In this document: positions 1 through 64,000 of the stretch, in pieces | How the letters are laid out: the number at the start of each line of letters is the position of its first letter | Position numbering within the stretch: the stretch's first letter is position 1 | Source: a virus | Taxonomy: Duplodnaviria > Caudoviricetes | Length of the DNA stretch: 64,000 nt | Virus record (IMG/VR): IMGVR_UViG_3300042295_001683 | Location: 1 to 64,000 of that record | Reading direction: 5' to 3' (one strand) | The notes under the pieces: model-generated | Database searches by the model: none | What the model was told of the DNA's origin: nothing | Seen by the model: the letters and a program-made list of their open reading frames with translations, nothing else | Position numbers and translations under genes: made by a program

Positions 1-123
1 TCTACCTCATCAGTGTATCGACTAGAACCACAAGGTTATCAGTACTTTGATGACTACACTGGTATTGTCAGTGGTATTTGGGCTAGCGTTAATGGCAACA
101 TGAGAATAGAGGAGGGTACATAA
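1..123 (+). CDS. 3' end of a truncated phage protein, probably structural
   Basis: Frame 1 is open (STSSVYRLEPQGYQYFDDYTGIVSGIWASVNGNMRIEEGT*); TAATG couples it to the next ORF. Confidence 0.55.
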   Translation, partial: STSSVYRLEPQGYQYFDDYTGIVSGIWASVNGNMRIEEGT

Positions 124-659
124 TGGCAACTATTTTATCTAATCCCTTCATTATCCCTGACGCTTCAATAGTGCCAGCAAAGTTAGCCCAGCCTTACACC
201 AAAGGAGGTTCGGTTTCTTTAAGTGGCGTTAGTTACGATTTCACAGCCATACCTTCATGGGCGACCGAAATTGATATAGGGATTTCGGCTGTAGGATTTA
301 ATGCTTCATCAACTATCCTTTTGCAAATAGGGGATAGCGGAGGGATAAGTACTTCTGGGTACTTAGGTGGAAACGCAGTTTTAGCAGCAGCCCCTACCTA
401 TGCAAATCAAACTACTGGACTGCTGATTTACACTACTTTTAGTTCAGGTATTCGATTCATTGCAAATATAAACCTTAGAAGAAATGGGACTACAAATACT
501 TGGGTTTTATCTTCTTATGGGTATTTTGAATCTAATGCGATTGGTCAAATATCAGTAGCCTCAAGAACTCTATCTAACGCATTAGATAGAGTTCGCCTTA
601 CTAGTGTAGCTGGTACTGCAAGTTTTGTTTCTGGTGTCGCGTCTATTTCTTGGAGCTAA
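123..659 (+). CDS. Putative tail fibre / receptor-binding domain protein
   Basis: G/S/T-rich beta-type composition, C-terminal LDRVRLT...SISW; followed by a chaperone-like ORF. Confidence 0.55.
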   Translation: MATILSNPFIIPDASIVPAKLAQPYTKGGSVSLSGVSYDFTAIPSWATEIDIGISAVGFNASSTILLQIGDSGGISTSGYLGGNAVLAAAPTYANQTTGLLIYTTFSSGIRFIANINLRRNGTTNTWVLSSYGYFESNAIGQISVASRTLSNALDRVRLTSVAGTASFVSGVASISWS

Positions 660-665
660 CTAATC

Positions 666-986
666 ATGTTTAGAATTGAATTAGATTTATCAACAGGCAA
701 AGAGGTTAAAGTATACCTATCACAGCAAGAGATTGAAGCATTGCAAAACATTATTCAGCCTACAGTCATTCGCGAGATTGATGCAAGGCGTTTAAGGCTT
801 GCGTTGCATCAATTAAATCTTTTGAATACTGTCGAGACAGCGATTGCCACATTAGGTCGTACTGCCCAAATCGAATGGGAGTATGCAACCATAATTAAAG
901 AGAACTACCCTTTGGTGATTTCCTTATCAACTGATCTGGGCTTAAATGTTAGCGAGATTTTTGATATTGCGATCGCAATTAAATAA
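666..986 (+). CDS. Putative tail fibre assembly-associated protein
   Basis: ARRLRLAL...QIEWEYA...IFDIA pattern typical of small proteins downstream of tail fibres. Confidence 0.55.
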   Translation: MFRIELDLSTGKEVKVYLSQQEIEALQNIIQPTVIREIDARRLRLALHQLNLLNTVETAIATLGRTAQIEWEYATIIKENYPLVISLSTDLGLNVSEIFDIAIAIK

Positions 987-1854
987 AGCTTAGTTGTACT
1001 TGTTTGCTTGGCATTTTAGCGATCGCCTGTAAGTCTGCGCGGATATTCTTCGAGCGATCGCATATCCATAATTTCTCAGTGCGCTTGATATCGTGCTTAG
1101 TCCGCGATCGCCCATTTGATGCGGACATAGTTGTCTCTATCTCTACGCATTTTTGCGCTGATTTGGGCGCGATATCCTGATGATAGTTACTCAGTACATA
1201 GCTAGATTCACAAGCGTCAAGAGCATCACATAAAGCTTGATAATCGTCTAAGGTATAGCCGCCGTAGTGACCTTGGTTAGTATTTGGGTATGGCGGATCT
1301 GCATAAACTAAACCGTGTGGACAATCCCAACGCTTAATAAAGTCAAGAGCATCTTCGCAGCCAATATACACATCTCGCAGTCGCTCAAAACATTCTGGCA
1401 ATCTAGCGGCGCGATTTACCCATGTTGCTGCTTTGCTTTCATTAATTACTTGCGCCGCCCATCCGCATCCAATTTGACTAGCAAAACTCATATTGCATTG
1501 GATGTAAGTAGCCCAAGCAACTTTTAGATCGCTGTATTCAGATGGATTGTTATAGATTTTTCGCGCCTCACGATGTTCTTCTTGGCTGTAAGGCGTGAGT
1601 TCTATCCATCGCGCTAACTCATCAGGCTGCTCTCTTGCCACGCGCCAGAACGTGATTAATTGCTTATTCAGGTCATTAATTGCTTCGCGGTAATAGTCAC
1701 TATTACCGCGATCTATTTTGCCTTTGGCATAGAGTACAGCCCCGCCACCAAAGAAAGGCTCTACATAAACGGTGTGTGGTATCGCCATGATGTGAGGGAC
1801 TATTTGAGTGGCGATACGACTTTTGCCCCCATAATAAGAACAGGGTGTTTTCAT
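979..1854 (-). CDS. DNA adenine methyltransferase (D12/Dam class)
   Basis: YYGGKSR, YVEPFFGGGAV, INDL and YADPPY motifs; likely start MKTPC at 1854. Confidence 0.92.
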   Translation of the reverse strand: MKTPCSYYGGKSRIATQIVPHIMAIPHTVYVEPFFGGGAVLYAKGKIDRGNSDYYREAINDLNKQLITFWRVAREQPDELARWIELTPYSQEEHREARKIYNNPSEYSDLKVAWATYIQCNMSFASQIGCGWAAQVINESKAATWVNRAARLPECFERLRDVYIGCEDALDFIKRWDCPHGLVYADPPYPNTNQGHYGGYTLDDYQALCDALDACESSYVLSNYHQDIAPKSAQKCVEIETTMSASNGRSRTKHDIKRTEKLWICDRSKNIRADLQAIAKMPSKQVQLSFI

Positions 1855-2402
1855 ATAGTTACAGATACATTGCCAAGATGCCCACAGCAAGCCTTAAACT
1901 TTTTAGCTGTGAACTTACCAAAATAGAATAAAGTCTGGCTTGTGTCATTGCCAGATTTTTTCTTTTTGCCATCGTTCTTAGGGTTTGTGAACTCAAGCCG
2001 ATGGTTAAAAGTTAGGTAACACGCAGAATAATTTTGAGCGTCTAGAAACCAATTAGAGCTTGTATTAGAGTTAGTCAGTAAGAAGGTATTACCTATGTGT
2101 GCATAGGTCAAAACCATCTCTACAGCCCTCTCAATGTTGCCTTTGGAGTAAGGTGGGTTAACCCACTTATTTGGGTAATGACTCCAATCCTTACTAAATG
2201 CGTCATCAGCTTTAGTCCAAAAGGTTTGAGCTTGGATGACTTGATTTGCTCTTAAGCAAGAAAATGGATCAAGATGGAAGCCTTTAACTAATTCTCGAAA
2301 TGGCTCCACAATGTAACTCGCTGTATAGTTCTCATCGTTTGATTCATCGTCATTTGTAAGAACATAATCTAGAGTAAATAGGTTTTCTTGTATTGCGATC
2401 AT
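1851..2402 (-). CDS. Phage N6-adenine DNA methyltransferase
   Basis: DENYT, FHLDPFS, WVNPPYS and TSSNWF motifs. Confidence 0.85.
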   Translation of the reverse strand: MIAIQENLFTLDYVLTNDDESNDENYTASYIVEPFRELVKGFHLDPFSCLRANQVIQAQTFWTKADDAFSKDWSHYPNKWVNPPYSKGNIERAVEMVLTYAHIGNTFLLTNSNTSSNWFLDAQNYSACYLTFNHRLEFTNPKNDGKKKKSGNDTSQTLFYFGKFTAKKFKACCGHLGNVSVTI

Positions 2403-2571
2403 TACAACCCTCCTAAAAACTCATTTTTCGCAATCTTGACCATCAATGCTTGCTGCCCCAAATACAGCAGATGTAGCTCAATGAGTAGCTGCTTAGCTGA
2501 GTCAATGTCAATGTTTTGGATTTGTTGGCAGAATAGAGCGTGAGTAAACGCTTTTTCGGGCGGTAAGTCGC

Positions 2572-3327
2572 TCATGGCAATTCACTCCATACTTTCCCAT
2601 CCAATTCAGGCAATGAAATCTTTTTACCATTGACTGCCCTTTGTTTATAAAAGAAAGCCTTGTTAGCAGCTTTGACTTCATCCCGCAGCGATCGCACCCA
2701 GTCTTCATCCATCGGTCTAGCACCCTTACCAGATTCAGCGCCGACGATCGCGAGGTCAATGTATTGGGCATAAGCGCCGATATAAACTTCTTCTAGTAGT
2801 GGCTCAAAACTGACAAAAGTATTGCCTCCAAGCTGTTTAATTGCAGCGATCGTATCAAGGCGTTTCAACGCCGTGCCTTGGCTCTCAACCGAAACACCTA
2901 ACCATATATTGCTAGGGAGAAAGGGAAAATCAGATCTAGCACACCAATCATTTACAACTTGCAAAAGGGTGTCAGCACGTTTGGACAAGAGCATAAACGT
3001 CTGATTGTGAGAGGAAGCCATAGCTTGAATCATCTCTAATTGCCACTCTCTAGGAATCCAATCACCGCACCAATCTGTCATAGAGCAAACAAAATGACGT
3101 TTAGGCGATCGCATTCTCGCCCACTTAGCAAGCATTTCGTAGTTAAGCTCTAGTTCTGGAGCTTTGCCTGTATAGGTCAATCCACTAGCAAAGTCAAAGC
3201 GATTACCTGTATTAATTGCTTCAGCATAGCAGTTGGCGCATCCTTCCGATATTTTCCTACACCAATGACCACCGCCTTTGACGGTGATTGGGTTATCAGT
3301 TACATCAGTCCATTCAATTTTACTCAT
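2572..3327 (-). CDS. Phage Gp37/Gp68 family (DUF5131) radical-SAM-like protein
   Basis: SKIEWTD, CRKISEGCANCYA, FVCSMTD, NIWLGVSVE, SFEPLL, GAESG, FFYKQ. Confidence 0.9.
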   Translation of the reverse strand: MSKIEWTDVTDNPITVKGGGHWCRKISEGCANCYAEAINTGNRFDFASGLTYTGKAPELELNYEMLAKWARMRSPKRHFVCSMTDWCGDWIPREWQLEMIQAMASSHNQTFMLLSKRADTLLQVVNDWCARSDFPFLPSNIWLGVSVESQGTALKRLDTIAAIKQLGGNTFVSFEPLLEEVYIGAYAQYIDLAIVGAESGKGARPMDEDWVRSLRDEVKAANKAFFYKQRAVNGKKISLPELDGKVWSELP

Positions 3328-3835
3328 GATTCCACACCTTCCACAAACTACAACGCTGATTCAATTCTCGCCATGCATTCTGTAACGGAGAGCGATCGCA
3401 TGAGTTGCGATGTGCGCACTGGCTGCAATCGTGAGATGTTTGCATGGTGGTGGTGATTGTGTCGATTATTTTATTCATGATTTTGGTTTAGGTAGAAACT
3501 TCCAACATGCATCAAAAAAATGATCGTTCCATCTTTCTTCTTTGCCATCTATAAAAAGAATGTGGACGCGAACAGAATTAGGATAATTTTTGACGTTTTC
3601 AGATCTTAAATACTCTACAATTTCGCCTGTGTGCTTATTTTTACACTGTGTCATAATCCTTTCAACTCCTTCCACTCTTCCTTTAACATTCTGAATGCCG
3701 CCAAGTCCTGATTTATTTGGCGATCAACTACAGCTTTACCAATACCGTGAACTGCCATGCGATCGCGTACCGATTCTACAAGCTTATCAATGGCTTGTTC
3801 TGTTCCTGCGATCGCATCTTGTCTGATTTGTGCGT

Positions 3836-4117
3836 TCATATCTTTTCACACCTTACTAATCGTTTGTTTCTCGCAGTCAAAATAACCGCATCGTACCGTT
3901 CAATTGCATCTAGAAATTCAGACTGATTTCTAACAACTTGAACAAAACTTCTATCTGGTATTGATGGCTCAATCTCATCATTTTTGAGTTTCACTACCTT
4001 GAATACAGGTTGCTGGTGGAATGTCACGATCACTTCCTTTTTACCAGCTTGCACAGCACGACATATCGAGGTTAGAGAAGCACGAAATTTGGTTAGGGGT
4101 TTATATTCTGCAATCAT
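3836..4117 (-). CDS. Phd/YefM-like antitoxin, tandem domain, orphan
   Basis: Two Phd-like halves (FRASL...VIVTFHQQPVFKVV; VRNQSEFLD...VILTARNKRLVR). Confidence 0.55.
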   Translation of the reverse strand: MIAEYKPLTKFRASLTSICRAVQAGKKEVIVTFHQQPVFKVVKLKNDEIEPSIPDRSFVQVVRNQSEFLDAIERYDAVILTARNKRLVRCEKI

Positions 4118-4387
4118 TTACACCCTCTTGATGTCTACGATGTGACCAATAGCAACTTGAGATGGTGTATACCCTTGACTTTCCACATCAGCTTTGATTG
4201 CGTTAGTCAACCTTCCAGCACTAGCCATGCTAGGTAAACCATCAGTAGCTCCAATGAGTCCCGAAACAATGATTTGATCTATATCATCAGATACTGCGCT
4301 TTCAATATCTATTAGATATTTATAAAAAAATAATCCACTTAATCCCATGATTCTCTCCAAATAATTTAATAATGCGATCGCGCTCAC
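4118..4387 (-). CDS. Hypothetical protein
   Basis: 89-aa ORF in a leftward operon. Confidence 0.45.
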   Translation of the reverse strand: MSAIALLNYLERIMGLSGLFFYKYLIDIESAVSDDIDQIIVSGLIGATDGLPSMASAGRLTNAIKADVESQGYTPSQVAIGHIVDIKRV

Positions 4388-4636
4388 AACTTGATCGCGT
4401 GATTTTGCTTGTTAGCTTTAGTGAGAGTGTGATCGCGCCTTGCAACCTTGACCACAGGTGATAATTCTTTGCAAGAGAATAGGTATTGCTACCCGATTAC
4501 ATATGCTTTACCCTCAAATTTAATAATGTTTGATCCGTCATCTAACTGATAAACAGTATATACCGAATATACTAAATATACTAGCCCCAAATCATAACTA
4601 TCCATCACAATAAACCCGCAAAGCATAGACTAAAAT

Positions 4637-5800
4637 CTATGACTGAATATCGCGATACCGTAGCAGACTGCACTCGTTATCAGGGGCGGCTTTACGGAAC
4701 TCTAATCCGTAAGCGCTGTAATCGAATCTGTGGGTTTTTCTAAAGGTATTCCTAGCAAATGGACACCCTCTAGATATTGCAAGCTGATAAGCCATCTCTA
4801 GCGTCATCCATTCATTCTCAAACTCTGTTGCTTGCACCCGTGAGAAGAAAGAAATCTCATGATGATCACGATTGTAGCGATGGATTTCCCCTGCTACAGA
4901 GCGATTGTAGAGAAGTTTGGATAATTTTCTTAGCTCAATATTCTCGCCTAGCAGATCATTTAGCTTGTAAGCAATTGTTACGGCATCCTGCCATTTATCG
5001 GTAAGCACTGAGTTAATCTGCTCAGTCGAGATAATCCGCTTAGCGACTCCCTTCTTTTTATCTGATTCAACTTTCTTACGGGTGCGGGTGCGTTTTGGAT
5101 TACTCCAATCTAATAAAAGTTTCTGAACATCAGGGTGCATCCTATACCGTTTTTTGAGCGATGGTAGATACACTTTTAGGCTGGCATATTCACCTCCGCT
5201 AGCCTTATAAGCAAGCAAAGCTTTTATACGCTGACCATCGGGGCGATCGCAGATCGGTGGTTTTTGTCGTGGGCATAACGGGGCACTGTAGGCAAAAAAG
5301 CTGTATAGATTCAGTATTGATAGCAAACCACTCAAACAGGGCTTTAAACACGCAAAAATATATAGGTACGTTGGTGATTTGCGATCTGTTAGCCTTTCGC
5401 GGTTACGAATCCGCTTACGTTGCTTTTTGGCTTTCGGCTTTGCAACATTCTTGGGCGGCTTGGTCTTTGGGCGATCGCTTTTCGGTTTTGGCGGTGGAGA
5501 TGCGATCGTCTCTAACTCTGGTTCTGGTCTAGCTTTTGGCGGTTGTAATTTTGGCGCATCACCAATATGCAAAACGTTGCGATCTAATAGCGACTGCCAT
5601 AGGCTAGACCACTGATTTTTATACACCAAATACCGAGCTACGAATAACGCATTAGTGGCAATAGCGCGATCATCTTTGAGCTTGCGCCTTTGCTCATGTT
5701 CTGCGATCGCACTTAGGATCGGCGCAACTTGTCGCCATATTTCGGGGCTGGTGTCAGGGGAGGGAATTGCGGGGATGCAGATGGGTATGGTGGGTTTCAT
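4637..5800 (-). CDS. Hypothetical basic, probably DNA-binding protein
   Basis: 387-aa ORF with Pro/Lys-rich linker, coupled to the replication operon. Confidence 0.6.
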   Translation of the reverse strand: MKPTIPICIPAIPSPDTSPEIWRQVAPILSAIAEHEQRRKLKDDRAIATNALFVARYLVYKNQWSSLWQSLLDRNVLHIGDAPKLQPPKARPEPELETIASPPPKPKSDRPKTKPPKNVAKPKAKKQRKRIRNRERLTDRKSPTYLYIFACLKPCLSGLLSILNLYSFFAYSAPLCPRQKPPICDRPDGQRIKALLAYKASGGEYASLKVYLPSLKKRYRMHPDVQKLLLDWSNPKRTRTRKKVESDKKKGVAKRIISTEQINSVLTDKWQDAVTIAYKLNDLLGENIELRKLSKLLYNRSVAGEIHRYNRDHHEISFFSRVQATEFENEWMTLEMAYQLAISRGCPFARNTFRKTHRFDYSAYGLEFRKAAPDNECSLLRYRDIQS

Positions 5801-6002
5801 TTTGTGTACTGTGAAATAAAATATCTTAGCTTTAGAGTCATGTAATAGAACTGATTGTAGATACCTTGATCATCGGTTTCACCCCATTGTTTAGCAGCCG
5901 TTCGCCAATCAATGCCATAGCGATCAAGGATGTAATCGTTGACTTCACGAACAAGACGTTCATAAAATTGTTGATTGGTTTCTTTGTAGAAAGGTATTAA
6001 AT

Positions 6003-6446
6003 TCATAGTAAAGATTTTAAAGAGCTAATTAGTTTTTCGATCGTGGTAATATCTGCAATTTGGGAAACAGTCTCAACCTCAGAGCCAGTTCTCAACTTGT
6101 ATTTAGAGAGCCAAGCAGCAAGGCGATCGCTTACTGGTATTTCACCAAGTTTCGCTTCAAGTAAAGTTAGATTTTCTTTGAGTTCTGTATCTAAATCTTT
6201 GCGCTGATTCACTAAAGTTTTACGCTTTTCTACCAGCTTTCCAGCCAATAAAATATAGTCGTAAGGATCTTTAATCATTGCAGTAGTAGTCACCACAGGG
6301 GGAGAGATTTCGCCTATCTCTTGCAGTGCTGTTGTTAGGATTTTTTGTGATTCATCTTTGCCAACGTAAGCGGCGATTAATTCCAATTCTGTTTGTTTGG
6401 CAATGATGAACTGTGAGAAATCAGGGGCTAGGGTGTTAGTATCCAT
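6003..6446 (-). CDS. Hypothetical protein
   Basis: 147-aa ORF overlapping the dnaB stop. Confidence 0.6.
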   Translation of the reverse strand: MDTNTLAPDFSQFIIAKQTELELIAAYVGKDESQKILTTALQEIGEISPPVVTTTAMIKDPYDYILLAGKLVEKRKTLVNQRKDLDTELKENLTLLEAKLGEIPVSDRLAAWLSKYKLRTGSEVETVSQIADITTIEKLISSLKSLL

Positions 6447-7794
6447 GATTTGCTCTCAGATTAGAAACTGTAGAGTTCGCACCATCCCACAATAGTTTTA
6501 CTGTTCCAGTTCTCCCATAGCGATTCTTTAAAGTGATTAACTCTAAAATGCCTGTGTCTACTGTGTCTTTGTTGTAGTATTCATCTCTATAGCAGCCAAT
6601 CATTAGATCGCTAGCTTCTTCTACTCCACCTGATTCCTTGGCACTATAAATCGTTGGGCGCTTATCTCCTGATTGCTTAGTATCGCGCCCAATTTGGCAT
6701 AAAACTACGATGCGAGTATCTAACTCTTTTTTGAGTTGATTAAGCTCTTCTAACACATAATCTACACGCTCTCTAGTTAGCATGTTTTGATTTGTACGAA
6801 CCAATGTTAAGTAGTCAATCCCAATCATCCCAATAGAGCCATGCTCAGCATAAAACTGTCTTGCAATAGAGACAATATCTTCAATCTTTCGGGCGCGATC
6901 GTTGACCTTCATAGGTAAACCCGAATAGTTCTCTTGAGCTTCCATCAATACGCCCCATTCTTCAGGCTTAATGTGACCGTTTTGCAATGATCCTGTACTG
7001 ATTTGAGCGTGTTTAGAAAACAGTTTCTGAGCTTGTGCTGAGCTGCTCATCTCAAGAGAAAAGAACAATGATGGCTGTCTCATCACGTAAGAAGTGTAAG
7101 TCAGTAGCTCAAGTAGTACGGTAGTTTTACCCATGCCAGTGCTACCAAGTATCGTTACAAGTCTTTGCCTTGGTAGTCCACCTGATAGCAAGTAATCAAG
7201 ATCTTTGAATCCAGTCGGCAGGATCGATTCGTGAATATTGCCTGTTTCCCTAGCCTCTGCAATCTTGGTTAGGTTTATAAACTCTTCTCCCATGACATCA
7301 AACATTAAGCGGGTGTGACTCTCATCACCTTGCAATGCCCGAAATTCTACGAGTTTTTGCTCAAACCATGAAAGCGAGTCTGCAAATTCACGCTCTTGAA
7401 AAATGCCTTGAGCCTCTCGGCAAAAGTCGCGATACTTTCGAGATTTATACTTTTCTCGGATTAGCTCGGCATATTCGACAATGCTAGGAGACGGTAAATG
7501 ATTCTCGTACAGGGCAAAAATGGCGGCGCGATCGCTTAGGTTTGGCGGTAAACCTTTCATTTCGCGCTTGGTTGCCATGTGCTGATACACAGATTCAGGG
7601 CTAATATAACCACCTGAATTAAATAATTCTACGCAGGTATTAAAAATTTGACCGTGAAGGGCTGTATAAAACATCTCGCTAGTCAGTATAGGGGTAACAG
7701 CCTTTATCACGTCCTGAGAGCTTAATACTGTGGCAATGACGATATTTTCTGCTACGACTGAGCATAGACTTTCACCAGTTGATAGATCTTTCAT
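6436..7794 (-). CDS. dnaB: Replicative DNA helicase, DnaB family
   Basis: PTGFKDLD, Walker A GSTGMGKT, FFSLEMS, IDYL, ESGGVEEASD, KNRYGRTG. Confidence 0.95.
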   Translation of the reverse strand: MKDLSTGESLCSVVAENIVIATVLSSQDVIKAVTPILTSEMFYTALHGQIFNTCVELFNSGGYISPESVYQHMATKREMKGLPPNLSDRAAIFALYENHLPSPSIVEYAELIREKYKSRKYRDFCREAQGIFQEREFADSLSWFEQKLVEFRALQGDESHTRLMFDVMGEEFINLTKIAEARETGNIHESILPTGFKDLDYLLSGGLPRQRLVTILGSTGMGKTTVLLELLTYTSYVMRQPSLFFSLEMSSSAQAQKLFSKHAQISTGSLQNGHIKPEEWGVLMEAQENYSGLPMKVNDRARKIEDIVSIARQFYAEHGSIGMIGIDYLTLVRTNQNMLTRERVDYVLEELNQLKKELDTRIVVLCQIGRDTKQSGDKRPTIYSAKESGGVEEASDLMIGCYRDEYYNKDTVDTGILELITLKNRYGRTGTVKLLWDGANSTVSNLRANHGY

Positions 7795-8804
7795 GATGCT
7801 TTCCTAGCTAATTTGGCGGCGTATTCTCTTGCCATGCTTGGCATTGGTGCGATGATTTCGGGTTCTTGCACTGCGATCGGGGCGGGCTGCTGTTGCGATC
7901 GCTGGGTTTTGGATTCTAAAAAGTCTTGATAGCGATCACGGGATTCGTCCCATCGTGAATCGCACTTGTCGTTTTTGGGTTCTATAGCAACCCGCACCCA
8001 TTTCCTAGCATCCGATGAGTCGCAAGATGTTTTGTAAGCGTCCCATCGCTTCATCAAGGGAATTAAGAATTTTAAAAATTCTTTGTCGCCTATCATCTTC
8101 TTAACTTCAGGTTCACGTTGCCTTACTTCCATCGCTCGTTGATACGGATCGATAAATTTCAGGTTTTGCGGGGCGGGGGGATTAAGGGGGGTGGGGTCTT
8201 GATTTTCGGATTTGTCTTCAAGAGCGATAGTTTCTTTTTTTTCTTCAGGTAAAGAAATTTCAATTTTGCAAGACGCTTTCATTTTTTTTTCTTGCGCTCT
8301 TAAAAATGAATTTGGATCTGAGTTTGGATCTGGATCTGCATATGGATCTGGATCTGCAATCGGGACATTGAGGGACAGGTCATTTGTCCCTAATGTGTCC
8401 CTAGGGACAGGTAAGGGACATTCAATATTTAGTAATGCCTGAGCGCGTTGATTTCGCTTCTTTTCAGCCTCTTTTGCTTTACGTTGCATGTAAGCATCTG
8501 CACGTTCCATGACACCTGAACTGTAAATAATATGCTCTTGCCATAGCTGCTTATTTATCAAACCCAAATCAGCCAATGTGTCGAAATATCTAACCAACGT
8601 TCGATCGTCTGTGAGGTTTAGAGATCGTGCCAATCGCTTCATCCAAACATTAGTAGCCTGAATCTGAAAGCCAGTATCTTCAGCTCCGTATAACTCCTCA
8701 AGAATTACCCAGAAAAAGCCATATCCTGCTAAACCGTGAATGTCGATTAGCTCAAAAATCTGGTCATCTTTTCGAGAGCCAATCTCATGATTGAAAAATT
8801 TCAT
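7791..8804 (-). CDS. Phage replication initiator (DUF4373/Lin1244-like N-terminus)
   Basis: FFNHE...HGLAGYGFFWVILEELY N-terminal signature; directly upstream of dnaB; internal iterons. Confidence 0.75.
   Translation of the reverse strand: MKFFNHEIGSRKDDQIFELIDIHGLAGYGFFWVILEELYGAEDTGFQIQATNVWMKRLARSLNLTDDRTLVRYFDTLADLGLINKQLWQEHIIYSSGVMERADAYMQRKAKEAEKKRNQRAQALLNIECPLPVPRDTLGTNDLSLNVPIADPDPYADPDPNSDPNSFLRAQEKKMKASCKIEISLPEEKKETIALEDKSENQDPTPLNPPAPQNLKFIDPYQRAMEVRQREPEVKKMIGDKEFLKFLIPLMKRWDAYKTSCDSSDARKWVRVAIEPKNDKCDSRWDESRDRYQDFLESKTQRSQQQPAPIAVQEPEIIAPMPSMAREYAAKLARKAS
8311..8421. repeat. Iteron cluster / putative replication origin within the initiator gene
   Basis: Five GGATCT units (8314-8355), then six GGGACA/TGTCCC hexamers (8362, 8372, 8385, 8396, 8404, 8415), next to T-rich tracts at ~8230-8310. 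Confidence 0.7.
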
Positions 8805-9568
8805 TATGAGATACCGCCTTGCAATCTAAAAATACGTGAATGAAGCGCGTTAATTTCTTTGGAATAATAGTCTTGAGCGTCTTGTACCGCTTTCTCGTAG
8901 CCATCATTAAACCCTTGATGGTAATGAGATTGAGTTACATCATTAGGGTTAAAGCCGACAATTTGGCGATCGTTAAACTTTGGGAAATACATTGTGATGT
9001 AAAGTCTCTCAAGTATATTTATATCTGCATCAGATAGGTCTGAAACATTTTGATACCGAATCTCATCTACTCCAACAGCTTTTAATGGGTTGAACTTGTG
9101 ATGATTCTTCCATCTAGCATTAAGGTTTTGAGTCTTGCCTATATACCACAATTCAAACGGCTCCATGTTTATAGCTTCACAGCAAAAATAAATAGCAGGA
9201 AAGCTTGGTAATTCTCGCAGACCATGAGGCAAACTTTCTAAATCTAATTGATGAGTAAATAAACTCTCTTCACCAAACATTGATTTAGTAAAGCTTCGAT
9301 CAAAAATCTGCCTCATCCTGTACTCATAAGTAGTGCGCTCTCCGAAAGCACATAAGCGTAATGCCCTTGCAGTAAAATCATCTTGTTCCACGTAGTCATA
9401 TCCAATGACATAATCTTGAGGTTTTACGGATAGATTCCCTATGAGTCTAAGTACCTCGTCTTTGTGCTTTTGCGCTCTTTCAGCAAATTTAATCCTATGC
9501 TTCCCACCGTTGGTAGCAGGATCGGGCGGGTTAGTACCATCGTCTTCATAATCCAAAAATTGCATCAC
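8804..9568 (-). CDS. GIY-YIG domain protein
   Basis: PAIYF...WYIGKTQNLNARWKNH...LERLYI...PKFN. Confidence 0.75.
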   Translation of the reverse strand: MMQFLDYEDDGTNPPDPATNGGKHRIKFAERAQKHKDEVLRLIGNLSVKPQDYVIGYDYVEQDDFTARALRLCAFGERTTYEYRMRQIFDRSFTKSMFGEESLFTHQLDLESLPHGLRELPSFPAIYFCCEAINMEPFELWYIGKTQNLNARWKNHHKFNPLKAVGVDEIRYQNVSDLSDADINILERLYITMYFPKFNDRQIVGFNPNDVTQSHYHQGFNDGYEKAVQDAQDYYSKEINALHSRIFRLQGGIS

Positions 9569-9773
9569 GCCGCCACCTCATCAGACTTAGCGATCGCCGC
9601 TTTGTAGAACTTTTCGAGATTGCGTTGCATCGCGCCATGATGATCGGCTTTGCGATGACCTTCGAGAAAATCAATCAAATCAGCGCCAGAAATTTTAACG
9701 CTTGGTTTTGAATTTTTGCTCTTATCAAAAATACGAACCCATCCACTGCGATCGCCGCCAATAAAACTGTAAT

Positions 9774-10262
9774 TCATCCCACACGCTCCTTAGCTTTTGC
9801 CATTTCACCATTACCTAATGCTTTACGCAAATCTTCCATTGATTGCAGTTTTTCTGCTGGCGGTTCAGTAGCTGCAAAGCTAAGCAAATTATCGCGCCAT
9901 CCCATACCATCAAGTGATATAGAAATATCTGTAAAGCGCAGCACTGAGTTAGCCTGAATCAATATGGTTTTGTCAATCCAATCACGAATAAGAGCGTCGG
10001 CAACGCTATTAGAGAAAATAGGAAGATCGTAAGGAAACAATCCTTTATATTCGAGCCAATCTAGATTGAACTGAGCTTCACCATAACCATACTCAAGGGT
10101 AAGGGTTAAATGCTTTACCGTGTCTAACACGTAGCCGACAAAACGCTCAAAATCTTGCCTATACTCGTCACTGTGGATAGTTCTTAGTGCTAGTTCGCTG
10201 GTTGAACGATTAGCTTGGAATATAGTGATTTGTTGCTTAGTGGCTTGATCTAATACACTCAC
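9774..10262 (-). CDS. Hypothetical protein
   Basis: 162-aa ORF in a coupled operon. Confidence 0.6.
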   Translation of the reverse strand: MSVLDQATKQQITIFQANRSTSELALRTIHSDEYRQDFERFVGYVLDTVKHLTLTLEYGYGEAQFNLDWLEYKGLFPYDLPIFSNSVADALIRDWIDKTILIQANSVLRFTDISISLDGMGWRDNLLSFAATEPPAEKLQSMEDLRKALGNGEMAKAKERVG

Positions 10263-10447
10263 GCCGACACCTCAGACTTAGCGATCGTCAAACCTTTAAT
10301 ATTTGCTCTAGCAATCAAATCATCGATCGCTGTTTCGATAGTGTCGTTAATCGTTTCTCCCAAAACCTCAGACGCAATTCGGGCGTTACGGTGTTTGTCA
10401 GGAGGGATATAAGCCTTAACTTGGCTGTGTGTAGCTGCTTTGCCCAT
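10259..10447 (-). CDS. Small ribbon-helix-helix-like DNA-binding protein
   Basis: QVKAYIP beta-strand then two helices (TINDTIETAIDDLI). Confidence 0.5.
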   Translation of the reverse strand: MGKAATHSQVKAYIPPDKHRNARIASEVLGETINDTIETAIDDLIARANIKGLTIAKSEVSA

Positions 10448-10817
10448 CGCTTTTTTTTGTTTACCTAAACTTGATTACCTAATAAGTATAGTACGATTGT
10501 ACACAAATAAACCATTAATTTACAAATCCCAACCCGCAAAGCATAGATATTTCTCTATGCAACGAGAGAGATAAATTCTTGATGTGTCATTATTTTTTAG
10601 AATGGGATTTCGTCTGTGCTTCCTTCAAGTTCTTGATCGATGTGAGATTTAGCCTCTGCAAGCGCTATTTGCAGATCAGCGCTGTAGCTAACAAATTGTG
10701 TTCTGCTCAGGCAGTCAAGTACTCTGATAGCTTGCCCTTCATCAGTTTTATAGTTTTCAAGTCGGTGGCTTCTATAAAACTCAGTGGATAGTGCGACACC
10801 TCTAAGAATTGGATTAC

Positions 10818-11159
10818 TCATGATTTCACTCCGCACCATTTCATAGCTATTGCGCCAAGTCTGTTAATAAGCGCATTCCTCAATTCACCAGAGACAGTTG
10901 CTAAATTAGGATGTACATATCCAAAATTCCGATAGCACCATAAGTTTTTACTATTCCAGCAAAGATCAATAGAGAATCCATAGCCTCTACATTCACTAAT
11001 TGACATCTGGAAACCATACTCGTTTTCGCCATGAAACGAATAGTCACTAGGATCTAGCGACTCTAAATACTCAATCAAATCACTCATAATTTGATTTTGC
11101 TCATCTTGTGTAAGGAGTTTACACTTTTGCTCGTCCAGCAATAAAGATTCATGCTTCAT
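10818..11159 (-). CDS. Hypothetical protein
   Basis: 113-aa ORF with RBS-like upstream sequence. Confidence 0.5.
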   Translation of the reverse strand: MKHESLLLDEQKCKLLTQDEQNQIMSDLIEYLESLDPSDYSFHGENEYGFQMSISECRGYGFSIDLCWNSKNLWCYRNFGYVHPNLATVSGELRNALINRLGAIAMKWCGVKS

Positions 11160-11199
11160 GATTTCACCTGTAATTTTTTAATCTCGCGCTCAATTTTCC

Positions 11200-11514
11200 T
11201 CAACTCTTGCCCTGCTCTAATTTCCGTTCAACCTTTGCAACGACTTGCCTGATGTTCTCAGGATCGCGCCCTAGCTTTTCGGCTGTTGCGATGACCTTGC
11301 GATCGCACTCGATCCAAGTTGTGTATATCTCCCATTGCAAGGGAGTAATCCCAAAATACTTAAGCACAATTGCTTGTATTGACTGCGATGCGTTGTCACC
11401 AAGGGCGGCGATCGCATCTCCTAAGATTGGGCTAAAACAGTAGGAATATGTTTTAGCCTTTATTTCGGGCGGTTTCTTAGGTCTACCGCCGCCGTGGTTG
11501 CCTCCTCTAGGCAT
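11200..11514 (-). CDS. Small DNA-binding regulator (GRPKK arm plus C-terminal HTH)
   Basis: MPRGGNHGGGRPKKP; ATAEKLGRDPENIRQVV. Confidence 0.65.
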   Translation of the reverse strand: MPRGGNHGGGRPKKPPEIKAKTYSYCFSPILGDAIAALGDNASQSIQAIVLKYFGITPLQWEIYTTWIECDRKVIATAEKLGRDPENIRQVVAKVERKLEQGKS

Positions 11515-11806
11515 TTATTAGCTCCATAGCTCTTTTTGTCGCTCCACAATGCCCAAACTCATTAATTGACTCTTGAAGAATCAATTTAAAAGCATCAATA
11601 GACATCTCGAAAGTATGAGATTCTTCAATATCAATGACCTCATCTAGCCCACACGCTTCGATGCTGTCTGAATCAAGAAAGAACCCATCATGCGTATGCT
11701 CGTAACTTACAGAGCATACGCCGTTAGCATACTGGTAAGCCTCAAAGGTATAAGTCCCCTTTGCGTTATATTCTTGCGCTGTAACCGTTAAAACTGTGAC
11801 TTGCAT
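11507..11806 (-). CDS. Small acidic hypothetical protein (anti-defence candidate)
   Basis: 99 aa, acidic; first gene after a strong promoter and coupled to a regulator. Confidence 0.6.
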   Translation of the reverse strand: MQVTVLTVTAQEYNAKGTYTFEAYQYANGVCSVSYEHTHDGFFLDSDSIEACGLDEVIDIEESHTFEMSIDAFKLILQESINEFGHCGATKRAMELINA

Positions 11807-11844
11807 TGCCTTGATTTCCTTTGCTTTGTTTAACTCAATAACCT

Positions 11845-11873
11845 ATTATTGATCGACCTATAGGTTTTGTCAA
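11845..11873 (-). promoter_or_regulatory. Sigma70-type promoter with palindromic operator
   Basis: TTGACA-17-AATAAT; palindrome ACCTATAGGT at 11856-11865 in the spacer. Confidence 0.7.
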
Positions 11874-11902
11874 CAGCAAAACCAAACTATTTTTATAGAC
11901 AC

Positions 11903-11930
11903 AAAAAAAGCCGTCGCGAGTGCGTCGGCT
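11903..11930 (-). terminator. Intrinsic terminator after cas6
   Basis: AGCCGACGCACTCGCGACGGCT followed by a T-run on the minus strand. Confidence 0.65.
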
Positions 11931-11988
11931 GGGGATGCGAAGTGGTCACTCTATTTTAAGCGATCGCTCCGCCGAGTGATTTTGTTAT

Positions 11989-12576
11989 TTATTCAAAAAA
12001 TCCGCATCCTAGATGTTTGCGACCTCCCAACCCTTTCTCTTGTAATATTAAAGACTCGTTAGGGCGCAAATCTGAAAACATTACAGGGTATACAGCACAC
12101 GGTTGCTTTTTAATAATTAGCTGCTCCTTGCGCCCTATTGTTGGCAGTGTATTAATATCAAACTTTGTTAGTTGCTTGCCTAGCGACACCGCAAACCTAG
12201 TAAGATCGGGTTCACGATTGTTGTCGGTTTTAATTGATACCCAAGCCGCTAGATTCTCTTGAGATTTTAGCTCTGTGCCATTAACCAGCTTGAGTTTAAT
12301 CAACTCTTTGCCTAAATGGATTTGACAATCAAAAAGCATCGTTAGCTCTGTAATTAAATCTTTGGAGCAACGTAGCTTTATAGTGCTTTGAGTTAAACGT
12401 AATGTGCGATCGTCAAAAATATTTGTGTTACTGATTCTACTGATCGCCCACTCAGGGTTATCTTTGAGCTTAGGAGATAAGCTGGTCAGCGCTGAATATA
12501 AGCAATAGTGATAATTCCGTGGGATTAACACCCCTTCAATACTGAATAAAAATTCTATAAAATTGCAGTTAGGCAT
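11989..12576 (-). CDS. cas6: CRISPR-associated endoribonuclease Cas6 (Myxan/Cmx6-like)
   Basis: N-terminal F-x-I-x-G-x-x-IP-x-x-Y-x-Y-x-LYSAL; C-terminal SLILQEKGLGGRKHLGCGFF G-loop. Confidence 0.88.
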   Translation of the reverse strand: MPNCNFIEFLFSIEGVLIPRNYHYCLYSALTSLSPKLKDNPEWAISRISNTNIFDDRTLRLTQSTIKLRCSKDLITELTMLFDCQIHLGKELIKLKLVNGTELKSQENLAAWVSIKTDNNREPDLTRFAVSLGKQLTKFDINTLPTIGRKEQLIIKKQPCAVYPVMFSDLRPNESLILQEKGLGGRKHLGCGFFE

Positions 12577-12928
12577 TGATAATCACCAATCTTTTTTCAC
12601 TATCTACAGGTTGATGCTTGTTTGCAATAGATAAAAGAAAAAGCCCGTCATTTCCAGCCCTTACCCTATGAGGTTGCGAACCGTCTATAAAGTAGCAAGT
12701 TCCTTTGATGATTGGTTGTGTTTCATCGCCGCAATCAATCCATCCAGACCCCTCTACTCCAAACAAAATATGATCACCCTCATGGGTATGAAGAGAAGTT
12801 TTTTCGTTAGGTGCGAAATTCAACATGTCAGCAGCAAAGCCGTCTTTTTTTACCAGTGGCAATCCGATAGCTTGACTGCCATACATCTGATACCAGTAAT
12901 CAGCATCTAAATAATTTTTAATTTGCAT
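12569..12928 (-). CDS. Cupin domain protein
   Basis: LHTHEGDHILFGVEGSG and IDGSQPHRV metal-binding cupin motifs. Confidence 0.85.
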   Translation of the reverse strand: MQIKNYLDADYWYQMYGSQAIGLPLVKKDGFAADMLNFAPNEKTSLHTHEGDHILFGVEGSGWIDCGDETQPIIKGTCYFIDGSQPHRVRAGNDGLFLLSIANKHQPVDSEKRLVIINA

Positions 12929-13586
12929 ACAATAATCCTTTTAGGTATTCAAAATATTCTGGCGAAATCTTGCGAAACTCTTCTAATCTTGTAGCTTGAT
13001 ATTGATTGTTAGTATTTTTGCTGACATGATCTGTAGTTCGTTTTGCGCCTAAATCATAGGCTTTTAGGTATGGTAATTCATGGGAAAGCGTATAAGCCCA
13101 AATATCGTTTTCACTCCAATTAAAAACAGGGCAAGCTCTGTAATCTCCTTTTTTGTATTGATAGATAGCGCCATTTTTTAGCAAGGTTGCTTTACGTTTT
13201 GCGCTTTCTTCTATCCGCAATCCAACAAAAGCGACAGGATAATCAATCCATAATTTTTGTGACTTAACTTTGTTAGGGACATGATCGCCTTGCATCAAAA
13301 TAGTTTGAATGTTTAGCCCAAATTTGTCCTGATATTTTGATTCTGTTTCAGCATAATTACTAATCATTTCTCTTTCATAATGTCCAAAAGAAATAGCCAA
13401 AATATTAGGACAAATCGACTGCACCAAATGAAGCATTACGACTGAATCCTTACCCCATGACACCGCAACATAAGAAGGAGCGATCGCTAAAGCCTCTCGA
13501 ATAATCTCTTTAGCTTTCTCAACTTTGCGCTTAAATGTTGGCAGTGTCGCATGAGCTAAGAATGCATCGCGTTCTATTCTCTCCAT
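12918..13586 (-). CDS. cysH: CysH/PAPS-reductase family protein (type IV-B accessory)
   Basis: PP-loop SWGKDS, FVGLRIEESAKR, PVFNWSENDIWAY. Confidence 0.9.
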   Translation of the reverse strand: MERIERDAFLAHATLPTFKRKVEKAKEIIREALAIAPSYVAVSWGKDSVVMLHLVQSICPNILAISFGHYEREMISNYAETESKYQDKFGLNIQTILMQGDHVPNKVKSQKLWIDYPVAFVGLRIEESAKRKATLLKNGAIYQYKKGDYRACPVFNWSENDIWAYTLSHELPYLKAYDLGAKRTTDHVSKNTNNQYQATRLEEFRKISPEYFEYLKGLLYAN

Positions 13587-14260
13587 ACATTATCCGTTGG
13601 CATATAGCATATAGTTCTATTGGATTGCAGAAAATACGGTGTTCGCCACCCCCAGTTCATCATATTGATAGATTGAGGTTGTGGAATCATATTAATTGGC
13701 ATTGGTCGGGCTAAACTTTCACCTCTCCACAAATGCCAATCATGTTCAAAAGGAAGTACTTCCCATTTGTGTACCTGCCCGCAACCTTGCGATCGCTTCT
13801 TACCAAGATGCGTAACATTTAGAATTAGTTCGCTAATCTTGTCAGCATTGCCAATCGCAAACCAGTGTATAGTCTGCATTTCGCGATCATATCGTGGTAA
13901 ATCATAGGCTTTAAAATGCCCTTGCGAACTATCAACCTTAGCTTTCTTTTTACCCCAATCAAGGTGTAGTTCTTGCTTGTCCCATCGCTTACGGTAACGC
14001 TGAGTTTGTTGATGATTTTCGATGTAATGTGGTGAACTCACGGCCCAATACCACTCGCCTTTAAGCGTCTTCCGAGCGATCGGCATTTCATCAAAAATCA
14101 AGGGCAGATTCTTTTCAGCATCCGCAGCCGTTGGATTAGGCGTGATTAACCCTAATTGGTCTAACAATTGATACTCAATCAGGGCATCAAAGCTAGGGGA
14201 CCAGTCATCATAGGCAACTAGCGGCGTTGCCATGTGTGCAATTATTTGGAGGTTATCCAT
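13574..14260 (-). CDS. csf3: Type IV CRISPR Cas5-family RAMP Csf3
   Basis: LQIIAHMATP...FDALI, WFAIGN, LGKKRSQGCGQVHKWEV, RPMP, RTPYF. Confidence 0.85.
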   Translation of the reverse strand: MDNLQIIAHMATPLVAYDDWSPSFDALIEYQLLDQLGLITPNPTAADAEKNLPLIFDEMPIARKTLKGEWYWAVSSPHYIENHQQTQRYRKRWDKQELHLDWGKKKAKVDSSQGHFKAYDLPRYDREMQTIHWFAIGNADKISELILNVTHLGKKRSQGCGQVHKWEVLPFEHDWHLWRGESLARPMPINMIPQPQSINMMNWGWRTPYFLQSNRTICYMPTDNVWRE

Positions 14261-15461
14261 TCAATAAACTCCTAATATCGCTTTTAGAATCAGCAAGAAA
14301 TCCTTTGTAATCTTCGAGATATTCTTTATACCTTGCATGAGATTCAGAGGCGCGATCGCTTAATTTCTGAGCATGAGGTGTAATCGTCATAAACTCACCG
14401 CGATCGCCCTCCGCAGTCTCAAACCAGAATTGCATAGAACATAGTCCGCAACCCGTTCCTGATTGACCGCCTAAGTATGGCGATTCAGCAAACTTGAGTA
14501 AAGCATCAGCAATAAATCCTTCTTCGATTCTGGTGACGTTTGCGCTCCAATAAGAGTACAAAGTAGCACCTGTTTGAAGTAGCCAATTACCCATGATCAT
14601 CTGTTGGCTTTTCTCTCTTTCGGGCTTTGCTTTGTCACCTTTCCCTTTCTTAGTTTCTTCAGAAACTATGCCAAATAGATCGCCTTGAGAAATCATCTTT
14701 TGAGGTTCTGGAGTAGCGCCGATCAAATGTTTTGCAAAGTTAGGATCGTGAAGTGAATCGCGCCTTGTCTTTTGGCTATAGGTAAGCCAATCGGAATAAT
14801 ATCGAAGCCTTTCTCCCAAGAACGGCATCCATTCAGCAAGCAATGCCTTTAGATCGTAATTATTAACATCCGAAGGAGAACCATGATGTAGCCATTGATT
14901 CACTCGTTGACTATGCTGTAAGTCTTTGCCATCGATAATCTGCTCTAGTGCTGGTATGACTTCGATTGGCAACGCAGGGGGGAACATCTGATAAAGATAC
15001 TTAGCGCTCTCTACACAAGCCAAATAAGCATCACCAACAGCGATCCGACCGTGCACCATTTGAGCATCGGATACACCAAACAATCCTTTAGGTTTGGCGG
15101 TTCCTAGTACTGAGAGGCATGGCAAAAGCTGACGGATTTTTCTATCCAAATCCAAATCATTACCCGTGCCACCATCAATCGCGCCGCCACAAAATAGAGC
15201 GTGATGCATCGTTGGCGATACTTGCACACCAATCTGAGATAAGAAAGAATCAATACCACACCGCCTTAAAATTCGATTGCGTAGTGAGTTGCCAGAAAGT
15301 GTGAAAACTTCAGAGGGATTGCCTTCTAAATCCGTCACCTTCATTGTTCGCAAGTTTGTTTGATTGCCTACGGACTCACTGATATGGGACAAAGGCTGTA
15401 GCAAAGTAATCTGCAAATGTAGTTTGATATTATGGCGATCGTGTGGGTTGTAATTAAGCAT
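14253..15461 (-). CDS. csf2: Type IV CRISPR Cas7-family backbone Csf2
   Basis: ITLLQPLSH, SGNSLRNRILRR, LFCGG, LSVLG, TRRD, G-loop LGGQSGTGCG. Confidence 0.88.
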   Translation of the reverse strand: MLNYNPHDRHNIKLHLQITLLQPLSHISESVGNQTNLRTMKVTDLEGNPSEVFTLSGNSLRNRILRRCGIDSFLSQIGVQVSPTMHHALFCGGAIDGGTGNDLDLDRKIRQLLPCLSVLGTAKPKGLFGVSDAQMVHGRIAVGDAYLACVESAKYLYQMFPPALPIEVIPALEQIIDGKDLQHSQRVNQWLHHGSPSDVNNYDLKALLAEWMPFLGERLRYYSDWLTYSQKTRRDSLHDPNFAKHLIGATPEPQKMISQGDLFGIVSEETKKGKGDKAKPEREKSQQMIMGNWLLQTGATLYSYWSANVTRIEEGFIADALLKFAESPYLGGQSGTGCGLCSMQFWFETAEGDRGEFMTITPHAQKLSDRASESHARYKEYLEDYKGFLADSKSDIRSLLNG

Positions 15462-15978
15462 TGATAGTAGCCTCTACATCTAGAGTATTTTCTGTTTCTT
15501 CTGGAATATTCAAAGCGCGATCGCTTTCAAAGCGAACACGACAATAAGTAGTAATAATGTGCGGTCTTGATTTGCACAAACCGAGGATATGGCGATCGCT
15601 TATCCCGTGAGGTTTAAGAGAGTTGAGAATATCTTGCCATCCGAGCCATTGCAAATGTTGATCGCTATCAATTTGCTGAATGTCTCCCATACTGCCATCA
15701 TCATTCACAGTAGCCCGTAAAACCACTTGTTTTGGCGCGATTATGCGAGTCCATTCTTTTGGGTTGAGGTGTGCAACAATAAGCTTCTTGGCTAAATTCT
15801 CAATGTAGTCGTCGATATTGCGAGAGGGAATAGCAGCATTTTGGATACTGCTTTGAAAATATTCCCATGTTTTTAAGCCCATGGCAGGGCTTTTGCCCTT
15901 GTCTCTACAGCGAAAAACCCAGTAACTAAGCGCACTGGCTAAAGCTGTAACCCTGTCTTCCGTTTCTATTCCATACAT
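15454..15978 (-). CDS. Putative Cas11-like small subunit
   Basis: Helical 174-aa ORF (WEYFQSSIQNAA...IDDYIENLAKKL) coupled immediately upstream of csf2, the position of cas11 in type IV-B. Confidence 0.55.
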   Translation of the reverse strand: MYGIETEDRVTALASALSYWVFRCRDKGKSPAMGLKTWEYFQSSIQNAAIPSRNIDDYIENLAKKLIVAHLNPKEWTRIIAPKQVVLRATVNDDGSMGDIQQIDSDQHLQWLGWQDILNSLKPHGISDRHILGLCKSRPHIITTYCRVRFESDRALNIPEETENTLDVEATINA

Positions 15979-16006
15979 AAATATTTCTCGTACATCTACG
16001 GTGTTT

Positions 16007-16348
16007 TTATTCTAGATCACAAACAGCATTCCAAGCCGCCAACTTAGCTTTACCGACAGACACACCACGCGCCCTAGCATGGTCAAAAGCTTTATTACGC
16101 AGTCTACTTAACTCACGCGCCCGCATCTCCTTTGGTGTCGCCTTACGCAGTTTAGGAATAGCGCGATAATTACCCTCAACGCATTCAATATGCAAGCGCC
16201 TGTTACCGTATGCGATCGCGCCTTGGTTAAGAAGTAAGCGCAATGCGCTCGTATTGATTTGCGTGCATATTTCGATATAGCGCAGAGAGTAAGAGCCGCG
16301 ATGGGTGGTAAAAAAGCCGATGAGCTTAGCTCGTTCAATTTCTTGCAT
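16007..16348 (-). CDS. Hypothetical basic protein
   Basis: 113-aa ORF; no Csf1 Cys motifs visible. Confidence 0.55.
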   Translation of the reverse strand: MQEIERAKLIGFFTTHRGSYSLRYIEICTQINTSALRLLLNQGAIAYGNRRLHIECVEGNYRAIPKLRKATPKEMRARELSRLRNKAFDHARARGVSVGKAKLAAWNAVCDLE

Positions 16349-16734
16349 TAATCATGCTCTCCATCATCATCAATAATCGCAACCTGTGGCGGTGCGATTG
16401 GTGTGGGGTTTATGGCTAGTAGGAGCTTACAGAGTGCGAGTGCTGGTGATAGCGCATCATACTCAATAGGGCTGGTCAAAGTTGTTGCTCGACAAGCTGA
16501 CCCTGTTCCATGCATAGCAGGAAGATAAATAAGGCGGTAGCATATCTTAAATGACTCAAACACCTTAACAATCGCATCCAAGCTCTCGACATAATTAGGG
16601 ATAAACTTACGTAGCTCTGGATGTGTTGCGTTAGTGCCGATGTACGTTTTCTTGGTTGCGCTGGTATTCCAGTTTTCGATCTCAGTCCATCCTGCGATCG
16701 CTGCAACTGCGCGGTTAATTTCTTCGTTAGTCAT
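16348..16734 (-). CDS. Phage protein, NinX/ABA-sandwich-like
   Basis: EINRAVAAIAGW...PNY...SPALALCKLLL. Confidence 0.55.
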   Translation of the reverse strand: MTNEEINRAVAAIAGWTEIENWNTSATKKTYIGTNATHPELRKFIPNYVESLDAIVKVFESFKICYRLIYLPAMHGTGSACRATTLTSPIEYDALSPALALCKLLLAINPTPIAPPQVAIIDDDGEHD

Positions 16735-16937
16735 TTTTAATATTGTATTTATTCAAAAGATCAATAAAATCACGAGAAGCATCAGCGCGTTTTTGCTGTA
16801 TAGTCGCCAGTTGATCTTCAGTGTAAAAGTTCCTATTCATCAATGCCGTATCGTATTGAATAATTTTTACTTCAAGATTTAGCATTAACGCCATATCTTC
16901 TCGAACGCGATCTAGAGCGTGATTATATCCAGTCGCC

Positions 16938-17687
16938 TTATACATTGTTTACCTCCAAATAATCTTCAACAAATTTCACCCGATCACCCAAATCCATGCA
17001 GTCTTTTGGCAACTCCTTATAAGGCAAATCCAAATAATAGAGCATCCCTAAAAGCTGAGTATGCAACTTGAATATTAACGGTTGATTAATCGCCGCTTTG
17101 TACTCACGCTCGACAAAAGGGATAGCGGGCGGGATTAATACAATCTTGCCAAAATACCGAGCCGTAACATTAAAGCAATCTTGCAAATACTCCATAACCT
17201 CAGACTGTGTATGCTTATCTAACTCACCATTGACAACATCAGTAAGCAAGTAAGCAGCCATATCCAACGGTGTGCGATCGCATATAAAGCTAGGCTCGTC
17301 AACTTCAAACCAGATATCTTCAGCTTTAGCCAAAATCTTTTGTTGCAAAAACAACCTAGTGCGGATATCCAATTTGTCGGACGGGTGGAAACCATGCTCC
17401 AAAAACACACTACTCGCATCAATAGGGATATATGGAATCCCTAGCTTTTGCGATAAGGCGTTTGCCAGTGTGGTTTTGCCCGTGCCATGTGCACCGCAAA
17501 GTCCTATTCCTATACAGGACTTTGCGGTGCGATAATCTGGATAAACAACCAATCTATCGTCTGGGATAAGCATTGCATAGCTAACCCTTCCACCAAACAT
17601 AGCTTTCGCTTCGTCTTCAGTGTCAAATCCGCCATAAGCAATGCAGTTTAGGCCTCGGTCCTCAAACATCGCGTACCATTTTTTCAT
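16938..17687 (-). CDS. AAA_28/NadR-like P-loop nucleotide kinase
   Basis: GLCGAHGTGKTTLA Walker A; ICDRTPLD. Confidence 0.8.
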   Translation of the reverse strand: MKKWYAMFEDRGLNCIAYGGFDTEDEAKAMFGGRVSYAMLIPDDRLVVYPDYRTAKSCIGIGLCGAHGTGKTTLANALSQKLGIPYIPIDASSVFLEHGFHPSDKLDIRTRLFLQQKILAKAEDIWFEVDEPSFICDRTPLDMAAYLLTDVVNGELDKHTQSEVMEYLQDCFNVTARYFGKIVLIPPAIPFVEREYKAAINQPLIFKLHTQLLGMLYYLDLPYKELPKDCMDLGDRVKFVEDYLEVNNV

Positions 17688-17904
17688 TGTCTTCACCACC
17701 AATATCAATTACTTCCTTGTCCAAGCACTGCATTATCAGTGCTAACTCGCCTTTTAGATCTTCTAGTGTTGTGCCAACAGGTGTTACTTCTTCGTGGCCC
17801 CAACTGGTTAATTTGCCCTTACTATTTGGGTAAAACTCGCGGATAGCAAACAACTCATCGCCATTTTCAAGGGTTTGCTTTGAGATTCGATACGTCCAAC
17901 TCAT
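17662..17904 (-). CDS. Phage hypothetical protein
   Basis: MSWTYRI...FAIREFY...G-x-TLEDLK pattern. Confidence 0.6.
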   Translation of the reverse strand: MSWTYRISKQTLENGDELFAIREFYPNSKGKLTSWGHEEVTPVGTTLEDLKGELALIMQCLDKEVIDIGGEDNEKMVRDV

Positions 17905-17986
17905 TATTTAACCTCAGTTAAGTTCTGGCTATCCCAAAGAGCTTTTTGCGCTAGCCATGCTTGGATGTCTTCAATTTTGACGATCA

Positions 17987-18229
17987 TTATCCTTTACGCT
18001 CCTTATTCCTTAATCCAGCTTCTCTAAGCGTGCTTAGAACTACTGCCGCAGTCCAAACGCATGTAAACACTGCAATAAATAGCAATCCCTTACCTAATGG
18101 CTGCCATACGAACCAGAAAAAACCCGCGATCGGTATCAGAAAAACAAAAGTTAAAGCGAAACAACCGCCAAAAGTTGATGCTGTTGCTTGTAGTTCTTCC
18201 TTACTGTCAGACTCAAATAATCTAGCCAT
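17987..18229 (-). CDS. Small membrane protein
   Basis: Two hydrophobic segments, basic C-terminus. Confidence 0.55.
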   Translation of the reverse strand: MARLFESDSKEELQATASTFGGCFALTFVFLIPIAGFFWFVWQPLGKGLLFIAVFTCVWTAAVVLSTLREAGLRNKERKG

Positions 18230-18759
18230 TATCCTTTACTCTCCTGTGTGTCTAAATCACCGTTGTATCTTCCAGTCTCTGAGTAATCATGCCTTGGGTA
18301 AGCCGTCTCAGCAAAAACAATTTGACCGATTCGCATCATTGGATAAATAGGTTGCCAAGCCCAAAGACGATGATTTAGTAATTCTAAAGTCAGCTTTGAA
18401 TTATTAAAACCACCATCAATCCATACTGCCAAAACGTGCCCCCATCCTGATCGCCCTCTACTTGACTTAAGTCTAAACTCTGCTGAGTAATTACTCGGCA
18501 TATTGAAAGTCTCGTAGGTACAAGTCAGAATAAAACTTAGTGGCGATACCAAAAACGGGTTTGATTCTGAGTATTTGGTTAAGTCATGAGTAGTAAACTC
18601 TTGACCTGTTAGACATCGTTTAAGCCAGTTATTCTCAGTTTTCAGTGTGTAGCCTATCCGCACATCGAGTGATTGTGGGTTAAGCATTGCTTTGTCAAAT
18701 GGCACGATAACGCCTTTTTCTTCGCAAAGCTTTTCGATTTCGTGGTCAACTAGCGTCAT
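18229..18759 (-). CDS. dcd: dCTP deaminase
   Basis: NPQSLDVRIG, LKSSRGRSG, WIDGGF, LTLEL, MRIGQIVF, GRYNG. Confidence 0.92.
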   Translation of the reverse strand: MTLVDHEIEKLCEEKGVIVPFDKAMLNPQSLDVRIGYTLKTENNWLKRCLTGQEFTTHDLTKYSESNPFLVSPLSFILTCTYETFNMPSNYSAEFRLKSSRGRSGWGHVLAVWIDGGFNNSKLTLELLNHRLWAWQPIYPMMRIGQIVFAETAYPRHDYSETGRYNGDLDTQESKG

Positions 18760-19363
18760 TCGTAACTCTCGCTTTCCAAAATAGTAATCAATCCAGTGTC
18801 AATCATTTTCATCATCAAAGGATTTGTTTGCACTAAATCCCAGTTATACCAAGTAGGCTTTTGATTAGCCAAAAAAGATTCTAAAAGCTTCCAGTTCTTT
18901 CCTGCTAATTTGCGAATCCATCGAAAGTTAGTTAAAAATCTATACATTGTTTTACCCTGTAAATTTACTCAAATAACCTCAAAATCCTAGAACTAGCACC
19001 CATCTTCTGAGCTTTTGCGCGAGAAGCTTCTACCCTATACCGATCTTCCATCTGCTGTGATGAAATGGCGATCGGGATACGCTGTTTTTCTGGCTGTTTT
19101 TCTGTGTCACTCATGATTATTTTTACTTATAAATTCTTGAACAAGTGCCAATCGATCTTCATTGTTTAACAATGGGTTAGCGGCGATCGCCATTTCTATG
19201 GCTCTTAATTCTTCAAAAGAATATTTGGTAGCGCTAAGCTCACATTCAAAACCCCTCAAAAGCTTTTGCCATTCAGGAATAATGACAATTTTGCTGACTT
19301 CTTCATTGGCTTTTTCTAGGTACAACCTATTGTTTATACTAACTTCAGTCTGACTTGTAGCCA

Positions 19364-19600
19364 TCAAAGCCTCCTAATCTTCTGTAAATCATCAGCATTG
19401 CAATTAAGCACATTGCAAAGCGCGTCAATTAGGTCAAATTCCAAGAACCTGTAACAACCCTGCTCTAACTTTTGGATTTTGCGTAGATTGCATCCCTGTA
19501 GCTCTGCAAAATTAGCTTTTAGCCAAGCATCGCACTGCTTAGCTAATTCTTTTTGTGTTAGCGATCGCGCTTTGCGTAAGCGCTTTAGGTTTAGCTGCAT
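19364..19600 (-). CDS. Cro/C1-type HTH regulator
   Basis: LKRLRKARSLTQKELA...IDALCNVLNC; likely start MQLNL at 19600. Confidence 0.8.
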   Translation of the reverse strand: MQLNLKRLRKARSLTQKELAKQCDAWLKANFAELQGCNLRKIQKLEQGCYRFLEFDLIDALCNVLNCNADDLQKIRRL

Positions 19601-19959
19601 GATTTTAGTTCTTGGTATTTGCGTTCTAATTCTGGTAGTTCGCATTCGAGATCCCCGTTGACGGTTAACTCGTACCATTTACCAGTAGATTTAGAATACT
19701 CATATGAATATTGATCCAACTCTTTATTCCACCAAATACTAGAGTTATCTTCATTACGGACATACGCCGCACCTTCAAACTCTATCAAGGTTGTAGTTCT
19801 TGTGGTTTCTCTAATTATTTCCACATTGTTACCTCATTAACTACTAATCACTATACTATCTACTACCCCCTAAAAGGATACTTTTTACTTATATAATTAG
19901 ATGAGAAGCAGTGACAATACTAATCATTTGTGTATTGACTATCCCTCAAAAGGGTAGTA

Positions 19960-20382
19960 ATGTATATACAGAAAGCAATAACACAGGAAAAAGCAATGAC
20001 TACAGCAGCACAACTCGCACCAATCAAAAACGCAATCGCATTAGAGTTGCAAGACTTGAGAGAAAACCACGAATATGAGAAAACCCAATGCCAATCGGCG
20101 ATCGCTAAAGGCGACTTTGTAAGAGCTTCACGCTCTATGCATGAGTGCATGATTTGGGAATACAATCAAAATTTTGCCAATCAATTCAATCTCGATAAAA
20201 TCGAATGTGCCGCAAAATTTACTAATGAGATTCAAACCGTTATGGGTTCTCTCATGGCTAACATCCTTTGCACAGTATCGAATCCACGCGCCGCCGATCT
20301 TGCTTTGCAAGACGCTCAAAAGGAGCAATACAAGTTTTTGGTTAAGGTGCAAAAGATGATCGCTCGTAGAGAGGCTGCTTAA
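19960..20382 (+). CDS. Hypothetical protein
   Basis: Divergent ORF after TTGACT and the near-palindrome ACTATCCCT-CAAA-AGGGTAGT (~19938-19958). Confidence 0.6.
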   Translation: MYIQKAITQEKAMTTAAQLAPIKNAIALELQDLRENHEYEKTQCQSAIAKGDFVRASRSMHECMIWEYNQNFANQFNLDKIECAAKFTNEIQTVMGSLMANILCTVSNPRAADLALQDAQKEQYKFLVKVQKMIARREAA

Positions 20383-21478
20383 CCCATGACAGAAATCCAA
20401 TATTGCGAAAAATACTGGATTTCTCGCAATATCGCAATAGCGAGTATTCCAGTATTTCATTATGGCAATAAGGTAAGCCGAAAATACCTATTTGTGATTG
20501 AATCGCAACCAATTGTAGGAATGACTGAGGTTTATTGTGAAAATAATTGAACTAGCCAAAACCGTTTTAAAAGAAAAGGCTGAGCTAGCAGCACTCAGGC
20601 AAACGATCGCAGATTTGCAAGAGCAAGAAAATAGATTACGCAATGAAATCGCAAGCCTTGATCGTCAATTCTCTCAAGAGTTTGGTCGCCTAGCCGACAT
20701 TGCTGATGAGAAATCTATAGACCATTCTGTAGTTGTAGAAATTGATCAGCAAGTTTACACAATTCGATATAAAGAGTTTAAAGGGCTTGTTATATCAGCT
20801 AATCAAATCTTAAAAGAGGAAGAATAAACAATCATGAAACCCGTAAACCACTACGCATCAACCACGCCGATCCCTGATTGGCTTGAGGCTGAGATTTTAG
20901 AACTATCAAAAGATGTTGATGAGATCGCCTTATTAGTGACCGACTTAGGGGGATCGTTATGGCTTCTTAGTTGGTTGAGTCATCCATCAGCAAAAATATC
21001 TGAACAAGCTAACGAATGGCTTAAAACACAATCACGCGACACATTCAAAGCGCTACTCCAATGGGTAGCGATGGAGTTGATTTAGGCATGAAGATTTTAG
21101 TATTCGCGGCTTACAAAGTAAACAAACAAGGAATTTCAGCACAAGGATCATGCGGCTTTGACATAGATATAGCCCATCCTTCAGAATTCGCAGAAGCGCT
21201 AGCAGAAGCTGAGAACAGGATTAAAACTCGCACCAAATCAGATTCAGTAACGTTCTTAAATCTGACAATGCAAGAATGGAAAGAACCATGACTACCGCAC
21301 AACAAATCACCATCTGTCAAACCCCTGAAGGGTATCTGCACACAGGCTACAGCGAGGATTACATCAAGCGTAATCCGCAATCATTCTGTAAGGTTTGTAA
21401 GCGATGGCAATTTAAGAGGCGGCGGTGTAAGTTATTTGTTGAGGGTAAACAAGATTAATTAATAAAGGAGTAAACATA

Positions 21479-21937
21479 ATGGGTCGTGAAGTTCGTAGAG
21501 TTCCCCCTGATTGGGATCATTGGAGTTATTCGGATCAGCCATTGTTTGACTGCTATAACAAGGCATTGGCGCGATGGGTTGAACATAACGATAAATGGAA
21601 TCAAGGATTTGAGCTTAATTACACTACTAAGCAATGGGAACCTATCGCAGACAAATACAAGAATATTTCATACAGTGAATATGATGGCGATTGCCCTGAT
21701 CCTAATGACTATATGCCAGATTGGGAAAATTCAGAGCGTACACATTACCAAGCTTATGAGAATACAACTGAAGGTACTCCTATATCTCCAGTGATGGCTA
21801 CTGAAGATGATTTGATTGATTGGCTTGTAGATAACAAAGCTTCTGCTTTTGGAGATATGACTGGCGATCGTGATTTTTGGACATCCGTAGTTAAGCAAAA
21901 TAGTGGCGGCTTGATTACAATTACTAAATTAAAGTAA
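21479..21937 (+). CDS. Phage hypothetical protein
   Basis: AAGGAG RBS; MGREVRRVP, YQAYENTTEGTPISPV. Confidence 0.7.
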   Translation: MGREVRRVPPDWDHWSYSDQPLFDCYNKALARWVEHNDKWNQGFELNYTTKQWEPIADKYKNISYSEYDGDCPDPNDYMPDWENSERTHYQAYENTTEGTPISPVMATEDDLIDWLVDNKASAFGDMTGDRDFWTSVVKQNSGGLITITKLK

Positions 21938-21942
21938 CCAAC

Positions 21943-21987
21943 AGCAAAAAGAGAGAGCGATCATTGAGATCACTCTCTCTTTTTGCT
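21943..21987. terminator. Bidirectional intrinsic terminator
   Basis: AGCAAAAAGAGAGAG...CTCTCTCTTTTTGCT between convergent genes. Confidence 0.75.
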
Positions 21988-22077
21988 TACTTATAAGGCT
22001 TAGGCTTTGGCTTACCTTTGGGCTTAGGTTTCATTTTCATGGCAGTGGTTTTGTGGCTTTACACTTTTATTATTGCA

Positions 22078-22757
22078 GATTGTCCTCAAGATTTAATTTA
22101 ATAGATCATCTCTGACAAGGCGATCGTAAAACTGTTGATGGGATTCTCTGGGAAGTGGTGTTAAGTTCATGCCTTCACAAAGTTAAATATTCAGTGCTAG
22201 GCAAACTGTCCAAATCGACAGTAAATTTTTCTTTAAACCAATTTGGAAAACCTTTAGGATAAGCTCGTTTTAAATCTCCAACAGTAAAGCCTAAAACACC
22301 GCCGACCCAAGGTTCTGTTACCACATCAAAGGCAACGTGCAAACAACAAGAAAAAGCATTGCTTACCCTATCTGCTATCTCAAAGCGCAAATTATCGTAA
22401 GCCTCTAGTTCCTCTTCGGTACAGTCTTCTGACTGGCTCCTTGTATCAACAAAGCGATCTAACTTTGCTCGTTCAAGCCTATTACCCATTAAATGAGCAT
22501 AATCCACGACCTCAGTGGAATACTCAGAGATAAGGTCGTAGACATCCTCTAGGTTATTCCATTTGGGGTAATCGGTCGCATATTTAAAGAAAGTGTGCAG
22601 TTGATTAACCGTCCAGCCGTAGTAGCGATCATGTTTAAAACTAGCCTTAGCCAAGCAAAAAGCGAGGTCTTTTAATCGTTTGAGTTGTAGTTCTGTCATG
22701 GTTTTCTCCGATGTGGTCTGGGGTGATTGTCCTCAAGATTTAATTTAATAGATCATC
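22078..22757. repeat. Perfect 33-bp direct repeats flanking a 174-aa gene
   Basis: GATTGTCCTCAAGATTTAATTTAATAGATCATC at 22078-22110 and 22725-22757. Confidence 0.9.
22175..22699 (-). CDS. Hypothetical protein in a repeat-flanked cassette
   Basis: 174-aa ORF with GGAGA RBS. Confidence 0.65.
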   Translation of the reverse strand: MTELQLKRLKDLAFCLAKASFKHDRYYGWTVNQLHTFFKYATDYPKWNNLEDVYDLISEYSTEVVDYAHLMGNRLERAKLDRFVDTRSQSEDCTEEELEAYDNLRFEIADRVSNAFSCCLHVAFDVVTEPWVGGVLGFTVGDLKRAYPKGFPNWFKEKFTVDLDSLPSTEYLTL

Positions 22758-22916
22758 ACTCAATTCTAGTATTAGTAACAACGATCGCCGCTAGCTCGCG
22801 GTTGATTTTGCTGCGTAGTTCAATCAATTGAGCGCGTAACGCTCTTTCGTCTAAACCCTTGTTTTGGGCGGCGTATTTCATTTCGTCAGTCAATGCGTAT
22901 ATGCGGGTTAAATCGA

Positions 22917-23132
22917 TCATTTTGCTAACCTCTGGAAATAGTGGCAAGTGTATCTGTTACCAGTCTTAATCACAACGTTACCGCCCTTTTTGCGACATAG
23001 CCTAGAAGCCTCTTGATTGCTTCTAGCTGTGATTGTGCCAAGGTCTGAGAAGCCATTACCAACGGTGCGGTTAACTTGAGCAATAGCAGGGGTGGAGATA
23101 GAAAGCAATGCGAGGATTAGTAGATATTTCAT
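22917..23132 (-). CDS. Small secreted protein
   Basis: Signal peptide MKYLLILALLSISTPAIA; two Cys. Confidence 0.6.
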   Translation of the reverse strand: MKYLLILALLSISTPAIAQVNRTVGNGFSDLGTITARSNQEASRLCRKKGGNVVIKTGNRYTCHYFQRLAK

Positions 23133-23203
23133 GGTTTAATATTTGGTAGAAATGCAGTTTTTCGGGTTTCAGCGATCGCTTGTCATGGGGCGATCGCTGA
23201 TTT

Positions 23204-24090
23204 TTATTGGAGCAATGACGCTAAATATTTAACTCTAAGCAATGGCACAACAGCGCACTGAGGGACGATCGCATTACCTAATGCTGAAAGTCTGTCCAGC
23301 CTATTGGGAAGCCCTGCATCCACTCCACAAACTGGGGGCTCAATACTTGCCCAGTGGCTAAGCCTAGAATGTGATCCAATGTTGGCTGATTTCGCAATGC
23401 TTCGCTCGGCGCTCCTGTCTCCTTGGCTAGATGTGCTGTTGGTGTCGGTAATAGCTTTTGCAATGCAGTTACTAGACCGTCTCCGCTTGTTTTGCTTGAC
23501 CCCTTGCGGTTGTGGTTCCCGCAAACTGAAGGGGTAGGTAGAAGCAATCGCAACTTGACATCTAATTTGGTCTGCCCAGGTCGATGGCTCTTTTGAAAAC
23601 TGTAAGCCTGTGGGGTAGGCAATGAGAAATATTCGCTCTCTAAGGTGTGGCGCTCCAAGGGCGGCTGCGCTGATAACTTGCCATTCCGCATCATACCCGC
23701 TTTCGGAAAGGCTCCTGAGAACTTCTCTAAATCCGTTGCGAAAAGCTCCTGCGACGTTTTCCCAAATAAGGAAAGTTGCTCTACTCTCTTTGTAGATTCG
23801 TAATTGTTCAAACCATAGACTTGACCTTTTGCCCTCGATAATGCCCTTCTGAACTCCTGCGATAGAAAGATCTTGGCAAGGCGATCCCCCGACAACAAGA
23901 TCGCAGTATGACGTAGGTTTATAGGTTGTGACATCATCATAAATTGGTGTATTTGGAAAGTTTTTCTTTAATACTTTTTGACAGAACGGATTAATTTCTA
24001 CTGAGACGATCGTCTCAATTCCTCCAACCCAATCGCTGGCTAGTCTAAAGCCGCCTATTCCTGCAAATAGCTCGATCATTTTGAGTTTCA
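23204..24090 (-). CDS. DNA (cytosine-5) methyltransferase, large subunit
   Basis: ELFAGIGG (I), GGSPCQDLS (IV), WENV (VI), HLRERIF (VIII), LGNAIVP (X); start approximate. Confidence 0.92.
23278..23940 (-). CDS. Nested alternative-frame C5-methyltransferase small subunit (motif IX)
   Basis: 220-codon ORF inside the MTase gene with repeated LPTP and C-terminal LSPQFVEWMQGFPIGWTD. Confidence 0.65.
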   Translation of the reverse strand: MMMSQPINLRHTAILLSGDRLAKIFLSQEFRRALSRAKGQVYGLNNYESTKRVEQLSLFGKTSQELFATDLEKFSGAFPKAGMMRNGKLSAQPPLERHTLESEYFSLPTPQAYSFQKSHRPGQTKLDVKLRLLLPTPSVCGNHNRKGSSKTSGDGLVTALQKLLPTPTAHLAKETGAPSEALRNQPTLDHILGLATGQVLSPQFVEWMQGFPIGWTDFQH

Positions 24091-24859
24091 TTGCACTAGC
24101 TCCACTAACTCGCAATCATAAGCAAAAATATTTTCAGCAATCTCACCCTGCGATGATCCGCCTTTAGTAAGGAAATCAAAACAACGCTCTGATGCGATCG
24201 CTGGTTCTGGCAATGCATAAACTTTGTTGCCGATATATGCAAAATGTTGAGTGACGTGGGTATCGGTATATCCCATCTCTCGCAGGGCAAGAGCTAATGG
24301 TGACTTACTAGGATACTTTGCGACGGCGATGTGCGCGGCGGTTACAGATACTTTGATTGTACTTAGCATCGCTTCAACCTCTTGACTACTTCCTTTTTGT
24401 ACTGCTCTTTCTTCTCTTCCTTCACCCGCTTAGCTTTAGTCACGGGATGAGCTAGCTCTGATTCAAGAAAATCAGCTAGTTCGGCGGGGTTACCTTGTTC
24501 GTCTACGATCGCATAATCGTAATCAGGATTGTCGGTCTGATGGCGTTCCATCATAAGACGCAATACATCAAGTCGGGCGGTGTACTTGGTTACATCTTCA
24601 TCTTTGCGGATGGTGCGGATGAGTTTAAATTTCTTATCGCTCATCTGCTTCTTTTGCCAATAGCGTTTCTTTTGCCAATAGTGTAGCCAAGGGTAAAACA
24701 AGAAATACATAAAGACGCTAGACAACAAATCACAGTAAAAATAGATACTCCGATCATAATTAACTCCTCGCAACCGCAATCTTAATAGTGAGGTATAGAA
24801 CTTGTTGTAGTAGTTCTTGCATAATGTTTAGGCGGCATTGCGCCGCCTGTGAGTGTGGG

Positions 24860-25768
24860 TTAGAAATCGTCAGCGTCTATGCGGCTTTGTTCTTCTGGAG
24901 TAGGATCTGATTCATCCAACTCATGTGCAGACTTTACGGGTTGAGGGGCAACTTCCTGATTAAACTTCTTAGTCAAATCACCCAAAATATTAGTGATGAT
25001 TGAGAGCTGATCTTGACTTGGCTCGTACTTGCTAGAGCTTTTCGCAACCCATGCTATAAGCTTTTCCAGATCCTCAATGGTTGCGCACTTATTTACGCCC
25101 TTTTCAAAGATTGCCCATAGCTTTTCATCCCATCCCGTTGCGATTTCTGGCTTTGGAATGCTGACTGGTTGAGTCTGTGGACTGACATTGCTAGCTTGAT
25201 CCATCTCTTCAGATGCATAAAGCCCAGCGGTTTGCTCTGGAAATGCTTTGCGAAGTGCTAAAGCCTCGGAACATTTACCGATCATGATGTCGGGCATTTT
25301 CTCCCATAGTCCTGAAAGCTTGCCTTTAAAGTCTTGTTTGTAAGCATCAAAACGAGCGACGGCTGTGAATGGTTGCCCACAACCTTTACGATATACAACA
25401 GTTTTAGCAGCGCTTGGCGGTGTTGATTTTAACCACACTTCCAACCATTTACCATCTTCTCCACACCAAAAAGTTGTAGAGCCGTCATAGTATCCAGAAT
25501 TAGCAGCGCGTTTGCGAAGTCCATCAATCGATACTTGGATCGACATTTTTGGCTCTTTGCGCTGTGTCTCTGGGTTCCAAGTCTCCCTAGAGATTGCGTA
25601 AATCTCACGGGTGAAAGGGCTTAAATTAGTCTGTTTGCAAACTTCAATGAAATAATCAAGTTCTGTGTCAGAGCATTTAGGCGCAATCTGTTGCTTGAGA
25701 ACTTTCAACTGCTCAGGATTGAAATGCTGAGTGATGCTTGATTGAGATGTAGTTGTGATAGCTGACAT
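24860..25768 (-). CDS. bet: Phage recombination protein Bet (single-strand annealing)
   Basis: LSPFTREIY, QVSIDGLRKRA, WEKMPDIMIGKCSEALALRKAFP, GLYASEEM. Confidence 0.92.
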   Translation of the reverse strand: MSAITTTSQSSITQHFNPEQLKVLKQQIAPKCSDTELDYFIEVCKQTNLSPFTREIYAISRETWNPETQRKEPKMSIQVSIDGLRKRAANSGYYDGSTTFWCGEDGKWLEVWLKSTPPSAAKTVVYRKGCGQPFTAVARFDAYKQDFKGKLSGLWEKMPDIMIGKCSEALALRKAFPEQTAGLYASEEMDQASNVSPQTQPVSIPKPEIATGWDEKLWAIFEKGVNKCATIEDLEKLIAWVAKSSSKYEPSQDQLSIITNILGDLTKKFNQEVAPQPVKSAHELDESDPTPEEQSRIDADDF

Positions 25769-26345
25769 TTGTTTTACCTGTGCGGATTAATGTTAATAGC
25801 GATCGCCCAAATAACAGGCGACAAGAATGCAACGCATAGCCAGTATGTTAGTTGCTGGTGGAGATAGTCGTATGGGGTCATACCACCTCCGCAAAATCAG
25901 TTAGCTCGGCATAAGCCTGATCCGCGATTGCCTCTGATTCTTGCAACCGCATCAAAGCGATTTTGCATGACAAGTAAGCGAGAAAACCTGTCTGATCTTC
26001 TGGCTCCCAAAATTTAAATACAAGCCAATGGCTAAAATCAATTAGATCAGGTTTCATCTCATCATGATTACCGTATAAGTAGAGCGCTTGCAAATCTACG
26101 GAGATTTCTTCTAACTGCTCTCTAGAGTATTTTTTGAAAATGTTAGCTAGACTTCCCTCAAATTCAAACTCGTTTACTGTCTTTTGAAGTGAATCGATAA
26201 TTTGTTGACGCATTTTAAAAATCATCCTCGTAGTTAGGGTTTGGTGTAGCCATCGGATAGGCGGCGATCATCATCAGATATAGCGGGGCAAAGCGCCAAG
26301 TTAGGCGATCGCAATATTCGATATATTCTTGCTCTTCGTAGTTGC

Positions 26346-26711
26346 TCATACTCCTAATAGCTCCCTAGCAACGATCGCGTCAGCAACAATGTCAGCGATG
26401 CTCATCTCATCCAACTCCGATTGTTTCTTTTGAGCATGGATTTGTTCGCAGTAGAGTTGCACGTCTTTGTAACAAAGCAACTTGTAGGGATTGGTACTAA
26501 TCATTACATTGCCATCCATCAGCACCAATCTGGGTTTGCTACCTAGAAGCTCTAACCCATATTCTTTAGCAATGCTTTCGGCTGTAGCGCGTGAGATGTC
26601 TTTTGTCTCTTTGCGCGTTGCTTTTACCATTGCGTGTGCATCTTGTGCGCTGATCGTAGATGTGTTGCGGCGGCGATCGTAACCGCCAATGATTTGAAAT
26701 GTGTCTGACAT
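26346..26711 (-). CDS. Hypothetical protein, first gene of a leftward operon
   Basis: 121-aa ORF divergent from an HTH gene. Confidence 0.6.
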   Translation of the reverse strand: MSDTFQIIGGYDRRRNTSTISAQDAHAMVKATRKETKDISRATAESIAKEYGLELLGSKPRLVLMDGNVMISTNPYKLLCYKDVQLYCEQIHAQKKQSELDEMSIADIVADAIVARELLGV

Positions 26712-26863
26712 GATGCGTTACCTTTGCTTGCTTGTGTTTTACCTGTATGTGAAACAGTATTACATAGTATTTCCTAAAATGCAATACTTTTTTTGATTAA
26801 ATATTCTATTGACTTGTAAAAATATTTATGCTTTACTAAGGATCGAATTACATAGAGGCGCTT

Positions 26864-27064
26864 ATGGCTTTATCAAAAATTTCAGAGCTTAGGCAAAGAA
26901 AAGGATTGACTCAAAAAGCTTTAGCTGACGAGTTAGGAATGACTGTCGCTGGTTTCCAAAATTGGGAGAAAGGTAAAAACAATAAGAAGTCTATTGAACG
27001 CTTTGCAAAATTATGCAAAGCATTAGGATGTAAACCTGAAGATTTAGTAGAGGTAGATTCATGA
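26864..27064 (+). CDS. Cro/C1-type HTH regulator
   Basis: LRQRKGLTQKALADELGMT...NWEKG...LCKALGC. Confidence 0.9.
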   Translation: MALSKISELRQRKGLTQKALADELGMTVAGFQNWEKGKNNKKSIERFAKLCKALGCKPEDLVEVDS

Positions 27065-27828
27065 GTGAAATTACAGTACAGAATGATTCTCCATTTGATG
27101 CGATCCGCCGCTTTGATGAAAGTGGAAAAGAATATTGGATTGCTAGAGAGTTGATGAAGCTTTTGGGTTATACCAAATGGGAGAGGTTTGGGACTAAAGA
27201 AACCCAGTCTAACCGTACATCGGTAATTAAAAAAGCAATCGCAGCTTGTCATAATGCAGGGTTTAACTCTGAAGAGCATTTTAACCATTTCCCCACATGG
27301 GGAAACACCCGTGAAGACTGGTTTCTAACTCGTTACGCTTGCTATTTAATTGCTCAGAATGGTGATCCTGAAAAGCAAGAAATTGCTATGGCGCAAAGCT
27401 ATTTTGCAACTAAAACCCGTGAAGCTGAAATTGCAGAAATCAAGATCGAACCATCAATAAAGGCATTGCCAACTCGCGACGCGATTGATTACATTGAAGC
27501 TGCTGACAAGTTGGCTAAACTTCCAGATAGTCGCCTTACTCGATTACTATCTCAGATGTTTGTATCTGAAGTTGCTTTAATCAGCGCTAATCAGCGTCAA
27601 ATAGCACCTGCAACAGAAGTCCAAAAGCAATACACTACAGCAACTGTAAGAGCTTCTCAACTTGGCTACACCGCTAAACAGATTGGCAATGGGACATCAT
27701 TGGGTAAATTCGTAAAGGCTGTGATAGAGCCTGACTTTGTGGACTGGCAAGGGCAATATAAGGTTAATCACTTTGAAGTGAATGAAGTGCTTGACGCTCG
27801 TATCCACTTATTCTTTGCGAGAGGTTAA
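27061..27828 (+). CDS. DinD/BRO-like antirepressor
   Basis: SPFDAIR, EYWIARELMKLLGY, LTRYACYLIAQNGDP, AQSYFA. Confidence 0.85.
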   Translation: MSEITVQNDSPFDAIRRFDESGKEYWIARELMKLLGYTKWERFGTKETQSNRTSVIKKAIAACHNAGFNSEEHFNHFPTWGNTREDWFLTRYACYLIAQNGDPEKQEIAMAQSYFATKTREAEIAEIKIEPSIKALPTRDAIDYIEAADKLAKLPDSRLTRLLSQMFVSEVALISANQRQIAPATEVQKQYTTATVRASQLGYTAKQIGNGTSLGKFVKAVIEPDFVDWQGQYKVNHFEVNEVLDARIHLFFARG

Positions 27829-27832
27829 CAAC

Positions 27833-28270
27833 ATGCACCCCGTAGAAAACCTTACGATCCTATACCGCGCCCGTGGTTTCTGGCACACACCCGAACTCAA
27901 CCAAGCGATCGAGAAAATCATTAATCACTTTGGAGATCGCGCATCTATTCCCCCTGAATTTATTGCTGAGTTCATGAGTGGAATTAAGCGTCATGGCTTG
28001 CCAAGTGGCGAGGGTTGGAATGTTTGGTATGAACCATGTCCAGTTGTTAAAACTACTGCAATGGAAGTAGTTGTTACATCACAGGATCTATCGCCAGAAA
28101 TCCTAGAAATATTCCCAGACTTCTACAAGGGCGGTAAATTCCACATCAACAAAGCTAAGCTACAGCGCGACGGCAGGGCTTATCACTCGCGGCATGGTGA
28201 GTATTTTTATATTGATGCGCCTGATAGCGCGATCGCATTGGTGGAAAGTAAAGAATTATTGGAGGTTTGA
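27833..28270 (+). CDS. Hypothetical protein
   Basis: GAGG RBS before MHPV. Confidence 0.55.
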   Translation: MHPVENLTILYRARGFWHTPELNQAIEKIINHFGDRASIPPEFIAEFMSGIKRHGLPSGEGWNVWYEPCPVVKTTAMEVVVTSQDLSPEILEIFPDFYKGGKFHINKAKLQRDGRAYHSRHGEYFYIDAPDSAIALVESKELLEV

Positions 28271-29064
28271 TTATGGTTAAAGAGTGTAAAGCCATCGATT
28301 TTCCCGTAGGAGCTTATTACCTTAATGGTGATGACAAGCCCTTGGAAGTAATCAAAAAAAGTGTAAGCAGAGAGCGTGTACTAGGATCTAATCAAGTAGA
28401 TTATTTTGTGTTACTGAACACTGCACAGTCTAGACCAAATGGGGAAGACTATCTGTATTTTGGTGCTGACTGCATTCTTCAGTTTCAGGAGGCTATCTCA
28501 TGACCCAACAAATCAAGATCGCTTACCTACTCCAGCGATTTATCTCAGATCGCAACGAGTGGAAAACACTACGCTCCAACAAAAAAGAATCTGATGCAAT
28601 CAAATTATTGAAGCGGATGCGGTTGAGACATCCTGAATTACAGTATCGGGTTGCGATTGAAGAAGAGACTACTACGATTGCGGTTGTAAAGGTTGTTAGA
28701 GGTATTGAATTATGATTTACGAATTAAGTCGCAATTACGATCGCGCATGGAAATTGATACAGCAAGGCGAAAAGCTTGCGTGTTGGGTTGATTACGATTC
28801 ACTTTTTAGAGATATTGCTCAGGCTTACAAATGGTTTGGAGCGACAATGATTGTAGCGAGAGGGACTCAGTATGTTTATTTGTTTGAAGAGCAAAATAAT
28901 TTTGATGATTTTGCCAAGCGTTGCACAGAGCTTAATGCTGAATTTTATCTACCACTTGCTGACAATATGATCGTGATTTCTGAGGAGCGTTTAACAGAAA
29001 TAACCTCAAAAGTCATTGACAGGAATTTTGAAAATTTAAAAAAATATCGTAAGGGAGAAGCATC

Positions 29065-29652
29065 ATGAAAACACCGCCGCTAGGCATGACTGAAGCTAAC
29101 TTCTGCGCGATAGTTGATCCGCGATCGCCTAATCCTAAGACTGAAACGCGGCGATTATCTAATGGTAGTGATAAGCCTAAGTATAATGTGGGCGATCGCT
29201 GCTACCTAACAGAGCCAACGCAAAATCTAGCTGGCGCTGATTACACAAACAAAAAACTGCATATTCAGTATTTTTGGCATAGTCCAGAATCTAAGTGGGT
29301 AACTCCTACTGAGCAAGATTTGATAAAAATCAACAACCGCAAAACTGGCTTATACTCAAAACAAAACGCCCGTTTCATGCTGAAGTCCTTTGCCCGTTAC
29401 TGGGTTGAGATTGTTGATGTGAAGTTAGAGCGATTGCTTGATATCACGGCTGAGGCGGCGATCGCTGAAGGGATTGAGTATGACGATTACTGGGATCGTT
29501 ATTGGGATTACATGGCAGAAGATTACTCTTTTAAGTCTCCCATTGATTCTTATATCTCAGAGATCGAGATGCTGCATGGCAAGGCGATCGCTAATTCAAA
29601 CCCTTGGCTATGGGTTTATAAATTTAAGCTTATAGGTAACAACAATGAGTGA
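29065..29652 (+). CDS. ASCH/PUA-like phage protein
   Basis: KTETRR, YNVGDRCYLTE, ARFM, ERLLDITAEAAIAEG, NPWLWVYKF. Confidence 0.75.
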   Translation: MKTPPLGMTEANFCAIVDPRSPNPKTETRRLSNGSDKPKYNVGDRCYLTEPTQNLAGADYTNKKLHIQYFWHSPESKWVTPTEQDLIKINNRKTGLYSKQNARFMLKSFARYWVEIVDVKLERLLDITAEAAIAEGIEYDDYWDRYWDYMAEDYSFKSPIDSYISEIEMLHGKAIANSNPWLWVYKFKLIGNNNE

Positions 29653-30013
29653 ATTAGAACAGATTGAAGACATGATTTTAGAATGCAATGAAGAGTGTGG
29701 TAATTATTACCAGATTCAAGAACTGCAAGAAGAGGCTGAAAACATTAGAAATGAGCTTGAATCAACTAAAACCTACAGCGAATTACTAGCAGAAATACAG
29801 CCTCAAGTCATCACCAATGATGCAGAAAATGACGCAAACCTAGCGCACATTGAGAGGCTATGGAGCATTAAAAACCGCACACCAGAAGAAGAAAAGCTGT
29901 TTGATTTACTGCTTTTGCTTTCAGAGCAATTTGAAGAAAAGGCTTATCCGATGAAATCACCTTGGTATGCGGGGCTTTGGTATCGGATTCAAGCTTTTAT
30001 TTTTAGGTGGTAA
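29645..30013 (+). CDS. HigA-like antitoxin N-terminal domain without HTH
   Basis: YSELLAEIQPQVITNDAEND...RTPEEEKLFDLLLLLSEQFEEKAYPM resembles the N-terminus of cyanobacterial HigA. Confidence 0.6.
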   Translation: MSELEQIEDMILECNEECGNYYQIQELQEEAENIRNELESTKTYSELLAEIQPQVITNDAENDANLAHIERLWSIKNRTPEEEKLFDLLLLLSEQFEEKAYPMKSPWYAGLWYRIQAFIFRW

Positions 30014-30172
30014 TTATGGCTAGAAAATCAGCACCCAAAAAAGAACTGACGGTTGAGGCAACGCCGATCATTGAGCGATACCGATCGCGCCACACTTGGG
30101 CGGAGTTCGTTGCGCTGTATGTTCCTGCGGATGCGGATAAGTACCCGACGATGCATAGGGAGTATTTGAGAT

Positions 30173-30215
30173 AAAAAAATGAACTGCTCGAATTATTTGA
30201 GCAGTTCATTTTTTT
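30173..30215. terminator. Bidirectional intrinsic terminator
   Basis: AAAAAAATGAACTGCTC...GAGCAGTTCATTTTTTT. Confidence 0.8.
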
Positions 30216-30950
30216 ATTTGACCGTCATTTGACTACACCCGCAAATATTCGCTTTTAGTCGATTAGCGTTAAAGCACTTTTTTCTATACAGCGCAAAGCT
30301 TTGAGTAATTGCGATGGTTTAAATCAGATTAGCTTTTAAACACTTTTATTTTGCCAATCGTGGCAATCGTTAGGCACATAGAAACTAGCGCTATCCCGTG
30401 GCGGTACTTTGGTGCAGAGCCGCCAGTTATTAAATCGGCAGTTGTGGCAACCTTTCAGCGATCGCACATCATGGGTGTTTTCCAATAGGACGGGGTAAGA
30501 CTCTTGTACTTGATATTCGGTAAGTTGTGGCGACATGTTTTATTTTGTGTTTTAACAGTTATAATTTAAAAGCATTGTTACCTTTGTTTAACCTGTTGCC
30601 TTCTTGATCAAAGGCGGATCGCACTCCCTACAGCGATCCGCCTTTTTTATTTGCTTGTAACAGTTTGTAGGCATTACTCCAATCTGAGTAATGCCTAATA
30701 TCCACAACAGTGGTTATAGGGAAAACAAAGGCATCAGGATAGTCCCCTAGCTCTTTTGCATACTCTAAAGCGATTGTAGCTACTTCGTAGGTAGTGGAAA
30801 AATCAGCATCAGCAATATTGCTTACAGGCGTTTGGTTTTCACTGCCCAAAAACATCCATTGGGATGTTATGGGTGAAGTTTCTATAATTTGTAGGACGAC
30901 CACAAATCTTTCAAGTGTGTAGGAATGTTCTTGATTAGGAGGCATAAGGG

Positions 30951-31226
30951 TTATCCGTATTTTTGCTCACATTCGTAATCGCGATCCGACTCTAATCGCG
31001 CCTCGATATCGTTTACCTTCTGCTCTAATTTTGTGACACGGTTGTTTAGCTTATCCCAGATATGTATAGGCATTTGTAACCGCAAAGACTCATTTATTAA
31101 ATCAATAATAGTGATTCGCTCTTTGCTGCCCTCAGCTTCAAACCTAGCATTACGCGCCGCTACGCATTGAATTAGTGCGCTGTAGATATCATCATCAATT
31201 CTAATATTGCGGGGTTGCCCTGCCAT
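30951..31226 (-). CDS. RHH-like regulator
   Basis: RNIRIDDDIY...TIIDLINESLR plus coiled coil. Confidence 0.55.
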   Translation of the reverse strand: MAGQPRNIRIDDDIYSALIQCVAARNARFEAEGSKERITIIDLINESLRLQMPIHIWDKLNNRVTKLEQKVNDIEARLESDRDYECEQKYG

Positions 31227-31297
31227 AAATTACCACTTAAGAAACAAATATAAATATAGCACTTGACGTTACTCGCTACAGCGCTGTAGTATAAGCC

Positions 31298-31564
31298 ATG
31301 ACGCACACGATCGCTTACGCTATGACGCACACTGAAAGCCATATAGAGCTTAGCGTTAAGCAGATTATTGAAGCATACGGATTTGCAAGATCAACTTTTG
31401 AGGATTGGCGCGATGCTGTTTATTCAGGAGTTGGCGATCCGCCTTATTCACAAGATGAATTGAAAATCATTCTTGAGTATGCTGAAAAGAGGTCTGCTAA
31501 AGCGTTTGGAGCTTCTAAAAACAAAAACACTCGTAAAATATCAAGGATCTTAAGATCGTTATGA
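31298..31564 (+). CDS. Putative HTH protein
   Basis: LSVKQIIEAYGFARSTFEDWR. Confidence 0.5.
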   Translation: MTHTIAYAMTHTESHIELSVKQIIEAYGFARSTFEDWRDAVYSGVGDPPYSQDELKIILEYAEKRSAKAFGASKNKNTRKISRILRSL

Positions 31565-32046
31565 CAACCCAATACAAGACTAAAGAACAAGTAAAAGCGG
31601 AACAATCCGCATCTCAAGATAATCAATCTCAAGATGTGTCACCCCAGAATCTAAGCATTACTGATGGTGTAACCAAATTCTATGAGACTCGTTGTGAGTT
31701 TTACGAGAACGTTTTTTTGCAAGCAGATCAGCAAGCGGCAAAAGATGTAATGGGAAAGTTCTTGACCTACGACAAAAGCAATCGCGAGGCAGTAGGCGGC
31801 GCTTTTTTTGGCAACCTTGCAACCAAGAGACAAGCTCTGAGCTTTGGGCTATTGCCATCGCTCTTTCTACCCTCCCATGTTGAAGCTGAAGCAGTTGAAT
31901 CCGAGCCATCAAACATCGAAACACTTACCGCCCGTTTTGACGAGCTTGTTACTTTGGAGCAAAGCTCAGAGATTAGCGATGAGTTGCTAACTGAGTTAGA
32001 TGAAGTTGAGGCAAGGCTTAAGGAATTGGGAGTGCTAAAGCGATGA
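31561..32046 (+). CDS. Hypothetical protein
   Basis: 161-aa coupled ORF. Confidence 0.6.
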   Translation: MTTQYKTKEQVKAEQSASQDNQSQDVSPQNLSITDGVTKFYETRCEFYENVFLQADQQAAKDVMGKFLTYDKSNREAVGGAFFGNLATKRQALSFGLLPSLFLPSHVEAEAVESEPSNIETLTARFDELVTLEQSSEISDELLTELDEVEARLKELGVLKR

Positions 32047-32887
32047 CCTCACGCGATTTAGCTACTCTCTCGTCCGTTGAGCTAATCGAGAGATTACAAA
32101 GCAAAGACAAAATAATTGCTCTGCTTGTTCTATCAATAATCTTTAGCTTGATTACTGGCGTATCAGTTGGATTTGCGATTGGGTTTTCTTCAGGCTGGAC
32201 ATCCGCACAAATACAGAGGGCAAAATGAGTATATTTTCTGCGATCGCTGAAGCTATTGTTGGCACTTCACAGCAAGAATGGGATTCTGAAGATTATCAGT
32301 TTATCTATTGCCGAGAAGAAGACCCCGCACTAGTCGAGCCTTTGACCTACTCCGATCATGTTAATAGCTGTGCCGATTTAGATGATTCAGGCAGCGAAGA
32401 TGACAGCGATCTAGAAACTTCTAGCAGTTGGATGTCATGGCTAGGGTTATAAGCATTGTTTTAACTATTGCGAGTTTAGGGTGTATCGGTTCTGTAGCCT
32501 ACATCCTGAACTCGCTACCAGATCAAATAACAGAATCAAAAGCAGCTTTCAAAAAGAATCAATTATTGCGAGAGATCCGCGATGTCTACAACCAGACAGC
32601 ACAACCTTAACCATGTACGAGCGATCAGCACTTCCTTTTTAGTTGCCATGAGTTCTTGTGTTTTGTCTGGTGTTTGGCTTACTGGTAGTTGGGTTTACTC
32701 TACCTATCTACAGCCAAAAGTTGCAGCAGTAGAGATTTCGGAATCTCGCAAAGAATTAGAGAAAAAGCATCGTGAATTGCTTGAGAAATCAGGATTTAAA
32801 AGCGATGTCAATCTTAGATCTGTTACTGATGAAAATTTAAAAGCTGCTAACCGCAAACTGGAAAAGGCACTGAGAGCAGGGCAATGA
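32043..32887 (+). other. Cluster of small, mostly single-TM proteins (32043-32228, 32225-32452, 32428-32610, 32582-32887)
   Basis: Translationally coupled ORFs, three with hydrophobic segments. Confidence 0.55.
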
Positions 32888-34209
32888 ACTTAACGAAAGA
32901 TTTCCATGTATCGCAGGTAGCGCTAGTTCTAGACTCTAAGCGCTACTCGTCTTATGGGAGTCGTGCGTGTAGTTTCACAACCTTAGTGCTTGCCTTAGCA
33001 ATCCCCTTTCAGTCGAGCGATTTTGCTAAGGGATCTATTTTTTTAGGTCAGCTAGTTTCAACTGTAAATTGTTTTTACTTATCAAAATTCAGATCGCGAT
33101 ATGCAGCAGAGAATCATGCAAACGTAATTCATAGAGCCAATGAGGGCTTATCTAATCATTTAGCGGTGTCCTATGCGCCGCCTAAGCGTGAGGTAACGAT
33201 TGCCCAATTAGAGATTGTTGAAAAGCCTAATTATTATGATTGGAATAATATTGCTGATGAGGCTGTTGGATTCCTGATTTGTGGCAATTCTGGCAGTGCT
33301 AAAAGCTCTCTTGCTACTTGGCTGGCTGGGCATTTGTCCAAAGATGAGCCAATGGCTGTAATTGCCCTTGACCCACACTGGAATGATTGTTGGAAACTAG
33401 CAGGGATTACTAGTATTGGCAAAATCGAAAAGATTGAAGCTGCTTTAATTTGGCTACTTTCTGAGCTAGACGCAAGATGCGATCGCAAAGGCAAAGGTGA
33501 ACCATTAGGAGATCCTTTATTTGTAATTTGTGATGAGCTAAACGCGGCGCTAGAACGATTCAAAGATAAAAAGGTAGTTGAATCAGCTTTAAAAAGATTA
33601 GGCAGTGAGGGACGCAAATTTGGACTTACCTTTTGCGGATTAAATCAAAGCTCAAATGTAAACGCGATCGGTATTGATGCCAAATACCGATCTAACTATG
33701 CATTGATTTTGCTAGGTCAATCAGCAAGAAGTCATGCTCAATTAGGCAAATCTTTTACTGATGTGGCTTATCCTTGCTTGCTTGATGGCAGTATCGCGCC
33801 ATCTATAGCAATTCATCCTACGCATGGGCATTATTCTACTTTCAGGAAGAAAGGTAATCCACCTAAAAACTTAATGCAGATTAATCAATTGCCTATTCCT
33901 AATGGGCTGCTAGCAATTATTAACAATGATTGCGATGATTTATCGCAGCCTACAGTATCGGTAAAATCTAGCGAGATTGTGGATACCCCTAAATCGCAAA
34001 TTACCGCGCCAACATTAAAAGCAATTATTAATTATTTGGATGGGCGCGATTGGGTGCGTGATAATTTAATCAGTCAATCAATCACTGAGTTTAAGGTAGC
34101 CAAAACACCGATCGCTGAAGTCCAAGGCTATCTGCAATATTTGGAGGTGCAGGGCTATGTGGAAACTCGTAACGCTGGAAGAAACGGATTAGAAGCAAGG
34201 AAAATATGA
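32884..34209 (+). CDS. Membrane-anchored FtsK/HerA/TraB-like P-loop ATPase
   Basis: N-terminal TM segments, Walker A GNSGSAKS, Walker B FVICDE, EGRKFG...NQS, possible C-terminal winged helix. Confidence 0.75.
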   Translation: MNLTKDFHVSQVALVLDSKRYSSYGSRACSFTTLVLALAIPFQSSDFAKGSIFLGQLVSTVNCFYLSKFRSRYAAENHANVIHRANEGLSNHLAVSYAPPKREVTIAQLEIVEKPNYYDWNNIADEAVGFLICGNSGSAKSSLATWLAGHLSKDEPMAVIALDPHWNDCWKLAGITSIGKIEKIEAALIWLLSELDARCDRKGKGEPLGDPLFVICDELNAALERFKDKKVVESALKRLGSEGRKFGLTFCGLNQSSNVNAIGIDAKYRSNYALILLGQSARSHAQLGKSFTDVAYPCLLDGSIAPSIAIHPTHGHYSTFRKKGNPPKNLMQINQLPIPNGLLAIINNDCDDLSQPTVSVKSSEIVDTPKSQITAPTLKAIINYLDGRDWVRDNLISQSITEFKVAKTPIAEVQGYLQYLEVQGYVETRNAGRNGLEARKI

Positions 34210-34380
34210 CATTAAATCAAAACATCCCATCAAGACTAAAAGAAGAACTTACTGAGCTTTTGATGCAAGTTTGCAACCCTCACAAAGTCGTTATTTCGCC
34301 AAAATTTGATGACGTTAACTACAAGTATTATTTGTTACCCGATGGCACGTACAGACAAGATAAACGGACTTTTGGAAACA

Positions 34381-34932
34381 ATGGAAAACTCAACTAATTT
34401 ACTTCTAATTCCAATCGCTCTAATCGTCTTCGCTTTTGTTTGCCGATGGCATACGGCGTTTGTGGAATCACAGCTCAAAGAACAAGATCGCACTATCTCC
34501 AATCTCAAAGACCAGATCGACGGAAGAGATGCGGCCCTTAGAGGTAGTGCCAAAATAATTCAAGGGCTAAATCAAGAAATCGAAAGGCTGCAAGAAGCTT
34601 CAAAAAGCGTTCAGCCTATAGCCCATAGCAGTGCTGAAAGGATTGACCAACTACGTGAAGTTATCGATCAGAATAACAAAGCTTTTGCTCAAGAGAATGA
34701 ACGGCTTTTAGCGGTAATTGAAGAGCGTTGCAATAAAATCGACATCCTAGAAGATAATCTTGACCGTTCCGACAGCGATCGCCTATCAGAGCTAACATCA
34801 ATCATGCGTATGGTGCAAGCCCTAGAATCAATACCAATGCTTGATAGACTTAGCGGCGCTATACACCTAATTAAGCGAGTGATTTACGATGCAATCTGTA
34901 AGCTCGATCCTAGCCAAGCTGTTGACCCTTAA
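34381..34932 (+). CDS. Membrane-anchored coiled-coil protein
   Basis: TM segment LLLIPIALIVFAFV then long heptads. Confidence 0.55.
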   Translation: MENSTNLLLIPIALIVFAFVCRWHTAFVESQLKEQDRTISNLKDQIDGRDAALRGSAKIIQGLNQEIERLQEASKSVQPIAHSSAERIDQLREVIDQNNKAFAQENERLLAVIEERCNKIDILEDNLDRSDSDRLSELTSIMRMVQALESIPMLDRLSGAIHLIKRVIYDAICKLDPSQAVDP

Positions 34933-35704
34933 TCACTTTCTCTAAATCCTTTATCTCAACCCGCAACTGAGCAATCGTACCTGTGTACTGTTCAATGATG
35001 CGGGTTTCTGCTAGCTGAATAATTTTTTCGATTCGCTCGTACCCCACATGCTTAATCTGATTGCTTTCCTCAATCCTGCGATCAATACTATTTAAGGCAA
35101 TTCTCAATTCTGATGCATGAATTTCTAATATAGAAGCTGTCTCTGTGGGAATGCTAGCGATCGCTTGTTCCAATGCTTGCACAGCTTCAGTATTGTGCCT
35201 AGTGGCATTAATCAAATCCTCATGCGCTTTATTTACCGACTCGTTAGCCTTAGCCAATGACTGTAAGGATTGAGCGTTTGCCGATGAAGTTTGGATTGCA
35301 TCAGACACTAAATGCAATAAGTCTTTTGTGATGGCTGTAGTGGTATCCATTCCCCTTGTAGCAAGTTGGGATACGGTATCGGACAGACCTTGATTAATAT
35401 CAATCTCTGCTTCTAGCTCTTGCCCTTTGCGGTTTTCGGATTGCAGTATCCTACTAGTCTGCGATCCTGACCATTGTTTCCCAATCTCTTTCCAATCCAC
35501 AAAGCCAGATAGCTTAGTCAAAATTACAGACAAAACAACTAGTCCAGTCCCTACAGCCCCTGTCCCTAAATTTATAGGTATTTCATTACTAGATCCGCTA
35601 TTTGGCGTAGACTGCGATTGTGGCTGCGATGTAGCCACTGCGATATAAGATTTCATTATTGAAACAATAGGGAAAGTATTAGAATGATTATGGCACTTTT
35701 TCAA
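34910..35704 (-). CDS. Membrane-anchored coiled-coil protein
   Basis: TM GTGLVVLSVIL followed by coiled coil; start uncertain. Confidence 0.55.
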   Translation of the reverse strand: MKKCHNHSNTFPIVSIMKSYIAVATSQPQSQSTPNSGSSNEIPINLGTGAVGTGLVVLSVILTKLSGFVDWKEIGKQWSGSQTSRILQSENRKGQELEAEIDINQGLSDTVSQLATRGMDTTTAITKDLLHLVSDAIQTSSANAQSLQSLAKANESVNKAHEDLINATRHNTEAVQALEQAIASIPTETASILEIHASELRIALNSIDRRIEESNQIKHVGYERIEKIIQLAETRIIEQYTGTIAQLRVEIKDLEKVIKGQQLG

Positions 35705-35714
35705 GGAATTTCAA

Positions 35715-35870
35715 ATGAACTCTACACAATGGCTAACTGTTTTGGGTGTTGTCGCTGGAGCATCCGAGCTAGCGATCTCGAAAAATATCTATCCCGAATA
35801 TGCGTCATGGGCTTTTGGCTTAAGCATTATCGGGATGGGTGCGTTAGGTAAGGGAGTGGAGAAAAAATAG
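35715..35870 (+). CDS. Holin-like 51-aa membrane protein (not in the ORF track)
   Basis: AAGGA RBS; MNSTQWLTVLGVVAGASELAISKNIYPEYASWAFGLSIIGMGALGKGVEKK, two TMs and a basic tail. Confidence 0.55.
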   Translation: MNSTQWLTVLGVVAGASELAISKNIYPEYASWAFGLSIIGMGALGKGVEKK

Positions 35871-35909
35871 AAACAAAAAAGCGCTCTGACTTAGAGCGCT
35901 TTTTTGTTT
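35871..35909. terminator. Bidirectional intrinsic terminator
   Basis: AAAAAAGCGCTCT-GACTT-AGAGCGCTTTTTT. Confidence 0.8.
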
Positions 35910-36162
35910 AAGAAATCTTGCTAGTATAAGTGCCGATCGCTGAATGGATCGGAAAAGTACAAATCACTGATTCCCCGATCAATACTTCTTTTGTACCTTG
36001 GTTGTAGGCTGTACGGATATCGCCATTAGCAAGCTGTACTTTATTAGCTCCCAAATAAGTTGCACTTACATTTCGTTGCGCGTCATCAATTGTGAGCTTT
36101 CGGTTGATAGCTAGCACTGAATCCATGAATGCTGTTGATAGTAAGTTTTCTATGCTCATAGT

Positions 36163-36987
36163 TTAGCTAAAAGTAATACTGTTTATTTCGATGTTGACCC
36201 AAACTTCAAACGGGATAGCCCCGACAGCATAGGAACCTGTAAATATTTGAGGGCTTTCGGTCAAAGTTTCGTCAAAAGTCCAGTTAACAGGCGGGGTAGA
36301 TTCTTCGGGAAACCCTTCTATTTTTATATAGCCAGTAATGGTAGTTACAATTGCAAAAGTTGAAGCAGTTAACAAAGGACTTTCAGTGCCCAAACTTATT
36401 TGTACACCCCTTTCTAGCGTTATTTCTATAGATGTATTTTCAAAAGCGATCGCATATTTAAGATAGGGGATTGAATTTCTAAAAATAGCTTCCCCTGTAT
36501 ATGCGTAATCGATATTATCTGAGGATATTACCTCTTCGCGTTCGGTCACTGGGATATAATCACCCTCCAAATTATAGCCAGCACCTTGGATACTATCAAA
36601 ACCTGTTAGTGTACTCCCCCCTGTGTAGGTAATGAGGACTTCATAAAACAGCCCAAGGAAAAATGCAGGGATTATAATATCGGGTTCAGTAGCTGATACT
36701 GCTACCAACCTATTCCTAGCGTCAACTCTTTGCAGTCCGCCTTGCTTATTTTTTCGCAAATATACTCGCTCACCAATTGGTAAAGGCGCGTTGCAAATCA
36801 GTTTAAATCCGCTATTTATTTCGCCATTTATTGCCACTCGATCCGTGCCATCAATAGGATCAATTCCCTGATAAGTTGCAAATGGATTTAGTAGCCCGTC
36901 ACGCTTTTCTTTTGCGTATTGATTACGCAATCGGTCGATTTGTGATTGACTAGCATTGCCAGCTACTGCATCAAAAAAATCTGTCAT
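36163..36987 (-). CDS. Putative tail-tip protein
   Basis: In the tail operon; N-terminus paralogous to the upstream 91-aa ORF (FF...ASQxQIxRL). Confidence 0.55.
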   Translation of the reverse strand: MTDFFDAVAGNASQSQIDRLRNQYAKEKRDGLLNPFATYQGIDPIDGTDRVAINGEINSGFKLICNAPLPIGERVYLRKNKQGGLQRVDARNRLVAVSATEPDIIIPAFFLGLFYEVLITYTGGSTLTGFDSIQGAGYNLEGDYIPVTEREEVISSDNIDYAYTGEAIFRNSIPYLKYAIAFENTSIEITLERGVQISLGTESPLLTASTFAIVTTITGYIKIEGFPEESTPPVNWTFDETLTESPQIFTGSYAVGAIPFEVWVNIEINSITFS

Positions 36988-37259
36988 TGTGGCGCTCTAA
37001 AGTCTGCAAAAGTTGTGTAACTATTTTTAGTAGTAGACAAAGAAACTTGCGACGGCGGCGCTCCAAAATTACCAAGATTGGCGGCTTGTATGCCGCCGTC
37101 AGCAGTCGTTACGATAAATTCACCTGTACTAGAATCAAACCCTGTTACCGAGCCAATCTGTATTGGTTGTGGTAAAGACGCTTTTTCGGATACAGATTTT
37201 AATCGATTGATTTGCGCTTGGGAGGCGCTTGCGATGACAGAAGTAAAAAAATTAGGCAT
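36984..37259 (-). CDS. Putative minor tail protein
   Basis: Coupled ORF in the tail operon. Confidence 0.55.
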   Translation of the reverse strand: MPNFFTSVIASASQAQINRLKSVSEKASLPQPIQIGSVTGFDSSTGEFIVTTADGGIQAANLGNFGAPPSQVSLSTTKNSYTTFADFRAPQ

Positions 37260-38079
37260 TTCCTAAACTCACTTTAAAATTACCAGATGGAATAATTAGT
37301 TCTTGACCAACAGTAATATTTTGGGTTGACACTGAACTAAAAACAATTAGATTAGTGGAATCAAACAAAGCGACAGAATTAAAGCCAGTAGCAGCGGCGA
37401 TCGCATTGCCATAATTTATATTATTTACAACCTGAATTTGGCGAGTATTACCTACAGTGCTAATTGCAGACCATCCACTGCTAGGGATTGAGAATCTCCC
37501 GCCTGTAGCAACTGTAGCTGTAATTTCAGTAATAGTGCCATTGGTAGCAATCGCTGTTGCAAGCGCTAATTGATTGGATGTTGGCGCTGTACCTGCGCTT
37601 GATCCTTTTAACCAATTTAGTTGCAAGTCTCTGGCGTAAATACTCCAGAATAGAATATCCAAATCAATGACTATATTGCCAGACGCTCTCGAAACACTAT
37701 CGCCACTACCAAAACTTAGAAGCTCTGTTACTCCTAATGCGTTACGGAATGGGAACCCGCCTAAAAAATTACCACTGGTAGAAGCGTCCCAAAAACCAAA
37801 GAAAGGCAGATTGGAGCCAGCCGCGATCGATGTCCCAAAATTCAAAGATGCTGTGCTAACAATCCTTCGATTATTCCCTACAGTAGCAGGAGTGCTAAAG
37901 TTACTGGAAGTGTACGAAGCTCGACCGCTAAAGTAAGTACCTGTTACCTCATTTGCGCCTGTAAGAGCGGGATCGGCGCTGTGAATACTTGCGTATAAAG
38001 TAGTAGGGGCTGTACCCGCGTTGGTTCCCTTAAAATGATGATTAAGGAATTTGTCGATAAAGTAGCTGGAAAGTCCCAT
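37252..38079 (-). CDS. Phage tail protein with a duplicated domain
   Basis: Two repeats (GTNAGTAPT...FGFWDASTSGNFL; GSSAGTAPT...ALFDSTNL). Confidence 0.7.
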   Translation of the reverse strand: MGLSSYFIDKFLNHHFKGTNAGTAPTTLYASIHSADPALTGANEVTGTYFSGRASYTSSNFSTPATVGNNRRIVSTASLNFGTSIAAGSNLPFFGFWDASTSGNFLGGFPFRNALGVTELLSFGSGDSVSRASGNIVIDLDILFWSIYARDLQLNWLKGSSAGTAPTSNQLALATAIATNGTITEITATVATGGRFSIPSSGWSAISTVGNTRQIQVVNNINYGNAIAAATGFNSVALFDSTNLIVFSSVSTQNITVGQELIIPSGNFKVSLGNA

Positions 38080-38089
38080 GATTTTTCAC

Positions 38090-39976
38090 CTATAAAGTAG
38101 CTAATCCGATCATTGTATTTGGCTTAATTGGATTGTAATTAATATACAAATCTGCTAAGCCGATCATTGTAGAAGGGGCGATCGGGTTGAAATTTATACG
38201 TAAATCTGCAAGCCCGATCATATTAAAATTGCCTAACGTAATCGCAACGGGGCGCGATATTACCGTAGGGGTGCTAGCGGGGGCTGTACCAACTTCGATA
38301 CCGTTAAAAACTAACCATGCTTCTGTCCCATTTAATCCCCATTTAATGCAATCTAATTTTAAGTAATAAATTAAATCTGCGTCTGTCACCGCTACATCCG
38401 CAAAAGGCTTAAAAGCACTACTTAAAGCTGTGTCAGTAATCGCGCCGCCAAATTGCTGACCATAAGCACGCCCTGATAATATGCGATTAAATCGAGAGCC
38501 ATAATCAACTAATTGAGACTGATCAACTGTGTAGGGTACATCTATTGTTCTTTGCCTTGGTCGGTACGGATCGGCGGCTAATTGCTGTGCAAATATTTCT
38601 GCTTTTAGCTGTACTTCTTCTGTAGTGTTTGTGCTTGCATCACCAAAATTTGTAGGTGGGCCAGACGTATCTTTATCGTCGCTAAAGTTTGCCGCTGTAA
38701 ATAGCACAGTAGGATTTTGATCGCCTAATGCCGTCCCTTTAAAAATTACTCCTGCTGGTTCATGTCGAGTATAAGTTTTAATCCATTTTTGCGATCCTGT
38801 GTTTACCCATTCATAATCTTCTCTTTTAGCCGTAATTAGTACTGAAGGATTTTGATCGCCAAAAGTAGTTCCTTTTATAATTACCCCTGCTGGTTGAAAA
38901 GATGTTACAGTTTGAGCCGTAACAATCCCATTGACAAGAGTATAAGTATTTATGGATTTGTCAGATATAAATAGCACAGTAGGATTTTGATCGCCTAATG
39001 CCGTCCCTTTAAAAAGTACCCCTGCTGGTTCGCGTGTTTCTATGGTTTTTTCAAAAAATGTTGAACTTATCTCTGATGTGGTTATTGTCCTTTTAGCCGT
39101 AAATAACGCGGTAGGATTTTGATCTCCAAAAGTAGTCCCTTTAAAAAGTACCCCTGCTGGCTGTGTGTCAATTACTTCGCTAGGTGCGGTGTCTACAGGT
39201 ATTATTTCTTTTACCGTACCTGTAACTATTAATTTTTCAATTGGTTGTTCTGCGATATCACCGATCGCGTCCCATAATTTTTCGTCAGAGCCAATTATAT
39301 AAGAAGCGATAGCACTGCCAGAATAGATGGCACTGATAGGCTCTGCGATTACCGTACCAGCGCTATTGCATCGCAAATAGTACCCTGCACTATCAGCGAT
39401 CGCCCCTGCAAATCCAATAAAATTACCAGTTTGCTTTGGCAGTGGATAGGCGATCGGATAGGGGATAGAGTCAATCGAATTAGCAACGTCGATATAGTTA
39501 AGGATATTTGTGATTACGGTATTTCTTGCTAATGGTGTACCCGCCGTAATACCAGATATATCTTGATTTGGTTCGGGTGGAAAATTCTCTAAAGCTAATC
39601 GACAGCCAATTTCCAAAGATAATTCTAATATGCCATCCATATTCCTTTTTGGTTTTTGAGGCATTTTTAGCAAATGCAAAGCTTGCCCACTACAAGGCAG
39701 ATAAGTAAGCGTTCCTGATGTATTTGCAGTTCGGATCGTGACTAGTTGACCCCGTTTCCATTGACTAGGGTTAAGTCTAGGATTAGGTGAACTTGGCACG
39801 GTTGAATCGTAGCGAGAAATTTTAAGATTAATGGAGCCTGTGACTGGCATTAATCCAGTCCCAACCTCATATTCTGGATAACCCAAAATTATTCCAGAAT
39901 CAAAGCTAATCCAGTTAGTCCAATTTTGCGATCCTATAATTAATTCGCATCTGCGAGATGAGAGATTAAGCGTCAT
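38090..39976 (-). CDS. Putative tail hub/baseplate protein with internal repeats
   Basis: Four PAGV(L/I)(F/I)KGTxxGDQNPxxL repeats and three MIGLA repeats; position in the tail operon. Confidence 0.65.
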   Translation of the reverse strand: MTLNLSSRRCELIIGSQNWTNWISFDSGIILGYPEYEVGTGLMPVTGSINLKISRYDSTVPSSPNPRLNPSQWKRGQLVTIRTANTSGTLTYLPCSGQALHLLKMPQKPKRNMDGILELSLEIGCRLALENFPPEPNQDISGITAGTPLARNTVITNILNYIDVANSIDSIPYPIAYPLPKQTGNFIGFAGAIADSAGYYLRCNSAGTVIAEPISAIYSGSAIASYIIGSDEKLWDAIGDIAEQPIEKLIVTGTVKEIIPVDTAPSEVIDTQPAGVLFKGTTFGDQNPTALFTAKRTITTSEISSTFFEKTIETREPAGVLFKGTALGDQNPTVLFISDKSINTYTLVNGIVTAQTVTSFQPAGVIIKGTTFGDQNPSVLITAKREDYEWVNTGSQKWIKTYTRHEPAGVIFKGTALGDQNPTVLFTAANFSDDKDTSGPPTNFGDASTNTTEEVQLKAEIFAQQLAADPYRPRQRTIDVPYTVDQSQLVDYGSRFNRILSGRAYGQQFGGAITDTALSSAFKPFADVAVTDADLIYYLKLDCIKWGLNGTEAWLVFNGIEVGTAPASTPTVISRPVAITLGNFNMIGLADLRINFNPIAPSTMIGLADLYINYNPIKPNTMIGLATL

Positions 39977-40052
39977 ACAGCTAACCCTCCATCAAATAAA
40001 GTTAGCTGCCCTTTTGGTGCTGCTTTTGGTTTTTTAGTTTTCACAGGTGCGA

Positions 40053-40784
40053 TCATATCTTAACCCCTGTCTCTTGCAACTCAAACACTGCCATCACATT
40101 ACCAACCCCCGTATCTGGGCTAAACGTTGGCTCAATAGGCATTTTTACCTGTAACTTAGGGTAATAATTTACCCCGCCGTTTCGCTGGAAGGGCGTGCCA
40201 ACAGATGAACGGGTTTTAGTTGACGATGTTTTCCCCTCTTCAAAATACAGTGTGATTTCGTCAGTCAACTCTAAGTATGGCGAACCTGTTAAAGTCTGAG
40301 CACGCCGTATATTATTAGCTGTAGACCACATTGCGCTTAACTTTAGTGAATCAGCGATACTAACTTTTGCTTGAATATTGTATTGTTGCGGATCTTCAAA
40401 ACTAATGCCCGTATCGATGAAATTTCCGTTTACGCTAAAAGTCCCATTTCCTGATAACCGAGAACTTTGGCGGGGCGGGGGAGAATCAGAACTAAAATTC
40501 CTGAATACAACACTCAGATAAACGCGGATCGAGTGCGTACCACTTCCACCGCTAAGACTTATAGCCGATCCCCCTTGCGTAGCTGACACGGTAATAGTCG
40601 AGCCTACACTCACGACATAATAGCTAGTATTAAGTGCTAGACCCGTTGGCAATGTGCCTGTGGTAGTAAAGCGCACGATATCGTCAACCGCAAATACTTG
40701 CGTGAATGGTGTTATGGCGCTACCACTAAAAGTAAAAGTATAGCTACGCCCAAAATATACGAGTGTTAAGTCGCCAACAGCCAT
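40053..40784 (-). CDS. Putative distal tail protein
   Basis: DDIVRFTTTGTLPTGLALNTSYYV...SATQGGSAI insertion domain typical of tail proteins. Confidence 0.6.
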   Translation of the reverse strand: MAVGDLTLVYFGRSYTFTFSGSAITPFTQVFAVDDIVRFTTTGTLPTGLALNTSYYVVSVGSTITVSATQGGSAISLSGGSGTHSIRVYLSVVFRNFSSDSPPPRQSSRLSGNGTFSVNGNFIDTGISFEDPQQYNIQAKVSIADSLKLSAMWSTANNIRRAQTLTGSPYLELTDEITLYFEEGKTSSTKTRSSVGTPFQRNGGVNYYPKLQVKMPIEPTFSPDTGVGNVMAVFELQETGVKI

Positions 40785-40945
40785 GAGTGAGTTAGGGGAT
40801 TTTGATTAATTATCGCACATCACAAAAATAGTACTTGACAAATAATATTAGTGTGTAGTATATTGATTTACATCAGGACACAACACACCCGCAAACGCCG
40901 CAACCTGATAGCGGTACTCAGTTAAAGAGGGGCTGAGAGAAAGAA

Positions 40946-41473
40946 ATGGGATGGATTCACGCAGGTAACAGTGAAAGCACTAGTGATGGCGGTGCTGGCT
41001 ACACAAGAAACGCGGCGGCTGTCCGTGACATCGTGAAACATCACGATGTTGACGAGAAAACAGCATGGGCGCTAGTAGCTTTGTTTTCGTGGCAGAAAAA
41101 CACCACGATCCCTGATCAGGTGGCAGACAGTGACTATGTAAGAAAGTGGATCGAATTCCCCTACTTTCAGGCTTTTCTTCCCGTATTTTTGAAATACGGA
41201 TGGACTTCCAATGTCGAAAGATTCTTGGAGTCGTGGATATACCACAATCAGGATTTCCATCAACTGATGGAAAAGTACTTCCCTGAGATCGCTGCACCCG
41301 CCCCCGCACCTGTTCAATCTGAATGGGTTGACTATGAGGCTTTGTACGAAGCAAAGCACAATGTCAACCTCCGCGACAAAGCGGAAAATGACGAAAACTG
41401 GTACATGAATGAAGTGTACCCCCTTAGTCTAAAAGATTGGGCTAAGGTGCAACTAGAAGCAGTTAGCTTTTAG
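40946..41473 (+). CDS. Hypothetical acidic accessory protein
   Basis: Downstream of promoter TTGACA(40835)-18-TATATT. Confidence 0.65.
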   Translation: MGWIHAGNSESTSDGGAGYTRNAAAVRDIVKHHDVDEKTAWALVALFSWQKNTTIPDQVADSDYVRKWIEFPYFQAFLPVFLKYGWTSNVERFLESWIYHNQDFHQLMEKYFPEIAAPAPAPVQSEWVDYEALYEAKHNVNLRDKAENDENWYMNEVYPLSLKDWAKVQLEAVSF

Positions 41474-41481
41474 GCTAGGCA

Positions 41482-41673
41482 ATGGTAAACCGACCTGTAG
41501 GCAGACCGCGAAGTAGCGATCGCATCAGGAAACAATTTTTGCTTACTCAAAAGCACATTGATATTCTTGAGGCAATCGCTATAAAACAGACTCTTGTAAC
41601 CTCGCAAGGTTCTTATAAAGGTCAGCCAAATATCAACGCGGCGATCATTTGGTTGATTGAAAATTATCAATAA
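41482..41673 (+). CDS. Small AT-hook/RHH-like regulator
   Basis: RPVGRPRSSD arm; paralog of 43303-43497 (shared KGxPNI). Confidence 0.65.
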   Translation: MVNRPVGRPRSSDRIRKQFLLTQKHIDILEAIAIKQTLVTSQGSYKGQPNINAAIIWLIENYQ

Positions 41674-41735
41674 AAAAGAGTTCATTCAAGGTTAAACATA
41701 TAAAAAGTATGTAGTTCTATTTGGAGATTAAAATT

Positions 41736-41966
41736 ATGACTAAGATTGAAGTTGTTGAAGCGATTAACCAAGCATCTAAAGCTTGGGAGGATGACTACGA
41801 AGCAATGAAAGCTTTGTTTATTCCAGTGTTTAACTTCATCAAGAGCGATGTAGACTTCCGCTCGTTTGTCCCTTGGTATCACAACTACTTCTCTAACAAC
41901 AGAGAGGTCAATGACACTACTGTTGTCAAGTTCATGACTATGACAGCAGCGGTTCACGAGTGCTAA
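41736..41966 (+). CDS. Small accessory protein
   Basis: GGAG RBS; MTKIEVVEAINQASKAWED N-terminus shared with the 42122 ORF. Confidence 0.65.
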   Translation: MTKIEVVEAINQASKAWEDDYEAMKALFIPVFNFIKSDVDFRSFVPWYHNYFSNNREVNDTTVVKFMTMTAAVHEC

Positions 41967-41968
41967 CC

Positions 41969-42547
41969 CATTACCCAATAGTCTAGCCATAGTGCTACGT
42001 TATAAGGCGATCGCGCGATCGCCTTTTTTGTTGGATAAATTAGTTGTAAATAGTACTTGACAAATAATATTTAAGCGTTTAATATTATATTCAAGGTTAA
42101 ACATACAAAAGGAGCAAGACCATGACTAAGATTGAAGTTATTGAAGCGATTAACCAAGCATCTAAAGCTTGGGAAGATGTATACTATATTGTTGTCTGTC
42201 GATACATGACAAATAGGAAATACGGGGGCTTAGTAAGAACTTACAGCTATTTTTACGAAGGCCCGTCACTAGAAAGAGCTTTTGTAAATGCACAAGATGC
42301 GTTTAAGGAAAGAGATGCAAAGGTTACTTTAGTGACGCTATCTCATGCCAATTCTTTTCTTGGGGTAGAAACCGAACTAAGCAAAGAAGCTGTTGTCTAA
42401 CAGATCATTACCCAATAGTCTAGCCATAGTGCTACGTTATAAGGCGATCGCGCGATCGCCTTTTTTGTTGGATAAATTAGTTGTAAATAGTACTTGACAA
42501 ATAATATTTAAGCGTTTAATATTATATTCAAGGTTAAATATACAAAA
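41969..42547 (+). repeat. 142-bp direct repeat (terminator + promoter unit) flanking one gene
   Basis: 41969-42110 vs 42406-42547 with one mismatch; contains the hairpin AAGGCGATCGCGCGATCGCCTT+T-run and TTGACA-17-TAATAT. Confidence 0.9.
42122..42400 (+). CDS. Small accessory protein with a chimeric N-terminus
   Basis: AAGGAG RBS; first 19 codons nearly identical to the 41736 ORF. Confidence 0.65.
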   Translation: MTKIEVIEAINQASKAWEDVYYIVVCRYMTNRKYGGLVRTYSYFYEGPSLERAFVNAQDAFKERDAKVTLVTLSHANSFLGVETELSKEAVV

Positions 42548-42563
42548 AACAAAGGACAAACAA

Positions 42564-42776
42564 ATGACAAAAAAATTGTTCGGGTATTGGGAAGAAGACA
42601 TGGATGGGAGCACTTGCGGATACTTCGTAGTATCCGCATACCAACCAGAATTTTTTGCAGATTGCGAAGAAAATTTTAACGATGAGCATGAGCTTGTCGG
42701 AGCGTGGTGTGACAGCCATGCTTTGAAAACCAGGATCAAAGATCTTGGTTTGGATTTGGAAGTTTCAGAGGATTAA
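42564..42776 (+). CDS. Small highly acidic protein (anti-defence candidate)
   Basis: 70 aa, D/E-rich, first gene after the repeated promoter. Confidence 0.6.
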   Translation: MTKKLFGYWEEDMDGSTCGYFVVSAYQPEFFADCEENFNDEHELVGAWCDSHALKTRIKDLGLDLEVSED

Positions 42777-42787
42777 GGTAAAAAAAT

Positions 42788-43306
42788 ATGTACGCATTTG
42801 ACAGAGACGGAGTATTGGTGGGTGAGCTAGGCAATTTCGCTGCCAGTCACCCGAAAAACTACAAGGGCGCTGAGATGCCCCTTATCAAAGAGGTGCTAGC
42901 CAAAGTACCGCCTCATTCGATCATTATCAGTAATCAAGCTGGCATTGATCGCGGCTATACCACACTCAAAGTGGTACAAGCTCAATTTGATTGGCTCATG
43001 GCGCAGCAGCCTAATTTTATCGGGGCTTTCTTTTGCCCTGATGAAGGGGAAAGTTGCTGGTTTAAGTTTTTTTGGGCAGACGAATGGACAGAGCAGTTAG
43101 CGATTGCCCCATACTTCAGAAAGCCTAATATAGGCTTGGGAGACTCCGCCAACGTGTATCTAAATCATTATGGGCTTGGCCAGATCACCCATTACATAGG
43201 AGATCTTTCTGGCAACCCCGCCTATGCTGAGGGTAGAGACAGCGATCGCATCTTTGCGCAAAATCTGGGCTGTGAGTATTTGGATGTGAATGATTTTTTA
43301 GCTTGA
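42788..43306 (+). CDS. HAD-family phosphatase (polynucleotide 3'-phosphatase/GmhB-like)
   Basis: AFDRDGVL, ISNQAGI, FCP, RKPNIG, YIGD...SDRIFA. Confidence 0.85.
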   Translation: MYAFDRDGVLVGELGNFAASHPKNYKGAEMPLIKEVLAKVPPHSIIISNQAGIDRGYTTLKVVQAQFDWLMAQQPNFIGAFFCPDEGESCWFKFFWADEWTEQLAIAPYFRKPNIGLGDSANVYLNHYGLGQITHYIGDLSGNPAYAEGRDSDRIFAQNLGCEYLDVNDFLA

Positions 43307-43497
43307 GCCTACAGGAACGCCGCCCTGTAGGCAGACCACGAAGTAGTGATCACTATGCTCAATTAAATTTACGTTTGCCAATGGCAATAATTGAGAAGAT
43401 GAGAGCGATCGCCCTATCTGAAGGATTTATCACTCAGATAGGCAAGCACAAAGGAGAGCCAAATATTAGCGGATGGCTCTCTAATAAATATAAGTAG
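43303..43497 (+). CDS. Small AT-hook/RHH-like regulator
   Basis: RPVGRPRSSD, QLNLRLP; paralog of 41482. Confidence 0.65.
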   Translation: MSLQERRPVGRPRSSDHYAQLNLRLPMAIIEKMRAIALSEGFITQIGKHKGEPNISGWLSNKYK

Positions 43498-43738
43498 CTC
43501 CTCTCTATGCTATATTTTGATTGCGTTAAAAATTTGGCTGATCTAGATCCTAAGGAGCTAAGGAGAACCGAAAAGCTAAGATTTGTGGATTTGTAATGAT
43601 TTTTTGAGAGTTTGAAGGCGATCGCGAGGTCGTCTTTTTTTGTGGGTAAAATTATTTTTAAAACATGGTTGACATTACTAACGTAATCAACTATATTTAA
43701 ACACATCAGGAAAACGCAACACGCAAGGAAACAAAGCA

Positions 43739-44179
43739 ATGACTACACTACTAGGAATCACAGATGAGAATTTAGGTTGCGCTTGCTGCGGTCGTACGGA
43801 TTTAAAGCGTTATGCAGTTATTCAAGATAATGAAGGCGAAATTGCTACTTACGGTAGTGACTGCGCTACAAAAATCTTAGGTAGAAAAATTTCTACTCAA
43901 AGAAATCTACCTAAGATTCAAACTGAAGACATCAAAAACATTACTCCTTTTGTAGAAGTAACTGTTTATAAAATGCATATCAGCCGACGTTACAACTTTG
44001 TAACCCGAAGCTATGAATGGGGATTAACCCTTCCTGTCAGCCCTAAACAAGTTTTAAAAACACTCAAAGAAGACTACGAATATTACGTTGAAGAGAATAT
44101 TCAAAACCGTCCCCTTGATGCTATTAAAACTGCCATTAATCTTTTAACTGAATACACGACTCAATATGCCCAAACCTAA
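43739..44179 (+). CDS. Cys-containing accessory protein
   Basis: CACCGRTDLK...YGSDCA; promoter TTGACA(43669)-17-TATATT. Confidence 0.65.
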   Translation: MTTLLGITDENLGCACCGRTDLKRYAVIQDNEGEIATYGSDCATKILGRKISTQRNLPKIQTEDIKNITPFVEVTVYKMHISRRYNFVTRSYEWGLTLPVSPKQVLKTLKEDYEYYVEENIQNRPLDAIKTAINLLTEYTTQYAQT

Positions 44180-44387
44180 CCCCGCAAACCCATACCATTG
44201 CGATCGCCCTATGCGTCGCAATGGTAAACAAGCCAAGTCAGGGGCAGTGCAATATCGCTGCAAATGTGGCTTTACCTGTACCGATGGCGATCGCCCCGCA
44301 CACCGCCCCCTATTAGGTGATGCGCCTTTGACGCAAGTTGAGCGTAATCGTAGGTATAGAGCTAAGAAGAAAGCTAATTTAAATTAG
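44166..44387 (+). CDS. InsA-like zinc-ribbon DNA-binding protein
   Basis: HCDRPMRRNGK...QYRCKCG; GDAPLTQVERNRRYR; paralog of 59127-59396. Confidence 0.65.
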   Translation: MPKPNPANPYHCDRPMRRNGKQAKSGAVQYRCKCGFTCTDGDRPAHRPLLGDAPLTQVERNRRYRAKKKANLN

Positions 44388-44462
44388 TTGCAAATAGTAG
44401 TTGACAAATACAGGATATCGATCAATAATAGATCGTTGAGTTAAACAAGCAAGGCAAAAACA

Positions 44463-44783
44463 ATGACACATTCTTTAGATGAAAAACAACCAACTCTTGA
44501 CAAGCTTATTGCAAGCCATCCAATGTTTGAGGAGCTAAAAACTATTATTGATTCTTTGATCTCAACTCGATATAAAAAAGTTAGAAAACTAGCTGGTCAA
44601 TCGTGGAAAGGCTACAGGTCAAATGCTCAGTATTTGAGTGAAGTCACTAAAAACAACAATCTTGGCAATAAAATTGCTGCTATGCAACGTCAAATCTTGG
44701 TTGATATTGATTTACTAGATGAAACTGGTTTTGCGTTTTTTAGAAACTATTCTGTTGACTGGGATAAAGTTAGAGCTTGGTAA
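44463..44783 (+). CDS. Hypothetical accessory protein
   Basis: After promoter TTGACA(44401)-17-AATAAT. Confidence 0.6.
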   Translation: MTHSLDEKQPTLDKLIASHPMFEELKTIIDSLISTRYKKVRKLAGQSWKGYRSNAQYLSEVTKNNNLGNKIAAMQRQILVDIDLLDETGFAFFRNYSVDWDKVRAW

Positions 44784-44784
44784 T

Positions 44785-44997
44785 ATGCCTAAATCACGCA
44801 CCGAAATCTATCGCGATTGCTATCTCAAGCGTACAGCAGACAAACTCCGCTACTACTGTACGCAATGCGATCGCCAACTCAGATCAGACTCACCTCTCAC
44901 TATTTGCCGCGCCTGTTGGCTTAAAACGGATGATGGCAAGCTATACATGCGACTGAAGCAAGCGGAATCAAGAGCTAAAAAAGTAGTAAAATATTAA
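44785..44997 (+). CDS. Small basic zinc-finger protein
   Basis: CTQC...CRAC; likely start MPKS at 44785. Confidence 0.6.
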   Translation: MPKSRTEIYRDCYLKRTADKLRYYCTQCDRQLRSDSPLTICRACWLKTDDGKLYMRLKQAESRAKKVVKY

Positions 44998-45058
44998 TGC
45001 GATCGCGGATGCTAGTCCCGATCGCGTGATCAACCTTATCCATTAATCGCAGGTCAAT

Positions 45059-45919
45059 ATGACAAGTTTAACTCAATTTGCATTTAATTCTCAACAGGTT
45101 CGTATTGTTTCCATTAATAACGAGCCTTGGTTTGTCGCTCAGGACGTATGTGACATTTTAGATATAAGGAATGTCAGCAAGGCTTGTAACCCATTAAAAG
45201 ATCGCGAAAAGCAAGTTTTAAATTTGCATGAGATGGGTATAACTTCAAGTGATGATCCAGACACCACAAGGCTTTTAGCGGTTTCAGAGTCTGGTTTGTA
45301 CCGCTTAACCATGAAATCTCGCAAACCTCAAGCTGAACCTTTTCAGGATTGGGTATGTGAGCAAATCTTGCCAATCATCCGCAAAACTGGCAAGTATGAG
45401 TTAGCCCCATCTCAACCCGCACTACCTCAAAACTATATTGAGGCTCTAGAGGCACATCTACAATCTGAGAAAGATAAAAAGGTACTTGCTGAAGCTAACC
45501 AGAAATTGATCGCCGCCAATCAATCCCTAGAAATCGAAGTACAGACTTTAGAACCAAAAGTCGATCGCTATGATTTGATTTTGGCTACCGATGGATGGAT
45601 GACTGGGGAAGAGATTGTTAAGCAGTTGAATATTTCCAAGTTTTCTGTTCGCAAGCTTTACGACATTTTGCGTAAGGAGAAAGTACTATTTAATAGCGAT
45701 GGCACTAATTTACCTTATGCCAGTTGGCAAAATGAAGGGCTTGCTACGATTCGTGATGGTCAATGTTTTGATGGACGCATGAGATTTAGCCCTGTATTCT
45801 CTTGGAAGGGATTGGATCGCATTCTTGACCTATTGCGTAAACATCAAGTTATCCCAAGGGATAAGCAGTATCGATTTAACTTTGATTCTGACAAAATCGT
45901 AGCGATGAAGAGGGCTTAG
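45059..45919 (+). CDS. BRO-N / KilAC phage antirepressor
   Basis: QVRIV...EPWFVAQDVCDIL, SESGLYRL, SRKPQAEPFQDWV...LPIIRKTGKY, LPQNYIEAL. Confidence 0.92.
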   Translation: MTSLTQFAFNSQQVRIVSINNEPWFVAQDVCDILDIRNVSKACNPLKDREKQVLNLHEMGITSSDDPDTTRLLAVSESGLYRLTMKSRKPQAEPFQDWVCEQILPIIRKTGKYELAPSQPALPQNYIEALEAHLQSEKDKKVLAEANQKLIAANQSLEIEVQTLEPKVDRYDLILATDGWMTGEEIVKQLNISKFSVRKLYDILRKEKVLFNSDGTNLPYASWQNEGLATIRDGQCFDGRMRFSPVFSWKGLDRILDLLRKHQVIPRDKQYRFNFDSDKIVAMKRA

Positions 45920-45921
45920 TT

Positions 45922-46557
45922 ATGTTTGACAAAGTTTACACAACTGAAGAGCTAACTAAAATTCTAGAAATAGAGAGAATGGCTTGCGTCAAAGGTCAGG
46001 GCACATTCCCTATGCCTGATAATGCCGATGAAATTGCAAAGCAAACACCACTAGGCTCTATTTTGGGGGCGCAAAGATTATTTGAGGTTGGTTGTTATCA
46101 TGAGTTTCGCGATCAAGTTCAAAAGTATCAAATTGAAAATAATATTTCTGGGCTTGAAGTTGATGTTTGTATTATTGGTGACAAGCTCTATAGATTCCCT
46201 ATCCCTGTCTGCCAATTAGAGCTAACTAAGGATGATTACCAAGTCTTGAAGTTAGCCAAAGACGCTGTAGTTGACGCATTCCTTAGTGCTGTTGATGAGC
46301 TTACCTATTTGAGCTTTAGCCATGAAGACAAATCTCATGCTCAATTTGATATCGAAACTACAAGCCAATATATTAGACACCTTTCTGAGTTTTGCGACTG
46401 GGCAGAAATTACAGTCGCTAAAGAATTTGAAATAACTCTTGTTCTTGGCTATGGTGATTATCACGAATCTGCATATATTGCTGAGCATTCAGAAGCTGCA
46501 AAATATTCTGATTCTATGTATTTCTGTGCTGCTAAAGCTTGCAAAATTAACGGGTAA
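45922..46557 (+). CDS. Hypothetical protein
   Basis: 211-aa ORF coupled to the antirepressor. Confidence 0.65.
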   Translation: MFDKVYTTEELTKILEIERMACVKGQGTFPMPDNADEIAKQTPLGSILGAQRLFEVGCYHEFRDQVQKYQIENNISGLEVDVCIIGDKLYRFPIPVCQLELTKDDYQVLKLAKDAVVDAFLSAVDELTYLSFSHEDKSHAQFDIETTSQYIRHLSEFCDWAEITVAKEFEITLVLGYGDYHESAYIAEHSEAAKYSDSMYFCAAKACKING

Positions 46558-46613
46558 ACCAATGTCTATCAAAATCAAATTCTCTTTGTTGCCTGAGTTG
46601 AGAAGAGCATATG

Positions 46614-46914
46614 CTTCCAATCAGCCGATCACTTAACCAGAAGTTTCACCACTATCGCCTCTCTTCCAATCAGCCGATCGCTTAACCAAAAGTTTCACCA
46701 TTCTGAGTTTCCAAAAATTGCAAATAACCTTGCCTTCCAATCAATTGATCGTCTAACCACTAGTTTCACCATGAACTAGAGCGCCGCTTTACAGCCTGTA
46801 TCGGTACTTCCAATCAGCCGATCGCTTAACCAAAAGTTTCACTGGACAAAATGACAATTTTATATGTCAGCTACCTTCCTTCCAATCAGCCGATCGCTTA
46901 ACCAGAAGTTTCAC
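46614..46914 (-). CRISPR. CRISPR mini-array: five 36-bp repeats, four spacers
   Basis: Repeat GTGAAACTTCTGGTTAAGCGATCGGCTGATTGGAAG (minus strand) at 46879-46914, 46807-46842, 46734-46769 (degenerate), 46663-46698, 46614-46649; spacers 36, 37, 35 and 13 nt from the leader end. Confidence 0.95.
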
Positions 46915-48643
46915 CTAACAGATCCCAAAAACCAAGCTGAGAGCCAATATTAGGATCGATTTGCGCGGATCGCTTACGAGATTGCAATTTAGAGTCGGCT
47001 TTAGATAGTGATTTTAAATCTTGCCATAGCTCAAAGTCTTGTGGTGATTGGTTTTCAGAGTTTGCGCGAGTGGTTAGGTTGCGATCTAGCTGTAAATCAT
47101 TGTCTGGTAAGGGCTTAAGCTTATCAGCTTCCAATCTTTTATCAGTACTATTTACAGCCCCGCTTTCGCGGTTGATTGCGGGAGTTGTTTCTCCTCCCGA
47201 TCCTTTCTTACTCTTGCGAGTCTTACTCGGTTGGCGCTTCTTCCCATGCGTTGCATGATCCACGCCCTTAAATTCCCCCGATGAAGCGGGGTATGGTATC
47301 AGTACCAAGCCTTTAAAAGCAACATTACGGATAACGGTTGAGGCGTTGTTATCTGCGTTGTCACCATGACCACAATTCAAGCATTTAAAAACAGCTTGAG
47401 ATGGTCGAAACTTTTCGGAATAGTAGCCACACTGAGAGCAACCTTGAGAAGTGTGCGGTGCGGGTACTTTCACAAATATTCTTTCTGATGCTTTAGATTT
47501 AGTCTCTAGCATCGTCTTTGTTTTACCGATCGCCACATCATGAAGCGATTTATTTAAACCAGCTTTAGCAGCCGATCCGTTGGGTAGAAAAGCGCCATTT
47601 TCACCAGCTTTCGCCTTTGGTGCGCGTACCATATTTTTAACTTTGGTATCTTCAATGGCGATGCTTTGATATTCACTTACATATTTTGAAGTGAGCTTAT
47701 GGATAAAGCGATCCCTTTGCCTAGCGATTTTAAGATGCGCTTTAGCTAGTTTAGAGCGTTTAGCTTTTAGCCTGTTAGAGCCATCTTTTGAGCGAGAGAT
47801 AGAGCGCTGAATACGAGCTAATTTCTTAGCTTGCATCTTTGCGTAACGCTTAGATTTGTGTAGTCTCCCATCACTATCTGCAATAGGAGCGACTACACCA
47901 AAATCTAAACCTACTTCTTGCTTTTTTGCTGGTTTAACGGGCTTTACATCTACCGTGCTAGTGAATTGCACATAATAACCATCAGCTTTTTGGACGATGC
48001 GTACAATCGTATGATTGCCAGCATAGCGACGGTAGAATCCCTTGCATTTGATTTGTCCTAGTCTTGGATAATCAATTAATGCATTGTCATTACCCAAGGG
48101 CAAAATATTAACGTATATCCGACCGTTGCCATTAGAAAAGCTTTCTAATTTATCAGCTTTCTTTTTGTAACGTGGTCTGCCTTTTTTTCCCTTGCGGTAC
48201 TGAGTCCATGCATCAATTAGGTTATCCACAACAGATCGCCGTGATTCGCCATCAATAGAGTGTAGAAAATCAGGACACCGCATATTAGCGATAAAGCGAT
48301 AATTTTTAACGTGCTTAAATGGCTCTTCAATATCCCGATGTTTGCGGATGTCGCATTTATCAGGATAGTAAGCACAGCAAAGCCCGTATTGATTATCAGG
48401 ATTTACATACTCAATCCCGTCGATTTTGCATGATTTTCGCCATTGCCATACTTCAGGACTATACTCTGCCCATTCTTGTTTTGCCCTCCAATAACGTTGC
48501 TGATCTTCCTCAAGCAGACTTAAACCAACATTCCATACCCATTTAAGTTGAGTAAGCCACAAATCAATTTGTGTGCTTTGCTCAATCGTGGGAGACAACT
48601 TAAATTCAGTTATCTTTTTAGTAGTGGCTTCATTGCTAGTCAT
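46898..48643 (-). CDS. TnpB-family RNA-guided nuclease, type V-U2 (C2c8)-like Cas12
   Basis: EFKLSPTIEQSTQIDLWLTQLKWVWNVGL N-terminus; RuvC VGLDFG / IAIED / NADNNA; zinc finger CSQC...CLNC; adjacent array; no tnpA. Confidence 0.85.
   Translation of the reverse strand: MTSNEATTKKITEFKLSPTIEQSTQIDLWLTQLKWVWNVGLSLLEEDQQRYWRAKQEWAEYSPEVWQWRKSCKIDGIEYVNPDNQYGLCCAYYPDKCDIRKHRDIEEPFKHVKNYRFIANMRCPDFLHSIDGESRRSVVDNLIDAWTQYRKGKKGRPRYKKKADKLESFSNGNGRIYVNILPLGNDNALIDYPRLGQIKCKGFYRRYAGNHTIVRIVQKADGYYVQFTSTVDVKPVKPAKKQEVGLDFGVVAPIADSDGRLHKSKRYAKMQAKKLARIQRSISRSKDGSNRLKAKRSKLAKAHLKIARQRDRFIHKLTSKYVSEYQSIAIEDTKVKNMVRAPKAKAGENGAFLPNGSAAKAGLNKSLHDVAIGKTKTMLETKSKASERIFVKVPAPHTSQGCSQCGYYSEKFRPSQAVFKCLNCGHGDNADNNASTVIRNVAFKGLVLIPYPASSGEFKGVDHATHGKKRQPSKTRKSKKGSGGETTPAINRESGAVNSTDKRLEADKLKPLPDNDLQLDRNLTTRANSENQSPQDFELWQDLKSLSKADSKLQSRKRSAQIDPNIGSQLGFWDLLGETSG
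46915..47140 (-). promoter_or_regulatory. Cyanobacterial-type CRISPR leader embedded in the nuclease ORF
   Basis: Two CGCGCAAA motifs on the minus strand (~47061-47068 and ~46960-46967), as recalled for cyanobacterial leaders. Confidence 0.55.
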
Positions 48644-48707
48644 ATACTGATAGTATCATAGTATTGATACTATTGACAAGCTTTTAATACAAGCTTTTAA
48701 TTGTGAT
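48644..48707. promoter_or_regulatory. Divergent promoters with operator repeats
   Basis: Inverted repeat ATAGTATCA-6-TGATACTAT (48650-48673); tandem ACAAGCTTTTAAT x2 (48676-48701); TTGACA(48673)-17-TTTAAT. Confidence 0.7.
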
Positions 48708-48917
48708 ATGGCTTTAAGAAATATAGTTAAAGAATTTCTGGAAGAAAGAAAAATAACCGCTTATCAGTTCGTCAAAGAAACGGGGATAAGCGGTACAACT
48801 GGCTATGAGTTAGCGCGTAACCCTTGGCATATACCATCTACAGGCTCAATCGCTAAAATCTGCGATACCTACAAAATTCAACCATCTGAAATTGTTGTTT
48901 GGGTAGGGAATGAATAA
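48708..48917 (+). CDS. Cro/C1-type HTH regulator divergent from the nuclease
   Basis: VKEFLEERKITAYQFVKETGIS...IAKICDTYKIQPSEIV. Confidence 0.85.
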   Translation: MALRNIVKEFLEERKITAYQFVKETGISGTTGYELARNPWHIPSTGSIAKICDTYKIQPSEIVVWVGNE

Positions 48918-48982
48918 CAGCCGCATAAGCTAAAATCATGAAGCAAGGTTAAACACTATCTTTAGCGTTGAGTCAGCCCCTT

Positions 48983-49024
48983 GCAACAAAAAGCCGATCG
49001 CTTGTTGGTCGGCTTTTTTGTTGC
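48983..49024. terminator. Intrinsic terminator hairpin
   Basis: AAAAAGCCGATC-GCTTGTT-GGTCGGCTTTTTT. Confidence 0.75.
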
Positions 49025-49293
49025 GTAATCTCCTATACAAAAACCTGCGAGATACTTGCAATAATTAACCAACGTATCAAGTAAGAATATTATGCAAGTT
49101 TGCGATATTTGCGGCGCTCAAGAAACTAACGGTAATATCTCCTTATCAGCCGACCGCAATCGGCATATATCTGTATCTAATAAGGATTTGCATTATACAA
49201 GATGTTGCCAGATCGCTATCAGTCGAGGTCGCAAAGGTTGTTTGAATAGATTAGGAAAAGTTATAGATCTTTCTACTCTGTTTGGTGTTTAGA

Positions 49294-52200
49294 TTACATA
49301 CTCAACGCCGCCGATCGTGCCATCTCCCTTTGAATTTGCAAAGCGATCTCAGTAGCATTACCGCTACCAGTCGTCACATTTACGTTATAGGTTTTGTTAC
49401 CGCCCGAATTGTTCAATACGTTCTTAGTCTGATTTGCAGGTAGGACATTAGAGCCTCTAGGCAATGTCACAAGCTCAGCACCTCGTTCTCCTACCAATGC
49501 AATACCGCCGCGGAAGTTTGTAACACCACTAGCAAAAGCAGGAACTTTTCCTACCCCTACAGCGCCGCTAAGTGGTGAAGCCCCTTTGGCGACTGATAGA
49601 GCGCTGATAATTTGCTGTGCAGACTTACCTAAAATTTGCTGTATCTCAATCGCAGACGCTTTATCTAGCGCCCTTTGTTGCTCTTTAAATACTCTCTCAC
49701 GTTCGATTTTCTGATCCTCAAACGCCCGATCAAGCGCTAGCTCTTTCTCTTTTTGAGCTAACTTAATCGTCTCTAGCTCAGCATCAGCAGCTTTCCTGAG
49801 TGCTAAGTCCTCGTTAGTTTGCTGTAGTTTTAAAGCACGTTCTTCATCGGCTTGCTGCTTTTTAATTGTTGCAAGTTCACCTCTCTCGAAAGCTAATTTA
49901 CTAGCCTGTAATTCAGCTTCGATTCTTTGTTTTTCAGGTTTGAGTACAGTGTTCTCAAAGTTCAACTTAGCAGCGTTTTGCTCAGCATCAAAAGCCAACT
50001 TAGCAGCGTTTAATTCAGCTTCAAAAGCCTTGTCACTAGCTCTCTTGACCTCTGTGCGCTTTACATCTTCAGCTTTATCGATTTCAAGCTGCTTGGCTTT
50101 GTTGGCTTTCTCTAATTCGTCCAATGCAAGTTGTACTTTTTTCTGCTCTTCACCCGTAGCGATCGCGGATACTTGAGCTATTTGCTTGGCTTGAGCAACT
50201 AACTGTTCTTGGCTTTGTACTCCGCCCTGTCCTTGGGTAGCTGCTTGTGCTCTAATGCGATTCTCTTCTTCGATTTGCGCTGCAATCCTAGCCCGATCTT
50301 CGGGCTTGGCAGTAGCGATCGCGCCTTCATTACTGATTAATTGCTTAGCTTTTGACAAAGCCTCAGATGCTTGTTTATCACGCTGAGCGCGTTGCGCTGC
50401 AAAAGCTTCATCGTCTTTACGTTGCTTTTCTGCTCTCTGTTCCTTAAGTGCATTTTGCTTGTCATCAAAATCCTGCTTGAGTTTGTTTAGTTTCTCCTCG
50501 TTTGCACGTTTCTTGGCATCAAGAGCATCCTCAAGTTGTAGTTTTTTGGCATTCTGAGCGTCGTCAAATGCGCGTTGCTTATCTTGTAAAGCTAGGGTTT
50601 GCTTTTCCTTTAGTACCTCTGTTTCTAGCGCTTGCTTGCGATCTAGCTCACCTTTTGCGAGTGCATTTTTTTCTTCAATTGCTTTGATTGCATTGGCATT
50701 CTCACGATCTCGCTTGGCTTTGGTGTCTTCAAAGGATCTCTTGATATTTTTTTCAGCGTCTTGGTTTTGGGCTTCCCTGATTCTTTCAGCTTGCTTGCGT
50801 TGTTCATCGGTTACTTCAGCTTCCTTTGCTGCTGTACTATTTACCGCAGCAATTCGATCTTCTAAAAGTTTTTTGCGTTTGGAGAATATTGCAATCTCAT
50901 TGTTTAGAAGTTTTTGTAAAGCAGGGTTATCAGAAGCGCCTTGAGCTTGCGCTTTCAAGGAATTAATAGCTAAATCAATATTTTCAACCTGCTCCTTGGT
51001 TTCTTTATTAAATTTCGCTACTCCTTCGGCACCCAATCTATTTTTAGCCCCTGTAGCGTCAATGGCTACACCGTATTTATTCAATACGTTGAGTGATTCG
51101 TCAAGGTCTTTGGTATATTCCTTTTGATTTTCAGCAAATTCAATTACTTCTTTTTGTCGCCCCCTTTGCGCCCCAAAAATATCAAATGTTGCGCCTTGTC
51201 TTCCTAATCCGTCGTCAGTAGTTTGCTCAGGTGGCGCTAGCTTACCGCGTAGCGCTTGTAATTCTGCTAATTTTTGCTTGTAATCCTGCAAGCTTTTTGT
51301 CGATTCCGAAACATTAAAAGCTGATGATAATTGCTTACCTACTGCAATTAGTGGAATCGCAGCAATAGCAATTAACCCCAATGGCGTTGTCAGTGCATAC
51401 GCCGCTACACTAGCAGCCGTGAGCGCACCTGTTAGCACTCCCGTACCTACAGCAAGTGCCCCTTGAGCGATCGCCGCTAATCCCGCTTTAGTGGTTAGCA
51501 GTGTAAAGGCATTACTAGCTAGGGTAGTCGCAAAGGTGAGGGCTTTAGTACCAAAAGCTGCAATACCAGCCGCCCCACCAAATAACTTTAACCCCTCAAC
51601 AAAAGCTGGAGCCGCCGCGCCGATCGCTGTAAGAGCCGCACCTAATGTAACAATACCGCCAACTAGTCCAATAATCGCGCCTAAACCTACTTGAATTGGT
51701 GCGGGTAATTGGTTGAATACATCAACAGCCGCGCCTACAACCGCTATTAATGGCGCAAAAGCTGTTTGTGTACCACGTCCTAAATTTACTAAAGCTTCAT
51801 TGATTTTGTTGATTGCTGTTGTTATTTTCCCTTCAGCAGATTTAGCAACAACATCAAAACCAATTTGCGCTTTGCCCGAAGCATTGCCAACAGCTACTAG
51901 ATTCTCATTAAAGTTCTTAAGGTCGTCGTTAAGTAAAGGGACAACAGCAGTTAAACCATCAATATCTGTAAAGATTTTAGATAGCTGACTACTGGTGGTT
52001 AAGCCAGCCACTTTTAATCGATTGAGTACACCTGTTAATCCTTCAGTTTTAAGCGTTGTAGCAGCGTTAGTGATCCCAATAGCCTTCAATGCTTCTTTTG
52101 CGGATTGCGTGGGCTTAACCAAGTTGACGATCGCCTGTCTAATACCACTAACCGCAGTCTCGGTTTTAACGCCTTTAATCGTAACGCTTGCTATGGCAGC

Positions 52201-53229
52201 GTTTAACTCGTTTAGTGTTACGCCCGCACTTGCAGCAATTGGCGCAACTTTACCAAGCTGACCAGCAAATAATCCAATTGTAGTTTTACCTTTATCTTGG
52301 ACTACTGCTAATTGGTCTACTACCTTAGCAGCATCGCTAGCAGCTAAACCATAGGCATTCAAAATTGAGGTAGTTGCATCAGCTACCGTAGCTGTGTCAG
52401 TAAAACCAGCCTTAGCACCTAATACCGATACTCTGGCAATCTCTGAAGCATCAGCAGCATTAATAAATCCACTAGATAGAATTTCGTATTGTGCTGTTAA
52501 TATTTCGGTGCTGGTTACTTGATTGTTTAAATCCTTTGATAGCTTGATAGCTGTATTAGCAAAAGCGTTAGATTGAGTAGATAATGTCGCTACTTTAGTT
52601 TTGGCAGTATCAAAAGCCAAAAAAGCTTGATTAGCAGCACTAGAAACTTGATTGAAAGTAGTACCAATCCGTTCTAATGTCTGCGATGTATTTTGTAGTT
52701 GCTCAGCTAAATCTCGCGCTTTCTCAGTAGTAGCGCCAATGAACTGATTAAAAGTTACAGGACTCGCATCGTCAAAACCTTTCTTGATTTTGTCGAGATT
52801 AAGTTTATTGATTTCACTCGCTAGAGCTTTAGCGTTAGCAATATCAGCAGGATTAATCAGCTTTGCATCTATAGCTGCTAATTGCTGTTTGTATCGTAGT
52901 AATTCTTGTGCAACTCGCGCCGCCTCTTTGTCAGCGCCATCTGATACCCGTACAGCGCTAGCTGCTTTTTGTTTTTCTAGTTGCGAGATAAAAGCAGCCG
53001 ATCTAGTTGCGTCGTTTGCGCCGCTTTGTGCCTTTTTCTTCTCTAAAGCATCAACTTCTAGCTGTAGTTTTTTGAGCGAAGCTTCAGCAATTTTTGCTGA
53101 TTCCGCGCCGCCCAAATTTAAGACGGGTGCTTTGATATTACCGATCGCAGATTGCAAAGTTTTGATGTCACTGATCGCCTTGTCGATGCCATCAAAACTT
53201 ACTCTAATTGCGTAATTCTCATCAGCCAT
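49294..53229 (-). CDS. Phage tail tape measure protein
   Basis: TP901-type core (ADATTSILNAYGL...DKGKTT...LGKVAPIA), Ala-rich coiled coils, FASG...ALVGERGAELV C-terminus. Confidence 0.93.
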   Translation of the reverse strand: MADENYAIRVSFDGIDKAISDIKTLQSAIGNIKAPVLNLGGAESAKIAEASLKKLQLEVDALEKKKAQSGANDATRSAAFISQLEKQKAASAVRVSDGADKEAARVAQELLRYKQQLAAIDAKLINPADIANAKALASEINKLNLDKIKKGFDDASPVTFNQFIGATTEKARDLAEQLQNTSQTLERIGTTFNQVSSAANQAFLAFDTAKTKVATLSTQSNAFANTAIKLSKDLNNQVTSTEILTAQYEILSSGFINAADASEIARVSVLGAKAGFTDTATVADATTSILNAYGLAASDAAKVVDQLAVVQDKGKTTIGLFAGQLGKVAPIAASAGVTLNELNAAIASVTIKGVKTETAVSGIRQAIVNLVKPTQSAKEALKAIGITNAATTLKTEGLTGVLNRLKVAGLTTSSQLSKIFTDIDGLTAVVPLLNDDLKNFNENLVAVGNASGKAQIGFDVVAKSAEGKITTAINKINEALVNLGRGTQTAFAPLIAVVGAAVDVFNQLPAPIQVGLGAIIGLVGGIVTLGAALTAIGAAAPAFVEGLKLFGGAAGIAAFGTKALTFATTLASNAFTLLTTKAGLAAIAQGALAVGTGVLTGALTAASVAAYALTTPLGLIAIAAIPLIAVGKQLSSAFNVSESTKSLQDYKQKLAELQALRGKLAPPEQTTDDGLGRQGATFDIFGAQRGRQKEVIEFAENQKEYTKDLDESLNVLNKYGVAIDATGAKNRLGAEGVAKFNKETKEQVENIDLAINSLKAQAQGASDNPALQKLLNNEIAIFSKRKKLLEDRIAAVNSTAAKEAEVTDEQRKQAERIREAQNQDAEKNIKRSFEDTKAKRDRENANAIKAIEEKNALAKGELDRKQALETEVLKEKQTLALQDKQRAFDDAQNAKKLQLEDALDAKKRANEEKLNKLKQDFDDKQNALKEQRAEKQRKDDEAFAAQRAQRDKQASEALSKAKQLISNEGAIATAKPEDRARIAAQIEEENRIRAQAATQGQGGVQSQEQLVAQAKQIAQVSAIATGEEQKKVQLALDELEKANKAKQLEIDKAEDVKRTEVKRASDKAFEAELNAAKLAFDAEQNAAKLNFENTVLKPEKQRIEAELQASKLAFERGELATIKKQQADEERALKLQQTNEDLALRKAADAELETIKLAQKEKELALDRAFEDQKIERERVFKEQQRALDKASAIEIQQILGKSAQQIISALSVAKGASPLSGAVGVGKVPAFASGVTNFRGGIALVGERGAELVTLPRGSNVLPANQTKNVLNNSGGNKTYNVNVTTGSGNATEIALQIQREMARSAALSM

Positions 53230-53231
53230 AT

Positions 53232-53651
53232 CTAGTCACCCGCTAATAATTCAATCGTCTCGTAATCGCAAATTTCTACAACCCAATTCGGGATCTTGCC
53301 TTTCTTAAACAGCAAAGCAAACTTCTTGGCAAAGGTTACAGACATCCGCTTTTTGGCTTGCATTCTACGCAATGCTTGCAGTGAAGGGGTAAGCGATCTA
53401 AAGGCTTTCTCACGGTCTTTAAAATCACCAGTAGCTAACGTATTTCGCGCCGCAATCACCTCTAGTTCTGCCGATCGCTGTAACTCTTGCTCGTTAATAT
53501 AAGCAAGATATTGCCTAATTACGCTGATTCGAGTAGACCCGAAATTTCCACTAAATTTGTCTCGGAATCTTGATCCTGTGAGTTTGAGGTAGATTTGATT
53601 CCACTCTTCCTCAATGTCTTTAACGGTACGGTTGGACTTCCGTCCTTTCCC
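53232..53651 (-). CDS. Tail assembly chaperone, -1 frameshift extension (gpT-like)
   Basis: Frame open from the slippery GGGAAAG (53651-53645) through the 53459 ORF to the stop at 53232. Confidence 0.75.
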   Translation of the reverse strand, partial: GKGRKSNRTVKDIEEEWNQIYLKLTGSRFRDKFSGNFGSTRISVIRQYLAYINEQELQRSAELEVIAARNTLATGDFKDREKAFRSLTPSLQALRRMQAKKRMSVTFAKKFALLFKKGKIPNWVVEICDYETIELLAGD

Positions 53652-53980
53652 TCAGTCACGGGTTCATCAAGTTCATAGTTTTCAGTAATTCCCTCGCGTT
53701 CAGATACAAAAGTTAGCCACAAAGCCTCGATCAAAAGTATTGACTTTTTGAGCTGTGCTGTAATTTCTTCACGGCTTACAGATAATCGCACTGCCAACCA
53801 TGCCGATACCTGTACGATTTTCCACTCAGTATTGGCACTAGTCGAGCTTAAATCAATAGCGATCGCTTTATCGACTGCAATCGCTTCATCTACGGTTAAT
53901 TCCCCTAGTAAAGGAATTTCAACACCAAAAACGGTTTTAGATTTAAAGGGAGGCTTTTGCTCAATCTCAAAAATTAGCAT
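53519..53980 (-). CDS. Tail assembly chaperone (gpG-like)
   Basis: Between tail tube and tape measure genes; in-frame G GGA AAG. Confidence 0.75.
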   Translation of the reverse strand: MLIFEIEQKPPFKSKTVFGVEIPLLGELTVDEAIAVDKAIAIDLSSTSANTEWKIVQVSAWLAVRLSVSREEITAQLKKSILLIEALWLTFVSEREGITENYELDEPVTEGKDGSPTVPLKTLRKSGIKSTSNSQDQDSETNLVEISGLLESA

Positions 53981-54185
53981 ATTTGCAAAGTGATATTTTG
54001 ATGTGTATTAATGTCAGTCTTTGGGATTAATACAGTGGCAACCAAAACGCGATCGCCACTGTATAAATCTACTTTTGTTTCTTGCGTAAACTCTTCCCTT
54101 AGATAAAGCATTTCGGCAATAAGCTGCTTGCCGTCTAGCTTGCAGCTTATTGCGTATGCTTTAGGAGAGATTAGATATTCGTGCA

Positions 54186-54965
54186 TTAAGTTACGACTGC
54201 GGGATCTGTGAATACACTTCCATTAGCTTTGAAAGGTAAGTTTTGCTTGCTAATCGCTCCAGCCTGTACGTCAATAGTCTGGTCTGTGCAATAGCAGATA
54301 GCACGACGAACCGATCCCGATGTATAACCAGCCGCAGGGGGCGGAGTAGTGATAACTACCCACATATAATTCCCTGGAGTTGAAATCACGGTAGTGCCAT
54401 CGATCGCAGTTGCGCCGATCGTCAAGTTGGCTACGGTAGTTAGCCCAGCATCGATAGAACTAAACGCACCATCACAGCTAAATTCACCCGCGCCGCTAAC
54501 GATTTGACCTTGATCGAACAAAGTGCTATCAAAGGTTCGTAACTGTTCATCAGCGAGGGTTACTGTACCTGTAGCTGTTGAACGCGCCCCAAGAGGAATA
54601 AAGTTAGAGCTAGTGCTGTTGTTTGGGATCGCTAGATGGTTCGCATCGAGTGCAATTGAGCCAGTGGCAGTATATGGCCCCGACCCAGTGCTTAACGCCG
54701 TGCTGACAGCAGTTGTAACCGTTGCGCTAACTACGTTTCCAGTTACTGGATCGGTAAATGGCAGACAAGTTCCAGCGGGGATCTTAATGGTTTGCCCAGC
54801 CGTTGCAACGCTATAGGAAACAGCAACAGTAGTCGCGTTCTTAATAGCAGCCGTGGTAACGGTGATCGCAATGCGCTTGGGGTAATCGGTGTCGCCTTTA
54901 CCTAAAGGCACGATCTCGACTTTAGCGCCATTACCCGTCTCAAATGTCGTGAGCTTCTCACCCAT
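54186..54965 (-). CDS. Major tail tube protein
   Basis: Thr/Ala/Gly-rich, upstream of chaperones and tape measure; C-terminal FKANG. Confidence 0.7.
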   Translation of the reverse strand: MGEKLTTFETGNGAKVEIVPLGKGDTDYPKRIAITVTTAAIKNATTVAVSYSVATAGQTIKIPAGTCLPFTDPVTGNVVSATVTTAVSTALSTGSGPYTATGSIALDANHLAIPNNSTSSNFIPLGARSTATGTVTLADEQLRTFDSTLFDQGQIVSGAGEFSCDGAFSSIDAGLTTVANLTIGATAIDGTTVISTPGNYMWVVITTPPPAAGYTSGSVRRAICYCTDQTIDVQAGAISKQNLPFKANGSVFTDPAVVT

Positions 54966-55064
54966 GATTTTAATCCTAGATACTTTACCCTCTAGGATTG
55001 CATCAAAAAATAGCTATAATATTGAGTACGGACTGATCGCGGACTAACTACGGACTGAGATTTT

Positions 55065-56486
55065 ATGAGCGAAAATATTGAAGATTTGAAAGAGTTTCGC
55101 CGTAGCATTAGCGATATTTTTGACGGCGATTTTTTGAGCGATAGAGCTATCATCAACAAGGTTAAAAGGGTTGCAGAAAACAATGATATTTTGTTTGAAA
55201 TTTCGTGTATGTTTGACAACCCTAAGAGCTTGAAAGTTAAAATCAAAGAGCTAGCAGAATTTCGCGACCGCGTGAAAAGCCTTTTACATGTATCGCCTGA
55301 AGTTAGCGACCCTGATTCTATTGGTTTTATTGAGTACCTCATGGGACGATACAAGCGCTGGGAACGCGATCATGAGGTTACTCAATTTGCGCTTGAGGTC
55401 AAACAGCTTTTAATTGATCTAGTTGGCAAAGACATTAGCAATGATGAAGCGATCGCTGAGATTAAGCGCTTGCAAGCCAATCAAAACAGAAGTGACAAAA
55501 TCATCCTTGATAGGCTTGCAGAACAAGAGGAGTTTGAAAAGGCTCCACGCTATGATCCGCAAGAAGTCTCAGAAATCTGTGATGATAGCGATCATAAATC
55601 TGCCAAGGATCGCGAAATTGAGAGACTAAATCGCTGTCTATCGGAGATTGTTGACATTTTAAATAGGGCTAATACAGAATGTCTTGACCATTACAGATCC
55701 AAGCAAGAAGAAAAAATTGTTCTTACTGGATTCCGCCGATTATGCGACATTCACGCAGCCCTTTTTAAAAAGCGTAGTGAGTATGAGATTTATGGCAGTC
55801 GCATTATTAATGATTTGCTGAACTCAGTAAATCTACAAGCCCAAAAGCACGCCTATGATCAGGAAGAAATCAAGTTTCGCAGTCAGATCAAACAAGCGCT
55901 ATATGAAGGAGTCAGGAAAGACAAATATCCGTCTATTGATGAGTTCCCTGACGATGACGCTATCAGCTTTGTAGAGCATTTAATAGATCGTCACAAACAC
56001 TGGGGGCGCGATCATGAGTTTACTCAATTTGCGCTTGAGGTTAAACAGCTTTTAATTGATTCAGTTGGTAAAGATATTAGCAATGAAGAGGCGATCGCTG
56101 AGATTAAGCGCTTGCAAGCCAATCAAAACAGATTTGATTCTGCAACTTACGATCCTTTTCAAGATAAATACAAACTTGAAAATATAGAACATGCCATTAG
56201 CTTTCGCGCTACAGTAGCGTCATATTTGGGCTGTTCCTATGACAGGAATGAAGCGATCGCCAAGATTGAACAACTTACAGGAGACAAGGATCGCGAAATT
56301 GAGAGACTAAATCGCTGTATATCTGGTATTGCCTCATTCTTGGACTTGCCTAGTGATGCCAAGCAACCTGACATTTGTTTTGCAATCATGGAGCTAAGGC
56401 AGAAATACAAAAAGATTAGTCGAGAGCCTTCATCACATGAGCAGATCGTCATAGTTGATTGGATCGCCCGTCTCGTTGGTAAGTAA
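55065..56486 (+). CDS. Helical accessory protein with internal duplications
   Basis: ~126-bp near-identical repeat 55365-55490 / 56007-56132; KDREIERLNRC twice. Confidence 0.7.
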   Translation: MSENIEDLKEFRRSISDIFDGDFLSDRAIINKVKRVAENNDILFEISCMFDNPKSLKVKIKELAEFRDRVKSLLHVSPEVSDPDSIGFIEYLMGRYKRWERDHEVTQFALEVKQLLIDLVGKDISNDEAIAEIKRLQANQNRSDKIILDRLAEQEEFEKAPRYDPQEVSEICDDSDHKSAKDREIERLNRCLSEIVDILNRANTECLDHYRSKQEEKIVLTGFRRLCDIHAALFKKRSEYEIYGSRIINDLLNSVNLQAQKHAYDQEEIKFRSQIKQALYEGVRKDKYPSIDEFPDDDAISFVEHLIDRHKHWGRDHEFTQFALEVKQLLIDSVGKDISNEEAIAEIKRLQANQNRFDSATYDPFQDKYKLENIEHAISFRATVASYLGCSYDRNEAIAKIEQLTGDKDREIERLNRCISGIASFLDLPSDAKQPDICFAIMELRQKYKKISREPSSHEQIVIVDWIARLVGK

Positions 56487-56488
56487 GC

Positions 56489-56704
56489 ATGGAAGAAGGT
56501 AAATCAATAGAAATAAAAATCGTCATCACATCTGCTTTTCTCGCAGAGCTTAATAAACTTATGCCAGATTGCGAGAAGGGCAAGGGATATCGCACTGAGA
56601 TAATCTATTTTTTTATCAGAGAAGGTTATCTTGCAACTAAAAATAAATCACAGCAAGAGCCACGCCCGAATTATGGCAGTAATCGAGATTATTTAAGGAG
56701 ATAA
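56489..56704 (+). CDS. Small RHH-like protein
   Basis: IEIKIVI...RTEIIYFFIREG. Confidence 0.5.
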   Translation: MEEGKSIEIKIVITSAFLAELNKLMPDCEKGKGYRTEIIYFFIREGYLATKNKSQQEPRPNYGSNRDYLRR

Positions 56705-56798
56705 TAAAAAATGATCGCCATCCAATTAACTCAGGACAGCGATCGCATTCAAGACATAGTAAAGGAGTAAACACGCGGTCAAGCGATTTACACTGTGA

Positions 56799-57077
56799 TT
56801 ATCGCATATTTCGTAAATATTCTAATCTAATCAATTTCCGAGCATTCTCAAAATTAACCCGCTGCTTGTTATCTCTCACCTCACGCGATTCCACTGGTCT
56901 CTCAACAGGCTTTTGCTGCACTGTGATAATTTGTTGCACACCTTTACCAGCTAAGTGATCGAGGTTGTAGACTACGCCGCGCCATTCGATGAAGTTGGCG
57001 GGATAGTTGAGAGGTTCAATGGCAATCGCGGGGGATGGGATTGCGAAAAGTAGGATGGGGAGTATGTATTTTTTCAT
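56799..57077 (-). CDS. Small secreted protein
   Basis: Signal peptide MKKYILPILLFAIPSPAIA; GVVYNLDHL. Confidence 0.55.
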   Translation of the reverse strand: MKKYILPILLFAIPSPAIAIEPLNYPANFIEWRGVVYNLDHLAGKGVQQIITVQQKPVERPVESREVRDNKQRVNFENARKLIRLEYLRNMR

Positions 57078-57300
57078 GGGTTTGTTTTATTTGGTTTAAT
57101 TCCTATTGTCCTGATTTCTGCGTTTCCTTTAGCCCAGTACCAAGTATTCACCCAATTTTTAATATGTATTTGTACGAATCTAACTCCATTTATTGATTGA
57201 GTTAGAACTTCATTTATTTGCGCTGATGGATAGACTCTTGCAAAATTTAAAGCCGTAACCCATTCAGGACGAGTATGCCTTATTCGTCTTAGTTTCCTTT

Positions 57301-57711
57301 TCACGCAACCACTCCTTTAAAAGCTCCGATTACAAACTGAAAATTGCTAGGCACAAACGGATGTGCCATCGGCACAGGACGAAGTAAACCAACACGCTTA
57401 CCGCCTAAATCTAACTCACAACGCACGTTATTAAATGACGCAAAATTAGCTGGTAAACATTTGGGATCTTGAATCCATATCTTGATCGGTGTTTCCTCCA
57501 CACTAGCGCCGATCGTCTCAAGTAATTGCGGATTACTTTCACGTACAGCCCAGCCTTGCACCGCTCTTGTATCGCTATCAATCACAGGATTACCTAGCGC
57601 GTTAACCGTGCCTGTATCTATGCTATTGCGTACCCAAAACGTGCAGTTATATTGGTAACTGCCATCGGGGTTCTTGGGCGCAAATGGGGGGATGAGGTTA
57701 GGGAGTTGCAT
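57301..57711 (-). CDS. Putative head-closure / head-tail joining protein
   Basis: NALGNPV motif; position near the morphogenesis gene. Confidence 0.5.
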   Translation of the reverse strand: MQLPNLIPPFAPKNPDGSYQYNCTFWVRNSIDTGTVNALGNPVIDSDTRAVQGWAVRESNPQLLETIGASVEETPIKIWIQDPKCLPANFASFNNVRCELDLGGKRVGLLRPVPMAHPFVPSNFQFVIGAFKGVVA

Positions 57712-57895
57712 GATGTCTCTCTTTCTTAAATCTTGGAGGCTCGTAGCTTTCGCACAAATTCCGATACCGTTCAGCAGGTGTTGTTAAGTGCGCTAATTCT
57801 GGGAAAGTTGAGGGATGATGACTAATAAATTTAGACTGAGTATCTCGCAAATGATTGTAAAACTCTAGTTGATCAGGTGTCATTCGTCTCATACA

Positions 57896-58312
57896 TTACT
57901 TACCCTTCAAATGCTTGCTTAACTCAATTTTAGCGCGTTCTTTCGTCTCTGGACTCATGCCTAAAAACCGCCGCGCCTCATTGGCATATGCAAAGTACCG
58001 TTTAGCCTCACCAGTGACGCTGATCCGATAACTTCTGTCATCGCTTGATATTACTGTTATTCCTTTACGCATCGCATCAGTACGCCGCAAAATCGTAAGG
58101 AACGCGCCAATTAAGCGCTTGTGTGCGATGTACTTAGCGCTGAGTGTTTTCCACGCCGCACCCGTATTAGGATCGCCACCCTCACGAATAATATTATCTT
58201 GCAGTGCAACCACATGATCCGCGCTGACAGTCTTTATCACAGGCTCTATGTTTTGCAGCTTGGATAGGAGCTTAGCGGCGATCGGTGTGTTGGGCAGGGT
58301 GAATTTAAGCAT
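57896..58312 (-). CDS. Phage virion morphogenesis / tail completion protein
   Basis: DPNTGAAWKTLS...ILRRTDAMRKGI...ARRFLGMS. Confidence 0.75.
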   Translation of the reverse strand: MLKFTLPNTPIAAKLLSKLQNIEPVIKTVSADHVVALQDNIIREGGDPNTGAAWKTLSAKYIAHKRLIGAFLTILRRTDAMRKGITVISSDDRSYRISVTGEAKRYFAYANEARRFLGMSPETKERAKIELSKHLKGK

Positions 58313-58749
58313 AATGGCAACAAAAAGCGCTTACGGTGTATTGTAAGCGCTTTTTAGCTTTGGTTTCTGAAGATGCTATTCGTTAGTGAGTAAATCGTTT
58401 AGTAAATCAAGGCAGTCTCTAGTGACGATCCTGTTAACTCGATCATTTATATCTGGCAATCTATCTGAGATCCCAAAATCGTGAATCCTAGAAACTACGG
58501 AAGCTCTAGCTTTTTTAAGCTCGTCATTACAATTAGGGCTGGTCAAAACATCTTCTCTAAGATACCTGCCAAGCCTTTGACATTCACAGAAAGCCATCGC
58601 TTTAAGAATCTGTTCATCTTGCAGGCATCCAACAGAAAAATCTGTCATAGCTTGCATATATTTGTCATAGTGGCGTTTGTATCGAGACTCAAAATATTCA
58701 ATGTGTTCAAGTGATTGAGTTTCCATCGTGTTACTTTCCTTTGTTTTGT

Positions 58750-59040
58750 CTATTTAGCTTTACGAGCCGTTGTCATTTCGCCACCTGCGATAAGTGGCTG
58801 TGCATTCTGCACCTCATCAAAATAGCTGATGCAGTCGCCATCCTCAAAGTCTACCGTCACAGTCACGATTTCGGTGAAGTAGAACTCAAAGCCATCTGCT
58901 TGGCTGCCTGAGTACTCAAAGTTCTTGACATTTGGTGACAAGCTTTTAGCCAGTGCGATCGCCGATGGCTTGTCAGCTAGATCGGGGTGTGTTTCGCTGT
59001 CCCATGCGTGATTAAAGTAGCAGTTAATTTGTGTTTGCAT
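58750..59040 (-). CDS. Small acidic accessory protein
   Basis: First gene after a repeated promoter/RBS unit. Confidence 0.6.
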   Translation of the reverse strand: MQTQINCYFNHAWDSETHPDLADKPSAIALAKSLSPNVKNFEYSGSQADGFEFYFTEIVTVTVDFEDGDCISYFDEVQNAQPLIAGGEMTTARKAK

Positions 59041-59126
59041 TGTCGTTTACTCCTTTGTCTATACGAGTAATAGTATCAGTACTAGACGAAAGATGTCAAG
59101 ATATTTGTAATATTTGTTTACAATTA

Positions 59127-59396
59127 CTACTCACCTTTAGTTTTTGGCTTGTACTTATGCACTTCCTTATACTTCTCAGGATGTGCCAATCGATAACGCA
59201 AATCATACTCAGCCTGACTCATGGGCTTATCGCCTATTGTTTGACCGCCACGCTTGCGATCGCTGTCAGTCATGGTGACTGTTTTTCCTTCAGGAGTGAG
59301 ACAGCCACGCCTACAGCGATATTGTTTCGCTCCTGATGATTTTGTACCGTTAAAGCACATTGGTTTATGGCAGTAGGGGCAGTCTGGGTTAGGCAT
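59127..59396 (-). CDS. InsA-like zinc-ribbon DNA-binding protein
   Basis: CPYCHKPMCFNGTKSSGAKQYRC; GDKPMSQAEYDLRYR. Confidence 0.7.
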   Translation of the reverse strand: MPNPDCPYCHKPMCFNGTKSSGAKQYRCRRGCLTPEGKTVTMTDSDRKRGGQTIGDKPMSQAEYDLRYRLAHPEKYKEVHKYKPKTKGE

Positions 59397-59901
59397 TCTT
59401 TAAAGCCTCCATATGTGCGATATCTTGCGGTGTACCTGCGAAATTAATCCAGTTAAACCATTCAACTTTTTCGTCATCGGAAACAGGTGTATCGTATTCA
59501 CAAAGCCTATAAGCTGTAACCCAATGGCGGTTAATTTGCCCTGCATAATCTTTCGGGAGATCATCACAGTAATAACCACAGAAATCAAAGCCGCCTTGTA
59601 CATACTCAATAAAAGCGCTTAAACGCTGCTTTCCGTCAATTACTTGGTAAGTATCGCCAAGAGTTTGAACAACGCTAATAGGCGGAATAGATCGGCGAAT
59701 CAGAATACTCTCAATTAGCGATCGCTTTTGGTCAAGAGTCCAAACTAAGGGGCGCTGTAGATTCAAACCTTTTGTTGGCAGATATACATCAAAGTCCCAT
59801 CTTTTGCGTAATACGCTTTTACCTTGTGCAATAACAAGATTTCCAGATCCGATCTCTTGACGCTCTAAAAAAGAACTGCGTAGGGGTGGTAATTTACTCA
59901 T
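59389..59901 (-). CDS. DUF262 (ParB-like/GmrS) single-domain protein
   Basis: LQRPLVWT, SLIESIL...IPPI, VIDGKQRL, FNWIN. Confidence 0.85.
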   Translation of the reverse strand: MSKLPPLRSSFLERQEIGSGNLVIAQGKSVLRKRWDFDVYLPTKGLNLQRPLVWTLDQKRSLIESILIRRSIPPISVVQTLGDTYQVIDGKQRLSAFIEYVQGGFDFCGYYCDDLPKDYAGQINRHWVTAYRLCEYDTPVSDDEKVEWFNWINFAGTPQDIAHMEALKNA

Positions 59902-60194
59902 GGCTTAGTAATCTTTTTAACTCGCTTACTGTTTCCAATGCGTGCCAAATACCTTCAGACTGCCGTAACCATGAGTATTCGTAACCCTCATCAGCCATGC
60001 GTACAGATAAAATGTCGTCTTCCCATAAATCAAAGATGTACTCTTCGCCGATCTTGCCATCGATATTGTCAGGATGTAATTCGGCATAGCGTTGTAGGAA
60101 CGCTTGGATCATGAATAATTTTTGCATCGTCGTTACCTTTGTGAATGTTAGTTGAGAGAGGGTCGCAACTCCCTCGTTTGCGCGGGTGTGTCGG

Positions 60195-60440
60195 TTAGAT
60201 TGCGTCTACTTCAGGGTTTGCTTCTGTTTGCCAAATATCAAAAATGGTTTCAATCTTAAAATCTGAATGCCAGTAATGTTTAAACAGGCACTTTACGGAA
60301 TCCTCAATATAATGAATTTCTACTTCATTTGTTTCGTTGTTGTACTTTGCGAACCCACTGCCAACAACCCCGTAGTCTCTTTTTACTACTGCATACCAAT
60401 CTTGAAGTCTTGCGTTGATATGATTTACTACTGCGTTCAT
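60195..60440 (-). CDS. Small accessory protein
   Basis: After a repeated promoter/RBS unit. Confidence 0.6.
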   Translation of the reverse strand: MNAVVNHINARLQDWYAVVKRDYGVVGSGFAKYNNETNEVEIHYIEDSVKCLFKHYWHSDFKIETIFDIWQTEANPEVDAI

Positions 60441-60574
60441 GGTCGTTTACTCCTTTGTTTTGTCTGTATGAATAAAATAGTATCAGTACTAGTCGAAAGA
60501 TGTCAATAGGGTAAGCAAATTATTTTTTAGAATGTTAGTTGAATGAGGGGCGGTTAAGCCCCTGATGTGTAATA

Positions 60575-60874
60575 TTAAAAAGCGTTGTAAGCATCGTTAT
60601 ACGCTTTGTCCAATTCCGTAAAAATGGCTTTTGCTGCCAAAAACTCAGCTTTAGAAATCGCGTCTTTTTGGTAGTAGTCGTTTTGAGCTTTAGTCCAGAT
60701 AGGGTAGTAATCATCCCAAGCCTTCTTGGCATTGTCATAAGCGATTTGCTCTTCAGACTTACCACAAACACTAGTCCACAAAGCCTCTAATTGTTCTGCG
60801 GTTTCGATCAAGATAGTATTAAGTTCAGTAGTTTCTTCGTCTTCGCCAAATAGATCGAATTGGATAACAGTCAT
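60575..60874 (-). CDS. Small acidic accessory protein
   Basis: After a repeated promoter/RBS unit; QFDLF clamp-binding-like motif. Confidence 0.6.
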   Translation of the reverse strand: MTVIQFDLFGEDEETTELNTILIETAEQLEALWTSVCGKSEEQIAYDNAKKAWDDYYPIWTKAQNDYYQKDAISKAEFLAAKAIFTELDKAYNDAYNAF

Positions 60875-60975
60875 GTCGTTTACTCCTTTGTTTTGTCTAT
60901 AAGAGTAATACTATCAGTACTAAACGAAAGGTGTCAATAGGGTAGGCAAACTATTTTTTAGATCGTAATATTCCG

Positions 60976-61485
60976 TTACAAATATCCTGCGTAATCAAAC
61001 TCAAAAATAATGCTATCCAGTAGCGGCGCTTGATCGATCTGCTTTGGAGGTGGAAGTTGCTTGTATAGATCTAAAAGCTTGGCAACTTTCGCCGCCGCTA
61101 GTGATAAACCCTCACTTAGGTTTGTCTCAGTAATCGGATCAAGTCCTGCTACGTCTCTATATGCATTGATTTGATTTAGCGTAAGCCTATCTGTATTCAT
61201 GTGATCCTTTAGCAATACCCAAGATTTTTTCCTAACGTCAACTTGACGATTGAGCATCTTGGTAAACTCATCCATCGCAATATTCCGATAAATAATTATC
61301 TCTATGCCTTGATACTTGACTGGATTACCATTGATAATCGCAGGAAAATTGATGCCGCCTTCTTCTAAATCTTCATCTGGCAACATCAAGATAGAGGGTT
61401 GCACAATGTCGCCAAAATACCTGATGCCAATTAGATCGGGAATAGCAGCGAGTATGGCTGTTCTGATTTCAAGCGGTGTTTTCAC
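60976..61485 (-). CDS. Putative virion (tail terminator-like) protein
   Basis: 169-aa ORF on the structural strand; assignment by position only. Confidence 0.4.
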   Translation of the reverse strand: MKTPLEIRTAILAAIPDLIGIRYFGDIVQPSILMLPDEDLEEGGINFPAIINGNPVKYQGIEIIIYRNIAMDEFTKMLNRQVDVRKKSWVLLKDHMNTDRLTLNQINAYRDVAGLDPITETNLSEGLSLAAAKVAKLLDLYKQLPPPKQIDQAPLLDSIIFEFDYAGYL

Positions 61486-61646
61486 GATGGCAACCGATAA
61501 AGCTTTGTGCTAATATTGTAAACGCGATCGCGCATAGAGCAGATCAAGTGTTGGTGCAAGCCCAAAGGTTTAGGGTGTGGATAGTCGCCTTGTAATCGTG
61601 CCGCCTAAAAGTCTCGTCCTCCTTGTCCTAAACGCGATCGCTTTAA

Positions 61647-61764
61647 CCGAGAGTAGCTCTAAGTGGATAGAGCATCGTGAAGGTTCTGATGTCATATAAG
61701 TAGCTCTTATACTGACTAAATGGCTTGTAAGCGAAGGTTATAGGTTCAAATCCTATCTCTTGGA
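61647..61764 (+). ncRNA. tRNA-like RNA with an expanded anticodon arm
   Basis: Acceptor CCGAGAG/CTCTTGG, D-arm GCTC-TAAGTGGATA-GAGC, T-arm ATAGG-TTCAAAT-CCTAT; ~60-nt insert replaces the anticodon arm. Confidence 0.75.
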
Positions 61765-61766
61765 TT

Positions 61767-62375
61767 TTAATTAAACACAGTTTCAGCTACACAATGCGCG
61801 ATCGCTTTCTGAGTTTTAGCTAACTCTAATTTGAGCTTATCCACTTTCTTAGTTCCAATCTTTGACCACTTAAGCTCATCAACTATCTCAGCAATCCTAT
61901 CGGCGCGTAATTCGCCAAGTGTGGCGATGAGAGAGGCTTTGTCATGCAATATGGGATTATGGCCCCATTTAATCACCACGCTACTATATGGTGATGATTG
62001 CGGCATCAAGCTAATCGTAATCACAATGGTATCCGCAAAAACAGGATCAGGCGCTTTGCATTGCGAGTAAACAAAGTGGAATAAATCTTGATTACCATCG
62101 TCAAACTTTTGCCCAAAGTACTGAGATAGGCTGTCAATCAAACCATCTCTCACAGGTTTAAAAGCGATCGCCAAGCCGTCATCATCCATCGGTCTATTAG
62201 CAGCAGCAAAGCGATGAAAGTGTATGCGTAATTGTGATTTGGTATCCCAATCAAAAGCAGACTCAATCGCGCCGCCTTGCTTCAGTGATTGCTTTTCTTT
62301 GAGGTGTAGTATCCAGTTACCACGCCCGTTACTTGTGTTTTTGGGCGGTTCGTCTATGATGTATTGGATTAGCAT
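61767..62375 (-). CDS. RusA-like Holliday junction resolvase
   Basis: PPKNTSN, RPMDDDGLAIAFKPVRDGL, FDDG. Confidence 0.65.
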   Translation of the reverse strand: MLIQYIIDEPPKNTSNGRGNWILHLKEKQSLKQGGAIESAFDWDTKSQLRIHFHRFAAANRPMDDDGLAIAFKPVRDGLIDSLSQYFGQKFDDGNQDLFHFVYSQCKAPDPVFADTIVITISLMPQSSPYSSVVIKWGHNPILHDKASLIATLGELRADRIAEIVDELKWSKIGTKKVDKLKLELAKTQKAIAHCVAETVFN

Positions 62376-62940
62376 GACGCAACCTCAAAATTAACAATTT
62401 CAGACTCAATCATGTAATCAATTCCTAACTGATGTAGTGGATCGCTTGGATCGCACCAAAAGCGCCATGTAATCCAAACTTTACCAGAGCACCGAACATC
62501 AAACCAAACACGCGCAAAGTTTTCGCCATTTCTAGCAATAAATCCGTCATTACTCTTAGTAAATTTACGGCACTTGTAACCCGATTCAATCAGCTTATTT
62601 CTGATTGCTTGCAGCATTGGCTGTGCTTCTTCCTTCTCGATCTCGTATGTTGGGTTCATGGTGAAAAACTTAATATTTTGGGCGGCGCAAATCTTGGATT
62701 TTTGCATTCAAACTTGCAACTACCGAGCAAACCCAAAACTCAAAATGTTGCCAGAAATTAGGCGCAACTTGTACGCAATCATTGGCATCAACATATTCGC
62801 CAATCTCATCTAGGAATAAGAGTGTTTTACCATAGCCATAGGAGCTATCAGCGCCATAGAGTTCAGCTTCTGCTGTCACATCAGAGCAGTGGTATATTTT
62901 GCCTTGATATAGGTAATAGTCGTTAGTGTCGTTCATGATT

Positions 62941-63315
62941 CTATCTAAAAGTCTCTTTCATATTTTTTGCGAACTTCTCTGAAACTTTAGCCAGATTTTC
63001 ATTAAACTCAGTGCGGTTTAATTCGATTTTGGGCTTGCAATACCCATTATCAAAATGTTCGCAAGCTTGGCATACTTTTTTAGGGACATTAAACGTGTTG
63101 GGTTTTGAGCTTTCGGGATATATGCCAGAAAAATCTTTGATGCGACATACGGTAGAAGCGCCCTTAATCAATACTTTCAATCCGTCTTTACTGATGATAG
63201 GCTCACCAGATCCAAGGGTAAGGACGGGCTTTTTATTGCCATCTTTAAAAACCCAAATGTTTCGCATCCATCGGATTCTGCCAAAGTCAAAAACATCAAA
63301 AATGTTACTCATCAT
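62941..63315 (-). CDS. Hypothetical protein
   Basis: 124-aa ORF with a CQACEHF...C motif. Confidence 0.55.
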   Translation of the reverse strand: MMSNIFDVFDFGRIRWMRNIWVFKDGNKKPVLTLGSGEPIISKDGLKVLIKGASTVCRIKDFSGIYPESSKPNTFNVPKKVCQACEHFDNGYCKPKIELNRTEFNENLAKVSEKFAKNMKETFR

Positions 63316-63404
63316 CTATCTCCTGTTTCTTTGTTTACACCCAAAACCACTTTAATAAATACAAGTGGTGAATCAGGCTTGGTTGTTCCCTTATGTCTAG
63401 CCAT
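63312..63404 (-). pseudogene. Truncated duplicate of the 63568-63744 regulator
   Basis: MARHKGTTKPDSPLVFIKVVLGVNKETGDR*; ~80-bp near-identity to 63666-63744. Confidence 0.65.
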
Positions 63405-63567
63405 CAATCAAAAAGCTTTTGAAGCTCCCATAAAATTTTATTTGCAATAGATCGGCGATCAATCAATCCAGAGTAAACAAGGAAAAACGAAAGCCTTAAA
63501 ACAATAAGTTGAAATTGCAGTCTAACCATTTTTTTTACTTTGTTTGTAATTGCGTAGATTCCTTGCG

Positions 63568-63744
63568 TCATAGTTCTTTAGTTTTGTTTTGATTACGATA
63601 TAAAGAGATCGCATCGCGCATAGTTTTGGCTTTTGTTCCTTCAGGGAGTGATTTATACCACTCCTCTGTTTCTTTGTTTACGCCCAAAACCACTTTAATA
63701 AATACAAGTGAATCGGGCTTGGTTGTGCCTTTAGGTCTAGCCAT
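63568..63744 (-). CDS. Small RHH-like regulator (58 aa, not in the ORF track)
   Basis: MARPKGTTKPDSLVFIKVVLGVNKETEEWYKSLPEGTKAKTMRDAISLYRNQNKTKEL. Confidence 0.65.
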   Translation of the reverse strand: MARPKGTTKPDSLVFIKVVLGVNKETEEWYKSLPEGTKAKTMRDAISLYRNQNKTKEL

Positions 63745-63919
63745 TGATTTGTTTTTTTCCGTTTGCGTCGTAACCTTTAGCAGCTAGCCATTTTTCAGCA
63801 CCTTTGCGGGTTTTGAATGACTTGGATTGAGTAAGTGTCAATGCTTCAAATGTTCCGTCACTATCTTCAAAAATTCCAGTGGTTAATGATTCGTTATTGC
63901 CTAAATCTAAAACTTGCAT
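63737..63919 (-). CDS. Small phage protein
   Basis: FEALTLTQSKSFKTRKGAEKWLA; AAAGGA RBS; promoter TTGACA(63982)-17-TAATTT. Confidence 0.7.
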   Translation of the reverse strand: MQVLDLGNNESLTTGIFEDSDGTFEALTLTQSKSFKTRKGAEKWLAAKGYDANGKKQING

Positions 63920-64000
63920 CGCTTTTTCCTTTGTGTTATTTGCTATAAATTAAAAATTACCACTAATAAATAATTTTGTCAACCACCAAATAATAAATAC

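Follow-up and report, generated by a model that had tools for sequence, protein, structure and literature searches.

A type IV-B-like CRISPR-Cas gene set of a cyanophage with an added Cmx6-family Cas6 and a cupin linked to a CysH-like enzyme

[quoted passage not shown] Type IV-A loci are organized as csf1-csf2-csf3-csf5/cas6-dinG and are accompanied by an array. In related systems, Csf1 and Csf3 are the handle- and target-reading subunits.

The closest described relatives of the locus reported here belong to type IV-B, which is described as csf1-cas11-csf2-csf3 plus a cysH-like gene and is represented by the complex of Mycobacterium sp. JS623 (PMC7937560, PMC8175902, PMC7038947). The characterized complex held heterogeneous non-CRISPR RNA (PMC7937560). 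The IV-B cysH-like product is described as keeping the PP-loop and missing the C-terminal catalytic cysteine (PMC8175902), and Cas6 is given in IV-B as "rare exceptions: only 12 instances" (PMC7038947). In the same account, Pinilla-Redondo et al. reported negative correlations of IV-B with several CRISPR-Cas subtypes, naming I-B, I-C, I-E and II-C, and raised the idea of an anti-CRISPR sponge, which they judged unlikely for systems of such complexity (PMC7038947).

A virus-encoded IV-B locus has also been described in Fuxivirus, from viruses of Bathyarchaeia, and a role in counter-defence or in conflicts between mobile elements was proposed (PMC10848311). It resembles the locus studied here in being carried by a virus, in having cysH-like, csf1, csf2, csf3 and cas11 genes, and in the presence of a mini-array in the viral genome. 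It differs in that the virus is archaeal and the mini-array lies within the IV-B locus itself; in the available part of that account Cas6 is unmentioned and a cupin unreported (PMC10848311).

In this study, we analyzed a window of 64,000 nucleotides (64 kb) from a virus record of 73403 bp (73.4 kb), the HIP1-rich genome of a siphophage of cyanobacteria (designated G000) whose host is probably Pseudanabaena. Its type IV genes share with IV-B the Csf1, Cas11, Csf2, Csf3 and cysH-like components, carriage on a mobile element, and the lack of DinG, of Cas1 and of an array next to the operon. Unlike IV-B, the order here is cas11-csf2-csf3-cysH, with csf1 standing last in the clade to which the locus belongs and approximately 50 kb away in the phage; the operon includes a Cas6 of the Cmx6 type; cysH is coupled to a cupin or, in relatives, to a Coq4-like protein; and the clade is hosted by cyanobacterial phages and plasmids.

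On the minus strand of the window, ORF calling placed six ORFs between 15978 and 11989, each overlapping or abutting the next. These coordinates, together with profile matches, bear out the initial annotation of a co-directional operon of cas11, csf2, csf3, cysH, cupin and cas6. The first gene (15454..15978) encodes a cas11-like small subunit of 174 aa that matches PADLOC typeIV_Cas11 at 5.7e-13, has no Pfam or NCBIfam match, and is 41% identical to the product of the gene upstream of csf2 on the Gloeobacter plasmid pGMOR1. It is followed by csf2, the type IV Cas7 (402 aa; 14253..15461; PADLOC Csf2_0_IV, 4e-43, residues 11-391), and csf3, the type IV Cas5 (228 aa; 13574..14260; PADLOC Csf3_0_IV, 4.9e-47). 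Both core genes are thus present by PADLOC, and the NCBIfam equivalog models score them under their cut-offs: Csf2 reached only 22 bits against TIGR03115, far under the cut-off of 130, and Csf3 matched TIGR03116 at 1e-17, also under the curated cut-off. Past the last gene, cas6, a minus-strand hairpin and T-run at about 11930-11902 agree with the terminator of the initial annotation; this feature was spotted by eye and is absent from the list of an automatic scan. Beyond it, the next gene has a TTGACA-17-AATAAT site at 11873-11845.

The operon is located in a replication and nucleotide-metabolism block of the phage. The phage setting was likewise confirmed by genes in the window for a DnaB-like helicase (6436-7794), a replication initiator (7791-8804), a dCTP deaminase (18229-18759) and a tape measure protein (49294-53229). 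Besides the dCTP deaminase gene, a P-loop kinase-like gene is also among the neighbors of the operon. No match to csf4/DinG (TIGR03117) was found anywhere in the 73.4-kb record, in which the only helicase seen is the DnaB-like replicative one, and a profile search with the cas1 model (TIGR00287), the one model used for adaptation genes, found no cas1 in the record. Contigs from RNA libraries map to the operon (two runs of one study, 99% identity across cas6); they weakly hint at its expression and may be DNA carry-over.

The initial annotation saw no Csf1 and proposed a complex devoid of this PAM-reading subunit. The observation is correct for the 64-kb window and incorrect for the record. A search of the remaining genome found a 229-aa csf1 on the plus strand at record positions 66273-66962 (G000:C1; also L001:1195-1884), about 50 kb from the operon on the linear map, with a match to PADLOC Csf1_0_IV (1.8e-27, residues 7-221) and a score against TIGR03114 of 36 bits (1.4e-10), under the cut-off of 140. 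It contains no stops and is 98% identical to csf1 of a related genome (G001), where the gene is likewise detached from the operon, and 87% identical to csf1 of a sister phage (G002) that has it in the operon. Its dN/dS is 0.10-0.17, within a range of 0.06-0.17 across csf2, csf3, csf1 and cas6 (csf2, 0.06-0.08 against sister phages; cas6, 0.15 against G001). The gene is intact and under purifying selection, and its product is predicted to be functional. Because csf1 exists elsewhere in the same genome, the premise of a Csf1-less complex falls.

A Csf2 tree was built from the cyanobacterial phage and plasmid sequences and from csf1-first, cysH-bearing loci, with no IV-A, IV-C, IV-D or IV-E references. 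In this tree the cyanobacterial clade (71 rows) stands apart from the canonical csf1-first loci (25 rows; SH-aLRT 100), the two being parted by a long, fully supported branch. We then used a census of 39 non-identical clade loci and six canonical loci, each with at least 4 kb on either side of csf2. The ancestral order of the clade is cas11-csf2-csf3-cysH-csf1. To this order, a Cmx6-family Cas6 and a small, predicted metal-binding partner of CysH (cupin or Coq4-like) have been added repeatedly: cas6 occurs in 17/39 clade loci, a cupin in 6/39 and a Coq4-like gene in its place in 9/39, and none of the three occurs in the canonical loci (0/6 each). On pGMOR1 all seven genes form one operon, cas11-csf2-cas6-csf3-cysH-cupin-csf1. 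That the locus is a type IV-B-like module to which a Cmx6-type Cas6 and a cupin have been added is therefore supported by the gene matches and by the recurrence of both genes with csf2 in relatives, which had been set beforehand as its test. Neither addition is indispensable in the clade, as 22 of its 39 loci are devoid of cas6 and 33 of the cupin. Relatives carry insertions of homing-endonuclease and other genes between their cas genes, so some of the neighbors may be passengers.

The CysH-like PP-loop enzyme (222 aa; 12918..13586) matches Pfam PAPS_reduct with 65 bits (1.1e-17; cut-off 22.5 bits). Residues S43, G45, K46, D47 and S48 of its PP-loop (SxGKDS) are invariant in 27 clade sequences, its own sequence has no Cys beyond residue 152, and the top PDB folds for its AlphaFold model (pLDDT 87.8) are PAPS reductase, TtuA and FMN adenylyltransferase. 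It thus has a PAPS-reductase-like fold and resembles the cysH products of IV-B in having the PP-loop and in missing the C-terminal Cys. A cysH gene is present in 37/39 clade loci; in one locus (L018), a gene with a DNA methylase domain occupies the place that cysH has in relatives.

The single-domain cupin (119 aa; 12569..12928; Pfam Cupin_2, PF07883, 35.7 bits against a cut-off of 27.2) has four His residues, H47, H49, H53 and H87, that are invariant in 32 sequences, and is predicted to be a small metal-binding protein. It is 45% identical to the cupin of pGMOR1, which stands between cysH and csf1, and all HMM-detected cupins in the census (7/7) stand directly after cysH, whatever the gene order. 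In G001, a Coq4-like gene replaces the cupin; csf3 and cas6 of the two phages are 97% and 94% identical, yet cysH only 57%. These data show that cysH and its partner, cupin or Coq4-like, are exchanged as one cassette.

The absence of Cas6 from type IV-B does not hold here, as a Cmx6-family Cas6 closes the operon and 17 of the 39 clade loci likewise carry cas6. This protein (I-MYXAN; 195 aa; 11989..12576) scores 104.3 bits against TIGR02807 over residues 5-194, above the curated cut-off of 98.85, and matches Pfam Cas6 at 7.4e-33; its closest solved chain is a type I-B Cas6 (8fcj_B, 5.4e-10), in agreement with the Myxan/I-B type first assigned to it. Its C-terminus reads as a glycine-rich stretch, which we take to be a motif of Cas6 proteins. 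An exhaustive-length-window search returned only 13 homologous proteins and none at 30-47% identity. Among relatives, cas6 is found inside type IV operons, between csf genes and at several different positions, and is predicted to be part of the type IV module.

The initial annotation was right that no array adjoins the type IV operon; an array does exist elsewhere in the window, 30.6 kb away, attached to a C2c8-like gene. It has five repeats of 37 nt, separated by spacers of 35, 36, 34 and 12 nt (46614..46915, minus strand by inferred transcription), and its first repeat shares 18 nt with the 3' end of the gene for a C2c8/Cas12u2-like type V-U2 effector (581 aa; 46898..48643, minus strand; PADLOC Cas12u2, 1.9e-104). 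The effector scores 294 bits against V_cas_c2c8 (NF038192), under the cut-off of 350, and 189.5 bits against guided_TnpB, above the cut-off of 100, with Pfam matches to OrfB_IS605 and Cas12f1-like_TNB; its homologue in L081 exceeds the NF038192 cut-off (487.6 bits). The same effector-beside-array arrangement occurs in G003, L081, L128 and L140, and the window array has no spacer in common with the syntenic 7-repeat array of G003. One of the window spacers agrees at 34/35 bases with a Pseudanabaena plasmid, in an iteron-like spacer region adjoining a DUF3854 gene, and the repeat was absent from 185,579 representative genomes and from a metagenome contig collection. The V-U2 locus of cyanophage vB_AphaS-CL131 is similar to this 46.6-48.6 kb system in having a TnpB-like C2c8 effector beside a short array and a spacer that matches a cyanobacterial replicon, there a primase pseudogene (PMC6293099). 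The likeness concerns the V-U2 neighbor only, and the available text of PMC6293099 mentions neither type IV nor Cas6. The array is better explained as belonging to the adjacent V-U2 effector, apart from the type IV operon.

Across whole genomes, the distribution of cas6 does not follow that of the V-U2 arrays, and no CRISPR array was found in two near-complete cas6-bearing genomes in which IV-B is present, G001 (100% complete) and G006 (96%). For these two reasons, the putative substrates of Cas6 are probably RNAs transcribed elsewhere, and the same two genomes lead us to propose that crRNAs are supplied in trans.

With moderate confidence, we interpret the module as a complete but scattered IV-B effector set of a Pseudanabaena-type siphophage, with Cas6 fed in trans and with CysH and the metalloprotein serving as effector chemistry, or with plain blocking of the target. 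The working model is borrowed from type IV-A, in which a type IV complex is likewise paired with a dedicated processing enzyme of the Cas6 family and with defined crRNAs. The phage module differs from IV-A in lacking DinG, in having Cas11 and cysH, in using a Cas6 of the Cmx6/I-B kind instead of Csf5, and in having no cognate array alongside the operon. In the model, the type IV genes would be expressed together with the phage replication genes, and Cas6 would cleave repeat-bearing transcripts from class 1 arrays of the host or from arrays that the phage itself carries for other systems, e.g., V-U2. Csf3, Csf2, Cas11 and Csf1 would assemble on the resulting crRNAs into a nuclease-free complex, which would bind host nucleic acid, or that of competing elements, where it matches. 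Effector chemistry of an adenylation type may then come from the PP-loop CysH together with its metalloprotein partner; otherwise, the complex would merely block its target.

Alternatively, phage Cas6 and Csf proteins could process and sequester host crRNAs early in infection, forming an inert complex and starving host effectors. The array-less, cas6-bearing G001 and G006 keep this reading a live rival, and the placement among replication genes, the lack of a nuclease or helicase in the module and the negative correlations of IV-B with I-B, I-C, I-E and II-C among others (PMC7038947) are consistent with it. We nevertheless consider it unlikely. The argument from a missing PAM reader is void, as Csf1 is present and conserved; a conserved PP-loop enzyme and an invariant four-His cupin would be superfluous for a sponge; 22/39 clade loci do without cas6; and so complex an anti-CRISPR was deemed unlikely for IV-B before (PMC7038947).

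The near-universal cysH (37/39 loci) suggests another, still less probable reading, namely that a Csf filament formed on arbitrary RNA, independent of a guide, organizes CysH and its metal partner, or regulates them, in the modification of nucleotides, DNA or RNA (e.g., self-marking or anti-restriction), with Cas6 acting as an RNA-end maker or loading factor. The heterogeneous RNA of the solved IV-B complex (PMC7937560), the DNA methylase domain gene at the cysH position in L018, and the nearby dCTP deaminase and P-loop kinase-like genes would fit such a scaffold. However, a repeat-specific Cas6 was recruited in 17/39 loci, which points to defined RNAs, and Csf1 and Csf3 are still under purifying selection.

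It is very unlikely that Cas6 is merely parked in the operon and serves other phage arrays (V-U2, IscB-linked or I-E-like) and not the type IV proteins. Arrays of various kinds do occur in cas6-bearing G000, G007, G008 and G009, and the window repeat, read on the minus strand, forms a hairpin reaching a class-1-like ATTGGAAG 3' end, albeit a weak one (-7.6 kcal/mol, z -1.3). Yet cas6 lies amid csf genes in many orders, no array accompanies cas6 in G001 and G006, and G003, G011 and G014 carry C2c8-like genes, G003 and G011 also with arrays, all without cas6. The idea that the module is the functionless, decaying relic of a system once borne on a plasmid, suggested by the truncated csf2, csf3 and csf1 of G003 (the module is able to decay), by the detached csf1 and by mobile genes inserted in relatives, is already disfavored and hardly credible given seven intact type IV ORFs in G000 (the operon six and csf1), the low dN/dS of csf2, csf3, csf1 and cas6, and the recurrence of the same architecture in many metagenomes.

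Overall, a recurring IV-B variant with its own Cas6 and a small metal enzyme could help reveal the role of the enigmatic IV-B systems.

The operon lies on the minus strand at 11989-15978 and consists of six ORFs whose ends abut or overlap. Profile searches name all six as the initial annotation had described them: cas11 (PADLOC typeIV_Cas11, 5.7e-13), csf2 (Csf2_0_IV, 4e-43), csf3 (Csf3_0_IV, 4.9e-47), a cysH-like gene (Pfam PAPS_reduct, 65 bits, cut-off 22.5), a cupin gene (Cupin_2, 35.7 bits, cut-off 27.2) and cas6 (TIGR02807 Cas6/Cmx6, 104.3 bits, cut-off 98.85). Csf2 and Csf3 are divergent members of their families, since the NCBI equivalog models give scores far under cut-off for both. 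A hairpin with a T-run, read by eye and not listed by the automatic scan, is located 3' of cas6 (minus strand, ~11930-11902), and beyond it the next gene has a promoter-like site close to consensus. At the other end, 28 nt upstream of cas11, ORF 16007-16348 encodes a protein of 113 aa that is 92-100% identical in close relatives. It has no fitting family in Pfam, NCBIfam or PADLOC, and the ESM Atlas lead, a winged-helix protein, is sub-threshold (score 0.86); the ORF may encode a regulator or else belong to the backbone genes.

The operon is carried by a tailed phage, whose 73403-bp IMG/VR record has a CheckV completeness estimate of 95%; the window covers positions 1-64000 of that record. Recognizable phage genes include a DnaB-like helicase (6436-7794), a replication initiator (7791-8804), a dCTP deaminase (18229-18759) and a tape measure gene (49294-53229). 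Given the replication and nucleotide genes around it, the operon belongs to a replication/nucleotide block; this agrees with its earlier placement in a phage early region, of which the word early is itself only plausible. Several repeated elements were also seen in this genome: ORF 38090-39976 contains a 64-nt unit repeated four times internally (38698-39163), at 41969-42547 a 142-nt segment with parts resembling a promoter and a terminator is duplicated almost identically, and a pair of 188-nt repeats is found at 55308-56137.

The initial annotation recognized no Csf1 and proposed a complex devoid of the large subunit, which could act as a sponge for crRNAs or guide CysH/cupin chemistry. Its premise was wrong: searching the whole record with the Csf1 model revealed csf1 at 66273-66962, on the plus strand and beyond the end of the window. 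The 229-residue product matches PADLOC Csf1_0_IV (1.8e-27) over residues 7-221. In the sister phage G001 (80 kb, terminal repeats, 100% complete), csf1 is likewise split off and is 98% identical, and in a second sister, G002 (75.5 kb, 100% complete, no cas6), a csf1 of 87% identity is part of an operon of the form cas11-csf2-csf3-cysH-csf1. The dN/dS ratio is 0.10-0.17 for csf1, 0.06-0.08 for csf2, 0.11-0.13 for csf3 and 0.15 for cas6. A family of small ORFs with an ARFVSKK stretch has a member just upstream of the relocated csf1 (65788-66219 of the record; L001:710-1141), and its members in sister phages sit between cas genes (L021:11291-11836, L018:12487-12969); this family may travel with csf1.

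Neither the operon DNA nor the Csf2 protein had a match among GenBank phages, and a scan of representative genomes with Csf2 as the single query protein gave 18 pattern matches, none of which proved to be a relative. At 87-100% Csf2 identity, 22 viral loci were found, many ending at contig ends; cas6 is present in 8, the cupin gene in 3 and an in-operon csf1 in 5 of these. With a profile built from 17 diverse Csf2 sequences, 55 viral loci were detected. Metagenome contigs gave 247 stretches that matched the pattern; 116 of these proved to be relatives, of which the best 80 were retained. Iterated HMMs applied to 138 loci detected 134 cas11, 139 csf2, 129 csf3, 111 cysH, 100 csf1, 34 cas6 and 10 cupin ORFs, counts that include duplicates between collections.

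A Csf2 tree of 96 rows, 95 of them non-identical loci drawn from 126 loci with full-length csf2, splits into groups of 71 and 25 rows (SH-aLRT 100, long branches). The smaller group has the canonical order csf1-cas11-csf2-csf3-cysH, and the larger one, a clade of cyanobacterial phages and plasmids that includes our phage, has csf1 last. We then compared gene content among non-identical loci in which csf2 is flanked on each side by at least 4 kb (39 clade and 6 canonical loci); these loci are phylogenetically non-independent and include several close kin of the window. In the clade, cas6 occurs in 17/39 loci, the cupin gene in 6/39, a Coq4-like gene in 9/39, a C2c8-like gene in 7/39 and an array in 4/39; the corresponding canonical figures are 0/6 for each except C2c8-like (1/6). 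The genes csf1 (33/39 and 6/6) and cysH (37/39 and 6/6) are common to both. Thus, the association of cas6 and cupin with csf2, noticed in a single phage, recurs among its relatives. It extends to pGMOR1, a plasmid of Gloeobacter morelensis, in which a single operon reads cas11-csf2-cas6-csf3-cysH-cupin-csf1 and the products are 43% (Csf2), 45% (cupin) and 45% (Csf1) identical to those of the phage.

The position of cas6 varies among loci, where it follows csf2, csf3 or cysH or lies upstream. Its tree broadly follows the subgroups of the clade, with long and weakly supported branches, and a search for Cas6 homologues yielded only 13 proteins, none between 30% and 47% identity. We infer that cas6 joined the clade long ago and has often been lost since, and that it was not newly captured from a host. 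Individual relatives have insertions among the cas genes: a GIY-YIG homing-endonuclease-like ORF separates csf2 from csf3 (L015:11199-11576), a DNA-methylase-domain ORF occupies the usual place of cysH (L018:11809-12423), and two ORFs lie between cysH and csf1 (L021:13672-14786), one weakly glycosyltransferase-like and the other, of 157 aa, bearing an HxD...H motif.

The gene following cysH could be examined in 58 clade loci with sequence downstream of it. It is csf1 in 27, a Coq4-like gene in 11, a cupin gene in 7, csf3 in 2, cas6 in 1 and a gene without assignment in 10, the last including pGMOR1, whose cupin gene was masked by an over-long ORF call, and a locus with an antisense Cupin_2 ORF (L136). 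The Coq4-like proteins (~200-260 aa, HDxHH motif; e.g., L015:12928-13518, L007:10242-11018, L059:12797-13573) account for 18 of the unassigned ORFs in the modules, more than any other family; one member scores 27.6 bits against the Pfam Coq4 cut-off of 22.9, and another falls below the cut-off. Our phage and G001 share 97% identity in csf3 and 94% in cas6 but just 57% in cysH, and G001 has a Coq4-like gene in place of the cupin gene. Therefore, cysH and its partner are exchanged together.

The phage CysH keeps the PP-loop, and its structural model (pLDDT 87.8) resembles PAPS reductase, TtuA and FMN adenylyltransferase. It has no C-terminal cysteine, a feature already described for Cas-linked CysH (PMC8175902). 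The cupin has four invariant histidines, and a search of 1.84 billion proteins gave no more than 188 representative relatives of it (E <= 0.001); the ESM Atlas returned generic cupins only. We also looked for CysH-cupin fusions (Rosetta stone proteins): PAPS_reduct was found in none of 10 longer cupin-bearing proteins, and two that were compared had no similarity to CysH.

An array is present in the phage genome at 46614-46915, with five 37-nt repeats and spacers of 35, 36, 34 and 12 nt. It fills the gap between convergent ORFs and overlaps 18 nt of the 3' end of minus-strand ORF 46898-48643, which codes for a C2c8/Cas12u2-like, TnpB-like type V effector of 581 aa (PADLOC Cas12u2, 1.9e-104; guided_TnpB, 189.5 bits, above cut-off; NCBIfam V_cas_c2c8, 294 bits, below the cut-off of 350). 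C2c8 was reportedly assigned to subtype V-U2 by Shmakov et al. in 2017. In a third sister phage, G003, the type IV genes are truncated and cas6 is absent; the V-U2 gene is retained at the same place, along with a 7-repeat array whose spacers are entirely different. G001 and G002 have neither gene nor array. Thus, the array is associated with the V-U2 gene. The statement that the operon has no adjacent array remains correct for its immediate surroundings and does not extend to the genome; both the missing Csf1 and the missing array are artefacts, arising from where the window ends and from which system the array belongs to. A protein of antirepressor type (BRO-N and KilAC domains) is encoded at 45059-45919, two genes upstream of the array.

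The gene-then-array order, the distal position of a variant repeat in G003 and a repeat hairpin that forms on the minus strand only (z -1.3, weak) suggest that the array is transcribed from the minus strand. Spacer 1 (46844-46878) matches the Pseudanabaena galeata plasmid pPg_01 at 34/35 positions plus one flanking base (E 9e-8), in an unannotated, iteron-like intergenic stretch adjoining a DUF3854 gene. Other spacer searches gave no further target: ten spacers of our phage and G003 had chance 12-16-nt matches only in four whole genomes and 22 loci, the array of our phage had one chance 22-nt match in phages, the G003 and L081 arrays had no match in plasmids, and three spacers of our phage matched, among viral contigs, only the same array in L054. 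The phage repeat itself was not found in representative genomes (degenerate pattern), metagenome contigs (26-nt core) or plasmid record W01, and in viral contigs it occurs only in three contigs of the same phages. Among cas6-less relatives, the 1-5 kb after the IV-B operon bring one or two C2c8-like genes, together with arrays that reach 28 repeats (L081:13297-20840, L073, L079, L083, L128), and L081 has two convergent arrays with related repeats. A V-U2 locus in cyanophage CL131 has been published (PMC6293099).

The occurrence of cas6 does not track the V-U2 module. Among genomes with cas6, our phage has the V-U2 gene and array, G007 a TnpB/C2c8-like gene adjoining a 5-repeat array, G008 an IscB flanked by arrays and G009 I-E-type cas7 and cas5 beside one of two arrays, and G001 (100% complete) and G006 (96% complete) have no arrays or other guided systems. 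Among those without cas6, G003 has the V-U2 gene and array, G011 a C2c8-like gene (with an array in locus L079) and G014 a C2c8-like gene; G002 has no arrays or other guided systems, and G010, G012 and G013 have no C2c8-like gene. Because the near-complete, cas6-bearing G001 and G006 have no array, the most economical view is that Cas6 substrates come from outside the phage, most simply from host arrays. In G008, a provirus record that also carries a IV-B module with cas6 and cupin, the IscB (43073-44446; L184:3073-4446; guided_IscB, 453 bits, cut-off 175) has CRISPR-like arrays with a 36-nt repeat on both sides (42019-45367). GC-rich G009 has a IV-B module with cas6 and lacks a C2c8-like gene. 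Next to its first array are I-E-type cas7 (Cse4, above cut-off) and a short cas5e (L186:2917-4609); its two arrays (6124-6443 and 14644-14968) contain 5 repeats each, with a strong hairpin repeat.

Metatranscriptome contigs from two runs of one study (X1 and X2) cover parts of the operon, with 2 differences in 250 letters and 2 in 190 over cas6; these RNA contigs are possibly DNA carry-over, and operon parts without them are uninformative. Other pieces, 85-96% alike, probably come from relatives, and runs X3 and X4 gave no contigs on the operon.

With regard to the host, the 73.4-kb record contains 94 copies of the octamer GCGATCGC (<1 expected by chance from our own base-composition estimate), which we take to be the cyanobacterial HIP1 signature. 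Sister phages G001-G003 have 87-108 copies, and the more distant relatives G006-G009, whose GC contents differ (36-57%), have none, so the IV-B clade spans phages of different cyanobacterial hosts. A Csf2 relative of 88% identity comes from a Pseudanabaena MAG, by its NCBI name.

To our knowledge, no CRISPR-Cas subtype is as poorly understood as type IV-B, which has no array, no nuclease, no known RNA and a cysH-like gene without known role. By gene content (csf1, cas11, csf2, csf3 and cysH) the phage system is type IV-B; DinG and Cas1 were not found in the record, and cas6 departs from the definition of the subtype as Cas6-free. Pinilla-Redondo et al. (PMC7038947) describe IV-B loci with Cas6 as "rare exceptions: only 12 instances", which may already include members of the clade. 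Viruses of Bathyarchaeia likewise carry IV-B, in their case with a mini-array (PMC10848311). Full-text literature searches found no publication on type IV-B CRISPR in a cyanophage or on cupin and cysH with type IV CRISPR, and recent IV-B/CysH literature yielded no functional study of CysH. Apparently, then, a recurrent IV-B variant of cyanobacterial phages and plasmids, with its own Cas6 and an exchangeable metalloprotein partner of CysH, is undescribed.

We propose that the IV-B complex of the clade may be an RNA-guided delivery device for a pair of modifying enzymes. Its own Cas6 would load the complex in trans with crRNAs from host class 1 arrays or other arrays of the phage itself, Csf1 and Csf3 would read the target, and the PP-loop CysH with its exchangeable metalloprotein (cupin, Coq4-like or other) would mark the matched DNA or RNA chemically, with no cutting. 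The general mechanism, i.e., trans-loaded crRNAs, nuclease-free targeting and CysH-partner chemistry, has in our judgment about an even chance of being right; that the delivery device is correct in all its parts at once is improbable. The main rival is a sponge for crRNAs, originally tied to a complex without Csf1.

The RNAs of the clade are probably defined, because it has its own Cas6, and the clade points to partner enzymes of CysH that are swapped as a cassette. It is found in phages of a culturable cyanobacterial genus, which also carry arrays, one spacer having a recognizable target on a host plasmid. Taken together, these features mean that experiments can directly address three questions: which RNA is bound by the complex, whether complementarity directs its targeting and what role CysH has. 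More broadly, freshwater cyanophage genomes gather several RNA-guided systems, including IV-B, V-U2, IscB with arrays and partial I-E. If the complex does deliver a modifying enzyme pair, type IV-B would have the effector function that it has so far lacked, and the phage would be re-using the immune memory of its host.

Follow-up and report, generated by a model that had tools for sequence, protein, structure and literature searches.

Aca-like cassette architecture in a hypervariable island of a freshwater cyanophage

In the genome of a freshwater cyanosiphovirus, a cyanophage whose host is probably Pseudanabaena-like, five short operons make up a hypervariable island between the tail-fibre genes and an antirepressor/Cas12 locus, and the island raises the question of whether these operons regulate themselves and whom their variable genes serve. 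The virus record is HIP1-rich and measures 73,403 bp; the window, that is, the whole stretch of DNA analysed here, covers 64 kb of it, and about 30 related contigs, viral or from metagenomes, served for comparison. An earlier sequence-only reading had described the island as an array of acr-aca-like cassettes. This layout is real, and the comparison strengthens the case for it: relatives retain promoter, palindrome and small basic gene as a set and exchange the genes in between, and at the level of sequence an Aca-like architecture of the cassettes is supported. The reading that we prefer, with little more than even confidence, is one of self-regulated operons with exchangeable, most likely counter-defence cargo and Aca-like small proteins.

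Five near-consensus sigma-70 promoters, all on the plus strand, stand upstream of small ORFan genes, and a scan confirmed every TTGACA promoter that had been proposed, matching 11 of 12 consensus positions at 40835, 43669 and 44401 and 10 at 42057 and 42494. P1 (40835-40864; TTGACA-18-TATATT) is of type A1 with the spacer AATAATATTAGTGTGTAG, P2 (42057-42085) and the type A2 promoter P3 (42494-42522) sit inside the two copies of a 142-nt block, P4 (43669-43697; TTGACA-17-TATATT) is of type B, and P5 (44401-44435; TTGACA-17-AATAAT), retained in nearly all relatives, is of type C. A loose scan is not enriched overall (21 sites in 39000-47000; shuffled sequences give 20.5 ± 4.2). Enrichment is seen for TTGACA-N16-18-TANNNT, the strict form: the window has it 9 times where 2.57 ± 1.60 are expected, and 1 of 100 shuffles reached 9. 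TTGACA-N16-18-WAWWWT is found at 8 distinct places in the 73,403-bp record versus 0 for the reversed control, five of the eight falling within 40835-44429. RNA contigs from two metatranscriptomes overlap g1, g3, g5, g6, g7 and g10, an overlap that does not amount to proof of transcription.

Inverted repeats had been claimed for most of these promoters, and four of the five carry one; P1 has an imperfect dyad only. The dyad AATATT-N9-AATATT occurs at 42066-42086 and 42503-42523, both being copies within the one 142-nt repeat. At P4 the palindrome ATTACTAACGTAAT (ATTAC-N4-GTAAT, 43674-43687) lies between -35 and -10, and at P5 the arms of CGATC-N7-GATCG (44419-44435), read from the sequence, flank the -10. 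In a genome rich in HIP1, arms such as CGATC should be frequent. Within the genome the short palindromes stay inside what chance would give (for ATTACTNNAGTAAT, allowing two mismatches at most, 5 matches vs 4.4 expected), and their weight derives from conservation in relatives and not from within-genome frequency. Three terminators of the HIP1-hairpin type separate the units: a hairpin with T-run at 42004-42025, a second at 42441-42462 and, in the terminator scan, a hairpin followed by a T-run at 43614-43637. The first belongs to copy 1 of the 142-nt block (41969-42110), which comprises 3′ flank, terminator, P2, dyad and leader, and the second to copy 2 (42406-42547), which is 99% identical and comprises terminator, P3 and dyad.

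Behind P1 come the ORFan g1 (40946-41473; 175 aa, acidic, pI 4.9), with only 6 clusters in 5.8 billion proteins, the small basic gene g2 (41482-41673; 63 aa, pI 10.3) and g3 (41736-41966; 76 aa), which shares its first 21 codons with g4 and has upstream of it the 5′-leader element of A2 promoters, but no promoter. Unit 2 consists of g4 alone (42122-42400; 92 aa), without a regulator gene. P3 is followed by g5 (42564-42776; 70 aa, pI 4.2), g6 (42788-43306; 172 aa) and g7 (43303-43497; 64 aa, pI 10.4), whose start overlaps the g6 stop (TTGA); P4 by the ORFan g8 (43739-44179; 146 aa) and g9 (44166-44387; 73 aa, pI 10.4); and P5 by g10 (44463-44783; 106 aa) and g11 (44785-44997; 70 aa, pI 9.7). 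All of these genes lie on the plus strand, and the four small basic genes that had been listed at 41482, 43303, 44166 and 44785 are all present, with regulator pI values of 9.4-10.4 versus 4.2-5.8 for the cargo genes g1 and g3-g6. That such a gene ends its unit does not hold for g11, 3′ of which the conserved genes g12 (a Bro-N + KilAC antirepressor, Ant, 286 aa) and g13 (211 aa; together 45059-46557, plus strand) continue on the same apparent transcript, the terminator scan having detected none in between.

The genes between promoter and small basic gene turn over fast among backbones that are 90-100% identical. Across 35 cassettes we counted 30 cargo families. There are 2 distinct cargo sets in 3 cassettes of g2, 4 in 5 of g7, 7 in 12 of g9 and 7 in 13 of g11; g10 itself is found in only 3 of the 13 g11-carrying cassettes. 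In lake metagenome contigs, three joints swap g8 exactly between P4 and the start of g9, running from 43658-43701 to 44165/44166 in co-occurring variants, and one joint replaces g1. The g4 unit is missing in a close relative (L009/L028), L009 has one extra unit, and in L052 an unrelated 117-aa ORF takes the place of g5. Cargo would be exchanged by recombination at the conserved flanks.

In Pfam, PHROGs, NCBIfam and PADLOC, no cargo gene of the window matches a known anti-defence, Acr or defence family, and g1, g3, g4, g5, g8 and g10 match nothing. As for housekeeping homologs, which the sequence-only reading had held to speak against an anti-defence role, g6 is by sequence one of the PNKP-type HAD 3′-phosphatases, a common family of enzymes: it is annotated as an HAD-IIIA/PNKP-type polynucleotide 3′-phosphatase with an N-terminal FDRDGVL, scores 2.7e-7 and 30.9 bits against Pfam PNK3P (cut-off 22) and stays below the cut-offs of NCBIfam HAD-SF-IIIA and DNA-3'-Pase. 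Such a phosphatase lies directly upstream of a g7-type gene in 7 of 15 contigs, the window included. The guilt-by-association search gave one positive, namely Csx3/Crn3 directly upstream of a g7-type gene in 3 of 15 readable related contigs (L010, L040 and L049; Pfam 1.1e-26, 2.6e-24 and 1.1e-23, respectively), with 85.2 bits for NCBIfam Crn3/Csx3 (cut-off 55.4) and a match to PDB AF_1864 at 3.3e-15. Csx3/Crn3 is a type III CRISPR ring nuclease that degrades the cA4 signal. Because sister g7-type cassettes carry this enzyme, the cargo is most likely counter-defence; the proposed anti-defence reservoir gains indirect support from the relatives' cassettes, and in the window itself no cargo gene joins a known anti-defence family.

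The same self-regulated operons could instead form a generic early-gene or moron array, with cargo for host takeover, superinfection exclusion or lysogeny decisions and with small proteins that are ordinary early-to-middle switch repressors, an account that we consider unlikely, if quite conceivable. It fits the adjoining Bro-N + KilAC antirepressor, the CI/Cro-type HTH genes and RecT encoded elsewhere in the genome, and the 63 of 75 cargo or neighbour proteins of relatives that are without any Pfam family; temperate siphoviruses also commonly have variable moron regions beside their tail-fibre genes. However, takeover does not obviously explain a ring nuclease upstream of the g7-type gene, and such rapid cargo turnover on nearly identical backbones suits arms-race genes better.

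Self-regulation itself is suggested by the relation between promoters and small proteins. Each promoter family bears its own palindrome, which mostly accompanies one small-protein family: AT-rich dyads go with g2/g7, ATTACTNNAGTAAT with g9 and CGATC..GATCG with g11. In counts that are not independent events because the relatives form one phage group, type A1 is followed by a g2-type gene in 5 of 6 cases (in the sixth the contig ends first) and type A2 by a g7-type gene in 9 of 10 (P2 of the window being the exception), g9 has the B palindrome upstream of it in 10 of the 12 contigs that carry it, and type C precedes g11 in 13 of 13 scored contigs with full-length g11, L036 with its 53% g11-type match being left unscored. 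P1-like promoters precede the g2-type cassettes of L028, L016, L044 and L046, and a 70%-identical g7-type gene in L053/L054 stands behind a different promoter. The B palindrome is retained, shifted by 7 nt, in a different promoter context (L025/L031 type), and 5 contigs that lack g9 do not have it in their promoter regions. Common descent, with insertions between promoter and small gene, could produce this coupling.

The proteins themselves differ in how far they resemble DNA binders; an HTH domain was detected in none of the four. The proposed label of AT-hook plus ribbon-helix-helix (RHH) suits g2 and g7, which are paralogs (42% identity) and look like RHH dimers in the predictions. In g2 an N-terminal RPVGRPR precedes an RHH-like body, and in the g7 family G10, R11 and P12 of the GRP motif are invariant in 14 of 14 members. 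Sub-threshold Pfam matches of these members go to Arc (7/14), RHH_5 (6/14) and CopG (5/14); the best PDB row for g7 is 1myl, the Arc repressor, at a non-significant E of 1.4, and all g7 fold matches are below significance. The AF2 model of g7 (pLDDT 76.7) has helices at 27-39 and 55-63. As a homodimer it reaches an ipSAE of 0.67 vs 0.00 for the best control; of proteins solved as same-chain pairs 20 of 30 came up to this mark, of those solved as single chains 1 of 23, and the score may stem from resemblance to the many RHH dimers of known structure. At least 93% of contacts are shared between its runs, the partner pLDDT is at least 76, and residues 18-25 pair antiparallel, centred on residue 22. 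The family is tiny: 1.84 billion proteins yield 18 representatives at E <= 0.001.

For g9 (a Cys/His zinc-ribbon-like fold with a basic C-terminal helix) and g11 (two CxxC pairs of the zinc-ribbon type) no significant structural or family match was found, DNA-binding families included. The label "InsA-like" for g9 is unsupported, since of 15 family members a single one gives it, at E 0.062; g11 is 83-100% identical across 12 related contigs, and the Atlas clusters closest to it consist of viral proteins without a known function. It is therefore conceivable, though in our view improbable, that the small basic proteins are not regulators at all: a phage CI/Cro-type HTH or host protein would bind the palindromes, and g9 and g11 would be conserved zinc-ribbon proteins with another role, upstream of which variable genes were inserted. 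Since conserved g12 and g13 follow it, g11 may just be the first conserved gene of its operon, and type C promoters are found in places that lack g11 (11873, minus strand, in the window; L030 2986). Against this, all four proteins are strongly basic, palindrome type tracks small-protein family in separate promoter contexts (B vs shifted B; A1 vs A2), and the predicted DNA-reading strands of g2 and g7 differ where their dyads differ. RHH proteins being a common antitoxin class, toxin-antitoxin-like or abortive modules, with antitoxins placed after toxins for superinfection exclusion or element maintenance, would account for sub-threshold matches of the g7 family to CopG_antitoxin (5/14) and BrnA_antitoxin (2/14) and for the 4-nt overlaps of g6/g7 and Csx3/g7-type, as in coupled pairs, but seem highly improbable, given that no toxin family was detected in any cargo gene, that the g7 partners (phosphatase, ring nuclease) are not known toxins, and that one regulator family with at least five unrelated upstream genes is atypical for cognate pairs.

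The layout had also been said to recur at 11200-11873, 59127-60506 and 63568-63982, all on the minus strand, and promoters and small genes are found there. In the first unit a type C (P5-type) promoter (11845-11873) drives a 99-aa ORF (11507-11806) and then a 104-aa basic protein (11200-11514) with a GGGRPKK motif. The second (promoter 60477-60506) encodes ORFs of 81 and 77 aa, a 170-aa DUF262/GmrSD_N protein and a g9 paralog (59127-59396; 89 aa, 44% identity, E 9e-14), and in the third a consensus promoter (63954-63982) and a DUF1391 gene (63737-63919) precede a 58-aa basic protein (63568-63744). The regulator status of the 58-aa and 104-aa proteins is by eye only, because Pfam gives no RHH signal for either and no match at all for the former.

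Under the preferred reading of self-regulated, Aca-like operons, host RNA polymerase would fire the near-consensus promoters at phage entry, giving early expression of the cargo. The co-transcribed small protein would build up, and its dimer would bind the family-specific palindrome in or beside the -35/-10 spacer, its putative target, so that the operon is shut off. For orphan promoters of the same type (P2; 11873, minus strand), control would act in trans.

The acr-aca operons (Aca1-Aca13, HTH autorepressors) likewise combine a strong promoter, with an inverted repeat at it, with variable small genes in front and a small, conserved regulator-type gene at the end, place one regulator family behind many unrelated upstream genes, and are shut off by the Aca repressor much as proposed here. 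In contrast to them, no HTH domain is detected in the four small proteins, the window holds no known Acr, the host group is cyanobacteria, and several units run head to tail with shared terminator-promoter blocks. Aca14 is described in a preprint as an RHH Aca co-encoded with the ring nuclease Csx20 that binds an AT-rich inverted repeat at -10 (bioRxiv 10.64898/2026.07.27.740549). Compared by these described features, the two share a (here predicted) RHH-type dimer, an AT-rich inverted repeat over the -10 region, a ring nuclease gene pairing and the same motif on neighbouring operons, whereas here the nuclease is Csx3/Crn3 and occurs in relatives and not in the window, and g2/g7 carry an N-terminal, AT-hook-like GRP motif in a tiny family. 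In archaeal viruses, many small unknown genes of anti-defence sets, among them a putative Aca-like regulator, similarly stand behind shared strong early promoters with virus-specific regulatory sequence (PMC11065993); those are BRE/TATA promoters of mostly single genes with a wHTH Aca8, whereas the cyanophage has bacterial sigma-70 promoters in at least three families, each with its own small protein.

Like AcrIII-1 and other viral ring nucleases, the relatives' Csx3 would, by its putative activity, degrade cA4 and blunt type III CRISPR signalling. With viral Csx3 as query, tblastn gave no match in 50,697 GenBank phage records, and the accessible portion of a survey of 28,114 phage genomes reports AcrIII-1 in 36 genomes, Csx20 in 4, Csx16 in 2 and no Csx3 (PMC12409355). 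In related phages this type of cassette encodes an enzyme that degrades a CRISPR signal, so that the island is a plausible candidate for an anti-defence store, a role that is supported only indirectly.

The five promoters that the sequence-only reading had placed on the + strand, at 40835, 42057, 42494, 43669 and 44401 (P1 to P5), are borne out: they are the best-scoring sites of the region, agreeing with the consensus at 10–11 of 12 positions. Taken as a whole, a loose promoter scan is not enriched (21 sites vs 20.5 in shuffles). Enrichment appears with the strict pattern, found nine times in the window against 2.57 expected, a count reached in one of 100 shuffles; across the whole record it marks eight distinct promoter places, five of them within 40835–44429, against zero for the reversed control. 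The inverted repeats, likewise claimed for most of these promoters, are present at four of the five and imperfect at P1, and their palindromes are kept in relatives. The island thus has a strong promoter with an inverted repeat at or near the core elements, as acr–aca-type operons do.

Each promoter opens a unit on the + strand. P1 is followed by g1 (175 aa), g2 (63 aa) and g3 (76 aa), P2 by g4 (92 aa) and P3 by g5 (70 aa), g6 (172 aa) and g7 (64 aa), and these three units are closed by hairpin and T-run terminators at 42004, 42441 and 43614. P4 precedes g8 (146 aa) and g9 (73 aa), and P5 precedes g10 (106 aa), g11 (70 aa), g12 and g13, with no terminator detected for either unit. A 142-nt block of terminator, promoter and leader is duplicated at 99% identity. 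The small proteins g2, g7, g9 and g11, our candidate regulators, have a pI of 9.7–10.4, vs 4.2–5.8 for g1 and g3–g6, which belong to the cargo. Opposite-strand ORFs (41470–41685, 41682–41990, 42437–42739 and 43434–43739) were dropped as genes because the + strand ORFs follow promoters, precede terminators and are conserved as proteins in relatives. RNA contigs from two metatranscriptomes touch parts of six genes, although starts, strand and real transcription are not deducible from such contigs, nor is anything to be read from the stretches they leave uncovered. As an aside, g3 and g4 have their first 63 nt in common (41736–41798 and 42122–42184, 94% identity) as well as their 3′ flank, their bodies are unrelated, and one RNA contig joins a g4-type start to a g3 body; by its sequence, this pair looks like a cassette chimera made at common ends.

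The full IMG/VR record measures 73,403 bp and is estimated to be 95% complete, the window being its first 64 kb. Its GC content is 41.5%, and the HIP1 element GCGATCGC occurs 94 times vs about one expected, an enrichment that is a cyanobacterial hallmark; a Pseudanabaena MAG is the named source of one g7 homolog. Surveying the surroundings, we found tail-fibre-like genes (36163–40784, − strand), a 581-aa TnpB/Cas12-like gene (46898–48643, −) and the tape-measure gene (49294–53229, −), while g12 (45059–45919, +) is a Bro-N/KilAC antirepressor (Ant) according to Pfam and PHROGs. The phage also encodes RecT. Among lake-water samples, at least 18 DNA runs drawn from 18 studies contain at least 69% of the sampled words of the region; the phage is common in such runs, and its variants therefore co-occur and are comparable. 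Searching GenBank phages with the region by blastn gave a single 73-nt match at chance level, and Rfam named no known RNA family in 40000–49500, with two sub-threshold sRNA rows at the terminator repeats (27.4 bits vs a gathering threshold of 55).

With protein sequences as baits, we retrieved about 30 related contigs of viral and metagenome origin, across which the promoters sort into conserved families. Type A has an AT-rich dyad with AATATT arms, a perfect 22-bp palindrome in contig L032. Its A1 subtype (centre AGTGTGTAG) lies ahead of g2-type genes in five of six cases, the sixth running off its contig, and its A2 subtype (centre TTAAGCG(C/T)TTAA) ahead of g7-type genes in nine of ten, the exception being P2, which has no regulator gene in its unit. 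The type B palindrome ATTACTNNAGTAAT, allowing at most one mismatch, lies upstream of g9 in 10 of the 12 g9-carrying contigs, and a second promoter context keeps it too, at a 7-nt shift. In five contigs without g9, the promoter regions lack it. In type C, CGATC and GATCG arms flank the −10 element AATAAT, and this promoter stands ahead of g11 in all 13 scored contigs with a full-length g11 (L036 was unscored); since the contigs form one phage group, none of these coupling counts represents independent events. The coupling has exceptions. One type C promoter, at 11873 (−) in the window, heads a unit whose last gene encodes a different small basic protein, another at 2986 in L030 heads a unit without a small basic gene, and in L053 and L054 a g7-type gene (70% identity) lies behind another consensus promoter, in the same operon as a g9-like gene.

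The latter operon (2466–3686 in L053, and in L054), which combines a g9-like zinc-ribbon gene with the g7-type gene, is headed by a perfect TTGACA-17-TATAAT promoter that carries a TAACA..TGTTA repeat. A fourth promoter family occurs on the − strand in three near-identical copies (59070–59099, 60477–60506 and 60908–60937), consisting of TTGACA, a common spacer with AGTACT, and TACTAT or TAGTAT. These promoters drive small ORFs just upstream of virion-assembly genes, and one of the units ends in a g9 paralog. Directly behind a consensus promoter, finally, lies a DUF1391 gene (63737–63919, Pfam 2e-24), which is also found in L036 (5854–6036, Pfam 8.7e-25).

The g2/g7 family is tiny, with 13 clusters among 5.8 billion proteins and 18 representatives among 1.84 billion. 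G10, R11 and P12 are invariant in all 14 family members, inside RRPVGRPR, and this GRP core with flanking basic residues corresponds to a putative AT-hook; the Pfam AT_hook model matches one of the 14 (E 0.072). For the rest of the protein, several weak lines all point toward a ribbon-helix-helix (RHH) fold. The g7 model has helices at 27–39 and 55–63 (pLDDT 76.7), and the top PDB row of its Foldseek search, not significant at E 1.4, is 1myl, which we take to be the Arc repressor. Below their cut-offs, the Pfam models Arc, RHH_5 and CopG match seven, six and five of the 14 members, respectively. Modelled as a homodimer, g7 pairs residues 18–25 of both copies in antiparallel fashion, with at least 93% contact agreement between runs and a partner pLDDT of at least 76. 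The ipSAE of this dimer is 0.67 vs 0.00 for the best control, a mark attained by 20 of 30 solved homo-pairs and by one of 23 proteins solved as single chains; as many RHH dimers have been solved, it speaks of likeness, not proof. In this 18–25 strand g2 and g7 differ from each other, as their dyads do. A search of PDB sequences with the g7-family profile gave nothing meaningful (E 0.13), and Foldseek returned zero rows at E ≤ 0.001 for the g7 and g9 models.

In the g9 family C12 and C32 are invariant and C34 nearly so, and the g9 model combines three short strands with a C-terminal helix of basic character (pLDDT 72.5). The zinc ribbon had been described as InsA-like, a comparison that does not hold up: PF03811 matches one of 15 family members (E 0.062) and not g9 itself, which gave no significant match to a PDB fold or to a family. 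The window holds a g9 paralog at 59127–59396. In several relatives (L031–L035 and protein P0032) g9 is 102 aa long, 29 extra residues being inserted into the zinc-ribbon region after the first Cys and ahead of the NGK motif. The g11 protein has two CxxC pairs, and in the ESM Atlas g11 and g8 fall only in viral clusters of unknown function; kinship between g9 and g11 was rejected (E 8.9). No helix-turn-helix (HTH) family is found in g2, g7, g9 or g11, lenient E-values included.

Small proteins and cargo differ in how they are kept. When the 13 region proteins were searched against 27 loci by tblastn, g9, g11, g12 and g13 turned out to be conserved (63–100% identity), g8 was retained in one near-identical relative only and g10 in three contigs. 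The g2-type genes are accompanied by two distinct cargo sets in three cassettes, the g7-type genes by four in five, g9 by seven in 12 and g11 by seven in 13, and the 35 cassettes yield 30 cargo families. A conserved small gene thus lies 3′ of variable genes across genomes, as in acr–aca loci. The close relative L009 (95–100% protein identity) is without the g4 unit and has an extra one, in which a B-type promoter, shifted in position, precedes two ORFs and a g11-like gene cut short at the terminator repeat. In lake metagenome assemblies, contig breaks coincide with unit borders. Three contigs from one run connect P4 (43658–43701) and the first g9 codon (44165/44166) with other sequence in between, and in another lake contig a joint links P1, at its −10 element, with the middle of g2; a joint of 40822 to 43504, whose shorter side is only 29 letters, was treated as weak. 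Lying at unit borders, such joints fit an exchange of cassettes through recombination at conserved flanks.

Among the island genes, Pfam and PHROGs name only g6, as a PNKP-type 3′-phosphatase, and g12. The g6 protein scores 30.9 bits against PF08645, the PNKP-type HAD 3′-phosphatase family (cut-off 22), and carries the nucleophile motif DxDG(T/V) as FDRDGVL at residues 4–10; against the NCBIfam DNA-3′-Pase model it stays below the cut-off (26.9 vs 107.65 bits). A sequence search of the PDB gave no match for g6, and in tblastn against phages its single match, at 27% identity, was to a record without annotation. The g1 protein has six homolog clusters among 5.8 billion proteins. NCBIfam and PADLOC added nothing for the window cargo.

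More was learned from the relatives, where a guilt-by-association search with the regulators as bait, as earlier suggested, was partly successful. In the 15 contigs with a readable gene directly upstream of a g7-type gene, five different genes occupy this position, namely a g6-type phosphatase (seven contigs), the type III CRISPR ring nuclease Csx3/Crn3 (three: L010, L040 and L049), an 80-aa ORF (two), a 133-aa ORF (two) and a 91-aa ORF (one); the window itself has no Csx3/Crn3 gene. Judged by its sequence, the Csx3 identity in these three contigs is firm, with Pfam matches of 1.1e-26, 2.6e-24 and 1.1e-23, 85.2 bits against the NCBIfam model 'ring nuclease Crn3/Csx3' (cut-off 55.4) and a match of the solved protein AF_1864 at 3.3e-15. 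Csx3/Crn3 is described as degrading cA4, the messenger of type III CRISPR (PMC7371418; PMC12409355), and in these relatives it would act as an anti-CRISPR. In the text available of a survey of 28,114 phage genomes, AcrIII-1, Csx20 and Csx16 are reported and Csx3 is not among them (PMC12409355). A tblastn search with the viral Csx3 found no match in 50,697 GenBank phage records, and as IMG/VR bait it led to two contigs, both already in our set, a single-protein query reaching close relatives only. The shared slot with Csx3 suggests an enzymatic counter-defence role for g6, and one may speculate about the healing of nuclease-cut RNA ends or an attack on a phosphorylated signal.

Pfam assigns a family (E ≤ 0.001) to 12 of 75 cargo or neighbour proteins of the relatives and none to the other 63; the families named besides Csx3 (DnaJ, Rha, AP2, GIY-YIG, DUF559, DUF1391, T5orf172 and a methylase) lie mostly outside cassettes. 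Type II toxin–antitoxin pairs are an improbable account of the units, as Pfam, PHROGs and PADLOC turned up no toxin family among the cargo genes. An ordinary array of early genes or morons is the main rival reading. Among the window cargo, Pfam, PHROGs, NCBIfam and PADLOC find no known or validated anti-defence gene. The proposed reservoir of anti-defence proteins is favored by the Csx3 association in relatives and by the cargo turnover, and it is these two observations that carry the anti-defence reading.

The same phage carries further CRISPR-like and conflict-related loci. Within 46609–48643, directly 3′ of the 581-aa TnpB-like gene, lies a CRISPR-like array whose five repeats, each about 36 nt long, start 49, 71, 73 and 72 nt apart, the last repeat overlapping the end of the ORF. 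The TnpB-like protein matches Cas12u2 (1.9e-104) and Cas12f (5.8e-103) in PADLOC and C2c8 (type V-U2) in NCBIfam (2.2e-87, 294 bits vs a cut-off of 350), and a system of type V-U2 has been described earlier from cyanophage CL131 (PMC6293099). The five-repeat array is also present in one relative, and single repeats in two others. Exact and degenerate scans of 185,579 species genomes gave zero matches to the repeat, so no host can be named from it. One spacer matched in IMG/VR only the relative's own array. Another, the second (46700–46732), is matched over 33 nt with three differences by a 404-nt metatranscriptome contig (run X19) that runs into unlike sequence on either side; judging from this alignment, the matched stretch may be a protospacer, the spacer's target within another element.

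On the − strand, at 11989–15978, we also observed a type IV CRISPR-Cas-like module, consisting of Cas11 (15454–15978, PADLOC 5.7e-13), Csf2/Cas7 (14253–15461, 4e-43), Csf3/Cas5 (13574–14260, 4.9e-47), a PAPS-reductase/CysH-like gene (12918–13586), a cupin (12569–12928) and Cas6 (11989–12576, TIGR02807 7.6e-30). Type IV-B systems typically have a CysH-like partner. No array was detected for this module, a k-mer scan of the record showing no array-like repeat set other than that beside the Cas12-like gene. Genes at 979–1890, 2572–3327, 23204–24115 and 59389–59901 also look conflict-related; they comprise a D12 adenine methyltransferase, a DUF5131 gene, a C5 cytosine methyltransferase and a 170-aa DUF262/GmrSD_N protein (PADLOC NsnA 6e-15), the last inside one small cassette.

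The acr–aca-like layout recognized in the sequence-only reading is thus real, and the island behaves like an Aca-type system (Aca, anti-CRISPR-associated repressor) with non-HTH regulators. What we observed is the anatomy, conservation and turnover of the units; DNA binding, repression, timing and any anti-defence activity are inferred. The units would be immediate-early operons transcribed by the host RNA polymerase, the co-encoded small protein would bind the palindrome in its own promoter and shut the operon off, and orphan promoters of its type would come under trans control. Aca proteins shut off their own operons via a promoter palindrome in the same way, but the HTH families Aca1–Aca13 do so with an HTH domain, which is not detected in g2, g7, g9 or g11. 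A close parallel is Aca14 from Pasteurella multocida, an RHH Aca described as co-encoded with the ring nuclease Csx20; its target is an inverted repeat, rich in AT, at the −10 element, and a neighbouring operon is repressed as well (bioRxiv 10.64898/2026.07.27.740549). For common strong promoters marking anti-defence genes, archaeal viruses are described as a precedent (PMC11065993).

Read at its widest, the island would be a recombination-driven system for swapping counter-defence cassettes in cyanophages, with conserved 5′ terminator–promoter blocks and conserved 3′ regulator genes as its homology arms. Its three non-HTH regulator classes would be one AT-hook and RHH family and two zinc-ribbon families, the latter being the first zinc-ribbon Aca-type repressors. 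New inhibitors of defences in cyanobacteria would be encoded by the roughly 30 cargo families. Viral ring-nuclease anti-CRISPRs would gain Csx3/Crn3 as a new member, and the PNKP-type 3′-phosphatase, found in the same slot, would represent a new kind of enzymatic counter-defence. We consider this reading as a whole rather unlikely. Although type I-D and type III CRISPR systems abound in cyanobacteria, the anti-defence genes of cyanophages are, to our knowledge, almost unknown. The three promoter/regulator signatures offer a concrete key to searching lake metagenomes for candidate genes, and they tie viral Csx3/Crn3 to an Aca-like regulator. The available text of the Aca14 preprint asks whether folds besides HTH and RHH control anti-defence operons (bioRxiv 10.64898/2026.07.27.740549), and the g9- and g11-type zinc ribbons are candidates for such folds.

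What the first reader, a model, noticed from the sequence alone, without database searches (positions are those of the whole stretch)
46879..47290. Nuclease ORF reads through the CRISPR leader and stops inside repeat 1
Seen: after the last RuvC motif the frame continues ~135 low-complexity codons across the leader. The final codons GGT GAA ACT TCT GGT TAA overlap repeat 1, which supplies the stop at 46898-46900. Established: TnpB omegaRNAs overlap the 3' end of their own ORF. Inference: the region is dual-coding (protein tail plus leader or scaffold RNA). Because a new spacer duplicates repeat 1, the stop codon would survive adaptation.
Basis: partly seen in the sequence, partly recalled or inferred. 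Interest (0 to 1): 0.7.

Follow-up and report, generated by a model that had tools for sequence, protein, structure and literature searches.

The report
Nuclease tail doubles as guide-RNA scaffold
In this cyanophage's miniature CRISPR system, the last stretch of the nuclease gene codes for a floppy protein tail and also for a folded RNA next to the CRISPR array, and the gene's stop codon lies inside the first repeat.

Summary
ORF 46898-48643(-) encodes a 581-aa TnpB-like, C2c8/type V-U2-like nuclease. It stays open about 150 codons past RuvC-III D431, and its TAA (46898-46900) lies inside repeat 1 (46879-46915) of a 5-repeat array.

This is not a private accident. Of 10 distinct related loci read as DNA, 7 place the stop inside repeat 1, in four clades with different repeats.

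The dual-use inference is supported.
- RNA level: synonymous divergence is 2-7 times lower in the tail than in the core. Stems at 47157-47291 show compensatory changes, and a covariance model finds the element in the tails of distant relatives. In two metatranscriptomes the only full-length contigs from the locus lie on the tail (46964-47290, 47050-47278).
- Protein level: residues 459-581 are predicted disordered, and all 4 internal indels are in frame. A C-terminal QLxLW(D) motif occurs in 28 of 38 family members and 0 of 83 other TnpBs. It fits the beta-clamp-binding consensus, and a complex model with controls docks it on host DnaN.

An ORF-embedded tracrRNA is already published for Cas12n and TnpB, so this is a new variant of a known kind. 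The clamp-like motif and the stop codon inside the repeat unit are the new points.

The parts
46898..48643 (-). Nuclease ORF, 581 aa plus TAA. TnpB-like, C2c8 (type V-U2)-like, with RuvC D247 (47903-47905), E331 (47651-47653), D431 (47351-47353) and a CxxC...CxxC zinc finger.
   Evidence: D247 and E331 are invariant and D431 nearly invariant in 121 homologs.
47270..48643 (-). Folded core of the nuclease, residues 1-458.
   Evidence: AlphaFold2 with a 121-sequence alignment: pLDDT mostly 90-98, with lower values at residues 61-100.
46901..47269 (-). Disordered C-terminal tail, residues 459-581.
   Evidence: pLDDT 27-44. Open in 13 of 13 close homologs. Tail omega 0.34-1.07 against 0.09-0.13 in the core.
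47157..47291 (-). 5' domain of a structured sense-strand RNA inside the tail-coding region: six hairpins, including CCGC-GAAA-GCGG.
   Evidence: RNAalifold compensatory pairs. Model R1 finds it in 7 further loci. 22 of 34 pairs show a change on both sides.
46964..47290 (.). Stretch held as a whole 327-nt contig in metatranscriptome run X19. Run X18 holds a whole 229-nt contig at 47050-47278.
   Evidence: Neither RNA run has any contig on 47291-48643, while DNA run X17 covers everything. Contigs show neither strand nor exact ends.
47045..47051 (-). CCAAUCA, a candidate anti-repeat complementary to UGAUUGG in the repeat (46882-46888). A second candidate, CAAUCA, lies at 47173-47178.
   Evidence: RNAalifold helix 10, invariant in 4 of 4 sequences. 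Not better than shuffles by RNAduplex, so this is inference only.
46919..46939 (-). Codons for Q569-L575 (QLGFWDL), the conserved C-terminal motif that resembles the beta-clamp-binding consensus.
   Evidence: Complex model with DnaN.
46879..46915 (-). CRISPR repeat 1. It encodes G577-G581 and supplies the stop TAA (46898-46900).
46614..46878 (-). Rest of the array: spacers of 35, 36, 34 and 12 nt and repeats 2-5. Repeat 3 is degenerate.

Best explanation
The window carries a phage-borne type V-U2-like (C2c8-like) CRISPR locus in which the last ~370 nt of the nuclease gene serve two purposes.

(1) On the sense strand they specify a structured RNA that starts near 47290 and runs toward repeat 1. 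This is the counterpart of the TnpB omegaRNA scaffold and the Cas12n tracrRNA. With the repeat-derived part of each crRNA it would form the guide for a RuvC-active nuclease.

(2) As codons they give an intrinsically disordered linker. The linker holds a conserved motif, QLGFWDL (family form QLxLW/F-D), just before five residues and a stop codon supplied by repeat 1.

The stop codon belongs to the repeat unit. The likely reason is that the array arose by duplicating the terminal scaffold segment of an omegaRNA that already overlapped the ORF end. Any leader-side duplication of repeat 1 therefore keeps the ORF closed.

Shown here: the overlap and its conservation, the RNA-structure covariation, RNA-library contigs limited to the tail, predicted disorder, and motif conservation.

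Inferred: that the RNA is the guide scaffold, how it pairs with the repeats, that it is processed from the nuclease transcript, and that the motif tethers the effector to the host sliding clamp DnaN. I put the clamp part alone at about 0.45.
For: Overlap. The stop is inside repeat 1 in the window and in 7 of 10 distinct DNA-level loci: window=L005, L003=L004, L002, L084, L089, L082, L099. These fall in four clades with different repeat sequences.

RNA.
- dS in core vs tail is 0.89 vs 0.39, 0.185 vs 0.027 and 0.41 vs 0.12 in three independent contrasts. Fisher p = 3.5e-4, 1.0e-3, 1.6e-4.
- RNAalifold on 4 sequences gives 84 pairs, 7 of them with compensatory change and 99.4% of cells paired. 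Slid controls give 0-1 such pairs.
- Covariance model R1 hits 7 further loci, all on the gene's sense strand and all inside the last ~460 nt of the ORF (E from 2.3e-6 to 0.2).
- On that 10-sequence alignment, 22 of 34 pairs change on both sides and 96.5% of cells are paired. Slid controls give 2-4 pairs and 36-48%.
- G-U pairs favour the sense strand.
- Two metatranscriptome runs from two studies hold whole contigs on 47050-47278 and 46964-47290 and none on the rest of the gene. DNA run X17 covers all of it.

Protein.
- The tail is open in 13 of 13 close homologs.
- All 4 internal tail indels are multiples of 3: 69, 18, 12 and 24 nt.
- pLDDT is below 50 for residues 459-581.
- The motif Q[LF]x[LIFV][WF] lies in the last 25 aa in 14 of 16 close and 14 of 22 C2c8-like proteins, and in 0 of 83 other TnpBs.
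- The motif is kept with different codons: CAG/CAA, CTT/CTG/TTG.
- It fits the C-terminal beta-binding consensus Q-L-x-L-F (PMC4549789, passages).
- Complex model of Pseudanabaena DnaN with tail residues 536-581: score 0.64 against a best control of 0.00. That mark was reached by 58 of 80 solved complexes and 2 of 110 mismatched pairs. The runs agree in at least 73% of contacts, and partner pLDDT is at least 55. Contacts run from tail residues 565-575 to DnaN 175-180, 254-261, 334-339, 360-362 and 378-383.
Against: No statistically convincing anti-repeat was found. Repeat-vs-tail duplex energies lie within the shuffle range in 5 of 6 clades (z from +0.8 to -1.1); only L099 reaches z = -2.9.

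No consensus promoter was found near 47290, and nothing matched Rfam.

RNA contigs cannot give strand, ends or abundance, and the tool itself rates this pattern as a weak hint.

The 4-sequence structure was predicted from the same alignment it was tested on. The 10-sequence alignment was fitted to the model, which biases the pair counts. Two of the 7 model hits are weak (E = 0.2), and L082, L083 and CL131 gave no hit.

Lower dS could partly reflect recombination.

The tail is broken in some relatives: CL131, L087, and 8 of 22 C2c8-like proteins lack the motif. It is therefore dispensable in at least some lineages, as is reported for Cas12n.

Four clades share the codons CAG CTT, so part of the motif's conservation may be at the nucleotide level.

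The complex pass may reflect the model's memory of solved clamp-peptide structures.
Confidence: 0.72

Rival explanations
1. The RNA is the only functional product. The tail is translated merely because the purine-rich scaffold region happens to lack stops, as with the 'dispensable' tail reported for Cas12n. On this view the QLxLW motif is a by-product of nucleotide-level constraint next to repeat 1.
For: Tail omega is 0.34-1.07. The most conserved nucleotide blocks translate into K/R/G/S runs. The codons for FWD lie in a predicted hairpin, 46950-46957 with 46921-46928. CAG CTT is shared by four clades. The tail is broken in CL131 and L087, and the motif is absent in 8 of 22 C2c8-like proteins. 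Published statement for Cas12n: bioRxiv 10.64898/2026.03.27.714800, section 6.
Against: All 4 internal indels are in frame. The tail is open in 13 of 13 close homologs. The motif is kept with synonymous and conservative differences (W/F, L/I/F, CAA/CAG, CTT/CTG/TTG) in clades whose tails cannot otherwise be aligned. It is found in 0 of 83 other TnpBs.
Confidence: 0.2
2. The tail-coding DNA is an ordinary CRISPR leader (promoter plus integration signals) that happens to be open. The nucleotide conservation then reflects DNA-level signals and not an RNA scaffold.
For: It sits directly upstream of repeat 1. In L003 the degenerate repeat is at the ORF-distal end, as expected if the ORF side is the leader. 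Arrays differ in spacer content between relatives.
Against: Compensatory base-pair changes and G-U pairs point to an RNA structure. RNA-library contigs cover the region. No promoter-like site was found there. No cas1 or cas2 gene lies in the locus: of the 6 neighbouring ORFs scanned, 2 were named, as phage tape measure protein and anti-repressor, and 4 had no match.
Confidence: 0.06
3. A private stop-codon loss, frameshift or assembly error fuses a short nuclease to non-coding DNA.
For: The annotated CL131 homolog stops 255 nt before its array.
Against: The same open tail occurs in 13 of 13 close homologs from independent sources. DNA runs from several studies cover the locus. CL131 keeps an out-of-frame remnant '...HTQLTLW*' that ends 8 nt before repeat 1, so CL131 is the broken copy.
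Confidence: 0.02

Closest known systems
Cas12n (type V-N, formerly V-U4) with its tracrRNA
   Same: A miniature TnpB-like effector with a disordered C-terminal tail, a tracrRNA region that overlaps its own ORF, and an array directly downstream (PMC12216341, passages; bioRxiv 10.64898/2026.03.27.714800, section 6).
   Different: This protein scores best against the C2c8/V-U2 model and not against Cas12n. Its PDB 9j09 match covers only the RuvC/TNB part (E = 7e-19). Here the ORF runs into repeat 1 and takes its stop from it. The tail also carries a conserved terminal motif, whereas the Cas12n tail is described as dispensable. I did not test whether Cas12n tails hold the same motif.
TnpB-omegaRNA of IS200/IS605 (e.g. 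ISDra2)
   Same: The scaffold RNA overlaps the 3' end of the nuclease ORF on the sense strand, with the guide just downstream. The protein passes NCBIfam guided_TnpB (189.5 bits against a cut-off of 100).
   Different: There is a 5-repeat array in place of a single guide. No transposase was named among the 6 neighbouring ORFs scanned. The tail is about 120 aa longer.
Type V-U2 locus of cyanophage vB_AphaS-CL131 (MG209611)
   Same: A cyanophage-borne C2c8-like gene next to a 36-nt-repeat array with no other cas genes (PMC6293099, passages). It is 35% identical over 75% of the query.
   Different: That paper reports no tracrRNA and leaves array direction open. Its CDS stops early, and I find only a broken remnant of the tail and motif. 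The window's copy is intact.
Transposases and replication/repair enzymes with a C-terminal beta-clamp-binding motif (Q-L-x-L-F)
   Same: [quoted passage not shown] It is predicted to dock in the DnaN cleft.
   Different: Position 5 is usually W rather than F, and the motif is followed by D. The carrier is an RNA-guided nuclease. Binding has not been measured.

Membership tests
Type V-U2 / C2c8 effector | Score at or above the curated cut-off of NCBIfam NF038192 (350 bits). | tested here: not met
   294.1 bits, E = 2.2e-87. It is the best-scoring family, matching residues 10-408, so I call the protein C2c8-like.
Type V-U2 / C2c8 effector | TnpB-like RuvC nuclease with zinc finger, next to a CRISPR array and with no other cas genes. 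| tested here: met
   Pfam OrfB_IS605 plus Cas12f1-like_TNB. Five repeats lie directly downstream. Of the 6 neighbouring ORFs scanned, 2 were named (tape measure protein, Ant) and 4 had no match.
Type V-U2 / C2c8 effector | Nearest named relatives are C2c8 proteins. | tested here: met
   P0024 and P0030, which NCBI names C2c8, are 35-38% identical over about 75-83% of the query.
Cas12n-type 'tracrRNA inside a disordered C-terminal tail' | Drop to low structure confidence after the last RuvC residue. | tested here: met
   pLDDT is below 50 for residues 459-581 and 90-98 before that. The shallow-alignment model was unusable.
Cas12n-type 'tracrRNA inside a disordered C-terminal tail' | A structured RNA encoded in the tail-coding region. 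| tested here: met
   Covariation and RNA-library contigs.
Cas12n-type 'tracrRNA inside a disordered C-terminal tail' | An anti-repeat that pairs with the CRISPR repeat. | tested here: inconclusive
   Only 6-7-nt candidates were found (47045-47051, 47173-47178). Duplex energies lie within the shuffle range.
Cas12n-type 'tracrRNA inside a disordered C-terminal tail' | Sequence membership in Cas12n. | tested here: not met
   No Cas12n/C2c9 family appears among the NCBIfam hits. The PDB 9j09 match is limited to residues 264-438.
TnpB-omegaRNA (IS200/IS605) | NCBIfam guided_TnpB subfamily cut-off (100 bits). | tested here: met
   189.5 bits.
TnpB-omegaRNA (IS200/IS605) | Part of a transposon: tnpA or IS ends, and a single guide. 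| tested here: not met
   The locus has an array of 5 repeats. None of the 6 neighbouring ORFs is a transposase by PHROGs. IS ends were not searched.
Beta-clamp-binding motif proteins | Q-L-x-L-F-like peptide at a flexible terminus. | tested here: met
   QLGFW lies at residues 569-573 of 581, within the disordered tail. The family form is QL[STGD][LIF][WF]. Consensus taken from PMC4549789.
Beta-clamp-binding motif proteins | Physical binding to the DnaN cleft. | not testable with these tools
   Only a model is available: score 0.64 against a best control of 0.00. It may reflect likeness to solved clamp-peptide complexes.

The most novel reading that the evidence does not exclude
V-U2 effectors are RNA-guided nucleases tethered to the bacterial sliding clamp by a C-terminal QLxLW motif. 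The nuclease would then ride or dock on DnaN at replicating DNA of rival phages, plasmids or the host. The gene is built so that one DNA segment yields the guide scaffold, the flexible tether and the clamp hook, with the stop codon stored in every CRISPR repeat.
Probability: 0.4. Interest if true: 0.8.

Novelty: new variant of a known kind. Interest (0 to 1): 0.62.

Why it matters
Type V-U2 is, as far as my searches show, still without a defined guide RNA. The CL131 paper found no tracrRNA. Placing a conserved, covarying scaffold RNA inside the ORF tail tells an experimenter where to look. It could make a roughly 450-aa nuclease core usable.

The stop codon sits within the repeat unit in four clades. 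This is a concrete trace of arrays arising by duplication of the omegaRNA end, a route proposed in PMC10691335.

If the C-terminal motif really binds DnaN, it would link a CRISPR effector to the replisome. That link is known for transposases but not for Cas12 or TnpB in the papers I could search.

Tried and rejected
- Rfam scan of 44000-50000 at E <= 1: only a chance Leu_leader hit.
- Promoter/terminator scan of 46400-48900: 6 promoter-like sites against 5.9 expected, none near 47290.
- AlphaFold2 with the 13-sequence alignment: mean pLDDT 35.6, unusable. Replaced by the 121-sequence run.
- RNAduplex search for an anti-repeat: no clade beats shuffles except L099. One search timed out.
- Further DNA copies of the close clade: none beyond window/L005, L003/L004, L002 and L006. 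This covered two viral protein scans and one pattern scan, one metagenome scan, 401 genomes of the phylum and 71 genomes of the order.
- Spacer matches: 58 spacers from five arrays gave only self-hits against G000 and all held loci. Public collections were not searched for protospacers.
- phmmer of the last 45 residues against PDB: chance hits only.
- dnaN in the phage record: none found.
- Run X20 (labelled RNA, probably DNA) holds only a diverged relative and was not used. The parts of the gene without cover in X18 and X19 are reported only as context for the two tail contigs.
Figures S6/S7 of PMC6293099 and the SI of PMC10691335 may describe V-U2 tails or RNAs that I could not see.
Full report
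OBSERVATION. On the minus strand an ORF runs from 48643 to 46898 and encodes 581 aa. Its last six codons, GGT GAA ACT TCT GGT TAA, coincide with the first 18 nt of a 37-nt direct repeat at 46879-46915. Four more copies lie at 46807-46843, 46734-46770, 46663-46699 and 46614-46650, separated by spacers of 35, 36, 34 and 12 nt. RuvC-III D431 is at 47351-47353, so about 150 codons follow it.

WHAT THE GENE IS. Pfam finds OrfB_IS605 and the Cas12f1-like TNB domain. In NCBIfam the best family is type V C2c8 (V-U2) at 294 bits, under its 350-bit cut-off. The guided_TnpB subfamily is passed, at 189.5 bits against a cut-off of 100. The nearest solved structures are TnpB (E about 1e-20 to 1e-24), and RdCas12n (9j09) matches over the RuvC part only. 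D247 and E331 are invariant and D431 nearly invariant among 121 homologs, so an active nuclease is likely.

The window belongs to an IMG/VR virus record of 73.4 kb that CheckV estimates at 95% complete. The neighbouring genes are a tape measure protein (49294-53229) and an Ant-like anti-repressor (45059-45919). No cas1, cas2 or transposase was named among the 6 neighbours scanned; 4 of them had no match. DNA runs holding the stretch come from lake and freshwater metagenomes. The closest cellular homolog, 78-80% identical, is in Pseudanabaena sp. FACHB-1998.

IS THE ORF-REPEAT OVERLAP CONSERVED? Yes. All 13 close homologs (67-92% identity) keep the tail open to a shared end. At the DNA level I could read 10 distinct loci that have an array of their own type.

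The stop lies inside repeat 1 in 7 of them:
- the window (= L005);
- L003 (= L004), a related virus with 7 repeats;
- L002, Pseudanabaena, with 33 repeats and a TAG stop;
- L084 and L089 (genomes G572 and G646), 779-781 aa, with a quite different repeat, GACGAAATCAACTTTTGAGGG..., and a TGA stop;
- L082 (G494);
- L099 (G739).

In L082 and L099 I read only two imperfect repeat copies by eye from the printed sequence.

The other three loci differ as follows:
- L006: a 1-nt difference at the junction lets the frame run through repeat 1 into spacer 1.
- L087: a TAG falls 14 codons early.
- Cyanophage CL131 (L042): the annotated CDS stops soon after RuvC-III, but a shifted frame still reads '...KTKRKNAKKQRPSETSNESHTQLTLW*' and ends 8 nt before repeat 1.

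Four further relatives (L079/L080, L083, L086) have no array of this type directly after the gene. In both well-sampled clades the stop ends at position 17-18 of the repeat, and all repeats end in ...TTGG(A/C)AAG or ...TTGCAAG. This suggests an inherited architecture and not convergence.

THE TAIL AS PROTEIN. With a 121-sequence alignment, AlphaFold2 folds residues 11-450 with pLDDT mostly 90-98 and gives 27-44 for residues 459-581. The tail evolves fast (omega 0.34-1.07 against 0.09-0.13 in the core). Even so, all 4 internal indels seen in DNA are multiples of three: 69, 18, 12 and 24 nt. The 69-nt form also exists as a DNA variant in run X17.

The tail ends in an invariant IGSQLGFWDL. More distant C2c8-like proteins have tails that cannot otherwise be aligned, yet they end in QLSLWD, QLTLWD, QLSLFD, QLTLFDL, QLTIWD or QPILWD, followed by 1-14 residues. 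The pattern Q[LF]x[LIFV][WF] occurs in the last 25 residues of 14 of 16 close proteins and 14 of 22 C2c8-like proteins, and in 0 of 83 other TnpBs. It occurs elsewhere in those proteins 0, 0 and 2 times. Different codons encode it in different clades.

The pattern fits the beta sliding-clamp-binding consensus Q-L-x-L-F, which is typically found at a C-terminus, including those of transposases (PMC4549789, passages). I modelled the DnaN of the Pseudanabaena genome with tail residues 536-581. The score was 0.64 (three runs: 0.61, 0.64, 0.67) against a best control of 0.00. That mark was reached by 58 of 80 solved complexes and 2 of 110 mismatched pairs. The runs agree in at least 73% of contacts, and partner pLDDT is at least 55. 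Residues 565-575 touch DnaN 175-180, 254-261, 334-339, 360-362 and 378-383. From memory, these correspond to the canonical cleft between domains II and III. Many clamp-peptide complexes are solved, so the pass shows likeness to them and does not prove binding. The phage record has no dnaN of its own.

THE TAIL AS RNA. Synonymous divergence is 2-7 times lower in the tail than in the core in three independent contrasts. A block at about 47155-47245 is nearly invariant between lineages whose core dS is 0.9.

RNAalifold on the four distinct sequences predicts 84 pairs, 7 of them with compensatory changes. Examples are CCCCG/CGGGG against CUCUG/CAGAG at 47276-47291, and GGGAG/CUCCC against GGUAG/CUACC in L003. 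These swaps change the protein (P..G to S..E, G..P to V..T) while keeping the helix. The extra protein-only homologs show the same amino-acid pairings: G/P in 10, V/T in 2, R/L in 1, and no mixed pairs (my reading).

A covariance model of 47157-47291 finds the element in 7 further loci from five other lineages (34.5 to 13.5 bits, E from 2.3e-6 to 0.2). Every hit is on the gene's sense strand and within the last ~460 nt of the ORF (with ORF ends). On that alignment, 22 of 34 pairs change on both sides and 96.5% of cells are paired. Slid controls give 2-4 pairs and 36-48%, and 0 of 500 shuffles reach the observed values. The alignment is fitted to the model, which favours the structure.

Two metatranscriptome runs from different studies each hold one whole contig on 47050-47278 (229 nt, identical) and 46964-47290 (327 nt, 6 differences, all in unpaired columns). 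Neither has anything on 47291-48643, while a DNA run covers the whole stretch. The tool rates this pattern as a weak hint, and contigs give neither strand nor true ends. The shared 5' boundary (47278/47290) coincides with the first hairpin and with the start of protein disorder.

WHAT REMAINS OPEN. I could not identify a convincing anti-repeat. The candidates are CCAAUCA at 47045-47051 and CAAUCA at 47173-47178, both against UGAUUGG in the repeat. They are invariant and no better than shuffles. CL131 has a longer candidate of 15 of 18 nt, 168 nt upstream of repeat 1. It is undecided whether the RNA is contiguous with repeat 1 and spacer 1 (omegaRNA-like) or is a separate tracrRNA. It is also undecided whether it is made by processing of the nuclease transcript; I recall, without having checked, that TnpB processes its own mRNA. 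No promoter-like site lies near 47290. The adaptation argument fits arrays of 5, 7 and 33 repeats that all keep the stop in repeat 1, and L003's degenerate ORF-distal repeat. Acquisition itself was not observed.

COMPARISON WITH THE LITERATURE. [quoted passage not shown] It is also in print that this tail is 'unstructured and dispensable' (bioRxiv 10.64898/2026.03.27.714800, section 6 read whole). The original Cas12n paper was not seen. The overlap of the TnpB omegaRNA with the ORF 3' end, and the origin of arrays by duplication of omegaRNA segments, are described in PMC10691335 (passages). A V-U2 locus in a cyanophage is described in PMC6293099 (passages), which found no tracrRNA.

A search for C2c8/V-U2 returned 85 papers, 25 of them listed; I opened two. 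None of the listed titles or abstracts describes a V-U2 guide RNA. Searches combining clamp terms with TnpB or Cas12 (477 papers, 15 listed) listed no paper with both in its title or abstract. Four listed papers mention 'sliding clamp' or the motif once. I did not read them.

VERDICT. The principle is already known from TnpB and Cas12n. The new points are:
- its presence in V-U2-like systems, with a family-wide covarying RNA;
- a stop codon that is part of the repeat unit in four clades;
- a conserved clamp-binding-like motif, which argues that the tail is more than a translated by-product.

Noticed in passing
window 46651-46662 and 46734-46770: The spacer between repeats 4 and 5 is only 12 nt. 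Repeat 3 is degenerate and shares ACTAGTGG with the terminal repeat of L003. The array looks rearranged, with an old terminal repeat now internal.
   Followed up: partly
window 47078-47146 (9-mer at 47128-47136): A 69-nt in-frame segment of the tail is absent in L003 and in a DNA variant of run X17. It contains GATTGGAAG, which is identical to the 3' end of the CRISPR repeat. It may be a remnant of a repeat-derived insertion.
   Followed up: no
L079/L080 (genomes G205, G749): A 590-593-aa relative ending in QLTIWDLLD sits next to cas2 and/or a long array (about 80 repeats in G205) of a different, class-1-like 37-nt repeat. It has no array of its own type.
   Followed up: partly
L083 (G701) and L086 (G653): These relatives end in QLSLNLWG.. 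and QLGLNLWD.., resembling the hexapeptide form of the clamp motif. No array lies within 1.4 kb. The stop is followed by about 20 nt resembling a repeat end, so they may be single-guide, omegaRNA-like versions.
   Followed up: no
L042 = MG209611 60626-66960 (cyanophage CL131): The deposited 'transposase' CDS ends at a TGA soon after RuvC-III. The downstream 255 nt hold a frame-shifted remnant of the tail and motif, and an 18-nt stretch with 15 nt complementary to the repeat.
   Followed up: partly
L006 2464-2515: One 'spacer' of 52 nt starts with a truncated half repeat (CGATCGCTTGATTGGAAG), so it is a partial repeat duplication.
   Followed up: no
window 46879 (run X17): Contigs of DNA run X17 carry different sequence immediately on the spacer side of repeat 1. 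The ORF-proximal spacer therefore varies in the population (table 7).
   Followed up: no
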